64,000 bases of DNA from Podarcis bocagei (taxonomy: Eukaryota), in the NCBI GenBank assembly GCA_964188305.1, contig OZ076889.1. The stretch is one strand, 5' to 3'. The notes under the pieces are model-generated. The model worked only from the letters and a program-made list of their open reading frames with translations. It had not been told where the DNA came from and did not search any database. Positions 1-64,000 of the stretch are shown piece by piece (the first letter of the stretch is position 1; the number at the start of each line of letters is the position of its first letter). The position numbers and the translations under genes are program-made.

Positions 1-104
1 AGATACCAACAGCCAGTTTGTTCCACCCATCTGTGCATTTCTATACTAACAATGCTAGCAACAGGGGACACTTGTGGCCTAGTCTTCTGCTAATAGCAGC
101 CATC

Positions 105-318
105 GCAGCATGGTGGCTAAGAGAGAGAGTGACAAATCAGGATACCCTTGGTTCAAATCTTGCCTCTGCCATGGTCTCACCAGATGGCCTCTGGCTAGCC
201 ACTCTCTCTTAGCCTCAGACCCCCAACAATCTACAAAATGATAATACTGACAGACATTATACTGGGGCCGTTGTAAGGATTACTATTAGACAATACACGT
301 GAAGTGCTTTGACAACAC
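105..318 (+). mobile_element. tRNA-derived MIR/CORE-like SINE, degraded
   Basis: A-box-like TGGTGGCTAAG and B-box-like GGTTCAAATC, then a CORE-like body (ctctcttagcctcag...gttgtaaggatta) and a MIR-type tail gtgaagtgctttg. Confidence 0.7.
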
Positions 319-620
319 GCTTGCTAAAGGCCGAACTAGATAGACATGAGGTTGATGGCATGATTGAAATTAACATGTATTGTCTTAAAAAATAAAATAG
401 TTGCCAATTGAGAGACCTGAGGGACGGGGGCTGGTTACTCCCCCCCCCCCATACATTGGTCCTGATGAAACTTCTCCTCGCCCCCACAAACCACTATTTA
501 CTCCAGGAGGGAAGTTTCATTTGCTGTCACTTGAAGCTTCCTTTTCAAGGCAAGCAACAGCTTAAAAAGCAAGGGGAGGATTTCAGTGAGATCAGAGTAG
601 GGGGAAGGGTTAATCCTGAC

Positions 621-1078
621 TGTCAGGGGACTGCCACTGAAACAGGGGAGGGAGGCAGGAGGGATACAGAGAGCCTCCAAAACTCCTGAGGAGCAGTTCC
701 TCTTCCAGCGTGGGAAAAGCCATACCTCCAGTGGAGAAGAGGGGGAAGGGGCCAGACAAGCAAGGAAAGGGCTCAAGGCTGCTGTGGAGAGCCCCAGTGC
801 CTCACCTAGCCAGGCTGGCCAGGAGGGAGGCACGCCCCTTCCATCGCCCAGCTTGCGCAGAGGGGTGAAACGCAAGGAGGGGAGGAGGAGGCTTGGGGTG
901 CCAAAATTCTTATGTTGGGGAAGCAACCGGAAGGGGCCACTCCCGGATTCTGCAAGTGACTGAGACGGACATGAACTTGGTGGATCTGCACTGTAAATAG
1001 TTTGCACAATAAAACCTGTAAAAGCCAGGTTGGAGTCCTGCCTGATTACTCACGAGCAAACACCACCACCATCTGACA
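621..1078 (+). mobile_element. Solo LTR of an LTR retrotransposon (Gypsy- or ERV-like), 458 bp
   Basis: Starts TGTCAG and ends CTGACA (TG...CA, 6-bp inverted termini). Perfect 5-bp TSD CTGAC at 616-620 and 1079-1083. AATAAA near 1008, close to the 3' end. Confidence 0.8.
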
Positions 1079-1929
1079 CTGACAGTTCCCATCCTGATTA
1101 TTTCCCTCAACCACATGGCTACTATTTCTATTTTGTAAAATTAGGCATATTGATTGCAATCACTCTAGGAATGGCATGCCTAGTTTGGCCCCGATGGAGC
1201 CCTAGCTCAAGTAAAGCTGGTTCCCATATAGGGTCCCAGATTTGTTACTCCCCTTTCAAGTGCATTATTTAACAAACTGTATGCCCAGGTTGTCACCTTT
1301 AGTGTCTACTTTTCACTGCAACCTTAGATGGCTAGAAATGTAGCAGCTGGTTGGAGCCAAACAAAGTGTAAAGAAGAGACACACATTCTTAAAAACGTGT
1401 GTGTGTGTGTGTGTGACTCCTGAGCAAACAATAGCTCCCTATCACAATTTCACATGTGCTTAAGGAAGCATGTGTGCCTTTCACACTTCATGTCTGTGCT
1501 ACACAGGAAATACTATGTCCTTACAACAAATGCAGCTGCCATATAAAGTGTGGAGCGTCTCATACAAGGATCTCAGAAAGCTTAAGAAATAGACTAGAAG
1601 AAACCCCTCTAAATGCTTACACAATTGGTTGTGGGGGGGGATAACAAGGAATTGTTGCTGTCTCGCATCATTCAGAGAATCCCAGCACTGGGCCAATTTG
1701 TGTCATGCAAAAACATCATAGGAAATGGTGCCCCACCTGCTGTTTTCAGTCTCACCAGAAGTCTCACTATTCATCCTTGACTGAGCAACCCAAGAGGCTC
1801 AAGTAAGGCAAATGACAGGTAGGGGATCCAAAACAGATGGAAGGATCCACCTGTGCTTGCAGAGCCAAGGAAACTCAGTCAGGCCTTTGTGATGAATCTC
1901 CTCTGCTTCTTGTTTACTCCAACCCCTTC

Positions 1930-2280
1930 TCTGAACAACTGCCTGCCCAGCTGCATGTCAGGGCACTCCCTCTAATCCCTATTAATTTAAGCAATGCTGG
2001 GCTGCTGCTCGCCCCAAACTCTTTATTATTTATCAGGTTTGTTTATTTGTAGCTAACAGGTAGTGCTCAGCGTGGGCCCCCAGGACAGAGACAGGGGCCG
2101 TTAATCATATTGGCTCCCCCGCCATCCGCCATCCGTCAATTACTCCTGCTTCCTTTAATTAGTAATGAGGACTAATATCCCTGCCTCGCACACAGGCTGG
2201 AGTGGAACTCCCCTCCAGGGGAAGGAGAGAGTGAGGGCCAGGGGAGGATTCGAAATAAATAAGGGAAATGGGGCTCCTCT
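1930..2280. promoter_or_regulatory. Putative conserved non-coding enhancer-like block
   Basis: Repeat-free with retained CpGs and clustered homeodomain cores: TAATCC, ATTAAT, TTAATCA, CAATTA, TTTAATTAGTAATG. Inference only. Confidence 0.4.
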
Positions 2281-5200
2281 TTTTCAAGCAGCCACTAAGC
2301 CCCAGGCTCCTGTCACTCCTGGAGAAACAAGCAGCCCCCAAGGCCCTTATTTATCACCCACTTGAGAGTGCCTACTGCAAAAGGCAAGCAGGAATTATTT
2401 TTCCAAGCAGCAGACCCCTCTCCAGTTGATGCAGAGTGAGGAACAAGACAAGCAGCCTCAGTCACAGAGGTATGCAAAGAAGATCAGCAGGCCAAGGTTC
2501 TGCTCACACACAGAGGGCTTTCAAAATGAACCTGAGGGCAAGAAAGCTGGATGGGGCCCAAGCTCTGAAATGTTGGCCATCCAGAACTATAGTCCTAGAA
2601 AGCAAATACATTTTCTGGTGCCCCTCAATTCTGACCCAAATCTCTGTGTGTGTGTGTGTTTCACCAGTAAGCCTCACTCTAATTCATCCCAGACCCAGCC
2701 TCTGTGTCCAGTCTTTTAGTTGCCCACCAGTTCTAATTCCATGAATCCCTTGCAAGTCCAACCACACCCCTTGCTCAAAAATTTAATGCCCCACAGTTCT
2801 GATTCATGCTTCCAGCCCCAAATTATCTTCTTCACAGTTTAGATTAGCTATAATTTCCATGCACAACCTGCTATCCAATACAAACATCAGGGAAAAGTGT
2901 CTGAGCACCCCTAGCCTTGAAGCCCAAACAAGGAGTGCCCCAGAGTAAAAGGAGGAATGAATTTTACAGGTCTATTTTTCTGACTCCCTCCTTACAAGAT
3001 CACATTAGACATTTCCTCTTATTGGCATGGAATGGTATCCTCCTATATGTTTCTTTTCTGAAGAATCCAAGTCTAGACAGAATAACATTGGAGGAGGGGA
3101 GAGAGGAGTGACTGAGAAAGTCCAACACTAGATTAGAGATTGAAACTATTTACAGAACAGCTGCCACATCCAATTGTTCTTCCTGTGAGCTCCCAAAAGG
3201 TAGTGGAGGAAGAAAGTTAAGTCAAATGGTCATTAAAGCTGGCTGTTGTGGGGAGTCTTGTGTGTGAGTAGGTTTACCCAATGCCTCAGGCAGCATAGGA
3301 TACAAATTATGCCCTTGTGATTTATTGACTGGGGAAGTTTTTACACTGCAGCCCATTAAAACAGATGGCTCTGTTTACAGCTTGGGCTTCATGCCGTAGA
3401 AACCTACACTGACTGGATGTTAAGCTTATGATGACTCTGCAGGTGGACATCTCATTAAACATATCTGTATGCACTGTGCTCAAGATCCAAGCTTCATGAG
3501 CCCTTAGGGAGGTTTTTAATGAGTTTAATAAGTGAGATAGGTTATCAACTGTTCAGGCCTCTTGGCTCAATGGATCTGTAGGAGAACATACATAAAACTC
3601 TACAAATCAGAGCTATGTAGTGGTAGCTGTTACCACTTGAACACTAAGGTAGGGTCAACAATGGCCAGACCAGGCCCATTTTTCCCCTCCAAGTTTCAAG
3701 GGATTAAGGAGCCTATGTGACTACTTTCTTAATTTTTCAAATTCTTCTCACACTTGAAGGGCTCTGGGTTTGACATGGAGACTACTGTGGTTTCTCCAAA
3801 GAGTAAAAAATCTGAAAGAAAGTTGCTTGTGCCATAAGGCAGTTGGGGGTCAGAGGTTTGACTGCCAGGAGAGTGGAGAGTGCTTGTCCTAACTCAGAAG
3901 CTGCAGGGCTAGTCTGGTCTGAGGCTGCCCAAGGATGAGGGAATATCCATGCTTCCAGACCCTCAGGATTTTACAGTGCCTTGGATCCAGAGATCCCATT
4001 CAAACATGTGGTCAATTACCCAACACCCACATCTACAGTTGCCTGAACTTGTTGAAAAGCTACTGTGGTGGCTAACCCATTAAATCACTTTTCATGGAGG
4101 GCTGCAGCTACTCTGTGGTGGTAACTGATGGAGGCAATGTGTGTGCGTGCACAGTATCAATGCAAAAATTCCTGCAGCCATGCAGCTCCACTAGGTACCA
4201 CTGCTGTTGCTGCCACTACTTGAGGGTGAAACAAATGCTCCCTTCTCTGATCACAGAACCAGGCCCCATGTGGGGAGAAAATAGTTGGGAGGGAGTATGC
4301 TGGAAAGCAGAGCAGACAAGTGCAGGTGGGAGCGCTCAAGATGGTAAAACAAACTTTTCTTAATTAATTCAAACTTTCTAGTCCAACATATTTATGAAAC
4401 CCTCTTTGCAAGGTAATGTTGACAACTGTACAAATCCTTCTGGGCATGGAATAAACTACTTGTGTAGGCCACGATAGCCAGCTATTCCCCTCTAAATTGT
4501 CTGGGTGGAAGTATGGGATGGGAAGGAAGAAACAGGCAGAGTTGGCATTTTCACCACTAATTCTCTCCTAAACAGGCTGCATCTCTCAGAAATGAAATTT
4601 TGTAGGCGATTAGCTCACAATGTGAACTTAATCGCTTTGGGTATTTAAAAAGCCCCATTAAATTAAATGGCCAAGATATTGAGGTTTAAGCAGTGGCTGC
4701 GTCCAATGCACAGTAACTCCCAAGCTCATTACCAGCATTGCCAATTTTGCAGTTGGAATTACAGACCCATGAGAGGCTGAGCTATTTAATGCCCATTCAC
4801 AGAACACAGCACAACAGAGCTTTTTGGGGGGGTGAAATGGCTGCAATAACACAAAGCTTGTGGCAAAAAGGGCTAATGTGACATTCATGTGTAAATAGGG
4901 ATGAATTGAACATGCCATTGGGGGGGGGGGAGATAGCTACCAGATACCACACACAAATCAGAGTTCCTAAACCAGGGTGAAAAGGAAAAATAAAGTGGCA
5001 GCGGCACAAATGCCATTTTGGCAATATATATATGGAATGGGAAGTTGATACACATGGCAGCTTAGTGATCAGTCTAAACATAGTGAAAGAATACTGTTGT
5101 GCATGTTATGCATATGTTTGCTGTCTGTCCACTAGTGCCTATCCATTAGGAACGGATGGGGATACTCCCACTTCCCAAATCAAAGAAATTCAAGTTTGCA

Positions 5201-6129
5201 ACTAACTTTTAACATTCACACAATATGTTCCTTGAGGCCAAGAAATAACCAAACACAAGACACATTTGTGATCTTGCATGTGACACTGTAGGACACAGCA
5301 GCAGCGAGGCCCACAGGAGAGCTGGCACAAAACCAAACAGATTGTTGTTTAATTCCAGCTTTGAGGAAGAAATAGTTGAATGACTGAAGAGGCTGGGCTC
5401 TGCTTTACATTCCTCTCTGTAACATTATTGAGCTGTAAGTGATTGCAATTTTACCTGACATTGTTCATTTAAATTATTTACACTCCTCAAGTGTAGATAT
5501 GCAACTTTTCTTGAAATGCCTTGCGAGGGGAGACTGGGACAACAGCTTTAAAATTACTTGCATCTATCACTCAATCGCTTTCAAGTTGCACACACCACTC
5601 CGGACTTAATGACATCATTTCTGCAGTCACAAATCTGTCACTGATTTTGGTTTAAAGCCAACAGGATTCCCCGTCTGAGAACTGAAATTACCAGGCTTCT
5701 CAATGATGGAAGAACCTCATCACTCAAACTACACTCTTCCTGCAAGTTGTGAAAAGCGTGGTTTCCTCTCTCTCTTGTGGCACGAAACATGTTGCATTGT
5801 AAATGCTATGGAATACAGAATGGACAAATGAAGCAACCCAATCCCTCATTCTAATTCTATACTGAGTACAGCCAATATTTGCCAGAGGATGGGGTCAAGT
5901 AAGGAATAAGATAAGACAAGAGAATCCAGAAATCAACATGGCTTATTATCCTTTAAAGAATCTCGGATTCCCATATTGCCTTCCCCCCAACATTAACATA
6001 GGAATTAATTCCAGTGGGTCAGTGGCTAGGGAGAGGGAGAGGGAGAGAAAATCTACACTATTAACCTTCTGTGGCTACCCACACCAAAAGAGCAACTGCA
6101 TCAAATAATTTGCATGAGCTTGCCTGCGC

Positions 6130-6279
6130 ATAAGGTTAGCTTTAGAGGCCCAGCTCCTAGTCCATCTTTACTGAATATTGGATTGATGAGTACTACAGAC
6201 AGTGCTTTTTCAGTGGTGGTACCACAGATATTCTCTGCCTGGGAACAATCACCCTCTCTTTACATTCATGAAATAGGCC

Positions 6280-6319
<40 letters not shown>

Positions 6320-6490
6320 GGCAGGCATTTTCTATTTGATCTTTGCAGTTCTAAGAAAAGAATGGTTTTAAGCTCGATGGTTTTATTGTGGTATTTTTAG
6401 TCTCATTTTATTATTTCCGATAGTTTATCTTTTTATACTGAAAGCAACTTTGATTAAATCGGTGAAAAGCTGAACAGAAATAACTTTACA
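6130..6490 (+). mobile_element. Degraded L2 LINE 3' fragment containing a (TTA)n microsatellite
   Basis: L2-like gctttttcagtggtggtacc motif followed by a T-rich 3' UTR and tail. Confidence 0.45.
6280..6319. repeat. (TTA)n microsatellite
   Basis: Directly visible; it produces the poly-Leu in ORF 6114..6371. Confidence 0.97.
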
Positions 6491-8724
6491 TACATGCAAA
6501 CTAATGAGCCACCAAACCCTTTCGGAAAGCCGAAGAAATGAGTGCAGTGCTGGTACAATTAACTCAAGCAGTCACGAATCTTTGCTTCTGCCATTGATTT
6601 CGATTCAACTCCAATTTTATGCTTTGACCTTCTCCCCACAGCCCTTGCTCCCAAACCAACAAACAAATCTTATGCAGTTTTCTGTCTGAGAACAACTATA
6701 AGAAATCCCAGTGAACAATAAGAGCACCTAGGGAGAAGAGCACCCCTCTGGCTTTGGTTTGTTTTAAGCCCTCAGGTTTCTATGTAGAAGCCTTTTGGCT
6801 GAGTGGTGATGCAAAATGAATATTGTGAGCTCCAGTATGGCTTCCTCTGCTTCCAGGAAGATATTATTCTGATGAAAGTAATATACAATTCAACTTTAGC
6901 AGCGAAATAGCCCCTAACAGAATTTGTATCTACAAAAGCTCATGCAAGTTATGGTTTCAAATGATGATCCAAGAAGGAAGATGAAAAGGCAAAACAGTCT
7001 ATTTGTCTAACCACAGACTTCTTCACTGCCGATCCTTGGCCAAACAAGTGGATCAGAATGATTCCAAAATGCAGCCCGATGCACAGAAGCCTTTTTCTTC
7101 AACTGCCAGAAAATGGTTAGCAATGGAAGGCCATTTAAAGTAAACACAGGGTCTCTTCCAACAAGCCTGACTGATTCAAGATCGGCAAGAGGTGCCTGTG
7201 TGCCCAAGCATAACCAATCAGGGTTCAGGACAGGGCTGGCCTTCACTGTACCATTTTCCAGATGTAAAGCAAAGGGGCGTTCCTAATGGTTTATAATTGT
7301 GTTGGAAAGATTTTGCTTGTCCCTTGAGTGGGAAAGGTCATGAACCATAGCTACTGCCCAACTGCTAAGTAATGGTTGTTTTTAATCTAAATTGTACAGA
7401 TAACAAAGCTGGATTCCATCCAAGACTGTTCATTACTATTCCATTCATCATGTGACAACCAATGCTGCAATATCTGCCAGGAAGGGGAAGAAAAATAATA
7501 GCAGTGTTGTGGGGCTGCTGTCAAACACAACCAGCCTAAGCAACAGGTATGAGTGCCTGAGGAATGGGAGAAGGCCATTGGGCAACAACTTCCTGTTAAC
7601 ATACTGAAACATGAAATCAAACTTTCAGTTCATAGGCAAAGGGTAGGCATATAGTCCAAATAAAAACAGGTAGTACTGGGTCCTGATCAAACTAGGTAGT
7701 ACTATTCTCTGGAGTCCATTCACTCTCCACAACACATGCATTGTGACAGATCCACCAAACTTAGGAGAGGACTAAGAGTTGAAATTTTCTACACCAGTCC
7801 TCAATGCTCTGTCCTGAATAGCATGCCTAGCAATGGTGCCTGCCAGTCCCCTCCTTTCTTCTTTCCCACTACTTAATGGAATATGAACCAATCATTCAGA
7901 AGGAATTACACCATCAGGGTGTAATGCACTAATGGGTAAGAGAACAGATTAGGGCACCACTTATGTTACATCCCCATCGAGGTGGAGCAATGGGTTGGAT
8001 CTCCTGGAATAATATTACAAGAGGCAGAGATGGAAGGCCTTCACCCCGCAGAGTTTTGTTTCTGTTCAGCAGCAATTTACCATGTGAAGGGACTGGATAT
8101 TTATAATTATGCTCAGAGTGGCCACTTTGAAAAATCTATATGTCTCTAGGCTCTGCGTACATCACCATGTCAGCTCTCTGAACAGAGGCATCCATCAGCT
8201 ACCACGCATCACAGATCTTGGAGAGCACTTGAGAAATGCTTAGTGAGGCCTGTGTCCCACCATCCTGGCTGAGAAGGCATTCTGGTCCAAAGCAGCCACC
8301 TTAGCCTGGGCCAATAAAGTAGGGCATTGCAGCCACACCACCACCAAAGAATAAGACTCAGTAATTGGAGCCTTGGTTTTATCCAGGAAGTGATGTCAGC
8401 ATCACAGGATTTTAGTCTTAGCATCTATGAAGTTAGCAGAATCTTGTTTTGTGCTTTCTCCAATCATACTAGGTATACTGGCAGAAATATGGAGTCAAGA
8501 TGTACAATGATGGAGGGGGAAATCACTCAAACTGACAAAGATGAGATACAGAAAATCATGTCCACATCTATTTATCCATCCATCGAGAGGCAAAAGCAGG
8601 TGCAAGGGGACTTTTGGATGACATCACACTGGCAGGATCCTTCCAAATACTTTTCATAATTCCGCCTCCCCCAAGCAACTCTCATCATAAAGGTGAAGAC
8701 ATCAAGGTCCAATGGAACTTCTTG

Positions 8725-8850
8725 AGAATGTAAGAATCGTCCTGCTGGCTCAGTCTAGAGGCCCATCTTGTCCAACCTGTTATCACAGTGGCCAGCCAGC
8801 TGCCTTGGGGAAGCTTGCAAGCAGGACATCAGTGCAACAGCACTCTTGAT
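8725..8850 (-). mobile_element. CR1-type LINE 3' tail fragment
   Basis: agaatgtaagaatcgtcctgctggctcag...ggcccatcttgtcc...cacagtggccagccag; similar to the copy at 18220-18370. Confidence 0.55.
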
Positions 8851-9059
8851 GGCACTCAAAGAACAATGACCTCCATCCCTTTTATTTAAATCATGTGTTT
8901 TTCCCAGGATGTGGGTGAATATGCTCTAACTAACCTGCCACGCTTCTGCGAAGAGTGAAGAAGAGCTGTTATCAGGAACAGAGAGGGCTGGAAGCGGACG
9001 CACCATGCTTCCTTCCCTAACACTCTGCCCAGGCTGTTCTTAAAAATTTATTACTCTGT

Positions 9060-9380
9060 TGCAACATGAAAAATAAGACAGAGAAGCAATCATTAGTATA
9101 ACTATAACTCCCCGTGCAATAGTCACACTTGTAAATTGAGATTTATGATTGCAGCTGCCGATATTTTAGAGCAGGGTGCCTGCGCCGGCATCAGCAAAGC
9201 CCTGCTGCTCGCTGCCCCGGCGCTGTTACAGTTTATCACAATCTGCAGAGATTATTGCAATGAATAATACAGAACAGGCTGGCAGTGAAGAACTATTCCC
9301 GATCAAACGCTTCTGTAAACAACTGAATAAATAATATTTCTCATCCCCTCTTTGAAGCCCTTGCGGGCCTGGGGAGATCA
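9060..9380. promoter_or_regulatory. Putative conserved non-coding enhancer-like block
   Basis: Repeat-free with retained CpGs. Contains AGATTTATGA (Pbx-Hox-like), CATTAG, GTAAACA (forkhead) and GATCAAA. Inference only. Confidence 0.4.
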
Positions 9381-10701
9381 CTCATTGCACAGTAGAAGAG
9401 CTAAGGGCTTGGGGAGTGTGTGTGTGTGGGGGGGAGATGGTCATTAGATTAAATGCAACACCAGGCATGCGGTGGAAGCTCTATGAAGACCAAGCTCTAT
9501 CAGTCACAGCTCGCAAAACCTCCACTTGTTTACGGAGGAGCAGCCGCCAGTGAAGAAGGGGCATGACGAAGACTGTATCACAAGTCTGTGGCAGAGAACA
9601 GATTGAATACCCAGTCTTCTGAAATCTAGCCCAGTGAAACTGAGAAATAATCAGCTAGGATTGAGCCAAGTATTATTTCTATACTTGTCTATGATTGTCT
9701 AAGTAAATGAAAAGATCACATTGAAAGACAACAGAGAAAGAGGCAGACAAGAGAAGGAGGAATTTGCTCACAGGCAGGTTCAGGAGCAGGTGCAAGTATG
9801 ATGAAACGACATCCCCCGAGACACACCAGGGCTGCTTCTCAGGCCATGTAGAGTTTGAGGGTATGCAGGGAGGCCAGACTCTCCGCATGCATAAATGTCA
9901 ATAAGTAATGTAACATGATGAGGATTATGTGCCAACAACTGCAAAAAGGGCATATCTTGCAGGATGTTAAAGGATAAAGTTCACCTCTGGAACAGCCTTC
10001 AATTTTTTTCACTGCTACAGCAGAGCCATTCCTGTCTCTCTTTAACCTGTTCTGTGTGGTTTCAATGTTCAGCATGACAGCTCAAGTATTGGGGAGCCAA
10101 AGGGACGTTAGGCCAGAGCTTTCTATTTTGACACCTTTTTTCGTCATCTACTACTGAATCATTTAAAGAAAGGCACCCCATTCAATTTTTTAGTCATCCC
10201 AGTCTAGGAGACTGGATGGAAATATGGCATACATGTTCATAATATTCATAGTTAACAAGGGAACATGGAACAGGAACCAAAGGTTTATTCTAGGACATGA
10301 GCACACAGCTTCTGTGGGGGGCAGGGCTGAAACCCCTGCACCACCATTTTACCTTATAGAAAACAGGCAGTTTTAGTGCTGCATGCAAAGGTCTTATGGT
10401 GAGAGTGGGAATGGGAGAAACCAAGTCACATTATTTAACTAATTGCTGTAGGATAGCTAATTTCATTAATAGTGATGAAAAATGAAACAGCTTTGCAAAA
10501 TGCACTTGAATGTCTGGTGCCCCTAAGATGGTGTGAGAGAAAAGGAAGCACAAGAGAGAGATGCACACCAGTAGAGCAGAGCAACTCCCAAGGGAAGTTC
10601 TGCCTCATTCAGGCTTAGAAAGACAAAACAATCCTCCAAGGTCATGAAGGTAAGAGGCAAGGATTCATCTGATTCTTTGGGCCTTGGCTGTTAGCTTAGA
10701 G

Positions 10702-11188
10702 CAGTGTTTCCCAACCTTTTTTGGGCAAAGGCACACTTGTTTGATGAAAAAAATCTCGAGGCACACCACCATTACAGCCCCGTGACGTCAGCGCGCAGCG
10801 TCACGCCGGGAGGGACGCACGAAAGTGTAAGTTTCAATTTTTTTTCCTCCCCCTTGCCGGGGAACCTCCAAGCTTTGGGGGTGGGGGGGGGAGGAGGCAG
10901 CAAAGCGAGGCAGGAAGGAGAGCGCGGCTTGGCTGGGTGAGCTTTGGCAGGGGCAGGGAATGAGAGCCGCGAGGCGGGCGCTGCGGACGGAGGCGCTGCC
11001 CGCCGAGCTCGCAGGCAGCCAGGCAGGCAGACGGCGAGAGCCCCGCGCTGGGCGGCCTCTCCTCGCCGCCGCCGCCCCGCCTCTCGCCGCCCGACTCGCC
11101 CGCCTCCCTCCAAGCAACATCTCGCGGCACACCAGGCAACATCTCGCGGCACACTAGTGTGCCGCGGAACAGTGGTTGGGAAACACTG
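10702..11188. mobile_element. Non-autonomous hAT DNA transposon (MITE), 487 bp, young
   Basis: Perfect 15-bp TIRs CAGTGTTTCCCAACC / GGTTGGGAAACACTG. Perfect 8-bp TSD GCTTAGAG at 10694-10701 and 11189-11196. Subterminal GGCACAC repeats and a CpG-rich interior. Confidence 0.93.
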
Positions 11189-11644
11189 GCTTAGAGGGCT
11201 TGTCTGTATGGATTGCTCTAACTTCCTCTCTACCTCCAGAAAAAAAGTGAAGAGGAATACCTTTTTATAAAGTTTCTCAACAGTTCTGACTTACACCTCT
11301 ATTCAGATTGCTGCCGCCCTTATTCTCACTGTCTTCTGGCTCTCCTTTACTCATTTTTCTTCCTATCTTACTTGAGAAAGACACCCCAGCTATATTCTGA
11401 ACTTGTGCTTATCTTCTCCTTGGACCACCATTGAGGTTGTTCCAAATTCTGTCTTTCCCAGGGTCTTAGGATCACTTTACATTACACTGATGTTTCACCA
11501 TACAGTCCAACAGCTTGTTTCCGATGGCTGAGACAATGGATTTAAATGTTCATGCCAGAGAAACATATTTATAGTATCAACTGCTTAGACCACCATTTCC
11601 ATCCCATTGCCACAGTGAGTTCCAAAATGATGATTCCATAGCCG

Positions 11645-11747
11645 GTGGAGTCAACTAACTTCTACTCAGAGTAGACCCATTGAGATAAATGACCATGACT
11701 TAACCTAAGTGGGGTCTACGCTGAGTAAAAGTTAGTTGAATACAGCC
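11645..11747. mobile_element. Short palindromic MITE-like element
   Basis: Inverted arms 11651-11678 and 11712-11739 match at 26/28 positions (tcaactaacttctactcagagtagaccc). Confidence 0.7.
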
Positions 11748-12046
11748 TTGTGTATAGAATTTAGAAGGATATCTTATTAATATTATCTCTCATCCCAATT
11801 GACTACTAATATTTCATAGATCCCCTTAGGAAATGCTGTGGCACCAAGTCTGGAAGCAGATACAGATTGCAGTTCCTGTTCTTGCATGGTCTGTATTGGC
11901 CCTAGATGTGAACCATACACAGTATGGGCCTTATTCCTTTCTGAGTTTTAGCCAAGTCTTTGGTTATGTTCTTTCTCAACCATCCCACCAAGAACTAACA
12001 GAGATAATTACTAAAGTCCTGTATATTTGCTGGGCACTTACAACTA

Positions 12047-12269
12047 CAGTGGTACCTCGGGTTACAGATGCTTAAGGTTACAGACTCCGCTAACCTAGAA
12101 ATAGTACCTTGGGTTAAGAACTTTGCTTTAGAATGAGAACAGAAATTGTGCGCTGGCAGCGTGGCGGCAGCAGGAGGCCCCATTAGCTAAAGTGGTACCT
12201 CAGGTTAACAGTTTCAGGTTAAGAACGGACCTCCAGAATGAATTAAGTTCTTAACCCGAGGTACTGCTG
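12047..12269. mobile_element. Tc1/mariner (Tigger/pogo-like) MITE, copy 1
   Basis: TA TSD on both sides; TIR CAGTGGTACCTCGGGTTA ... TAACCCGAGGTACTGCTG; closely similar copy at 45973-46196. Confidence 0.9.
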
Positions 12270-12429
12270 TACTTGGAAAGGTGTCAACAAATGAATGGCA
12301 AAAGTCTGGCTCCTGGGAAGACATTCTCCACTACAGAGACACCAGTAAATAATGCACAATTTTCTGAGGCTGGCCAAACTCCCAAATACCCCAGCTTTTG
12401 TGAGGCCAGGAATAACTTCACTTTGCATT

Positions 12430-12880
12430 CTGAATGCGAGCCAATCATTCCACTTTCCTCAAAGGGCCCCGGTGGGACAAGGGCCCAGTCTCAGCGGAGA
12501 GAGGTGGTGAGTCTGTGCTCTATGAGCAGGAATCGGTTCCAATTAATCCCCTCTCAGCTTGGCCTGCCCGCTTCATTACCTCCCCTTGATGAGAACCATC
12601 AGTGGGGCCTGTATGATTTTGCTAATTAGCCTCACTTCGTTTATCATTTCCATTTTCTCTCAGCGACGCACGGCTTGCTGGGCGACAGCTTCATCTCCTG
12701 CTGAAACAATGCGGCCCCTTCTGTGCCTGTCTCACTTAGCGCTGTCACTGCAGCCATTATGAAATTGGGGTTTCATTTACACACTAATTAAACATTACAG
12801 CTTGTTCACAATTACAACACGGGGATGAGGAGGTAACTAATTACTTAAGAAATGAGCTAACATTTATCTCCAATTCTCTT
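12430..12880. promoter_or_regulatory. Putative conserved non-coding enhancer-like block
   Basis: Dense TAAT/ATTA cores (CAATTAATCC, GCTAATTAGC, CTAATTAAAC, CAATTAC, CTAATTAC), CTGTCA, retained CpGs and no repeats. Inference only. Confidence 0.5.
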
Positions 12881-14042
12881 CTTTATCCATCTCCCCTCCC
12901 CACTCCCTCTGCAATCAAGATTAGATTGTTGTTCAACAGAGATGGTGCTGGAGGCCCTTGGTAGCCTCAACCCATGCAGCCCCCCTTCTGAGTACACTTT
13001 GCGGGGTTCGGTCGTAGGACAATAAATCAGTCCCTAATTGCTGCTAAGGTTGCAGGGGACCACCAGAGTCACTAACACACCAGACAAAGGCTGAGGAAGC
13101 AAGCACCTTGGCACTCGCCCTAAGTATTGTTAGGGAGGGTGGTTGAGTTGATGCATGTGTCTCCCCCACCCCACCTCACCTCAGATAATAGTAAGAAAAA
13201 TACAAGGGAACCAGCATTTTTCATCTGGGGAAAACAGACTAATTCATTGCTAATTTACCTCTGAAAAAGGCCTCTGACCCCTATTCTTAATCACTGCTTT
13301 GCATCAGGCGCTGCTCTAGGTGTTAGTGATTATGCCCTGTCCTTCATTAAGCCAGTAGCCCAGCCCCACAATATTTACTGACTTGCTCCCCTCCAAGTGG
13401 TCACAGTCTCGGGCTCAAATATGTGTTTGTATTTGTGCTGTTATAATCCAGAACCAGGCAGTACAAGCAATGAGGAAAATCAATGGTTCTTTTTATTTCC
13501 CCAGGGAGGCGTAGACGGGGAGTTAACTGCCACGACAGTTTGGGCTGGAGCCAACACCGCTGTTCCCTTCTGATTTGGTCATTCCTGTCACATAGGGAGC
13601 CAAGCTAGTCTTCTTGCACCGTTGCAACAGAGACTAAGCTGTTCGCCAAACAGTATTCACCCTCTTCCTACCCACAAAAAAATTACCTTACTGAGTAAAG
13701 CTAAGCTTTTGGTTTAACTTGCCTACTTACCTGTTTAAAATTAGTTTGCTTGTAACACTTTTTAAAAAAACACTGAAGTACTTTAATGAAGTTTGGTGCG
13801 CATGTTCTAGATTTCAAGTTTTAAAACCAGCTCAGCCTCCATACCCATCCTCAAAGTGAGAGAGGGACGTGCAAAATATTATGGTATTTGCCTAAAAGGC
13901 AGAGACATCAGGAAGAATGTTGGTGTGCACGTTAGAACATTTTTTTAAAAAGGGATGCAGATTACAAAATATCTTGATACATGATTATTTAAAGTAAGAA
14001 CTCTAGAATGTTGTCATTTACTAATAATATTTGTGCTTTATT

Positions 14043-14128
14043 AGTATTATATGTATTGCACAAATGTTCTTAAATGGAACATTTAAGTATTATATGTATT
14101 GCACAAATGTTCTTAAATGGAGCAATTA
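14043..14128. repeat. Tandem duplication, 43-bp period, 2 copies
   Basis: agtattatatgtattgcacaaatgttcttaaatgga is identical at 14043 and 14086. Confidence 0.95.
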
Positions 14129-14299
14129 ATACCTAGAAGGACAGCTATTACCAAAAGGACACTCGGCTCAAAATCAGAACAAACTGCCAAAATGTGTGCT
14201 TATTGGTTTCATGCATCTCCCACTCTTCCTTTAGAACTAATTAGTTAAGAAATGAGCTAACTTTTATATCAAATTCTGCTCCCCTTTGTTTTACCATGT

Positions 14300-14432
14300 T
14301 TGTCTCACAACCAACCCAGTGTGGTAGGCTATACTGAAAGATAGTGACTGTTCAAGCCATGTGGAGCTTGGCTGAGTGGAGATTTAAACCCAAGTTTCCC
14401 ACATACAAATCAATATTCTAGTCGCAACACCA
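14300..14432 (-). mobile_element. MIR/CORE-like SINE fragment
   Basis: cacaaccaacccagtgtggtagg...ggctgagtggagatttaaaccc; resembles 51065-51300. Confidence 0.55.
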
Positions 14433-14994
14433 CAAATGTTTTCATACACTCTGTTTACAGAGAAAAACAATTGTAGATCCACCATTCCATCAAAAGCCAG
14501 GGATCCTAAGGGCTAGGGCAATATTGCAGGAAGGGTTGGATGGGCCAGGCCCAGAATAAAACCTTTTCCTTGAGATGGGTTTCCAGTCAGGCTATCAGAG
14601 CTGTTGCCAGCATTTATATATCCAAATAGGTGCAGGCATGACTGTTGTGCAATACGAGAGGCCAAGAAGGGAAGATGGCCCAGGGGTGGGGGTGGAGAAG
14701 GGGCACAGATGCAGCTAACTGGCTGGGTAGGCATGATGTCTGTCTACGTTCTCAACTACAGGGGTTGAGATGGACCTTGCACACACTCTGATGTGTTCAA
14801 CTCAGTGACGGCCAACTCATCTTGAAGAGACATTTTCTTCAGGGAGGAATTAACATTTACAAATGAGACCTATTAGAGTAAATAAAGGCGATTGTCATTT
14901 GGCTCAGGAGGCAATGGAGATCATAGGCTTAGATACAAATCTGATTAGTGAGATGCGCCATTTGGAGGGGGAGGCAGCCTTTGGCACTGATTGG

Positions 14995-15020
<26 letters not shown>
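14995..15020. repeat. (TG)n microsatellite
   Basis: Directly visible. Confidence 0.95.
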
Positions 15021-15025
<5 letters not shown>

Positions 15026-15231
15026 ATTTAGTGACTTGGACACAGGAGCATTATGCATTTAGCCTAGGCAAAGCAGCAGAATGGCAGGGGACATGCTTAT
15101 GAGGCAGATTTGGAATGGACTAGGCAGGTTGGTGAGGAATATTACCACAATTATCAGGTCAAAATAATCAGGACATGGGGGCACTAAACAGAATGACACC
15201 GTTGAGACCAACAGTATATCTTCCTTTGCAA

Positions 15232-15608
15232 GGGTTGTGGGTGGCATTGTGGTCTAAACCACTGAGCCTCTGGGGCTTGCTGATCAGAAGGTCAGCAGTT
15301 TGAATCTGTGCGACTGGGTGAGCTCCTGTTGCTCCATCCCAGCTTCTGTCAACCTAGCAGTTTGAAAGCACACCAGTGCAAGTAGATAAATAGGTATCAC
15401 TTCGTCAGCAAGGTAAACGGTGTTTCCGTGCGCTCTGGCTTCCATCACGGTGTTCCGTAGTGCCAGAAGTGGTTTAGTCATGCTGGCCGCATGACCCGTC
15501 TGTGGACAAATGCCGGCTCCCTCGGCCTGAAAGCAAGATGAGCGACACACCCCAAAGTCGCCTTTGACTGGACTTAACTGTACAGGGGTCCTATACCTTT
15601 TTACCTTA
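15232..15608 (+). mobile_element. Sauria SINE, full length, moderately diverged
   Basis: tRNA-like head gtggcattgtggtctaaaccactgagcc, body gtgcaagtagataaataggta...aaggtaaacgg, and an (ACCTTT)-like tail; homologous to 63198-63574. Confidence 0.9.
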
Positions 15609-18219
15609 CATTACTTTTAAACTAGCATACAAAAAAAACAAACCTGTTACTGAGTTGAGTGGTCTGATTAGAATGCAATAATGCCCTCATATACCATGTC
15701 ATGCTGGGGTAAAAGGCCATAAGCTCCAATAGATTTGATGGCAAAACCAGCAAGAAAGGAAAGAGGAGAGGAAAGACAAATTAGGATCACCAAAGTAAAG
15801 CACCAAATGCTGTTGCCTACAAACTCAACTGAAGAAGAAAAATGCCTCCGTACCTGAAAATGCTTCTTAACTGTTTTGGTAACCTGAGGAGGGTCTTTCC
15901 TAGTAAAGTATCAGAACAGTAGGGAGGCTGACCTGGAGCAAGTTCCAAACAAACTGAAATTGGGGGTGAGGTGCTGCAACTTTTAATCCACGTTTCCCAG
16001 AAAGAAAGTCTGATTTATGCAAATAGAAATGTGGAGCTTCTTGAAAGAGAACCAGTACGCGACACACCAATCTTGTGAAGTAACTTGCTGCCTGTTTTTT
16101 CTAGTGATACTCACCACATCATCACAAAACCACAAAGAAAGAAGATATGCACAAGGCCTGGTGAAAACTGGAGTGGCAGAAGATTTCACACTAACAGCTT
16201 GCCACACGCAAGCATCACCCAGGTTCACTGCAGCCAGTGTTGCTTGTGTTAACTTTAAAAAAATAAATGCCTGGACATTATAAAGGTCCCCAATTGTTCC
16301 TTGGCTACATAATCCTGGAGTGTACCATGGACAGGGGTAGTTTTGGCTCTCACGAGAGCGTGCTTTAGGAATGCGTAAAATATATGGGCCTAGAAATAGT
16401 TAAAGAATGAACAGGGATGGGGCTCTGTGGACTTTAATAATAGTAACTCCTCATTCTCATAGTTTTTATCCTTCCTGTCTTTGGCCTACAAAAAAATTCT
16501 CAGCTAAACTACTGACACCGGCTGGGAGCTTAGAACTCCCAAATCAAACAGGGCCCTTGATTCTCCAGCACATAATTGTGCTGCCCTTTCACCCCCACCT
16601 TCAATCAGTGCCGTTTAACTATCTCGTTTAGCCTACGCGACCCACCCCTCTGCTAACTAGCAGCCATATTCTTCTCATTAGGACAGAGGCTGCTCTTGCT
16701 TTACAGACAAGTAGAGACAAATCTGTAATGTCTCTCTCAACACAGTTATATATAGAAAGGGTTTGACGGGGGGGGGGGGTCAGGCAATCATGGTCTCCCA
16801 CAAAACAGCCCAGCTTGCATCTGTCTCAGCCTGAATAATAAACCAGAAAAATTACTGTATTTACCTTGCTCTTATTCCAGTAAATAAACATCAGGAAAGG
16901 GGGGGCAGTGGTAGGGAGGTTCACTCACCACAGAGTATATCTTTATACAAAATGGCTGCCCTTACTGTGGGACAAAATGTTTCCAAGGTAAAGAGACAAG
17001 CACTCTCACAAAGCCTTGGGTAGTCTTTGTTCATCAGGAGTACCTTTCTCCAGAACAAGAAAAATTATGACTTTTTGTTCAAGAGCAAACTGTACCTCTC
17101 TGCAGTAGTGCAGCTAGCAATGCTGGGTGAAGTTGGGTTAATTATTCATTCTGTGTACTCATCCTCTGCCTGAGAGGTTCACTTTTAAACTTCTCAGTCT
17201 TATGGGTCACTCAGAATCCAGAAAAACCCAAGTATCACTATGCCAAACAAAATATCCCCAATCCTTCTGTAGTCTATTCCACCAATGAAGCATCCATATG
17301 CTATTATGTACACACACCTATTCTCTTATGTACCATTCCACTAGCTCTGTATTTGCTGTATTGTAGCGGTCAACTATCGGGCATAGAAAGCAGAATGATT
17401 CTCTTCAGCACAATGACCAGGACCTCTGACATGATAAATCAGCATCACCCAAGCCAAAGTATATCAACTGTTATGCTCCTGTTGTTCCAGAAATTTTTGG
17501 AAGCCCAACATGAAAAATTGAGAATGGAATACACCAATCTTCTGCAGACTATATATCAGTAACCATTCATTGGCCAATATCTATTACTTAGTTTTCAGGC
17601 CACAGGAAATACAGGGCTTCCAGGTACCATCCAAACACCAGGCTCGAGATTTTATATTGTTGAAGGATAGAACCTCAAGTATAGCTTTGAGAGCTATTGA
17701 AATGAAATTATATTAAGACAATGTTCAGCCTTTCCCATCCTATACTGACACCATGTTAAGGTACTTAACTGTATAAATAGATTTTCAGAAATACATCAGT
17801 GGAAGAACTGGTTCATTTCCTTACTCCAATACATGTAGGTGTGTTTCTTTGGTAGAGACCTATCAGTAAATAATATAATAAGTATCAATAGAAATAAAAC
17901 CAGCAGCTGCCCCAAAGTGATGGAAGTTATATGAGACAAAGATGTAGATCAGTTAATTAGGTTTTCCTCCTTTTCTGATGATGAGAACCCCAGCTGGGGG
18001 GGGGGACCTTACTTCTTCCTAAAAGCTGGTGGCCTACCACAGAACATGTCTTTTGGGTGGTGACACCTATTCTTTGAACTCCACCTCCTAACACAGTGCA
18101 GCAGACTCAAGAACTTGCCCCTTTAAAACTTTCCTTTACAGGCCTGCTTTTTATTACAAGGGCTTGGGGTTTTTGTTTTTTTAATGCCTACTTCAAGTTT
18201 ACCATGTTGTTCTTTTTAT

Positions 18220-18370
18220 TAAGAACACAAGAAGAGCTTGCTGGATCAGGCCAAGGGCCCATCTAGTCTGCCAACCTGTGTTCACAGTGGCCAACCAGAT
18301 ACCTATTGGAAGCCCACTTGCTCCGCAGCTGCAGTTTCCAGCAACTGGTAATTCAGAAATATACTGCTTC
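18220..18370 (-). mobile_element. CR1-type LINE 3' tail fragment
   Basis: aagaacacaagaagagcttgctggatcaggccaagggccccatctagtc...cacagtggccaaccaga is a common squamate CR1 3' end in reverse orientation. Confidence 0.65.
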
Positions 18371-18599
18371 CAAATTTTGTACTTTTTCTGCATTGTTCAA
18401 ATTCTCTGAATTATTAATTGTACCTCATTGTAGGGTTTATTATTATTATTTTAAAAAAACATGTTGCAAAATAAAAAGTGAAAAGTTTGGGTTTTTTCTT
18501 AAATCGGGGCAGCTACTTGTTGCAGAAATGCATGGTTTTGGTCACGTTACTAACATTCTATACTGATATATACCAGAAGCCATGTATTTGAGCTTGAAA

Positions 18600-18745
18600 G
18601 TTGGACAATCTTTCCCAGGCCTGCAAAAGAGCTCTGTGATGTTTTAAAGCTTGTCTCTTCTTCCAAGAAATGGTAGTCCAATAAGAGATTCTACTTGACC
18701 CACCTTGTCAGTCTCTTGCTTGCATCCTGGGACTAATACGGCTGT
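18600..18745 (+). mobile_element. Penelope-like element terminal fragment
   Basis: aaagcttgtctct...gtccaataagagattctacttgacccaccttgtc...cctgggactaatacggct resembles sauropsid Penelope termini. Confidence 0.45.
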
Positions 18746-20219
18746 GATCAGCTATTAAAAACATTCCAAGTTCATTATCTTGCAAAGACCAGCCAGGACA
18801 TGGGGCAGTGAGGCTTAAACCAATTAACAGAACACTTCAGTTTTTAAGCAAGAAGAAGCTGTGAGTCAGGTCTTCAAGAGAGGGATGTCAATGCAACAGG
18901 AAGAAACATGTCACGGGTCACAGCAACTCTGAACAGAGGGGCCTGTTAGATCTTAACGATGGTTGGGAAAAGCTGGTCAACTCAGGTCAGATAGTGCTGT
19001 TGCCAAGTCTGGGCTCTGCCACAGAATGCTTCCAAAGAAAGAAAACTTGAAGTTTTCAAGAGCAATATAGAAGTCAGCCAGATCCCCCAGAAAACAGGAA
19101 TCCTGCAAGCAGCACAGTGCGAAAGTGAATGATCAAGCTCCTCATATACTGGCAAAAATCTCATGTAGTCCCTAAACAAAATACCTGGTGAACGTATGCA
19201 GGAATTTCACCTCTGATTTTAGTGAAAAGAAAACAAACAGATGAAAATAACAAAAATGAATCAAAAGGATTAAACAAAAAACCCTGGACTTAGTTTTAAC
19301 TAGGACAGCTCTTTCTGTTAGGCTGACAGAAATAAATACATAAATGGATGGTTAAAGAGATTATTTTGTCCTGACCATGAACACTTAAGAAGAAAATGCT
19401 CAACATGAAAGAGCCTCTTTCAGAAACAAATGGTGTCAAAGGAAAAACACTTATTCTAATTATAAAATTAATATTATCATACCACCCAGCTTCGTATCTT
19501 GCTTCTGAGTGAAGTTACATAGAACCAGAAATCAAAGGCAAGGAAGGGCCTAGTAGGTATGCAGAACAAAAACAGGATGTGTTATGAATTCCAAAGACGA
19601 ATTCCAATTTGAGAAGTATTTGGCATCTCTAATTATAAAAAAATCTCTGAGCCCAGTTTTTAAACTGCTCTCCTTTCCTCATCTCAAGCCAGGTAAGACA
19701 AGAGGAGAAGCTGGTAGTTGTTCTGGGCTTAAAAACTTCCAATAGATTAATGATTAAAAATTCAGTAATACACAATCAAAACACTCATAGGTAAACCCTG
19801 AAAGAGACAAAACATCACGGCAGAGACAGTCAAGGGTGATCAATTTTGAATGAAACCATTTTTTGGCCTTAAAATCCAGAACATTTTGTGACGACATCCA
19901 CCTGTCTCCAGTTTGAAAGTCCTGATAACTAGTTCCAAACAGAGCAAACTAAATTTATGCCCATTTAGCACAGTGGCTACGGTAAGTCAACATCCCATTA
20001 TTAGCTGTCCATTAGTCAATTGGCTTTAGGTGGGAGAACTATGTTTAAAAGATCACGCTATACCTCACACATGCTGGGTAGCAAGACACCCCTTACTGTC
20101 CCCTTGTCCAAAGGGAAACTTCTTTAAAGGCCTATTTCAATCCTTGCCAACCCTTTTTTGCTAGAGGAAAAGGGGAGGGATAGTAGGAAGTTAAAGAGAA
20201 TTGTCTTGCTACTCAAAGC

Positions 20220-21020
20220 CTTTAACAACTATTTTTAATATCAGGCTGAGGAGCTGGATTTTGAAATGAAACAGCCAGTTCCCCTTTGATGCAGGAACTA
20301 CAGATCTTGAAACAAGGTCCATTCCCTCCTCCTTCACTAACTAACAGCCATATTTCTCTCATTAAAAGGCAATCTGACTGTATTTCCAAACTTCTTAACA
20401 AGGCGATCACCGTAATTTGAGGTTTCTATTATCCCTGTCCTATTTCAGTTGGATCGAGAAGCAGTGTGCTCTTTGGGGGCTGGGGGGGTGCAGTTGCCTC
20501 TGTTCACCACCCTCTCAAACTGCTGCCAGTGATAATGATGACTTGTGAATATTGATTAAACAAGACTACCGAGAGGGGGATGTTGGCTTTTTTTTGTTCT
20601 GGGTGGAAGCAGATAATAAGAAATAAAATATAAGCCAAATCAAAATAAAGTTTGTTTATCTCCCATCTAGAGTTTGGTCTTATACCTCCTGGAGAATACA
20701 AATTAATCTGATGCACCCTTTCTCCTTCCTATCACTTCCAATCTCCCACCACCCTGTCCCCTTCCCAAACGCATAGAGCCAGCGCTCCAAAACACCTCCC
20801 TCTTTGGATCGTTCTCTGCCCGCCCAGCACCCTCACTCCTCTGAGCCAGCTCTGCCAGATGGATGCAATTTGCATAATATCACCAGCAGAGGCTGCAGGA
20901 TCAACAGGGGTCAGGCTCTGACATCTCCAGCACAGTCTATCTCCGAGTGCTAATTTGGACTGCATTGATCTCTCTTTCTGATTTCTTTGTCATTTATGTC
21001 TGCAGCAGTTTGACAGGAGA
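20220..21020. promoter_or_regulatory. Putative enhancer-like block(s) with POU, TCF and homeodomain motifs
   Basis: Repeat-free. CCTTTGAT (TCF/LEF) near 20283, AATTAATC, octamer ATTTGCAT at 20868-20875, GCTAATT and TGACAG. Inference only. Confidence 0.4.
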
Positions 21021-22959
21021 TATGGAGACAGGCAAGGTGGGGGGGAGAGAGGCAAGTGGGGGGAGGCAAGGAGAGAAACAAAGATTGTAGTTACAGATGT
21101 CTTTAAGGAAAGAAAAAGATTAAGCCAAGGACTCCGCTGAGGGTCGAAGCTCAGAGACATCCTAATTACCTTGTTCTTAGGGATTCTTGTACAGACTTAG
21201 AGGGGGGTCTTGTCATGGAACTTGCAGGAAAGGAAACTTGTTAAATTGCAATGGAGTGCCTCCAGTTGGCTGCTATCCACACACCCCCACAGCCCACCCC
21301 CATGCCACACCTCTCAGTGGTTTCTCATTAGGTAAATGCAGGGCTGCTAAAAGCCAGAATCATCCACCAGCACATCCTCACCTCCACACCTCTCCAGAAT
21401 GTCTCATTAAAAACAAAAACAAGGCCGCTCCATAATGCAGCCAGGTGCCAGCTCAAAAAGCTGGCAATGAGCAATCTCCCTGCCACACACCCATGGTTTG
21501 GAATGTAATGGGGAAAGTCCAGCCCCTCTCCCCAGCACCATCAGTGCCCAGCCACAATGCAGGATGCTTTCTGCTTTGATTATGTTTTCACATTGTTTTA
21601 TGCATTTAATATTCAACTTTAATGTCAACCAACTTGAGGGCCTTTGATAGACAGAAAAGATGTGGCAGGGGTCAAGCATGCTACAAATACTCTCCTACTT
21701 TAAGCAAAGCTCTGTTAGATACACCTATTCAAAACATTCCATTTACACTCATTTTTATGCACTTTGCACAATCTTTTGCCTGCCCATTTCCCAAAGCATC
21801 AAGTTTCAACATGTTGGTAGTCAGCCAGCATTTGAAGTAGGCCCCAATATCTCCTCTTCCCCAAGTCCCCTGTCTCTCCCACACAGAAGACTTGGGAGAA
21901 GAATTCAGTCTCTCACCACATACTAGGCTTGAACCCTTTCAGAAACAGCACTGGGAAATGTTTCTATCCACTTGAAAAAGTTTCCAGATCATGGTGCAAG
22001 CAAAATCTCTTTACCTCTCTTTCCCCCAAGCTCTAAAGAAGATTGGAGAGAGAAGGGATCATTCTAGCATCTTGCACAGGATTCACTTATGAGTGTCTCC
22101 CAGACCAGCATCAGCTATGGAGTCTGCACAACCTGCTTCCTGATTTGGATGAAGAGCTGTTTTAAGAAGAGGAGGAGGAGGAGGAATATTAAAAAATGAG
22201 TTTTTCCAAAGTCCCATGCTCTTTGTGTGCATGTGTGAAGCTGTACAAAACAGCTTCACAAACTCTGTTCCTAGCCTTTTCTAATGTACTGACATCACCT
22301 CAGTCCTCAACTTCAGGGAAGGCAGGTACAGGATATGTGTTTGATGTGTTGCAGATCCAGCTTGTGAAAATCCAGACACAGGCTAAGGATGACCCTCTCC
22401 TAACACTAGTCAGAGCCTGAGGTCCAGACATTCAGTGACATGAGTGAGCACATTTAGACAAGGCTGTTCCATGCCCTCACCAAAATCCACCATTTAATCC
22501 GGCTAACTGCTGGGGTTTTTTTCTTCTAAAAGGAGAAGCATTTGAATATGCATGTATTTGTGTGGTTTAAACAACATACACATGAATGAGTAAGTTTCTC
22601 TGCAGCATTCCTCCCCAATAGTTTTGAAGAAAGAAGCTGCACTAATTACTGCATGCAGCAAAAAAAAACCAAAACAAACCCATATGGTCTGGACTGTATC
22701 ACTAGCAATCAAGCTAAAATGGCCACTGCAGCTCACTTGGCAGGGACCATCATGGATAGCCTACCCAAAATATTATGGGTCTACCTTTGCCATTGCTGGG
22801 TGTGGAAAGTATGTTGCAGTGAATAGCAGAATGACATAGAAAGACAAGAAGTCAACACAAACACCCAATCATATTCTATCATCCCACCCCCACCCCCACC
22901 CCGCAACCCAGTTTCTTTGTTAACCATAGGAAACAGTTGAAAGGCCTTGAGTCCTCCAT

Positions 22960-23420
22960 TGTAACATGCATAGGAATAGAGCAGCAGTGATAAGAACATG
23001 CCCCCTGCCGCTGCAAGGAAAAAAGAAGCGCTGAATCTTTGCTAAAAAGGGCTGAACGCTGGCAAGAGTGTTCTGTCACTTTTGCGCACAGTAATCCACT
23101 GTGCCACTGAGTCCCATCAGAGGGATTTTGAAAACTTAAATGACTGAAAGCAAAAGAGCACCAGCTCAAGGTTCCCAGCCAGCCCAGACATCCTAATTAG
23201 CTTTACACACACTCCCACTCGGAGGGGAGAGAGCACACACACAAAAAGGACTGTCACTTTGCTTTTTTCTCTTTCTAAAAGCGTGTCTGCGCTTACTGGC
23301 TTTCCCACTGTGACACCTCTCACAGTAGTTAATTAGAATCATGTCACCACGTTAATGCGCTCTGACTGGACGCTGACAGACATTCGGCCTGTATCCTGCC
23401 CAAACCCCCTCCTCCCAGAC
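22960..23420. promoter_or_regulatory. Putative enhancer-like block containing copy A of a 54-bp module
   Basis: Retained CpGs, CTAATTAG, CTGTCA, GTGACA, TTAATTAG and TGACAG; 23327-23380 matches 27466-27519. Confidence 0.5.
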
Positions 23421-24789
23421 CAACAGTACCTACGCAAAGCACCTCTCTGCTTCCAAAAACCTCTCCTCACATCCTGGGCAGAAAGGGCCTTGTCTCGTCC
23501 ACCCGCCTGCCAGCCCATACTCTCTCCTTGCCAGAAATATCTGCCATATTGCCTCACTCACAGAGCATCCGCTTCACCTGTTTTGAGCTTCCTGACCTTT
23601 AGCAGCACTAATTCAAAATGACACTGCTCATTTGATGACATTTCTGATGATTTTTATTTTAGTCTCTTTTAATTATTTAACTCTGGAGTCTTTGGCCCTA
23701 TCCCTTAGGCTGTGAGACAGTTGGCCCCCTACCATAAATCTGGTCTAGGGCCACACCCCACTCCTGCCCATTCTCTGTGAGTAAGGGGCACCACAGTGAA
23801 TCAAACGTAGAGCAAGATGTTCAAAACAGACTGATGTGATGTAGTTTGAGAAACCTTAAAACTGGGAACTGGGCCATATCAGTCGCAAGATCTCCCACTT
23901 ATGTCAGAAAACCATTGCTTGGAAAGCTATCAAGGGACCAGAATTTCCTCAGAGTTAGAAAGGCACTTTCTTTTTAAATACAATCAGATTCTGAAGAATC
24001 TGAGCAGCTACCAACTTCATCATGGCCATGCACACTTCAAGACTGAGCTGCATCTAACAAAGTTGTTCTGTTCATGTAAGGAATTCTTACACAATAGAAC
24101 TTCCTCTCCTCACCTCACCTCATGTACCAATCTGCTCTCAAGTTTTCCCCAAACCAGCAGGGCAAATTTGAGGAGTGGGGGGCATGCGGGGAAAAGAGAG
24201 GGAGGGGAAGTTCCTTGCATGAACAGGACAATTTCACTGGATTCAACCGTCTAAGAGGATTTCGCTACAGTTTGTCTGGAGCTTCTGCCAGGTAACTTAT
24301 CCATAGAAGCACATGGCACACAGGTCTTCAGGCATGCTAAAATTAGTATGTTTTCAGTGCCTTGGTTCTCTCTACCTTGAAGTCAAACAGTATGAAGGAA
24401 AGATATGCTATTAGATCATGTCTTTAATTCCCCCCCCCCCCATAATCACATTTTTCAATTCAATTCAATGTGCTTTTTTGGCTATTAGAAAAACTTTGAA
24501 ATATTTATATCTAAAATTATCAAGGCACACTAAGCACAAATGAAACAAACTATTTAGGGCAGCAGAATATATTCCAATTCAAAAATTTTCCACAGTATCC
24601 ACATTCACTGTTTGATACCCAAGACAAGTATTAATGAGAAGAGTATATACCCTGAAATGCAGAGAGGCCAAGAGAGTGCACAGAAACAAGAAAGAACATG
24701 CACAGTAAATAAAGTCCAAAAAGACTAAAACAGTGGATGAAGTGAAGCCAGGGCTCCCTTGCTGAGTGGTATGGAGTTGGTTGTGTGCT

Positions 24790-25025
24790 GACTGAATCTG
24801 TTAACAAATGAATATGCTGTCTCCTAGGTGAGCAGATCCAGGATGTGATGAACAAGTTGTCAAGTCTTATCAAGTTCACCGATCATTATTCTTTCTTGCT
24901 TTTCCCCAAGGTAATGAATTACACCAGAGACAACTATGAACGTATCACATTCGACTACAAAACTCTGAGGGGGGAGGTGAAGGACCTTGGGGCTCAGGTG
25001 ATGTCCTTGTCAATTCTTCCTGTAA
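24790..25025 (+). mobile_element. CR1 LINE ORF1 remnant (SGNH esterase-like domain)
   Basis: Translation ICCLLGEQIQDV..KLSSLIKFTDHYSFLL..ERITFDYKTLRGEVKDLGAQVMSLSILPV matches the recalled CR1 ORF1 pattern VCCLPGARIQDV..RLIKPxDRYPFLL..ERITADYxALGRRxKExGAQVVFSSILPV. Confidence 0.8.
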
Positions 25026-25309
25026 AACAGGAATGGGGAATCTTCAACCCACCCATCCTCTCCATGTGGATCCTGACTCTCTCCCCAGGCTATGTCCCCT
25101 TTCCCCTCACTGACTCACTGAAGTATGTCTCTCAGGAACCACAAGCGCTGAAAAATCCTGTAGATAAAAGTGCAGACCATTTTTTCCCCTTGCGCATTGC
25201 TGCAATGTGTCCCTAAGCTGTGGTAACAGAAAATATACAAGGGAAGTCCACCTTCCTGGGCAGAATGTGCCCTTCATTGTGAAAAACATGCTTATGATTT
25301 TGCCTTCTG

Positions 25310-25415
25310 GGATGTTGTGCTCCTATGAGCTTCCCTAACAGTTTGGCCATTGTGGGGACAGCATAATAGACTACACAGGCCTTTGGTCTGGTCCAACAGG
25401 GCTGTTCTTATGCTC
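25310..25415 (+). mobile_element. CR1-type 3' tail fragment nested within the CR1 ORF1 relic
   Basis: ttggccattgtg...tagactacacaggcctttggtctggtccaacagggctgttcttatg is the reverse complement of the 18220 family. Confidence 0.5.
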
Positions 25416-25584
25416 CACTAATCACATATTCCTCTTTTGGCTCCACTCCTTCCGTATTTTAGGTCTGGCCTGATTGCTCGTGTAACACAGTCCCTGGGAA
25501 GGAATTGGTTCTTGGGCTAAAAAAAATATTATTTTGGCTGCAAAAGGCAGATGACACAAAGAGTGGGGGGGGGGGATGAATACA

Positions 25585-26335
25585 TCAGGTGAATAACTAG
25601 CAATGCAAATGCTGTTGAGAAGAAAGGTTGGTTTTTAGGGTCACCAGCTTAATTTTCCTCAGTAAAGGACTACAGGAAAGTAGCAGGTAAACCTGATCAG
25701 GAAGGTTTTAAACTAAAGCCTGAAGTTAAGTACCTCATCCTGGTACCACTACTGATGAAGGGACGGCTGCAAATATTCAATATAAAGGTAAGCATTAGAG
25801 AAAGAGATTTATATATTATAGGAGAAACTGCAGGAGGAGATGGCCGATCTGGGTGTATAGCAAAACACACAATAAAACAGCAGGAGACACATTGCAGCAG
25901 ATTATTTAAGGTTTTTTATGTCTATACACTACTGCACACAGCAGTAGTAGGAAATAAACAAGATGAGCTTGAACTGCTTGTAAAGCAAGGGAACTACGAC
26001 AATAGGTATTAATAGGACTTAGTGGGATGGCTCCCATGACTGAGATGTAGCAACTGAAAGATACAGCTTGTTAAAAGAGGACTGGCACAACCAAAAGGGA
26101 GGACGAGTAGCAGTTTGTGTCTGCACCTGCACAGAAAAGCAAGAAAGTGAATACAGTGGGTCTATGGAGATTATATGGGTAGAATGAAGTGGGAAATTAG
26201 CAAAAATAATACAGTGATGAAGTCTGCTACAGACTCCACAGCAATGTGATAAGTAACACATTACAGATGTTTCAGGAAAGGAGGAATTAGTAGTAATGGG
26301 GCACTACCTTGGTATCTGCTGTGGGGCAAACTCCG
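25585..26335 (+). mobile_element. CR1 LINE: end of ORF1 and ORF2 endonuclease remnant
   Basis: NLIRKVLN* marks the ORF1 end near 25690-25716. GNKQDELELLVKQGNYD, WDGSHD, KGGRVAVCV, IWV, VCYR and LVVMG are APE-endonuclease motifs, interrupted by frameshifts. Confidence 0.8.
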
Positions 26336-26337
26336 CT

Positions 26338-26700
26338 GTTTATTTATTAATTACAAATTATACTCTGCTTGATGTGGGGGGCCCACCCCAAAGCAGTTTA
26401 CAAACAGATAAAACAATAAAACAGAGAAAATTCACAACCATACCTTAAAACATACAAAAATTAAAATGCTAAAACAGATTTAATTACTTCAATTTTCTAA
26501 ACATATGGGTGGGCTTGTATAAACAAGAATGTTTATACCAAAAAGAATATGGTGAAGGCACCTGCTTGATCTCAATAGGCAGGGAGTTCCGAAGTGCAGC
26601 TGATGCCAAACTAAATGATAAGAGTTCTTACAAATGAGGAAGAGGCATTATGTGGTAGCTGTAGTAGTGCCAATTCCACTGATCAAAGCAGTTGAGTGGA
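26338..26700 (-). mobile_element. L2 LINE 3' fragment inserted between CR1 pieces
   Basis: tttatttatt tail, an A-rich UTR, and gaaggcacctgcttgatctcaataggcagggagttcc, typical of a reversed L2 3' region. Confidence 0.6.
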
Positions 26701-26704
26701 GATT

Positions 26705-27030
26705 GTAAGGAGGCATAATAGCAATCTTCAAATATCTAATGGGTTGTCACATGTAACAAGCTTCTTTTCTCCTGCTCCAGAGGCTAGGACCCAAACTAAT
26801 GGCTTCAAGTTACAATAAAGGAGATTCTGACTAAACATCAAGAATAACTTTCAGACAGTAAGAGGTTTTCGGCAGTGGAATGGACACCTATGAGTGGTAG
26901 TGGGCTCTCCTTCCTTGGAGGTTTCTCAGCAGAGGTTGGGTGGCCATCTGTCATGGATGATCTAGTTGAGATCATTGCAGGGGTTGGACTAGATGACCCT
27001 CAAGGTACCTTACAACTCTACAATCTGTGA
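26705..27030 (+). mobile_element. CR1 LINE 3' end (ORF2 C-terminus and 3' UTR)
   Basis: atcttcaaatatcta...aatggcttcaagttaca...tctccttccttggaggttt...ggttggactagatgaccctc...caactcta is a canonical CR1 3' end. Confidence 0.9.
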
Positions 27031-27399
27031 GCAGTTCAACAATGAAACTAACTAATCCTAAGATCTTCAAGCAGAGGTTGGACTGCAATCTGTTGGGGGT
27101 GGTTTAAGCTCAGGATTTTCAGAATCAAGGAGGGCATTGGACTAAATGAGCTAAGAAACTAGATTTCTAAGAGGTTGTTATGGACTACCAAAGGGCAGCC
27201 CAACGTACTAGCTTCCAGAACAAAGAACATTGCATGACAAGATATGTCATTCCTATAGTAAACAGCCCCAGCTTGCTGGCACACCCGGCAAGTGCATGAA
27301 CACACCCACACAGGCACAATCATACCTGTCCTTTTACATTAGACATGAAAGCCTGCCTGTGTCTCTCCAAACACAAACTCTATATACAGAATGAGGAGT

Positions 27400-27720
27400 T
27401 TGTAAAGATAAGAGGCTGCACCATGGCAGCTCCCCATGGGGCAGGCGGGTGGCCAGCTTGGTGGGAGTTAATTAGAATCTTGTCACTAAGTGAATGCGCC
27501 CTGCCTGGACTATGACAGATGCTCCCCTCTGACACTGGGGGCCAGGAGACAATCCACATCAAGCTACTGCAGGATGACCCTTTTAACACAAAGAGTAAAC
27601 TCACTGCACAGCAAGTTGAAGCTCATTAAAACTGTCTACTCTGTGAGCATCCCATTAACCTCCCTGTTAAAAACACGCAATCCCTCTTCTTCTTCTGCAG
27701 GCCTAATTAATGCTCAGGAT
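27400..27720. promoter_or_regulatory. Putative enhancer-like block containing copy B of the 54-bp module
   Basis: TTAATTAG, TGTCA, TGACAG, CATTAA twice and CTAATTAAT; 27466-27519 matches 23327-23380. Confidence 0.5.
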
Positions 27721-28529
27721 CAGGAACAATATAACACCCTAACCTTCCTAGATTTCCAATCAGTAAATGAAAAGAGAGAGGGGAAGCCAGAAAGATACAG
27801 ATGCATCACCTGCACTTCACACCATATTGGTGGTTGACCCTTTCAAATAGGTAGGCTTTCCCATGAGGCTTTCGTGAGTTAAGGGAGATGGCCTGTGCAT
27901 AGCCAGGGCAGTGTAATCAGGCTGCCATTTGCACTACATGCTTTGGTTGGGCAGCTTGTAAGGCATCTACATTCGATTTCCAAAATTGTTCTGCATGCTA
28001 GGGTATATGTGTGCACACATGCAGTTCGCAATTCCTTCCCACACTCCAAACAGCCCCATAGTCAGTTCATGGGTGCTAGCTTTTTGATTCATGCAGCAAT
28101 GAGTAGATTAGGCTACTGCATATGCACTAACTAGGGGTTTGCTGGGAAAGAAGTCAAGACAGAAAGGAAGGAAAACAAGTAGTCCTTGGCAAATCATCAG
28201 TAGAGTTGTCTAACCAGTGTTCAGCACTTGCTGAACAATGAAGGCGAAGAGGCTCCCTCAGATCTCAGCCCACTCCATTGTAGGGTGTGTAAAGGAAAAA
28301 CAAACAAACAAAACTGCTACTTCATGGCAACTCGGCCTAGAGGCCAGCATACAACTATAACTGCAGGGTCCTTCTTCGATCCTTTACCAAGGAAGGGAAA
28401 GCAAAGGAACTCCATGCCACTACAGGGAAGCTAAGTAAACCATGCACAGCCAGAAGCTTGAGGTGACTTGTATGGGAGAAGCTGCTCCCCAAAATACACT
28501 AGGCACAAACCATTTGGGCTTTTATAGCC

Positions 28530-28880
28530 ACCACTTTAAATCAGGCCTGAAAGATAATTTGCAGCCAAGAAACTGAGGAAGAATTGCCTTAATATATTCT
28601 CTGTGCCCATTTCTCAGAAAGCTCACCAAAGAATTCTGTGCGTGATAAGAGTTTCCAAATCATTGTCAAGGACAGTCCTGTGTAGACTGAACATTACAAT
28701 ACTTTATCTGAGAGGTTACCAAAGAATGGAGCAGAGTGAGGACAGGTATGTCTCCCAGGCTCCCTCAGCCACTGTATCAGAGGAAGAAAGTGAGAGATTG
28801 CATCCAGAACATGTGATTCTCCACTATAACAGACTGCCAACCATCACACCTGTTGCCTAGATTCAGTCTAGCATCCATCC
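28530..28880 (-). mobile_element. Degraded L2 LINE RT fragment
   Basis: acattacaatactttatctgagaggttaccaaagaatgg is a decayed reverse complement of the L2 HALVTSRLDYCN motif. Confidence 0.6.
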
Positions 28881-31800
28881 AGCCCAGAATGTGCTGCTGC
28901 TCCTTGATCTGATGAAGAAGAGCAACAACAGAGCTGAATCTAATCAGAATATCTGATTTGAAGTTTGCTTCATCTCTAGTGAGACTACCTGCCAGTCAAC
29001 CCCTCTTTCACTATTTCTATTGGGGCTCCTGGCCTCCCCAACTGAAGTGCTTGCTTTTGAACTGAAGTGTTCTAGACCAAACTCACATGACATTACACCA
29101 TTTGTGGCAAGTAACACTTACTAAAGTCACTGTCAAGAATTTGGAAATCACATATTTCAGGAATATTTTTCTATATAAATGTGCAATAGTTACTGAATAG
29201 GTCCAGAGAAAAAAACACATTACTGTCTTCCAGTAATGGAAAATATTTATTAATTTTAAAACTACACTTGACACACATTGTTAGGGTCTACACAAACTGT
29301 AAAAGAGCCACGACAAGCTTGAATGAATCACAACTCCGAAAGCTGCTTTACCATTGTTTGCAAAATGGAGTATGTTTGGGAGAGTAGGGAGACATACTTG
29401 GCACAATACTACAGTGAGAAGGAAAACTTCCCTTGTTAAAATGAGAAGTCAGGCTCGACAACCTTACTCAAGGGCTAACTGCTGGGCTCAGAGCAGATAT
29501 GGCGCAGTGTTTAACCTCAGCGCTACAACCTCAGATGGCATGCAAGTGCATCACACCAAAAGCAGCAGCAGTAGCAGCATGTGCTCCCACCTCAAGGCTG
29601 TTTAACTGAAATGAAGAAGCAAGAGCCCCTGGAAAGAAAAGTCAGTCAAGAAGATTGGGGAAAATAAACCACTATTGTGCACTGCTATCCAGCAGGGCAA
29701 AGCCAACTAATGACAGTCCGATAAATGTACAAGGTAATTAAAGGAAGTGACAGATTATATTCTAGGGATGTTTGTTGCTTTAGTGTGGTAAGAGGAGACA
29801 CTATAAACACTCCTATAAAACACAGAGAGGAGATGAATGGTTCTAAGGGGTCCCTAGCAACAACATGAAACAGGTTTTGCATCAGGCTCCCCCTCCAGCC
29901 CAATTTGTGGGCTTTTCCTACAGCATACATATATTGCTGAAATGAATTTACACTCAGGCACAGAAGCAAAATTTCAATGCTACATCCTATCAATGAAGCA
30001 ACCAGATCCATAGTTCAAAAGGAGCTTGCTAATTAAAAGCTGGTAAGCTTTAAATAATTCATCTCCTTAACTCATATTGATTTGGTAGTTTAGTGGTTAG
30101 GATCTTGAAACAATATTAAACAGCTTCCTCCAGGCTCGGGTGGTGGGTAACTTTCTCACATAAGTCTCTCACCCTAGGAAATGTAAATGCACAACAGCAA
30201 GAAGCAGACAGAGGTGGACACGCCTAGGCAAGGGCAAAGGAAAGGAGAAATGCAGCTAGTCAGATTAAAAGGTCAGACATTTGAAGGGTTTTACATAAAG
30301 AACAGGAAACAATGAACAGGTTGTATCAATATCCCTCAATCTGAGAGCTTTTCATATTTTCCTGGACTGGCACGACACACAGGTTCCTAAAGAACAAACC
30401 CTCTAGTAATTCTCCCAGGCACAGGACAAGGAAGCACAAGATATATATTGGTCCATACCAGCTAGGACTGTCACATTAGAGATTTTAGGACTTTTGGGCA
30501 AAGGCTCAGAGAAGTACAGCAAAAGCTGAAGAGAAGTACAGTCTATACTCTCCTAGATGTATGCTAGCAGGACTGACAAACAGCCAGCTCTCCAAAACTT
30601 GTTGGATCCAGAAGGTGGGATGATCATGGCTAAAACACACACACTTGAATAGAAAAATGGATTCTAAAATCAGTGGCCAAGTGAGGGGTGGTTTGGCATG
30701 ACCTCAGGAAGGACCCTACCATGATGATCTGGCAAAGCCCCACTATGGGGGAAGGAAGACAAAGGCATTGCACTTCTGAGGCATCATGTTCACCGTTGCC
30801 ACTCAAATGCAGCAGCAAGTGTCAAGTGGCTTAGAAACATATATAGAGGTAATGGATCTGGATGCTAGACTGACAAAAGATAAACGATATCAAAGTGGAG
30901 CATGCTTATTTCTCTACTACCAGCTCCTTTGGGATCCAGCATCCTTTTGTATTCCAGAGGTAGTGGCAGCCCTAAACCTATATGCTCAGGTTTTTGCCAC
31001 ACCAAAGACAGTGATAAGCTGCCTTCCACAGATAAGAGAGCCACACATCCTTGGGAACTGCAGATGAGCCTGCCACTATACACTATTCCACAAACAGAGA
31101 AAAATAAACCTGGACTGGAGTGAGAGAAGGAAGTCATGCTACTGACCTATCCCACTGTGAGGCCTTCCTATGTGCTGTAGGTTCAGGCCTTTGTTCATGT
31201 CTAAGAGTCCATTCTTTGGCCAGCTCCCCATGGCAAAGCTGTATGCCTGCAAAAGAAAAAGGAAAAAGACATTTTAGATAATTGTACAACAAGAGGATGG
31301 CTGAGTATCACAAGGCCAGACCCTACTGAAGCATTGTAAAAAGTTACATAGTACCTTTAGGCCCTCTCTTGCTGATATTTGGCTGATTACTCAGACAGAA
31401 CACACAATATGATCTGCCCAGTGCTTTTACTTTGGGCTTTCCATCTCCACATAATTCTGCAAATATAAATTCTTACTCTCTTGTCTCAAGCTTTCCTTCT
31501 ATCTCTCGCAACTTAGTGGAGATATTGTTGACTTGCTGTCTTAGTTTATTCCAGGTCCCACAACACAAAATGCCAAGTTCTCCACATTTTCTGCAAACAG
31601 AATGTTGAAAATTGAATTAAGCAAATTTTCATTGACCATTTCCACTAATAAATCAATCAGATTTGATTTGTTGTACATAAACACCATTTACCATCAGCAA
31701 CATTGCCAATAACTCATTCAGAACTGTGCCACCCACACTGATTAAAGTACTCCAGCCTTAGCAGATGCCAACAGGAAAGTAGAAAAATATAATGCCAAGC

Positions 31801-32356
31801 AACAGTCATAGAAAAAAAAAAGCAAACGCATAAAGCAGGTGACGAGGTATGCAAAGATTAAATATGACATTCCCCTAAGCTGCATGGAGTATCCCTCTCA
31901 GAACCCTCTGAAATCTTTATCAGTCACTCTTGCATCTTTTCAGATTTTTCTCTGCACCATGTGGGCAACACACATTTTAAAATTAAACCTCAGAGTCTAT
32001 CTGACATACCTCCTGTGTCACCTCATTCCTTCTGCTCCAGAGACAGATGAAAGCCTTTTTCTTATTAATTTACAACCATGTGAAATTTTACTAATCAAAA
32101 TATAATCAGGTTAGGTTCTAAAGTCCATTATTAAATTGGGTGGGGAGCTGGGAGAGAGAATTTGCCTGCTGGTGGAAGCCACCTAGAAGAAACCCCAATT
32201 ATTTGTTTTCCAATAATGAGAATAAGCTTTTGACTCCCGAACCAACTATGACATTGTTAGTCCGAGATCCCAAAGGCACCCACAAACGTTTCTGACTAAA
32301 CAATGTAATTGATGTTCTACCAATACAAAGGGATTCTGCCCCGGAGCCTCTAAAGC

Positions 32357-32490
32357 CAGCCTTTCTCAACCTGATGCCTTCCAAATGTCATGGACTGCAA
32401 CTCCCACCAGCCCCAGCAAGCATGAGCAATGGTCAGGGATTATGGGAGCTGCAGTCCAGTATATCTGAAGGGCACCAGGCTGAGGAAACT
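32357..32490. mobile_element. Short quasi-palindromic hAT-like MITE (lizard family)
   Basis: cagcctttctcaacc...ggactgcaactccc...gggagctgcagtcc...ggctgaggaaa; related pieces near 50350-50410, 51315-51440 and 62260-62372. Confidence 0.7.
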
Positions 32491-34544
32491 TTGCACTCTT
32501 TCTCATGCTCCTATATGTTTGATCTCTAGCCATAATGTTTAGGGACTTGCAGCTCTGTCCGAACCTGATTACTTTTGTATTGCAGTCTACAAGAGTTATC
32601 CAAAGATGCTATGTGGATTTCCATTTCAACAGCTAAGTTGAGAGACCACTCCATACAATGCACTGTAACCACTTTGAAGAAGGTTGGATAGAAGCATAGT
32701 AAGAACAATAAACTCTGGAACTCGTCATCAGTCATTCCCCCCCCCCCGCCGCTGCCGCGCTCTGCCTTGAGCTTAACATATTTAAGGAGATATTTGAATG
32801 CATTAGTTAAGCAATAGTTATTTTTCTATTTGCTTGAATCCCTCAAACAACTTTAGGGATTGCAGGTTTTTGTTATAAAGATATTATTTTTGGCTCAGCT
32901 ATTCTAAGTTTAATTATGCCTAAAAATAAACAATGCTTAGTGCTATAATATGAATATGAATCTAAGCCGTTGGGTGAGGAAACTGATCATGTCCTCAGCT
33001 AAATACTGTTAAAGAAAATAAGGTTTAAACCAAATGCTTGTTATTTCTCCAGGTATCCATTAAGGCAAAGTTTCTAATTAATAGATGACAGGGACAATGT
33101 TCTTTTGGAAAGAAGGGTCCAGCATAACAACTTGTGAGTAGAGTTCCATTTAGGGCTCCATTTTGACTCTCAACCAGCTTGTGCAAGTTTAGTTTGGGTA
33201 ACTGGCTCTTGGCAGCCACTGTCCCTTCCTTCATTCCTGAACTGAGATTCCAAGAGTCCCTTCTTTGAGGCCCAGGAGATAACACTGCTGTTTGCCATCT
33301 GCTCTTTCCAACTCACTCTGTCTCATCATGCAGCAATTGTCAACAGCACTTCTAGCACATATTAGACCACAAGGCAAGGCATTCACTGTTCACATCACTG
33401 AACTGTCCAGGTGCTATACTTGAATAGCTTGGGAACCATGTGCTGCTCCAAGGCTATATTTCAGCTAACCCTACAATAATTATAGAGGAATATTTGTTCA
33501 TGAGCAGAAGCTTGAATACCCAGGGTTTATCTGGAGCAAGGGAAACACCTTACTGGAACAAACTTGATGGAAGAGGATCCTAGACTAGTTCGCAGAGGGA
33601 CAAGGTATAAAAGAAATGAGCAAATTTAAGCGTGCAATGTGGAAAAGTGCACTAACAGCTGCACAAAGCCTCGGGGCCTTAAAACACCACAATAATTATG
33701 ATCTGACAGCAGCATAACTTCTCCATCACAAGGTATTACAGAAGCTGTGTCATTGTGAGATATTAATGGTGCAAGGCTTAGCTATACTTAAGTGCTGGGC
33801 TGCCATGTGAGCCATTGTTCCCAGACAAGATCATGTCAATCCACAGAATATATCACCGCCACGTCCACTTTATCTCAGCTACCCCAGAAATAGGCAGAAC
33901 AGGGATCTTAACAGAGTTAGCAGCTATCCTTTTCCTTACCTGGCTAACCACAACTTCGAGAAGATAACAGCCACAGTAGTGTCTGAGGACTGTTACACTG
34001 GAAGGGGGGAATCAAGCCCAACTTTGCTCCTGTAATCACTAAAGTATTTACTGGGTCAGCTTGTGGGGGAACCCATACCTACTATACTGTTAAGTGTTTA
34101 AAAATTACTCACTGGGGAATCTTCATCTAATACAAAACGGTCTCACACTAGTTCAAAATGCTCCTCTATCTGCAGGTGCCCAAATACGCACAATTTCCAC
34201 CTTTCTGATATGCAGAGAATTACATTTTTCTAAGAGGGACACAGAGGGACCAATTTCATTTAATATTTGCTTTCAGATATCTTTCAGCATAGTATGTACT
34301 GTATTTCATTTTCTTCTATTAGCTTTTTCTAAGCCTTCAGAGAAACTTTAGATCAAAATAAAAGCGAACAAAGAGTGCAACATCATTAAAATCAACCTCC
34401 TTACATTTGGTATCCTCAAATCTTCTGGTAACACTGATTTCCTTACAAAAGGGATCCAAGGTACTATCTGGGAACTTAAGATTTCTTAGCCTAGGACTGT
34501 TGAACACACAGAAGAACAAGCCTTAGTGTACAATTCTGCCCCCT

Positions 34545-34935
34545 GTCAAGCAGTGACAGAGCTTAATGTGCTCTATGGGGAGCTGGCTTTGGGCACTAGG
34601 CCTGGTGGCAGACAACCGCTGCATTATAAAGATGTCTCCAAATGTGACATGAAAGCTAGCAACATTAACCCCACCATGTGGCAATTCCTTGCAGATGACC
34701 ACAGTGCTTGGAAGCAATCCGTCAGGTTGCATATCCACAGCAGTGACCAGAGGAGGAATGACTGCTGGGATGAGCACATAGACAAGAAATGTCATGGTGG
34801 AAGCCTTCATCTGCCCCAGCTGCAGTAAAATATGTCTCTCCCTTATTGGTCTCTACAGCCACAGTAGTTCCTGTAATTCGCCAATGGTTTGACTTAACCC
34901 CCAATGGCCCACTCTTGCAAGACAGACGGATGGCA
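34545..34935 (+). mobile_element. RTE-clade LINE 3' fragment
   Basis: ORF 34526..34828 encodes VLYGELALGTRPGGRQPLHYKDVSKCDMK...W..LADDHSAWKQ, the RTE ORF C-terminal motif LYGEL..G.R..GR...RYKD..K. The 3' end reads gacagacggatggcaaca. Confidence 0.85.
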
Positions 34936-35004
34936 ACAAAATTAACCTCCACTGTACACAGTTCACTGAAAACTCCAACTCCACATGCAGTGCAGAGTGG
35001 AGAA

Positions 35005-35530
35005 CTCTACATATCCAAATGGAATGTGTAGAGTTCTGTACATCCCATCTGAAAAACACAGAAAAAACTGCAACAAAAATGATCAAGTGCTGGAGCACAT
35101 TCTCTATTAGTAAAGCCTTTGGAGCTTTTTAGTTCAGAAAAAGGACAACTAAAGGGAGCCATGATAGGAGCTTTATAAGATTACTAATGACACAGAGAGG
35201 ATGGATAGAGATTTTTCTCTTTCTCTCTTAATATTAGGACTCAGGGTTGCCAAATGAAATTGATCAGCAGCAGATTCAGAGCAGACAAAACGAAGTACTA
35301 TCTCACCCAAAACAAAACTACCTTAGGCAATTTACTGGCATGGCATGTAGCAATGGCCACTACCATACATGGCTTTTAAAAAGGACTAGATAAATTCAGT
35401 GGAAGAACAGGTCTATCAAAAGCTATTTGTCATGGTAGCTAAGTGGAATCTCAATGTTTAGAGGCAGGGTACCTTGGAAGGCATACAGTGTGGGAAGACT
35501 CATGACTTCTAGGGGACTTCCCAGAGTCCT
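35005..35530 (+). mobile_element. Degraded CR1 LINE RT C-terminus and 3' region
   Basis: Decayed PHLEYCVQFW-type codons, then aaaatgatcaagtgctggagcac, ggagctttttagttcagaaaaaggacaactaaaggg and ggcttttaaaaaggactagataaattc. Confidence 0.7.
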
Positions 35531-35576
35531 CTGGAAGGTCACTATTAATATCATCTAGACTATTGACCAGTTAAAA

Positions 35577-35580
<4 letters not shown>

Positions 35581-35623
<43 letters not shown>
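35581..35623. repeat. (CA)n microsatellite
   Basis: Directly visible. Confidence 0.97.
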
Positions 35624-35627
<4 letters not shown>

Positions 35628-36204
35628 ATAAAAATAAAACTGTCTCAGTACAATTATTAAATATGGCTAAAGTGACCCTTGCCCATTTATCACCCTCCTA
35701 GTGGGTCCCCTGAAGGCGAACCTCCATTTGGTGTCATTCCTTTGATGACTAGCCGCCAGTGGTGACCCCTTACAAATAAGCCCAGCAGTGAGTCAGAAAC
35801 ACAGAAGTCAGCCCTTATTGGGTGGGGCAGATCCTTACTAAGATGCTGGCTTTGATAGGCTCTTGGTCTGATCTAGCAGATCAGTTCTAATTATCTTATT
35901 CCCATTTTAAGGGCATGCAAAGCTGACTGCTTTGGCACTCAAGTATTCTACTCACAGAAGTTTTTGGAAAAGCATCCTTTATGAGGCAGTCACTGCAAGG
36001 GAAGCAAGGAGTGAACACCCCAAGGAAAGCATTTACAGTCCCAATAGCCACACAGATACAGAGCTAGGAGACTCCTGCTGTACCACCTACAGCTCTCCTG
36101 ACTAGCAAACTCTCTCTTTCAAAGCCAGTGTATTTAAGGCCCCTCCCCACCAATCAGTGCCACTGCTGAGATGTCCCTGGAGTTCCATCACAGGGTTTTG
36201 GGTA

Positions 36205-36440
36205 GTTAATTTATTGCCACGTATGTAGCCATTTATGCTGCTTTGTTACTCCTGCCTTAGCAAAACACAGGGGCTCCACAGGTAATTAATAGACAACACT
36301 GCTAATCCTATTGGGAGATGATTAGCAATTAAAACTCCTAATTAAGTCTATGCATAATTCACTGAAATTACATCCCTGTGTACACAATAGAGAGGTTTCC
36401 TTCGCCTTTGACAAATACGCACTGATATCTTTATTACTCA
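36205..36440. promoter_or_regulatory. Homeodomain-site-dense putative enhancer
   Basis: GTTAATTTAT, GGTAATTAAT, GCTAATCC, GATTAGCAATTAA, CCTAATTAAG, CATAATT and AATTAC within about 170 bp. Inference only. Confidence 0.4.
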
Positions 36441-37859
36441 TTCAAATCACTCTGGCCCAGGATCTGGTCTATTACCCACAAGGGAGACTGAACTTCTGGT
36501 TTTCTTCCTCTTCTGTTGAGCTGTACTTCATCCCTCCATCCCCTGCCATGCAGCAAGAAACTTCTCTTTTTTATTATTTGGATGGGGGGAGCTGTTCCAC
36601 CATAATACCAGGAGGGAAAAGCAGCTCAGCTCTTTTTAAATAGGCACAGTGGTGCCCCCTCCTGGCTTTAACTTATATTTGGAAGGTGCCAGAAAGGAAA
36701 GTCGTGCAAGCAAGTTAGTGGAAGATACATTGGAAAATGTAATCTTCAACAAAGGGGCAGAAAGCTTAGCCAAGAAGGTGAAATGGTAGAACTCTCTCAG
36801 CCTCATCCAAGAAGCAGCCAGCAAAATTAGGCTCCACTTGCTAACTACTGTGCAAAAGTTACCAAGAATTTGAGACTCAGAAGCACTTCACACATTACAC
36901 TTTGCTTATATAGTTCTGCATACTTCTGTGTATGGAATATCACACACAAAATGTATACACTATAAAGAATACAAGTGTCTATTTCACTGCATGTTTCCTT
37001 CATGCATGTTCTTCACAAATGATCATATAGATGTTTTATAATAATACTTCTTCCTACACATAAAGGCAAATTGCCTCGCTCTCTGTATGGCATGGGTGCA
37101 TCCATACTTTGCTGGACTAATTGCATCACATGAAAAAAGACGTGGTATAAATGTGATGTATAGGAAATTGTGCTAATCTGAAATGGAAGCCTCATCTCTA
37201 CATTGCATAGAATAATGCAGTAATGAAGAGGTAAAATGGACTATCCCACTTTAAGTTGTAGACAGGGGAGCATTCAAAAATGTGATCTGTGTAAAAGCAC
37301 CACCTCCCTGCAAGCGGAAAAGTAGCAAATCAGGAAAAGTAGTTTTCCCTGATGTGCTAGTTCCTTTAGTTAAATGAAGAGGTGCTTTTGTTCACATGGA
37401 AGAGCATTCAAAAACTGAATCTCCTAATTGTGGTTTGACATACTGCAAGTACCCTCTGCCACCTCAGGATTCTAACACCTTGTTCAGTTGTGTCCTACAC
37501 ACGTGTGTGCATATTCACACATGTGGCCTAAGAAACAAGCGCATTAAATGACCCTGAACCTTAATGAACAGAAATTGTCACCTAAACAAAATCCAGGCTG
37601 ACACCAGAGGGTGTCAAACCCTGTTGATAGCAGCTCACTGAGGCTCCAGGTCAAGATTTCCCCCAGGTCCCATAACAGGAATTGCTGGGTGTTGGGCCTG
37701 GATCCTCATATAGATAAAGCATGTACAATACAGCCCCACTTCACATTCTCTAGGTCTATCAGCTTATATGGAACAGCCAGTCTTCTAAGGCTTACATCTG
37801 AGCCCCGAAGTCAGGATCAGGACCACAACTGGGCTTTTCTTTGCATCACATTCTGCTTT

Positions 37860-38430
37860 GCTCATCAAGGTCGTTGAGAACGGCAGGAATACCTGAGCAA
37901 ACTTGTTAAAGAGGCAGCATGGAAGGTGGCCTGAGCACTGAAGGTCAAGTGTGCCCTTATGCATATTCACAGCTGCCTGCAGGATCGATTGGGTTTTAAT
38001 TGTTTTTCCTGGGGTTTTGGAAGGAAGTGCCAGGGGCATTGATCAGCCCTTGACGAAGCCACTCACACTTGGGGCCTCACATAGGCTGTCACTTTGGTAC
38101 AGGCAGACGGAAACGAAGGAGCTAAGAATGAGAGACAGAAAGCAAAACATGCCACTTGAGAAGGGGATGCTGCCCCAGTCTGCGCCGAGTAGAAAACAGG
38201 GAGGGGAGGCAGGAGCTGCGCGCGGAGATGTGTGACCAGTGAATTGTATTTGAAAATAAAGTTTTTAATTAAAATGGGCAATTCTGAGCCGCCTGCTGGC
38301 AGCGGCCAAGCAATCAGGAGACAGGAGCATGGCTGTTTAATATTTAAACACAACGTTTAATCTTTAAACAGGAAAGTTCTTCTTCTGACTGTTAAAGCCT
38401 CTATTAAAGCAGGATGGAAAGGGCTTCACA
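37860..38430. promoter_or_regulatory. Putative conserved non-coding enhancer-like block
   Basis: Repeat-free with retained CpGs, TTTAATTG, CTGTCA, TTTAATTAAA and tandem GTTTAAT.TTTAAACA. Inference only. Confidence 0.4.
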
Positions 38431-40569
38431 GCGGCTGCCACTGGGGCTTCCCAGACCATCTAAGGGGCAAGACAGATGAAAGGGGGAGATGTAAAAAGAA
38501 AGCGCTCTCTCCGGGTACACATCCCGTAACAGGAAATCCCATGTACTGTGAGTGGAGGAGAGACAGAGTCAAATAACCCAACTAACTATTCATCATCCAG
38601 GCTTCAGAAAAGGACTGGGGCAGGGAGGCACAGAAAGGAACAGGTATACCGCAGTACCTGTAGTTTGCTTAGTTTCACCCACAGCCATTAATAATGAAAG
38701 GAATTTCAGCTTTAGAGAAATAGATCTCACGATTATACTGCAAATTTCAAAATATACTAGATTTCTACATATTTCCTGGAGCCCTATTTAAATTAATGCT
38801 ACCAGCCCACAGTGGTATCAGGAAAGGCTTAAAAACATAAAAGGGAAAATAGTCTGGTCTGCCCTCCACTTGCACATGGGAGTGGAGAAGTGCAAGCACA
38901 ACACGGGTCTCCCTTGATTCTATTTTTATTGTCATGTAAACACCTCAATTAATATTAGATTTTAATAGGACCTCTTTATTTTATGAACTCATTTATCCAT
39001 TGTAGAATCCTATTAGGATGTAGCAGAGCCTCCAGATTAGCTAAGGGGATATTTTCCTGGGTACAGTACTCTCTCCAAAGGACACTTGTGACCATTGTAC
39101 ATTTGCATGCTGCAGTTCTTTCATTCCTTCTTCCAAAGTGTGAGATTGTGCCCCCTGTCCAGAAATGGAGATGTTAGTTAATATGTTTGTGCACATGCCA
39201 TCAGGAAAGTTCCTCTGCACAAATGGTAGGCATTGTCCAATATTTTCTCAACAGCTCTGGGAGGCAGCATAACCACACCAAATGCAAACCAAGCCTTGCT
39301 ATTAGTGAAAGCCCCATCATAGGGGCAGACACAGAGGAAAATTGAGGCACAGGAAGGATTCTGCACTCTACAAAATGAGTATCTGGTTTTGGGCACCCAG
39401 CCCTTCATAAGACAGCCCAGCTGCAAATACATTTCAAACTGAATCTTATGTCCAGTGTGCCTTTTGACTTGCCTAAGGAACAGGCATTTCATTTTCAATA
39501 GAAAATGCATTCTCTGCATTCTTCCCAAATCTTGTATGATGTTGACAAGACTATTTACAAAAGACATATCTGCACATTTCAGGTATGCTTGCAATTTTCT
39601 TTACAAGTGACCTGTTAAGGATATAGTCTACTGTTCAAGCTATTTACAATATTTGAACAATTTGGACCCAATCCAGCAGTGCTGTTATCTGGGAGTGAGA
39701 GCTCAAATCTAAGTTTCTGTGGTAAACTGGTAAAAAATGGGTGCAAGACAGACTAGGTGTCTTGACTCATGGAAATCATAGCCTTTTCACCACTCTTCCA
39801 AAAACAGCTTAGCATGTGACGTGGTAATTCTAATCCATGTGACAGCAAGAAAGAAAGAAAAAACAGGAGCCAGACTGATTTATCCAAAATAAAAGAGCTC
39901 AAGATGCAAACAACATCAAATTCTCATCACCATTTAGTTGTCTAGCCCTCCCTACAACTTTGCATCCTAGTACTACAGCTCCCTATCACCTCCATCATAT
40001 TTCTAATCTGGAAAGGGGGCCGATCCACATTTTCTCTCCCTTTGCCTTCTATAATGAAGTGCATTGTTGAATTTATTCAACACTCAGTTCAATGAAAGGT
40101 ACCCAAAAGCAGCATGTCCTCTGTCCTATTGCAAAGGAGGGCAAGCACTCTCCCAACCACCATCACACACGATACTTAGAGCACAGCATGACACAACCAA
40201 AGAGTTGGCTAATTAAAAGTGCATGTAAAGCAAACAGCTGCAGGAAATTAAGATCCCATATATGAAACAGATAGGCAACTTCCACTTTCTTGGGAAATTG
40301 CTAGCCAATATGTTTTGGAAGAAAATTCCTTCAAATCAGTCATAAACAAAATGTATCTATGCAGTCTTCTTCTCAAGAAGCTTAGAACTTCCAGTTGAGA
40401 AGATGCCACATGGCAAACAACAGGACCTGCAAAGAGAAGCAAACTGGTTCCAAGGTCAGGTGCAGTAGCGGACTGCATGGTGGGACAATGGCACTCACCT
40501 GACCACCCAACAGCTGGGTTGCTGCTGCTTACTAGGAAGGAGAGAGGAGAGGCAAGGTAGTTAGAAGGT

Positions 40570-40690
40570 TAGGTCCAGTCGCGGACGACTCTGGGATTGC
40601 GGCGCTCATCTCACTCTATAGGCCAAGGAAGCCGGCGTTTGTCCGCAGACAGCTTCCGGGTCATGTGGCCAGCATGACTAAGCCACGTGG
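40570..40690 (-). mobile_element. Sauria SINE 3' half
   Basis: aggtccagtcgcggacgactctgggattgcggcgctcatctc...gccggcgtttgtccgcagacagcttccgggtcatgtggccagcatgactaagcc is the reverse complement of the Sauria SINE 3' region. Confidence 0.85.
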
Positions 40691-42239
40691 TGCAAACACC
40701 AGCAGGAGTGCTGTGTTGGCTCCTTGGTGCATTTGCATCACAACAACCTCCACTCTATCCTCCCAATAAACTGCAGCAACTCAGCTGTTGGGAGGTTAGG
40801 TAAGCACCATGACCCTATCATGCCATCTGCTACTGTTTAGGTAGTAATTTTTTCTTGGGAACTGCAGACACATACAAGGGACTTTGAATATAGTCTCCAA
40901 GACCTTGCTCTGAACTAGAAACTGTATGCAAGTGTGATAATTGAGAAGAACAGCTGAACATAGTACAATGGAAAAAACATGGAAGAAGTTCACTTTGCTG
41001 TGGTCTTAAATCTGAAAATGTATGGCTAGCACTGTGTTAGGGATATATTAGGTCACACCTCAATGGATGAGGATGGGCCAGGCTGGCCATCAGGCACTTG
41101 TTCAAACCTACAACCTTAGTGTAGGACTTAGTGTTATGAAGTGGGAGCTTCATTACAAAGACAGAGGATATGACATGAACATTTAGATCATGCAAATGAT
41201 TGTGGAAAGGTCTGCAGATATTCCTTACAACTAATCATCTTTGCTTAATGCCTCAAAAACAACCATTTAAGTAGTATCATCAACACAATGGCACAGGTCT
41301 TTTATTTTGACACGTGTATGTATATTTATTTATAAGATTTCTTACCTGCCTTTCAACGTAAGGTCTTAGGAAATGATACAACAACATAATACAGTAAACA
41401 TTTATAAAAACAGATCGAACTATTACAAATATAAAACAAGTAAAACATTCTGAATGGAAGAGAACAGCGTACATAAGAAATCAAGCAGCTAGAACACTTC
41501 AAAGATATGTGTACATTTTCACTTAAATGGTAATTACTTCATTTAATGCCCCTTATTCTAAATTTCTCACATCTTTCAAAGAGACTGATCCCAGGTTAGG
41601 ACCCTTAAGGTTCTGCTCTTGTGAGAAACATTCCCTACTGCACAAACTGAAAAATCTGGTTGCAAACAAAGAAATGTCTTAAAAAGAACCAGCAGCTCAG
41701 AGGTTTGGTGTATGGGGCTCATCAACCCATTCTCCAATAAATAATGTAGCTAAGAAGGCACTAAGTACATACAAGTAACAATTCCAATCATCAAGATTCC
41801 CATGTTCAGGTAACTCTGGGGCTGTATAATATAAGCCTTGCAACAAAGCCAGCTGAAAAGATAATTCTACAATGCCCTCTCTGCCCACTCTCTAGGATGC
41901 TAGCAAACTTTGTACATAAACAAGATTTCTCACACAGCCTACCCATCTCAGTCAGAAAGGCATGTACAGCCTTCCATGCCCAGCTCTGCATACACCAAGT
42001 ATGTTCCCTTTTAAGCACTTTAAACAGAGGTGCTGCTACATTCACAACTATTCGAGTATTTTTTAAATCACTTACAAAAGCAGGATTAAACTATCAGAAA
42101 TTCCATTTAATAGGACAAATAAAGAAATAACAATAAACTCCATCAGACCCAGGAAGGCAGGTTTGATTTTAAAAAAAGGATCAGAAAAAAGGAAGAGAGG
42201 GATAAAAAAAAAAGCATAATGTGTGTTTACTCAAGCAAA

Positions 42240-43020
42240 GAAAAAAATATTTAAGTGATGTAGGAGAGAAGATTGCAGTAACTAGTGAAGAATAACATCG
42301 TCTGCTTTGCTGTCAAATCACACAAAAATTTCAGTAATAGATTCTCATTCTGACACTCAATTCAATTCGAAGGTGATCCTGCTTTATCCCAACACATCAA
42401 ATATTAAACACTCGTATTAGCCAGGGTGCTGTCGCCTTCCCCGGCTTAGAGACACGGCGTAGGAGGGGGAGGGAAAAAAGGGGGGGACCCTTCTTCCCTT
42501 CACTCACTATAATATTCTCAATGTTATCTAAACATGCCTTCATACACTAGGCTCCTTATCAATTCTATTTGGGGGAGGGAGGGGTACTTAAAATGGTATT
42601 AGTTGTGGGGAGCTGTATTATTCTGATTTCCAAAAGCTTTTCAATTTTGTGTGGAAAAAGCTTAAGAGGAAGCTGGAAAGGGAGGGGAAAAGGGGGGTGG
42701 GGAAAAGAGCTGGAGCAGGAGAGCGAGAGAAAGTCTAAGAAAGGGAAAAAGCAGCCAGCAGCTCTCGTTTGACGGATGCCTTTCAACAAGGGCAGTCTAG
42801 CTTGTCAAAGCCCAGGCTGGAGATGAATTGGCATATCTATTCAGCCTGCCTCTGGATGTCATGCAATACAGTTTCATATTCCAAGATAAGGCATGATAAG
42901 CAATTGCTGCCCTGACACCAGCTCCATCCACCCCTTGCCTTCCTGAGCACATGAGTGTGCACCACATCCCTCCGCTCAGCTGCTAATAAGCGGCACTCTG
43001 CTATTTTCAAATGCCTAGGT
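42240..43020. promoter_or_regulatory. Putative regulatory block (purine-rich, retained CpGs)
   Basis: Repeat-free, several TGTCA/TGACA motifs and G-rich tracts. Inference only. Confidence 0.3.
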
Positions 43021-43750
43021 AAAAAAGTACCTGGAAACATCCCAGAAACTCCCCAAACACACACAGAAACCCACAGCAAAACACTATTAAAACAGTTAAT
43101 GTTTAATTACTTTCCTTCCAATGTGCACTTCATGCTAAGCAGGCATGGGGAACGCATGCAAAGCACTCAGAGTGGTACAGACACAGAACAGCAGAAATAG
43201 CTTTGGGTGGAAATGCCTGCTGATTCAAGGGACAGAATTTGAGCAGAATTAGACCTGCCGGATTCAGAGCATGACCCAGCAGAAGTGGAAGGTTCTGGGG
43301 AACAGACAGAGGAGGAGGAGGTGGGCAAAAACAAGAACACAGGCCAGCTAGAATCCCTAATGCAGCTACTGTAAAGAGACAAAACGATGGCTGCGTCTTC
43401 CTCAGGTGGGGAAAGATACCAGCTGTCAATAGATATCAGAGCCTTTTCTTCTACGGCAAAACTAGACAAGATGGTGGGAGTTCCATGACTGTACCCTCCC
43501 ATGCTTTGTTTTGTAAGCCTAAAAAGCATCCATGGGGAGGGGATTGGGGCCACAACCCTTGAGGGAATGTTAAACTTCCCTCACACCATTCTAAATCCCC
43601 CTGAAGCTGCCATTTGCCCAAGTGGAAACACATAGGAGCCTGTACCAATTCCTCCACAGGGCACATATATCAATTGGGAGGATTTATATCCAGAAAGCAG
43701 CATGGGGGAGAAGGGGTTAATCCACCCTCCCACCTGTACTGTGTTAATTG

Positions 43751-43916
43751 CCATATTTTCCTGTCTATAAGATGCCACCATGTATAAGACGCCCACTATT
43801 TTGGAGACTCCGGTTTAAGAAAATGGGGGGAGATGTATCCATGTATAAGGCACCCCCAATTTTTTTGACATTATTTTTTAGGGAAAAAACCTAGTCTTAT
43901 ACACAGAAAAATACGG
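43751..43916. mobile_element. Tc1/mariner (Tc2-like) MITE
   Basis: Imperfect TIRs ccatattttcctgtctataagat / gtcttatacacagaaaaatacgg followed by TA; internal tgtataag repeats. Confidence 0.7.
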
Positions 43917-43997
43917 TAATTGAATTAATTTTGTTGTCAGGCGAACTCTGATAACAGAGAGACTGTGTTTCCCATCAGAGGATGGCTGTTTCCACTT

Positions 43998-44025
43998 GCC
44001 ATGCCATGCCATGCCATGCCATGCC
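43998..44025. repeat. (GCCAT)n pentanucleotide repeat
   Basis: gccatgccatgccatgccatgccatgcc is directly visible. Confidence 0.95.
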
Positions 44026-44874
44026 GAAATTACCCATTCTTATTGGTAAATATTATGTTCTCTTAATTTTCTTTTGATATCTTTTAAATTAATTGTTAAT
44101 TGTTGAATTGTTAGTGTTAGGATGTAGTGCTATATCTTTAAATATGTATTATGGTTATTGTACAACTGTATTTAGACTGTCTATTTTCAGTGAACCACTT
44201 TCAGCAGAAACATCTGCAAAAACATGGTATATAAATAAACTGATGGTTATTATTGGGGGAGGGGTGGAATCACTTGGTTGCTCTGATGGGGGGGGAGGCC
44301 TCAACATGAACAGGTGACTTCCCAAAGATGCTTGAATGGAACCACATATATAGCCACTAAAGAGCATGGGGCTGCACGATGGCAATGCACCATTCAGAAT
44401 TTAGAGATTTTTAAAAATATTAAGCAGTATATTAATGCTTTAAAATAAATTAATAGATACAAACATGCCTCTCTCCTTCTACCTTCTAGGCTCAAAGAGC
44501 CAAGAGAAAGACAAAGAACTTCCCACGGCCAGCTTCCACAGCACACGTCTATGTAACCTGTGCTCTGCAGTTGTATTTGGGACTGTCGTTGTTCCTCTTC
44601 CAATCATATAACCTGCAGTTTTACAGCTGGAAGGCAGAGATCTCAGAGTGTTACCTCCACAGCATAACCCTGCTTAAAAAAGAGGGACACTGGGGTGAGG
44701 TGGGACAAAAGGTGTAGAAAGAGATGGATAACCACCCCATGCATCCTGAATTTACATGTCTTGCTGCATTGGTAGATGCAGCATCCTCTGTCACTGGGCA
44801 TACCTGTCCCAGAGTATTGGGGTAAAAAAAAATTCTCTAAAACATATTGACCCAACCTGTTAGACTAACATAGC

Positions 44875-45045
44875 CAGGGGTGTATGAAGTGGGGAGGGCG
44901 GAGGGGGCCACTCTGGGGGGGGACAAGATGGCCCCTAGTTCCCCCCAGCTGTAGAGCGGCCAAGGGAACACACAGTCAGTATGGGATGCCGCGCGTGCCC
45001 CTCGGCATCCCGCCCCAGGTGCCAGAGAGGGTTCCTCCGCCACTG
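44875..45045. mobile_element. Short hAT-like MITE, 171 bp
   Basis: Termini CAGGGGTG / CGCCACTG, degenerate 8-bp TSD AACATAGC / AATACAGC (6/8), GC-rich interior. Confidence 0.65.
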
Positions 45046-45373
45046 AATACAGCCACACCAGAAAGAAATGGAATCATCGGCAGCATCTATTTCATATGAA
45101 AGGCTGGGAAAGGGTACTATATAGAAAACGACAACTCACCGCAGGTTGACTTGGTCACCCCTCAATATCCCCCTGTAGCATTCCTAGTATCAAGTACTTA
45201 AAAATTACGAGTCATTCCTTCAACCCACTAACCATGCATAAAGAGGCTAATGGATTAATTAAGATTCTAAAATGCTTAAAAAGTCTTTATCTCTCTCCTG
45301 AGTTCTGGAGGTATGTTTTAAAACTTTTCTTCATAGGGGGAGGTAGGGGATTGACTCCAGGGCTAAGACTTAC

Positions 45374-45447
45374 CCATTTTTGAAAAAGACCAACAACAAT
45401 ATGCTGTTTGGGATTTAACCAAAATAATGTTCAGCATTGTCTTTCAT
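45374..45447 (-). other. Candidate 74-nt exon (5' UTR, start-codon or poison type) of an unidentified minus-strand gene
   Basis: Minus strand reads tttttatttttatttttaaaacag|ATGAAAGAC...TCAAAAATGG|gtaagt: a U-rich acceptor and a consensus donor. All three frames contain stops. Confidence 0.4.
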
Positions 45448-45972
45448 CTGTTTTAAAAATAAAAATAAAAAGTGCCTACCTGGAAAATGCCAATTTTAAT
45501 GTATATGTCATTAATTCAATTACCATATGTGCTATTAAAGTAAACAATTGCAGTATCTCAGAACAGCATATACTTTTAACAGCCTACAATTAAAGTGCTA
45601 CATTAAAATATTAAGAACCCTGTCGGCCTGAGGGTGTAAATAGGCTCCATGGAATATTCTAAAAGTGCATTAGCCTGAGTTACGAATTCCATTCACAAGA
45701 CACCCTGTCAAGTAATTTAGGCACTACCATGACGATACATCGGATCAAAACACACTCCAAAGAGAATTCTCTCTAGGTCTATGGGTTCTCAACAGTTCAT
45801 TGAATTTGAATCATTCCTTATTAAGAGTTAGCCGACAATCTGGACTAATGCACTGAGTCTAAGAACTGGTTCAGGGAACTACAAAATATGTGAGTCTGGT
45901 TAGCGATCTAGAACACTGGTTACATTGCAATTTAATTGTTATTTGCAGAATCTAACTTTCTACAACAAAATA

Positions 45973-46196
45973 CAGTGGTACCTCGGGGTTACAGACGCTT
46001 CAGGTTACAGACTCCATTAACCCAGAAATAGTACCTCGGGTTAAGAACTTTGCTTCAGGATGAGAACAGAAATTGTGTGGCGGCGCAGCGGGAGCGGCAG
46101 GCCCCATTACCTAAAGTGGTACCTCAGGTTAAGAACAGTTTCAGGGTGAGAACAGACCTCCAGAACGAATTAAGCTCTTAACCAGAGGTACCACTG
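45973..46196. mobile_element. Tc1/mariner (Tigger/pogo-like) MITE, copy 2
   Basis: TA|CAGTGGTACCTC ... GAGGTACCACTG|TA; same family as 12047-12269. Confidence 0.9.
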
Positions 46197-47679
46197 TATT
46201 GTGCTTTTGTCTACATCAGAACAACACCTGCTTTCTTCTTCATCATCATAATCATTTTAAACACAAATTTAAAATCATTTATAACTGCAGAGAAACATGT
46301 TATAACACATCACCACTTTTTGTTAAGAGTTCTTAAAGCACAACAGAATCTGGGCACACTTCCTGTCTCTCCCTATTAATCCATGTGGCTACATGCATTT
46401 TCTTCTATTTTCTTTTATACCCTCCCCCTCCCCTGCACAAGAACTCTAGTTGCCAAAGAATTTCAAATAATGGAAAAAAAACTGTAATCTGAAAAAGAAA
46501 AATTGGTGTCAGCTTTCTCGGCCTGGGTAGGATACCTTCTGGCCAATGTGTTTCTGTGGGTATATGTTTGGAGACATACATGTCAAATTCTCTCTTCACA
46601 TCATCATCTTCTTTAACCTGGCACTGAATAGATGGTAAGTGTGCACTTTCAGAGTGTACATCAGCCAAAAAACTGGAACGATAGGGAGAAAGGTTCAGTA
46701 TAGCCCAAATCCTGATGCGCTAGGTTACTACAGGCAGGGAGGTTTTTACATGGGAAAGCATTAAAAAGTGTTCCCCTATCTGTAGCCTGGTGGAATTCCA
46801 GACTCTACTATCTCATTCTGTGTAAAGTGTAGAATTGTTTTAAACTGAGCATGTACTCTGGCACAGGACCAAATGCCACTAAAATACCACCAGTAGTGCA
46901 GGGCTATCAATTCAACACCAAACTTTTAACTATGATTTAGCAAGGCAAATGAATATCAGTAGACATATCACCTAAAACAGCACCCCATTCTGGCTGCAAT
47001 TCACCTTGGTTCAAAAGAAGAATCCAATGCTTGTGTTGTTAAGACTGCAATATTATGTGCTAGCCTTTGATTTTGGTACTTCAGCATCCATGCCTCAGCT
47101 ACTGTTGTGCACCCAAGGGATAGTCAGAAGGCACATAAGGCCACCAATGTGGTGAAACTAAGGAAACCTTGCCTACATAGCTGACCATTTGGAAACCATG
47201 TTAGTTTCCTTGAGTTTCTTGATGAAAAATAGGCAGGTTATAATTGTGAGGGGGGGGGAATACCCTGGCTAGCCCTAAGTACAGCAAGTTGTACCTCATT
47301 TACATATGCACACATATTTAATATTCAATATGTTTGTGTTATAAAGTTTTATAGTTAGTAGAAAAATCCAGGAACCTGGAATCTGTAGTATGTCCAGGAT
47401 TATAAACTAAACGTAATTCCTAACATTGAGCACAAATTATAATTAACAGAGAGGTGAGGGGGCACAATGGCACATGCGCGAGCACACACGCCTCATAATA
47501 TAGACTAAGAAAGATTATTTGATACTAGTGGGTGCTGCTTGATATAAAAAACGCATGAAAGAAACAAAGGACAGAGACCTGAGAAACCAAGCCCATGCTG
47601 TCAACAGTCACTAAACAAGAATGCTTCCATGCCAATTGCTTTCATTCCACTGTTGCTGAGGTCATAGTCTGTAAAACAG

Positions 47680-47750
47680 AATAAACTCAAGTTTATGAAA
47701 GCTTACACCACAATCCATTAGTCTTAAAGGTGTCACAAGCCTCTTAAGCC
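47680..47750 (+). mobile_element. Penelope-like terminal fragment
   Basis: gaaagcttacacc...attagtcttaaaggtgtcacaag; similar pieces near 48145-48180 and 62385-62460. Confidence 0.4.
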
Positions 47751-48439
47751 ACTTTTGCATGTATTTAAGTCAAACTATGGCTTAAATGTCACCACACTAC
47801 TTTGGGTTAACGCTATGTCCAAGACTGGGTTCATGGTATGTCTTGCTCCAAATAAACAATGAGCTGTAGCCAAGGTTTGTTCCTGGCTTACGGTATGCAG
47901 TTCATTTGGAATGAGACAAACCACAACCTGGGGTTCAGGCGCAATGCTAAGCCAAACCATGGCTTAGCTCTTAGGAGCAGCAGAGGAGTGAGGCAGGTAC
48001 AATTTTCTCACTGTGGAGCAGCAGCACTGTAATTCCCTTACGTTTTCCAGGCCTGCCTCTGGTTTTGTTTCTCAAGAAGGAAACTGGTCAGCCGGAGATT
48101 GATCTCTTTCATTACATGCATGAAGGGAAGTCTGGTCCCCAAAATCTGTTACTCCTTAAAGGTGCCACAATATTCTTTGTCCCCTTCACAGTTTAAACCT
48201 GATACTTCCCTTCCCTCAGCATGCACACATTTTCACTTAATCTGTGTTAAGACGGGGGTCACCATTTAAAACACTGAGCTCTCAAGCCAAGTTCTATTTT
48301 ATACCACACACGCAGAGGCAAATACGTACACACACACACTTTCTAATTTCCATGCAAGAGGGAAGCAGGTGCCCACATTCCCGTAAGCACTCCCATCTCT
48401 CATTTCCCCCCCTGCCTCCGCCACCCTCCTTGGATCCTG

Positions 48440-48720
48440 CCCCATTAGTTTAGTGCCCAGCCATCTGCGACGTCTCCTGTAATGCTCTCCCCCCTGTGTA
48501 TCAGGGAGCTTTTCCATTAGCGCCTTTAATATTCTGACACCTTAGCACAGGCTGCTATTACATTCAAACACGGATCGCCCTGTGAAATTACATTGCCAGG
48601 CTTGCTAAAATGGAATTGGGTATAATCAGGCTGCTCCATGCGCTGTCAGTCCCATCACAAATACAACGCAAAGCAGGCTTATGGATGGGCTTAGCAGCTG
48701 CTACAAGTGTATTTTTTTAA
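48440..48720. promoter_or_regulatory. Putative conserved non-coding enhancer-like block
   Basis: Repeat-free with retained CpGs, CCATTAG, TTTAATAT, TGACA, AATTAC, ATAATC and CTGTCA. Inference only. Confidence 0.45.
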
Positions 48721-51064
48721 TAGATGAAGTATCCCTTATTTAAAAGCATTTCCTTAAGAAGAAGGGGGAACGCACACATATACACGGTGGAAAGACAAAT
48801 CAAAAGCTGCGTCACTGTGTTACCAATACCTCAGGTCTCTTAAAAAACTGTTATTTACTACGGGGCTATCTGTTTATCTATAACTATATCACATACACAG
48901 CGAGGAGGAGGGAGAGATAAAGGTAGTTAAACAGACAGCCAGTGAGATATGTGCCACCAGGAATTAATAGCTAAATAAAAAGCCCCATTATTTACTCCAA
49001 GGAGGAGGGAGTCTGGGGCGATCTCACAGGTGTCTTGCTCAGATGCTAACATACAATGTGGTGTTTCTTTACAAGAATCTGGTTTGTAAAGACCAGTGCA
49101 TACTGCCTGCTAATAGTACTACTGCACATTTGCATGTGTCATCAGGGCACACATAAGTAGATTTACCAAAAACATCCCAGAATTGTTTATTCATGAAAAA
49201 GCATTCCATGTAGTTCAGGAAGAAGCTTAGAGAAGGATAGCACTGTATCTTTGGGGTTATGGGAAGAATAAAGGATATTGTGGGTGGCTAGGCAGAATAT
49301 CAGCCTTAAGTACTGGATACAAGAGCCCAAGGTAGAGAATAACTTCCTGCAAATTCAACAGGTAAACTTCCACCATTGTAAAAACAATTAACCGGGAAAT
49401 CACTAGTGCCTCAAGCAATTTGGTGATCATTTGTCCATGACTGCTAGTTAAATGTTAGAATTCATAGAATAACAGTTCTCTCGTTGTCAAGGACATTAAA
49501 ATTAAACTAAATGGAAGACCAATGAGACCCAGCACAAATACATCATAGTGAATCCAAACAAGAGTCCATCGCCTAATGCAGGGGCACAGCCAATTGATGG
49601 CCATAGGCATGATGTTGACAGGCTCCTCCAACCCATTACCATACTGGTTCTTGACTGCTCTGCTAGGCCTGGAGTGCAAAAGAGGGAAATCCAAAGGGAA
49701 AAGCGGCTTTGTTGCTTCTTCCATCATATGTGGTCACTACTCCAAGAGCCCTATTAATAGCAAGGCTCACAGGAAAGGGAAGAATAGAGGCACCTCTGCC
49801 TGTATGGAAGCTAGAATAGGAATCAAAGTTCCTTTGCTCTTGGATCATCTCTCCACTGTACACTAAATCTAGCAATTCTGTTACAGAAGTGGGAAAGGCT
49901 GGTTCTCCAAACAACTTTGTTGTGGAGGGTTCAGCCCCCAGAAGTTGGCCACCCCAGTTTCAGATTCTAAGGTTGAAGGTATTCCTGGGACCATCTTTTC
50001 TAACTGGTATGCCTAAGATACCACAGTTACAGAACACTAAGTCCCACTGTATACATTGCTCTCTCTCCACACAAGTAAAGGGATGTTCCCAAGGTATTAC
50101 CGTACTTGAAGGCACATGGGGCCACCACCTTGATGAAGCTAAGTCAGTCTGTGTCTTGCACATGTATCCTTTTTTGGGTTCCATGATGGAAGAAAGGTGG
50201 GATATAAACTTAAGAAAATAAGTAAGTGCATCAACAATCAGGTCAAAAAAATATTTCTTTCTTATCCACAATAGGAATAGGAAATTTGTGCCTCCCCCAT
50301 AGGCTACTATACTACAACTCTTACCATTCCTGAATTGGCTCTGCTAGATAGAGATGACAGGAGTTTGAATCAAACTACATCTGGAGGGCCGTAAGTTCCC
50401 CATCCCTGGTCTACAAGCATGTGATTTACATATTGGGAAGTCAGAAATGTAAGACTGCCATTTATGCATTATATAGCATATGCTCTGGTAGAAAAAGATA
50501 ACATCTGAGGCTACCTAAGTCTCTGTTTGAACACACCAAGGGACATCAGCTGCATTACTCCCATTGCACACTGTTACCTTCAGGGCATTTTTCATACTGA
50601 TCAGCCTCACCCAACCCACAAATATCCATTAGATTATTAATTAGATGTAGCACCCATGCTAAAGAGTCAGGAACTGAAATCCCAAATTTAAAGCGAACAA
50701 ATAAATCCTCAAATGGCTCTTCAGGCAACCCTGAAAAATGAGAAGGCAGTGCAACAGGATTGAGCATCAAACAAAAAATGGTAGAAATGATCACAAAGAC
50801 TGTGATTATTAGTAACAGAGACAAAACATGCTGAGAGGCAGCACAATTGCTATGCCAGAAAGTCATGCCTCACCAATCTATTACAGTGCATTGAGGATGG
50901 CAACAAATAGGTGATCCAGATAATAATGTGGCGCTTTCAAAAAGCTTTTGTCACATTTTTCCACCCAAGAAAAGGATGTTAGGTAATCGTGGATTAGAAA
51001 CAAATTACTTTTCCTGTATCAGCCACAGGTTAACAACTAGGAAGGGAAGAAACATATGGTGAGT

Positions 51065-51300
51065 TTTATTTATGATTTATTGATTGCTTTTGTATCTCAC
51101 CTTTTTCTCCAAGGAGCTCAAGGTGGCACACATGGTTCTCCTCCTCCTCCTCATGTAAACCCCACAACAACCCCATGAAGTAGGTTAGGCTGATAAGCAA
51201 TGAATGGCCTAAAATCACCCAGTGAGCATCATGGTTGAGTGGGGATTCAAGCCCTGATCTCCCAGATTCTAGTTCAACACTCTAACGACTACACAACAAT
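51065..51300 (-). mobile_element. MIR/CORE-like squamate tRNA SINE, near full length
   Basis: Reverse B-box ggggattcaagccc, CORE-like cacaacaaccccatgaagtaggttagg, and an L2-type tail tttatttat. Confidence 0.75.
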
Positions 51301-52295
51301 GGTTCAGTGGCCCCACTGTGGTACCCTCCAGGTGTTTTTGTACTATCACTCCCATAACCCATGACCATTAGCCATACTGGAACTGATAGGAGCTGGAATC
51401 TAACATCATTGGGAGAGTACCACACTGCTGATCCCTGCAGTGGAGTTCCCCCAGTGAACTAGTGGGACTACTTTCAACAGAAAAACACCACATTGGCTAA
51501 GATTTGAGGCCAATGCAAAATTATTCAGAGAGAGGGCAAAATCAATGATTAACAGTTTACAGTAGAATCATGAAAAACTGGGTAATAGGTTTTTGTGTGT
51601 GTGTGTTTTATAGACTGGTCACAAACAAGTGTCACTCATTACAACAAGCCATTAGCACAAATATGACAATTAATACGTGGTCACTTTGAGCATGAGGCTT
51701 GTGCTCTTTTGGGGTCAGGAGTCCATTGCATCCTGCTGTCTGCACCAACAAAACAGAATGAAATAGGCATCTAGGTACCAGGAGGACCCATTGAAGTAGC
51801 CTTGCAAGATATCAAGAGATTGGTCCTGAAAGCTTGGGTTGTTTTTCTCTGCAGGCCAGAGACTAAATCAGACATATTGTCTGTCAAAATTAGCTGGAAA
51901 TTCTGGAATATTCATTAAGAGCCTTTCAGAGCTAGCAGCAACATATTCATGAAAGAAGGAAAGGGCAGAAAATAGAGGGAGGGGAAACAAGGACAAAGAA
52001 CCAAGTTCAATATGGATAATCAGAGCAATGTTTCATGTCATTTCCTATCTAGTTTCCAGAGCACCTGAACTGATGTCACATGAAACAGATAGAAACTGAA
52101 GTAGCCTGAAGAGCACATGCAACCTGTGCCGGTGACATTTACACTGGACTACCTTGCTATGTGCTTTTCTGCAATTGTTGATTCAAGCCAAAATTTGGAT
52201 ACGTGTCCATGAGCAGTACTACATGAGGAAGCTAGAGATTGAATCAGAGCTGGAGCAAAAGATGAGCAAGGAAGCTGAACACTCAATGGGGAGCA

Positions 52296-52340
<45 letters not shown>
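52296..52340. repeat. (GAT)n microsatellite at the L2 3' tail
   Basis: Directly visible; it abuts the L2 3' end. Confidence 0.97.
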
Positions 52341-52341
<1 letters not shown>

Positions 52342-53260
52342 AATACCCTGCCCTCCCCAGCCAAGAATGGGCTTAGGGAGGCTAACACCAAATAAAAAAA
52401 CAATTGATTGAAATACAGCTTAAAAACAAGATTAAAATACAACATTAAAACATTAAAATGCAGCCTCATTTCAGTGGAAACTCAATCAAAAACTCTTTTA
52501 GAGATGAAAACGTCAAGTCTTCACCAAGGCTAACTATCCAGACTGGTCCTACATGGGCCAGGGAAGTCCAACACAGAAGGAGAAAGGAAAAAAGAAAGAA
52601 GAAAGAAGAAAGAAGAAAGAAGAAAGAAGAAAGAAGAAAGAAGAAAGAGGGGGATGGAATCAAATTGATTCCAAGCCAAAGGCCAGGTGGAACAACTCTG
52701 TCTTACAGGCCTGCGGAAAGAAATCAGATCCTGCAGGGCCCTGGTCTCATGAGACAGAGCGTTCCACCAGGCCAGTGTTGAAAAGGCCCTGGCTCTGGTT
52801 GAGGCTAATCTGACTTCCTTAGGGCCCGGACCTCTAGGGTGCTGCTATTTATGGACCTTTGTGGTCCATAAGGTCCTCTGTGGGGCATATCAGGAGAGGC
52901 AGTCCTATAGGTACAATGGTCCTAGGCCGTGAAGGGCTTTAAAGGTCAAAACCAGCACTTTAAATCTGACCCTGTACTCCACCGGGAGCCAGTGCAGCTA
53001 GAAAAGCACTGGGTGAATATGCTCCCATGGCAGAGACCCCGTGAGGAGCCTCGCTGCAGCATTCTGCACCCGCTGGAGTTTCTGGGACAGCTTCAAGGGC
53101 AGCCCCGTGTAGAGTGAATTACAGTAGTCAAGCCTGGATGTGACTGTCACATGGATCACTGTGGCCAGGTCAGGGCGGGAAAGGTAAGGGACCAACTGCT
53201 TGATGCGGTGAAGGTGGAAAAATGTCGCCTTGGCTGTTGCTGTAACCTGCGCCCCCAGGT
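52341..53260 (-). mobile_element. L2 LINE, 5'-truncated, about 0.9 kb, with an internal (AAGAAAG)n expansion at 52592-52647
   Basis: ORF 52998..53195 encodes DLATVIHVTVTSRLDYCNSLYTGLPLKLSQKLQRVQNAAARLLTG, the diagnostic L2 ORF2 C-terminal motif. It is followed by the 3' UTR and a repeat tail. Confidence 0.92.
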
Positions 53261-53319
53261 TAACCCAGCAAAGGTCCAGAGAAGACCACGAGGCTTACAT
53301 TCTCACTACCAACTCCTCC

Positions 53320-53694
53320 TTTAACTGGTCACCTTCTGGGTTATGATTCATAGTCGAGTCTTCTTCCTTCTCCCACATACAATCTTGCACTCAAATGAGT
53401 TCACTGGTGATGAAGCCTTCAGGAAGCCAGACACACATATACCAGCTTTAGGATTCCTATTGGGTTCATGCCACCTTTATTTTTAAGGGCTTGGTGACAT
53501 AGGGGAAGAATCAGGATCAAGGCTAGACTGGGCTGTGGTCTGACAAAACATCCATGAGCTGAGGCACTTTCGGCTGCTTTGGGACTTTTGTGGGTTCCTC
53601 CAGAGCCTCAGTTGTATTGGGGTTCTCCGCATGGTCCTATACCTCTTCCTCAGAGGAGGTCTTTCTGAGATCTGGGTGGAGTGGGATCCTGACA
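53320..53694 (-). mobile_element. Possible LTR-like fragment
   Basis: Minus strand starts TGTCAGGA at 53694 and has AATAAA near 53476. The other terminus and a TSD were not found. Confidence 0.3.
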
Positions 53695-53893
53695 ATAGGT
53701 GAGGTCAAGAGATGATAACATGCTGCAAGCATGGAGCAAGAAACTTACAATGCACAGAGGAAATTGAAATGCTGCTAATTAAGGAAGCAGAATATAAACT
53801 TGAGAGACTTCATATTTTTTCTAGTCTGGTATGGATACCAAAGGCCAAGAGACACACACCTTTGCCAGTTAAGAAAAGCAGCTATTTAAACAC

Positions 53894-53912
53894 AGAGAGA
53901 GAGAGAGTAGGA

Positions 53913-53960
<48 letters not shown>
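53894..53960. repeat. (GA)n microsatellite
   Basis: Directly visible. Confidence 0.95.
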
Positions 53961-53964
<4 letters not shown>

Positions 53965-56004
53965 AGGGGTGTGTGGATCCTTTCACCATAGCAAGTCCAG
54001 GAGAGAGTCTAGGATAACCTGACAGGGAACAGGCACATCAATCAGGCAAAAGCAAGGTAGAGTAAGACTAAGGAACACAAAAGAGCTAGCAAGAAGGTTC
54101 AAGGGATGGCAAGGAAGCTCTAAGCAGGAAGGTTGACCAGCAGCCTCTACCTTTTTCCTTTTAGTTGGTGTTGGCCTCTGGTAAATGTTTCCAAGATCTG
54201 AGCAGCAGGAAGCTATTTCCAAGAATTTGGGAATTCAATATTTGATGCGAGTATAGAACATCCAGTAAAAAGCAAACTTCAAACAATGAGACATAAGAAT
54301 ATAAAACTGAATCAGGACAGAATCAAAGGTGTCGTACAACACTAAGCAGGACCAGGAAAACAATTAGAGAGTGGCATGTGACAATGACAAAAGGTGCTAA
54401 AAATAAGGAGCCACTGTTGTGGTAGGCAAATGCTCATTATGTGCTTGCAGAGACAATGTAGCATGAAAGACTGAGAAACTAGCTTAAAGATGCAACAATA
54501 TGTAAGGATTCAGAGCACTTGGAGAGCCTCCAATTCACAAGTGTGAACAGAGAGAGCAAAGGTGCATTAGCGGAAGGCATTAAGAGGAAACAGGAGGGAG
54601 AGGAGACCAATGGCATGGCCTTGTCATGCCAAGTTCCAAACAGAATCCAGCACAGCTGGTAACAAGCTACGGACGTCTTCCCTGCAGCCTAGGGAAGCGG
54701 GCAAATGGGCCTGCGGCCAATCTGCTCCCTGTAACTAGAGCGAGCCAGTGTCTGTGTGTGTGCATTCATGTTCCGCTTGAGCTGAAGCTCGGTGTTAAAT
54801 TCAATGCCTTGAGTATTGATTTCCTCGCACATGCAGAACTTTGTTAAAGGGTTTGTTGTGAACTGAGATCAAAGGGAGGTTAACTCACTTCTCATAAGTG
54901 ATAAAACAGACCTCAAGAAAAATTCTGCCATCCGGTCAATCCTCAGAGGACAGCAAGCAAGAGCTGTTAGTTACTCTTGTGTTGCCATTGTAAGGCTGCA
55001 AGCCATGAAGCTTCTGAATAAAGCTGGGATAAAAAAGAGCCCAACTCCTCACAGTGCCCTATATATCATCGTGTGGAAATTCCAAAACCACCCTCACCAT
55101 TTCATCTCTAATGTCTCATTCCCAAAGTGAGAGGAAAGGAGTTCATCAACTTATATCTAGGAGCTAGCAAAGGAGATGCTTCTGTCCTTGTCAGTGGTGG
55201 CTTCTTAATGAAGGGTGTCTCTAATCATTGGAAATTTATATTAAGACCGGAATACATGTCTTGTATAGCCCCTAGTACTGGCCAAAGTCAACATCATATT
55301 ACTAGGATAAATGCATCAGGCCAACCGAGTAAGTCTGCTTGGCTTTAGTTTCCTTCTTAAATATCTTTAGACAAATGAACCACATTCTATTTCTATAATT
55401 TATATAATATCATTAGTGTACACAGCACTTTTATAGTGTTGCCTAATCTAAAACGTCAGTTGCCAACACCTTTGGATTATATAGGGCAGCTTGGATCTTT
55501 TAAACAATCCAAAGCAGGTTTTCAACTCTCTCTATCACAGCTCTGCTAAAGAAGCAGCCTTGCTGGGGTAGCAAAAATACATAATCTGATAGAACAGCAC
55601 TCCAGCAGAGGAGATGGGGAGAACAAGCCTCGTAAGGAATAAAAAGGGGGGAAATAATAATGTAGGGAGATGAGCAAAGTGGAGTGAGGAACCTTGCTGG
55701 ACTTTTGTCTCTTTTATTTTTCAGCTAGACAAGCACCCTCACGCAATAGTCACACGGTATGGAAGAAGAACCAAGTTCACCAAATGGCATGGCAGAACTG
55801 ACCTATTGACATGGATACTGGTGGCTGCCAGAATGTCAACTGCCTCAAAATGGAAAACCTTAAGGGACTTGCAACTCTTGCTGTGGTATAAAAATATGTG
55901 GATTTTAGCACTAGCTGAAAAAAGAATGCATGAATTAAGTGTCGCTAAAGGCTAAAGGCTAAAGTGTCGCTAAAAAATTATATGCTGTTTAGTGGGATTT
56001 TATC

Positions 56005-56047
<43 letters not shown>
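56005..56047. repeat. (TA)n(TG)n microsatellite
   Basis: Directly visible. Confidence 0.95.
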
Positions 56048-56051
<4 letters not shown>

Positions 56052-56955
56052 ACAAATACAGACGTACAGGACTCCCTCCCAACAGTACAACATGAAATCT
56101 GGCTTTCCTAATGGTCTTAAGTATTCCAGATATAGTGTGCTGATTTTTTGAATTTGTACTTCTATTATTTTTATTCCATTTCTTTGTTTGACTTACTTCA
56201 AGAAAAAATATTTTAAAAACCAATCAAATCTTAAGCAATATTCAATAGGTGCTGGGAACACTTGTATGATCACATTTGATACAGGAATTGCAATAGAAAG
56301 ATTTGCTTTAGTTTAAGAGTAGTGGGAGCCTTATTTTCCTGTGTACAAAAATGAAATTCTAATACTGAAAAGAGTGAGGGAAGTCTGGATCCCACACTAC
56401 AAATAGGTAACAATTGCATCTTTATTGCACACAATATGTATGTGCACTCAAACCTGAGCCCTGCAGGTTTAAAATCTCAATTGCCCCACCTTGTGTTACC
56501 ATCTAGCTTCTGCCTGGATACTTTATCTGAATCAAATGCCGGCAGTGTTTATAGAGCAATTGCTGTGTGTTCTCCACTTGCACAGTGATGAAGATTTCAC
56601 TTAAACTCTCAACATCTGCACATTTCAACTAAATTAGGCCATTCGCTATAAAAGAGCACAATGACAGTAATGGAATAATAACAGCATTAATAAAACACAA
56701 CAATCCTTGGATGAGGAGCAGATGCATTCACAAGCTTCAGAGACAGAGAGAGGGAGGGAGAAAATGAGGCTGTTTAGAAAGTCATACAATGCACATTCAG
56801 GTCTTGGGGGGGACCAACAACGAAGACAGGGTCAGGAGAAAATTGTATTTTAACCTTACGTGAAAGTCTTCCTGACCCCAGAAAGTTCTATTCTCACCAG
56901 AGGAAAAGGTTTCATTGGGAAAACATAAGTTTGTAATGGGCATCCAAGGAGCACG

Positions 56956-56956
<1 letters not shown>

Positions 56957-57035
<79 letters not shown>
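56957..57035. repeat. (CA)n(GA)n compound microsatellite
   Basis: Directly visible. Confidence 0.97.
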
Positions 57036-57037
<2 letters not shown>

Positions 57038-57999
57038 TGGGGGACCTGCAGCCCTGGAATCACATGCAGCCCTTAGCCTAACTTTAAAAGCCCTTTTCAA
57101 GCAATCAGTTTGAACCTCTGGCAAGAGCAGCTGACAGACAAGGAACACAAGCAGCAAGGAGAGAGACAAAGGGTGGCAGGAAGTGAATGTTAAGGGGTGC
57201 CCCTGCCTGCAATCACTACTAGTTTCTGGCTTCATACCACCATGTGGCTCTTGAAATATCACCTGTGAGGCCATGTGGCCACCAATAGCAAAAAAACAAA
57301 CACCCCCATTGTCCTCTCCTTATCTACATTAAAGTACGTACTCCAAATTCTACTGTTGGGAAGCCTTGTGGGCCAAACAAAATATGCAAAAGGGCAATTT
57401 GCAATAATCTACAGGTGGTAATAAAGTTCACTAGCTGGCAAGAGTTCTTGAACTGCACTAGGCAAACGAGTAAATGCTAAAAAGGTTTATTTAGGGGGGA
57501 AATAGAATACAAAATGAGGTGCACACCACACAATAATTGCATGGAAACTGAGTTCGAATACCAACTCAGAGATAGAAAACATTATGTCAAGACAAAATTC
57601 TGAGTTAGCAGAGCTAAAATAGAGTGAGTAATCAATTGGCAGGTAAATATTTCCACCATCAGAGAGAGCAAAGCAAGTCTTCCATTCATAGCAATGGATT
57701 AGGAAAATTCAAAATAAATATCCTCCAAAATGCTGTTTCCCAAGATATAGATTCATACCTTTTATCATAGGCGAAAGCCCAGTTTCAGCTGTATCTAATG
57801 ACCAGTGAGTCAGATGAGACCCAAACTGGAAAAGGTGGCTCACATATTAAAACCCGATTTTCAATGTGGATGATGGTGGTGATGTGGGTGTGTGGGTTGG
57901 GACTGGCAAGTAGGTAGGAGGCCAGGTACAGTAGCTTCTTCAAAGCTCCCAGATGCTTCACTTGAATCATAGCCTCAATCTGCCACCTCCTCCTTACCA

Positions 58000-59300
58000 A
58001 TGCCAATCAATATCCCACAATTTGAATGTCTCCTCCTTCTTTGTTCCACTATGCCATATTTTGCAATTAGGTTGCAATATCTGACCTGTTGGTTTTTTCC
58101 GTGGAATGTTCCCCAAAACGACAGACAAGCCTAATTTGCCCAGTTCATTCAGTTAATTTGCTAAATTTGGGTTTGGCATTCCAATGAATGAAGGTCTGTA
58201 CCCAATATCCAGCAGCTTCAACAAGTTACACAACGTTGCGTTCTGATCTCTATATTTGAAGTGGTCTCACACGTTCACTTCGCCAACTACTACTTGGCAA
58301 AGAAAGTGATTAAGGTTGTGATTTGCAGTTTATTTAAAGGAGTGGACACATGGAGGTTCAGTTATTTTAAATACCCACAGCTACCACTCTTCTCAGAAGT
58401 GAAAGGCTGAAACGTGCTTACTTTTATTCCCTTTTCTTTTATCAATGTGCTCCTTTAACTTTTATGTTCTGAATCATTCTGAAATTGCCTTTGGGTTGAA
58501 CAATAACATGAAGGACATTTTGCCAGCTTCTTTGTGAATTATGAGCATGCCAAAAAACATCCCTCCAATTTGTGAACAGAGGAAATAATTGTCTCCCCCT
58601 TATCTGCCCCATCCTCTCACATAAAAACGCAGCAAAAATAAAACACGTAGAATTCTAACATTCAACATGAAGCTGTAATCATTAAACAAACATTGAAATA
58701 CATAATTCAGCCCAGCCAGAAAATGCACCTATCATGCATGCAGGGGTATCATAGTCCTGTTTTTTTCTGCCAAGTTATCTAGTCTGGCTCAGTATTTCTG
58801 CCAATATTACCTGTGGCAGTTAGCATTGCTCTAAGGGCAATTTTTGCAAGGGTGGGGGAGACAATATTTCACCTGTTTAGTTGCAGCTCACCTAATGCAC
58901 AAGCGGAGCGCACTATCTCTACTCATAATTTCTTAACAGAGCTAAGAGAAATGGGGGAAATGAAAGAGACCAAAGAACCAGTTGCCCAGGACACAAACAC
59001 GGTTGCAAAAATCTTTGTTGACACTACAATTTCTTCTTCCTCTGCTGATTTTTAGCCATCTCTGCTTCTCCCCTGAGGTGCCTCAGGTGATTGAATGAAA
59101 TACAACCCTCAGCTCCAATAAGCGTATTTCAATTACATCTGTCAACACATAACGACGTAATGATATATCATGTGATATTAAATCCATGGTAATCATATCA
59201 GTGATTTTTTTATAGTGTGCTAATCATGTTATTACATCTCAATAATTAACAACAAAAGATCTGGAAATCTCCGTTACTGTGCTCATTATGTCCTATGCTG
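58000..59300. promoter_or_regulatory. Putative conserved non-coding blocks (AT-rich)
   Basis: Long repeat-free stretch with CAATTAG, CTAATT, GTTAATT, GATTAA, CATTAA, GTAATC, CTAATC and AATAATTAAC. Inference only. Confidence 0.3.
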
Positions 59301-61949
59301 CATACGAAAAGCCCATAGGATGCCAGGAGGGCAGGGACTGGACATCTTAGGCTCACGAGGCAACTGTCAGGCACTGAATGGGAAGAGCAAGAACACACTA
59401 AGTATGAGGTGATGGTGATTATTTTTGCCTCTTGTGTCTTCTAGAATGAAGACAGACAAGTCAATGATGAGGGAGAAAAGAGATGAGCAGCAATGCTACC
59501 ACTGTGTTTCAGACTGAAATCATCATTAGTGGCTATCACGATTAAATCTTAGGTTTAGGTAAGGAAGAAGCACAGCAGATAGTGACCCTCTGTGTCCCCA
59601 ACCAGTACAGATCTGCTTAGCAGCCAGTATTCTCCTCCCTTACCTGCCTATGGTAAAACTAAAGATCAACCCGATTCGACTTTTATGTGACTAAAGGGGT
59701 GGGGAACGCAAGTGTCAAAATTAATTCAGATTACAGCATATCATACCCTCCAGAAAAGGGCAACCTACTGCCTTCCTCCAATGATTTTGTTGGAACTCGT
59801 CCTTAAACCGTGGATCAGTGCTTTATTTACATGGGAACTGTTTGCTCAGTGGGCCAATTGATCCATTCTACAAGCAGGAAATCATAGTCTTGGAGAGCAA
59901 GCTGAGTGCCCAAGCTGCACACTCCTAAAGTCAAGATGGCTGTAAGATGTACAGAGAGAAATACAGGGATTATGTGGTTCCAAATCCAAACTGGGGAGAC
60001 TTGAGGAGAATAGTGTTATTTGGGAGGTATATTCCTAGCTTGCCTGGAAGAGGGCAAGGTATTCAAAAGTTACCTGAGGGAGAGAAGGCTACTCTCTGGC
60101 TGCAATAGAGCTTTTACACTTATCCCATTTGCAGCCTGATCAATCTAGCAGTTTCCACTCATGAGCTGATCTGAGAGAGCCTCATTACCTGCCTTAAAGT
60201 TGCAGCCATGCACTTAGCTCTTAAAGATGGGATTTCAGGAATATCTGACTGATCATTTCTCTTCTCATTTATTTCTGCTGCCCTGAACCAATTCAACCTG
60301 TAAAGTCGAAAGAGGAAGAATAAGTTGGAACATATTTGCAGAGCTCCTGCCACACTCTGCTCTTGACTTCCTGCATCCTTTTGCAAATCACCCCTACTGG
60401 ATGCCATGCAAGTGGGGAGCTATGCCTACAACTCAATTGTGTCAAATGGTAACAAGGAATAGAAGATGCCCCACTCCATTGCTGGCGAAGGGAACAGAAT
60501 ACTATCAGGGAAGCCCACTGAGTTACAATTCCTGAGAATCTCTCCCAAGAAGTATGAAGCTTGTCACACTGACAAGACTACTCTTGCCTCAGTGAGATAG
60601 AAACTGCTAGCCTTCTGTCTGGAAGCAGGGAAAAGCAGTTTCTCTCCACCATGGGAGGCTACAAACCAAATTTAAATAAAATAAAAAACAAGTTTTGTTT
60701 CTCAGGAACAGAATTATGGGCCAGATTTCGGACTGTATAGTATGGTCATACCCATTGCTTTTTCCCCTAAAAAATGTTTTGACTCAAGAAAATCACCATT
60801 TTATAGTTCAAATTGGGAAAAATAAATACGGTAAATGGACAAAAGAACAAAGATTCACAAAATGTTTAGGGGTATGCGTACCCCCAGGAAAAAAAGCATT
60901 GGTCATACCATTGGTCTTAACATATCTGTACATTCAGTGTGTGAATCCAGGAAGCTGCTTTATTCTGAGGTCAGATCTAAGGCCAACCCTAGTTAGTGAC
61001 CGATGAGGTACAACCCTCTTTTGGGCCTAAATCACTTCAGCTTTGATACAATTCTTGTTTGAAGACCCGCATATATACACATCCAATACAAAGAGAACAT
61101 CCCTTGTAAAAATCCTCCTCTCTGATATTGTCAGACAAGACAATTAGCCATCTCTGAGGTGGAACCATTTTTGTGTAATGTGCACACAGGCAACTCACCA
61201 TGCGAAAACCATGTGACAAGGGGCCTATGAAAGCCTTGCACTGTGTCAATCACAGTACATTTCATCTCATCAGCAGTTCCTGGCACTAGGAGAACAGAAC
61301 CTGTAGATTACAAGTCAACAAGCACAGTATCTCAGTCAACACTACAAGGATCCACTTTACTGACCGTTATTAGCACCACCTTGACATTGCCTGTGAAAAG
61401 GGTTCAGTGACAGGAACATACTCTGTTAGGGGACAGTCCACAGGAGCAGCTTCCCCTGTATATGGGGGACTATGGCCTATCCTCAGAATGCAGCAAGAGT
61501 GGAATGCATTGTGAGCCAGGGTAGACATTAATAAAGCCATAGCCATTTCTGTGAGCACAGCAGCACTTTACAAGAACTGATCCTGGTTGCCCTTGTGTAA
61601 CAACCCAATTTCACAGAAACATTTCCCTTTGCAATCATGACTGAAGAGAACCTGAATCCGTACATAAGGGAGAAACAGCAACAGTAAGTAAAGAAGAACA
61701 ACGCAATCAGGAAATGCTTCATTACTTTGTACTTTCAGTTAAAGCAGGCAAGAGGGAGACCATTCTGCTTACCCATACAAATCTTTTACATACAATAAGT
61801 GCTGGAAAAAATATTCAAGTCGCATATGTCAATCCAGCTCCATACTTTTTTTCTTGGTCCCTGCCCTCTTTGCTTTTATTGAATGTCATCTGATGAAGAG
61901 TTGGAGAGTTGGAGAGGGGGCTCAAACGTGTGCACACTGTTTTGTAAGA

Positions 61950-62125
61950 TAAAGGTATTGCTCTAATAAAGATTTTGAATTTTCTCCTATAGGCCAAAAC
62001 AGCTACCTTGCCTGTGGCACCTGCAACAGTGCCAGTTTCACAGATTGAATCCATCGATAGTCTAAAGAAATCCCACAAGTAAACTGGTTTCAAGGTGTTC
62101 AAGACTTTATAAACTATGAAATAAC
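61950..62125 (-). mobile_element. Degraded L2 LINE fragment
   Basis: Minus-strand FIVYKVLNTLKPVYLWD resembles the L2 LTYKALNGLGPGYLRD motif. Confidence 0.5.
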
Positions 62126-63197
62126 TTTGAGGGAACTCCTCCCACACTCCATCTCTTAAGACTCCAACCAGATGCAAATATGGATAACTTGCTTAACAAT
62201 CTTGTTTTCCTCTTCTTTCCCCAACTCTCCCAAACTGAGTACCTTAGCATCTAACACAGGACTGGAAAAACTATGGCATTCCTGATATCACTGGACTACA
62301 ACTCCCATCATTCCTGACCATTGGCCATGCTGGCAGAGCATCTGGAGGGCCATACGTTCTCTGCTCTTGATCTAGCCTAATGAAGGTTTCTAGAGAACTA
62401 CAAAACATTGGTTGACCTACAAAACCTATTGACCTAATGTGTATTTTGGATTTTATTTCTAGGTAGAATTTGATGTGGACACCACACTTGCTACACTGAT
62501 AGAGCTTTTATTTAATTTTCAGTAAACGTTTGCCTCCTTGAAGTACAATCTTTTTAATAGTGGGCATGCCTCATTAACTCTGCCTTGAGAATCAGAAGCA
62601 GCAAATGCAGGATGGTGTGGTACTACTGGGGAGGGGAATGTCCATTGTTTTGCTGTTAAAGGGAGACTTTCAGAGAAGATCCTGCAAGAAACCATTTTGT
62701 TTTCCCTAAGTTTGAAATCACTCACATCAACCCAATTCCACCCTACTCCACATGTGACCAACTAACAATAATGAAGTTGGTCAAGACTTGGAAACAACTT
62801 ATATAAAGCTGAAACTCCTGTCCATCAATGTTTGACCCGACCTAAATGGAATTCAGGTTATTCCTTGAACCCAGTTTTATAAAGATCTATTCCATGCCCT
62901 CTTCACCAACTTCCATGCAAAGTCAACCTGGTCAGTTTTCTTCTATCACTTGCAGGGGGAAAACCTTGGTAGGAAACTGTGTGTACTCTAACCGCATGCA
63001 AAACAGGGATGTATTGAATAGGCCCTTTGCTAATCTGGGGTGAAGCAAGTGGGGTTTGATATTTTGCATAACTCACTGTCATATCCCTATGAATAGTGTG
63101 AGAAGAATATTTTTCTTCTTTAAAAATGCTTAATTTCTGAGATGAGTTACTGACCATTTGTTTTCTAGCTTATTTATGCATCCCTAAGGACTAGTGA

Positions 63198-63574
63198 GGG
63201 ACGCAGGTGGCGCTGTGGGTAAAACCTCAGTGCCTAGGACTTGCCAATCGCATGGTCGGCGGTTCGGATCCCCACGGCGGGGTGCGCTCCCGTCTTTCGG
63301 TCCCAGCTCCTGCCAACCTAGCAGTTCAAAAGCACTCCTAAGTGCAAGTAGATAAATAGGTATCGCTTTATAGCGGGAAGGTAAACGGCGTTTCCGTGTG
63401 CTGCGCTGGTGCTGGCTCGCCAGAGCAGCTTCGTCACGCTGGCCACGTGACCCAGAAATGTCTCCGGACAGCGCTGGCCCCCGGCCTCTTAAGTGAGATG
63501 GGCGCACAACCCTAGAGTCGGACACGACTGGCCCGTACGGGCAGGGGTACCTTTACCTTTACCTTTTTTACCTT
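63198..63574 (+). mobile_element. Sauria SINE, full length, young
   Basis: Head GGGACGCAGGTGGCGCTGTGGG (A box) and GGTTCGGATCC (B box), CpG-rich body and (ACCTTT)n tail. TSD TAAGGACTAGT at 63185-63195 and 63575-63585. Confidence 0.95.
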
Positions 63575-64000
63575 TAAGGACTAGTAACATGAAAAATAAA
63601 ATAAAAGAGAGTCTGAGAATTCTGGATTCTGAGTTTCTTCCATATAGCCATAGTCATGCAGAACACACATAGCTTTGTCTATATGAGTCAGGCACATGGA
63701 GGGAAATGTTCCTGTGTGGGTCTTCAGCCAGCACGACAGCATACAAATTTTAAATACTCAAGCTGTTCAAAGGATCAGCAGAAGGCCTCCTTATCACACT
63801 CATAATTTAGAATAGAAGCTCTTGTACATGATACAATCCCACACCACTGGAGAATGTGTGAATACTGCAACCACGGGGGGGGGGGCATTGTGGGGAAGGA
63901 GAGATTGACAATATAATGGAACACTCTCACCAGACCATTGCCCACACTCCCATCAGGGAAGCAATTAGGTGGTATATACCTAGGGAATCAGTCCCACACA

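Follow-up and report, generated by a model that had tools for sequence, protein, structure and literature searches.

Two 54-bp sequences in a single intron of the lizard Podarcis bocagei are probably paralogous cores of an ancient conserved non-coding element (CNE), and each would most likely serve a developmental enhancer as the module where transcription factors dock. They occur together in the last intron of the minus-strand gene ERI3, within the 64,000-nucleotide stretch of contig OZ076889.1 that was analysed (the window). The element is probably an enhancer, and its target would be ERI3, DMAP1, RNF220 or another gene. The pair is a tidy example of a known phenomenon at a locus already known for its many ultraconserved elements: of the genes that do not encode transcription factors, ERI3 and RNF220 hold some of the highest numbers of them (PMC13513235).

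A two-copy core in the last intron of ERI3

The two copies (Table 1) match at 46 of 54 positions, without gaps and on the same strand, as the earlier note had described with sequences that proved to be as quoted. Under the base composition of the window, at least 46 matches in 54 positions has P = 5.9e-20, and the pair has E of about 2.4e-10 across all offsets and both strands. A 21-nt pattern allowing up to three mismatches found only two sites in the window, which are copies 1 and 2, and none in 100 shuffles; a repeat search of the window likewise placed the 54-mers in a two-copy family. We rejected the idea that a 4.1-kb tandem segmental duplication left the pair behind: between the two halves, word-7 BLAST found only the 54-mer, and a sensitive comparison of 19000-25400 with 25401-32000 returned no other collinear similarity; therefore, no remnant of a 4.1-kb segmental repeat is visible.

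The flanks of the two lizard copies are mutually unrelated, as had been claimed, but each flank is itself conserved across species. The copies are not the free-standing modules that had been proposed; each instead terminates a larger conserved element of its own. In other species, the similarity between the paralogous copies extends for about 16 nt more on each side, for example TGACACCTCTCACAGT compared with TGGCAGCTCCTCACAC upstream.

The host gene was located through codon-phase bias in the cross-species alignment, in which the mismatches of one minus-strand segment fall 1/1/9 by codon phase against sauropsid X (see below). A protein search with the peptide of this one exon gave the ERI3 assignment: its translation aligns to residues 254-286 of P0006 (RNase_T) with 100% identity and matches at 100% ERI3 proteins with RNase_T, including crocodilian and other ERI3 entries. 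The exon therefore identifies the gene and its strand, and with them the intron in which the two copies lie; tblastn found no further ERI3 exon within the window. The intron splits ERI3 between HSGI and DD. In vole, DMAP1 lies just past ERI3 in a tail-to-tail arrangement.

Table 1 Features of the lizard window and orthologous copies of the core
Feature	Sequence	Coordinates	Strand	Remarks
Copy 1 (c1), 54-bp core	Lizard window	23327..23380		Found by pattern, repeat search and orthologues
c1 motif TAATTA	Lizard window	23330-23335		
c1 motif TGTCAC	Lizard window	23342-23347		
c1 motif TGACAG	Lizard window	23374-23379		
Copy 2 (c2), 54-bp core	Lizard window	27466..27519		Probable parental copy; found by pattern, repeat search and orthologues
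CNE1	Lizard window	22912..23385		Non-coding; ends (+ strand) with copy 1
Spacer block between copies	Lizard window	23567..23712		Sauropsids only; 89-92% identity to turtle and X
CNE2	Lizard window	27463..27794		Non-coding; starts (+ strand) with copy 2
ERI3 penultimate coding exon	Lizard window	31148..31246	-	Peptide AYSFAMGSWPKNGLLDMNKGLNLQHIGRPHSGI
c1 orthologue	Turtle L041	37864-37917		52/54
c1 orthologue	Sauropsid X L009	12025-12078		51/54
c1 orthologue	Vole L042	11407-11460		
c1 orthologue	Camel L044	14969-15022		
c2 orthologue	Turtle L041	35821-35874		
c2 orthologue	Sauropsid X L009	10878-10931		49/54
c2 orthologue	Vole L042	9428-9481		
c2 orthologue	Camel L044	12924-12977		
Single copy	Sterlet L043	51317-51370		Runs on into c2-type downstream flank

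Conservation of both copies across vertebrates

We compared the lizard with green sea turtle, a GC-rich sauropsid represented by two metagenome contigs (X; L009 and L015), reed vole, wild camel and sterlet. The exon peptide of X is of the GSWP/LNLQ type, the eutherian type being GCWP/LSLQ; its copy 2 is without a 3-bp deletion seen in eutherians, and its contigs matched no Alu probe and gave no hit to 7SL or tRNA-SINE sequence. These checks guarded against human sequence, and no contig in the comparison was judged to be human; mammalian-type fragments from ENA, Logan and JGI in the clusters of P0017 and P0021-P0024 were set aside as possible human contamination. Turtle, X, vole and camel all retain the two copies in collinear positions, with orthology assigned by copy-specific flanks common to several species, and the old duplication of a conserved core that had been suggested was thereby supported. 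The distance between the copies is 4.1 kb in lizard, 1,147 bp in X, 2,043 bp in turtle, 1,979 bp in vole and 2,045 bp in camel. Among sauropsids, core identity is 51-52 of 54 positions for copy 1 and 45-49 of 54 for copy 2. Collinearity of both copies in sauropsids and mammals places the duplication before the amniote ancestor.

The larger blocks show the syntenic conservation between distant vertebrates that is expected of a CNE. CNE1 is 82% identical to X over 327 bp, with one further block, and 80.5% identical to turtle over 492 bp; its part at 23240-23382 retains 71-72% identity to vole and camel over 146 bp. CNE2 aligns with X over 332 bp without a gap (90.7% identical) and with turtle over 426 bp (83%), and its part at 27466-27721 is about 70% identical to vole and camel over 249-257 bp. 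In sterlet, 68% identity over 97 bp shows conservation of at least 27466-27562. The spacer block had no match in vole, camel or sterlet.

Mismatches are spread evenly over the codon phases of both blocks (18/19/17 in CNE1 and 9/9/13 in CNE2), compared with the strong bias of the ERI3 exon, and the core has stop codons in all six frames. A coding exon or micro-exon was rejected on these grounds, as was a structured RNA, predicted folds being no better than shuffles (z of -1.1 to 0.0) and Rfam offering no family match (no hit at gathering score in the whole window, and a lone chance NEAT1_2 hit with E = 0.37 in 22800-27900). These results also weigh against a role at the RNA level, which we consider unlikely, in which the conserved blocks would regulate splicing or polyadenylation of ERI3 pre-mRNA, act as a poison exon or micro-exon, or form exons of an intronic non-coding transcript, the repeated core serving as an RNA-protein binding platform. 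Such a role would suit the grouping of ERI3 with RNA-binding genes rich in ultraconserved elements (PMC13513235), and on the ERI3 sense strand copy 1 reads ...TCTGTCAG up to a would-be junction, with GTGACA 25 nt on, a loosely acceptor-like and donor-like arrangement. However, the would-be acceptor AG is not conserved because the core position that it needs, position 47, varies (C in copy 1, A in lizard copy 2, and G in eutherian copy 2 and sterlet). Codon periodicity is absent, the extra exons of the vole, camel and turtle gene models overlap neither copy, and the enrichment of TAAT across all blocks fits recognition at the DNA level.

It is very improbable that the core descends from an ancient interspersed repeat, as an exapted MITE or SINE core of the UCON, Eulor or MER121 type, of which two copies landed or were retained in the intron. 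The similarity is short with sharp edges, and two more short duplicated conserved cores occur in the same intron, as such an origin might produce. Against this, the 64 kb of lizard sequence contains two copies only, no extra copy appears in X or in the orthologous sequence of turtle, vole, camel and sterlet (about 170 kb in total for these four), and re-inspection of both 54-bp copies agreed with the earlier note in finding no terminal inverted repeat, target-site duplication or tail. Across 241 million metagenome records, the full element occurred only in two contigs from one vertebrate, at the orthologous locus; a 19-nt pattern searched in viral and genome contig collections gave chance partial matches to phage and bacterial DNA, none of which reached the rest of the core. 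Furthermore, the copies lie next to each other in the same orientation and keep their synteny across five amniotes, and the lone sterlet copy is continuous with the copy-2 flank, which points to local duplication. Hundreds of genomic copies of a lizard transposable element, or a lack of distant conservation with evenly spread substitutions, had been named as observations that would speak against an enhancer pair, and in the sequences compared the evidence points the opposite way.

Constraint on motifs and their spacing

Substitutions avoid TAATTA, TGTCAC and TGACAG, the hexamers that had been singled out from the lizard sequence. Of 54 parsimony steps across nine sequences, with the lizard left out, the 18 motif positions take 4 and the remaining 36 positions take 50; randomly drawn positions give P = 1e-5 and randomly drawn contiguous hexamers P = 4e-4. 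The argument that the mismatches lie only between invariant blocks is uninformative from two copies, because eight mismatches placed at random in 54 positions leave a perfect run of at least 14 in 61% of cases, but it becomes significant once the other species are added. These three motifs are conserved as claimed; AATGCGC and CTGGAC, which had also been listed as invariant, are not conserved in eutherian copy 2. The proposed rigid spacing likewise holds in part: the distance from TAATTA to TGTCAC is constant in 11 of 11 sequences, but a deletion in eutherian copy 2 shortens the stretch separating TGTCAC from TGACAG by 3 bp.

We take TAATTA to be a homeodomain site and TGTCA and TGACAG to be TALE (Meis/Prep/Tgif) sites; the core contains no Pbx-Hox TGATNNAT site. 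In the conserved blocks of the window, TAATTA is enriched 8-fold and TGTCA 2.5-fold. The constraint focused on the motifs fits selection on putative homeodomain and TALE-type binding sites.

Origin of the pair

The sterlet locus, which has no assembly gap between the ERI3 exon and the next conserved blocks, suggests the direction of the duplication. Copy 1 probably arose from copy 2 by local duplication because the single sterlet copy is joined to the copy-2 flank, which continues downstream through ...GACAATCAACATCAAA...CCCTTTTAAC. The older element would have had the form a-M-B, in which a short flank (a) lies upstream of the core (M) and a long flank (B) downstream, and the one copy in sterlet would be its survivor. 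Before the amniote ancestor, about 86 bp of it (the 54-nt core with about 16 nt of flank on each side) would then have undergone local duplication. Copy 2, as the parent, would have retained the old downstream flank, and the daughter copy 1 would have become the end of a second conserved block, the rest of which appears to be amniote- or sauropsid-specific. Purifying selection would have held both copies since, centred on a single homeodomain site of the TAAT type and on two TALE-type TGTCA/TGACAG sites in opposite orientations.

A second history, which we hold to be possible but the less likely of the two, places the duplication before the bony vertebrates and has sterlet lose one copy by recombination between the repeats; it leaves the function the same and alters the dating and the direction. 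The sterlet copy is a mosaic, being like copy 2 at core positions 22, 24 and 27 and in its downstream flank and like copy 1 in a 7-nt flank (TGACACC), which is the expected product of an unequal crossover inside the core, and copy 1 of X aligns to sterlet for a further 44 bp upstream at 67% identity. Yet this history requires two events rather than one, the upstream similarity in sterlet is not significant without the core, and the distal block specific to copy 1 (23243-23309) was not found in sterlet. Moreover, ancestral states shared now with one paralogue and now with the other are what an outgroup should show. We also considered the fission of one element into A-M and M-B. This idea is weakened because the copy-1-like flank in sterlet comprises the proximal 16 nt only, which belong to the duplicated unit itself.

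The history of the core after a local duplication from copy 2 may include gene conversion or parallel change, because within it no site groups sauropsid and mammal copy 1 against copy 2 and three sites group by lineage, a small count of site patterns for conversion between the sauropsid copies. Turtle copies 1 and 2 are identical at 28 of 29 positions in the 3' half, where sauropsid and eutherian copy 2 agree at 17 of 29, and 3 of 12 eutherian copy-2 changes equal the sterlet state. In the lizard intron, three pairs of duplicated cores follow one another as a a' b b' c c'. The two other pairs are single-copy in mammals and sterlet, and the pair studied here predates the amniote ancestor. As a tentative extension, the last intron of ERI3 might repeatedly seed new conserved elements by local duplication of cores; here, the daughter core would have nucleated a new enhancer, the eutherian copies would have degenerated in complementary halves, and the sauropsid copies would perhaps have been kept alike by gene conversion.

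The pair amounts to a small natural experiment on enhancer grammar, in which a core of about 54 bp has been held in two sequence contexts for more than 300 million years, with selection visibly focused on three hexamers and on the distance between the first two. It lets the importance of sites and spacing, and redundancy versus split function, be tested directly, and it allows study of how a new conserved element grows around a duplicated core.

Comparison with known systems

Exapted ancient repeats such as MER121, LF-SINE, AmnSINE1 and the UCON and Eulor families have many dispersed copies. Like them, the ERI3 pair has a conserved core that is short, has sharp limits and occurs more than once; unlike them, it consists of two neighbouring copies with shared synteny in amniotes and of a single copy in sterlet. 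By locus annotation, it can also be likened to enhancers with homeodomain and TALE sites: the hindbrain-active VISTA enhancer hs655, annotated to RNF220/ERI3/DMAP1 (PMC11704014), lies in the same neighbourhood, and in our pair a TAAT core and TGACAG/TGTCA are under selection.

Duplication signatures have been found in 33.9% of mouse shadow enhancer sets (PMC13345019). Like shadow enhancers, the copies are two nearby regulatory-type elements at one locus with sequence and putative sites in common through duplication, the same three motifs occurring in both copies within two distinct conserved blocks. Shadow pairs are defined by overlapping activity on one target gene; the ERI3 copies are putative members, for which division of labour is as likely as redundancy because each copy is fused to a different conserved flank.

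PMC2781166, citing McEwen et al. 2006, presents the classical duplicated CNEs (dCNEs) of vertebrates: these are found close to paralogous genes on separate chromosomes and go back to whole-genome duplication. The ERI3 element shares with dCNEs so presented the presence of a non-coding element in more than one copy, each conserved for hundreds of millions of years, in a region dense in conserved elements. In contrast to that description, and to its placement of copies at paralogous genes from whole-genome duplication, every amniote examined has both copies in one ERI3 intron, separated by 1.1-4.1 kb, their common part is only a core of about 86 bp, and their origin is a local duplication. The pair adds a dated, cis-duplicated case to a literature mainly concerned with duplicated conserved elements between paralogous loci.

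Two copies of a 54-bp core in the lizard window

The two stretches singled out in the earlier note were borne out by direct comparison: c1 (23327-23380) and c2 (27466-27519) are identical at 46 of 54 positions, without gaps and on the same strand. Given the base composition of the window, this match has P = 5.9e-20 per offset and E of ~2.4e-10 for the entire self-comparison. A search with a 21-nt pattern, tolerating up to three mismatches, hit only c1 and c2 in the window and nothing in shuffles, and repeat finding in the window likewise returned them as a family with two copies. No further collinear similarity was found between their surroundings in the window regions compared. The mismatches had also been described as lying solely between invariant blocks, but for two sequences such placement is uninformative, because eight mismatches placed randomly leave a perfect run of at least 14 in 61% of cases.

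A structured RNA and an exon or micro-exon were rejected as explanations. Rfam gave no match at gathering score (the sole chance match had E = 0.37), and folds of every copy, on both strands, were not better than shuffles. As an exon or micro-exon, the core has stops in every frame and a single acceptor-like AG that relies on a variable position, and the extra predicted exons in the vole, camel and turtle gene models fall elsewhere.

Both cores lie in the last intron of ERI3

Alignment of window 22912-38398 to L009, a contig from the sauropsid species X, yielded ~10 collinear blocks of 81-91% identity, with unalignable DNA in between. In one of these (31141-31259), mismatches were distributed 1/1/9 by codon phase and the minus-strand translation was AYSFAMGSWPKNGLLDMNKGLNLQHIGRPHSGI; the exon alone, used as a query, was 100% identical to ERI3 proteins with an RNase_T domain. 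No other ERI3 exon was found in the window by tblastn with full-length ERI3. With a single exon, on the minus strand, and none elsewhere, the window therefore covers portions of ERI3's last two introns, the gene being encoded on the minus strand. The penultimate exon is followed, 3.6 and 7.8 kb downstream and within the last intron, by the two 54-mers. The last intron of lizard ERI3 exceeds 31 kb and the preceding one 33 kb; in vole the last intron is ~26 kb, with DMAP1 beyond it in tail-to-tail orientation.

The two introns look like a regulatory landscape, judging from their dense chain of conserved non-coding blocks. Sterlet shares most blocks of this chain; 42206-42444, for instance, is 83% identical. 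The ortholog of window 1972-2063 is present twice in sterlet, 470 bp apart (L043 61383-61475 and 61853-61945), so that this conserved element either was duplicated locally as well or has been doubled artefactually in the assembly.

Exon, conserved non-coding blocks and compared loci
Feature	Location or identifier	Strand	Remarks
Penultimate coding exon of ERI3	31148-31246	-	Codon phase, translation, protein match
CNE1, conserved non-coding block	22912-23385		c1 at its end; 23240-23382 conserved in mammals too
CNE2, conserved non-coding block	27463-27794		c2 at its start; 90.7% identity to X over 332 bp, gapless
Non-coding blocks	1972-2077, 8100-8223, 29944-30193, 36190-36491, 37820-38453, 42005-43014, 48328-48759, 59012-59268		Conserved with turtle, vole and camel
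Non-coding block	54769-54922		Match in turtle only
Non-coding block	20852-21103		Match in vole and camel only
Species X	L009, L015		JGI contigs Ga0181612_133036 and Ga0065711_1031302; 12.9 and 30 kb
Green sea turtle	L041		GCA_000344595.1, the green sea turtle assembly (PMC7851172)
Reed vole, Alexandromys fortis	L042
Wild camel, Camelus ferus	L044
Sterlet, Acipenser ruthenus	L043

The same intron holds a second cis-duplicated conserved core (12835-12877 and 14235-14277), with sharp edges, 39 of 43 positions identical and copies 1.4 kb apart. Its first copy sits inside a block of 140 bp (12731-12870) with 90.7% identity to the vole and camel sequences. In vole, camel and sterlet alike, the two lizard copies match one single site; the extra copy is therefore lineage-specific. 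Both members of a third, weaker pair (~16641-16685 and ~20323-20367, ~80% identity over ~33 nt) match the same single conserved element, which lies at L043 54412-54455 in sterlet and is also present in vole and camel. Given their order, a a' b b' c c', the three pairs reflect separate local duplications, not one segmental event. The window also contains two copies of a ~210-bp interspersed repeat (12059-12271 and 45986-46198, 84-88% identical), possibly a squamate SINE, and a 43-bp unit present twice in tandem (14043-14128).

The pair predates the amniote ancestor

Scanning public metagenome contigs with TTAATTAGAATCNTGTCAC returned 21 loci, 19 of which were partial chance matches. The remaining two, L009 and L015, each carry both full copies, 1147 bp apart, and are 99.9% identical to each other, indicating one species whose DNA, as host DNA, was therefore assembled in both metagenome samples. 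X is evidently a sauropsid and not human, because its contigs gave no signal in searches for Alu, 7SL and tRNA-SINE, its exon peptide is of non-eutherian type and its c2 is without the 3-bp deletion common to vole and camel. These 'metagenome' contigs are thus vertebrate nuclear DNA from the ERI3 locus of a GC-rich sauropsid, probably a bird.

We fetched the orthologous intron from turtle, vole, camel and sterlet via ERI3 gene models. Both c1 and c2 were present in every amniote locus examined, in the same order and orientation and each identified by copy-specific flanks. Their starts are furthest apart in lizard (4139 bp) and closest in X (1147 bp), with distances of 2043 bp in turtle, 1979 bp in vole and 2045 bp in camel. 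Among sauropsids, core identity is 51-53/54 for c1 and 45-50/54 for c2; eutherian cores are more diverged from sauropsid ones (c1 38-44/54, c2 33-36/54), and c2 is identical between vole and camel at 51 of 51 positions. The duplication is therefore older than the amniote ancestor, and purifying selection has acted on both copies ever since. Possible gene conversion between c1 and c2 in sauropsids, for which there are few informative sites, would explain why the 3' halves of turtle c1 and c2 agree at 28 of 29 positions whereas those of sauropsid and eutherian c2 agree at only 17 of 29.

A transposon origin, the alternative raised in the earlier note, found no support: the sequence examined contains two adjacent, syntenic copies only, leaving a low but non-zero probability that the core belongs to a dispersed repeat.

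Putative homeodomain and TALE motifs are constrained

TAAT is the core of homeodomain sites, and TGACAG/TGTCA is the site of the TALE factors Meis, Prep and Tgif. To keep the count independent of the lizard pair from which the motifs had been defined, parsimony steps per core position were counted in the nine sequences from other species. TAATTA, TGTCAC and TGACAG, 18 positions in all, took 4 steps and the remaining 36 positions took 50, a deficit with P = 1e-5 against random positions and 4e-4 against random contiguous hexamers. AATGCGC and CTGGAC are not preserved in eutherian c2. The proposed rigid spacing stood in part: the TAATTA-to-TGTCAC distance is constant in all 11 sequences, whereas TGTCAC-to-TGACAG is constant in nine of 11, being 3 bp shorter in eutherian c2. 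Eutherian c1 has a nearly intact 3' half, but its TAATTA is replaced by TAATGA; in eutherian c2 the 5' half and TGACAG are retained and the stretch between them has diverged. These changes look like complementary degeneration. Across the conserved blocks of the window, TAATTA is enriched 8-fold (P = 2e-6) and TGTCA 2.5-fold (P = 0.002).

Sterlet suggests that c2 is the parental copy

Each core forms one end of a separate, larger conserved block, CNE1 or CNE2, neither of which has codon periodicity. In other species the similarity between c1 and c2 reaches ~16 nt past the 54-mer on either side, giving a duplicated unit of ~86 bp. Sterlet has one copy only (L043 51317-51370), with no assembly gap from the exon to the next conserved blocks. 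Its downstream ~100 bp is a c2-type flank and core positions 22, 24 and 27 are c2-like; the proximal upstream 7-mer, TGACACC, is c1-like. On the simplest reading, an arrangement of short upstream flank, core and long downstream flank would be ancestral, with c2 the parental copy and c1 arising by local duplication before joining a newer conserved block. Recombination between two older copies, with loss in the sterlet lineage, would produce the same c1/c2 mosaic, and we consider it possible but rather unlikely.

Comparison with known duplicated elements

Within the limits of sequence evidence, the syntenic amniote copies and the 4 versus 50 steps support the core proposal of the earlier note, an old duplicated core, putatively regulatory, with constrained candidate homeodomain and TALE motifs. 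ERI3 and RNF220 are among the non-transcription-factor genes richest in ultraconserved elements (PMC13513235), and RNF220/ERI3/DMAP1 is the annotation given to hs655, a VISTA enhancer active in hindbrain (PMC11704014). Known duplicated conserved elements are mainly shared between paralogous loci (PMC2781166), whereas the ERI3 pair lacks that defining feature because it was duplicated in cis. Shadow enhancers can originate by duplication: of the shadow sets in mouse, 33.9% carry signatures of it (PMC13345019). The ERI3-intron pair is thus a well-dated case within an already known class.
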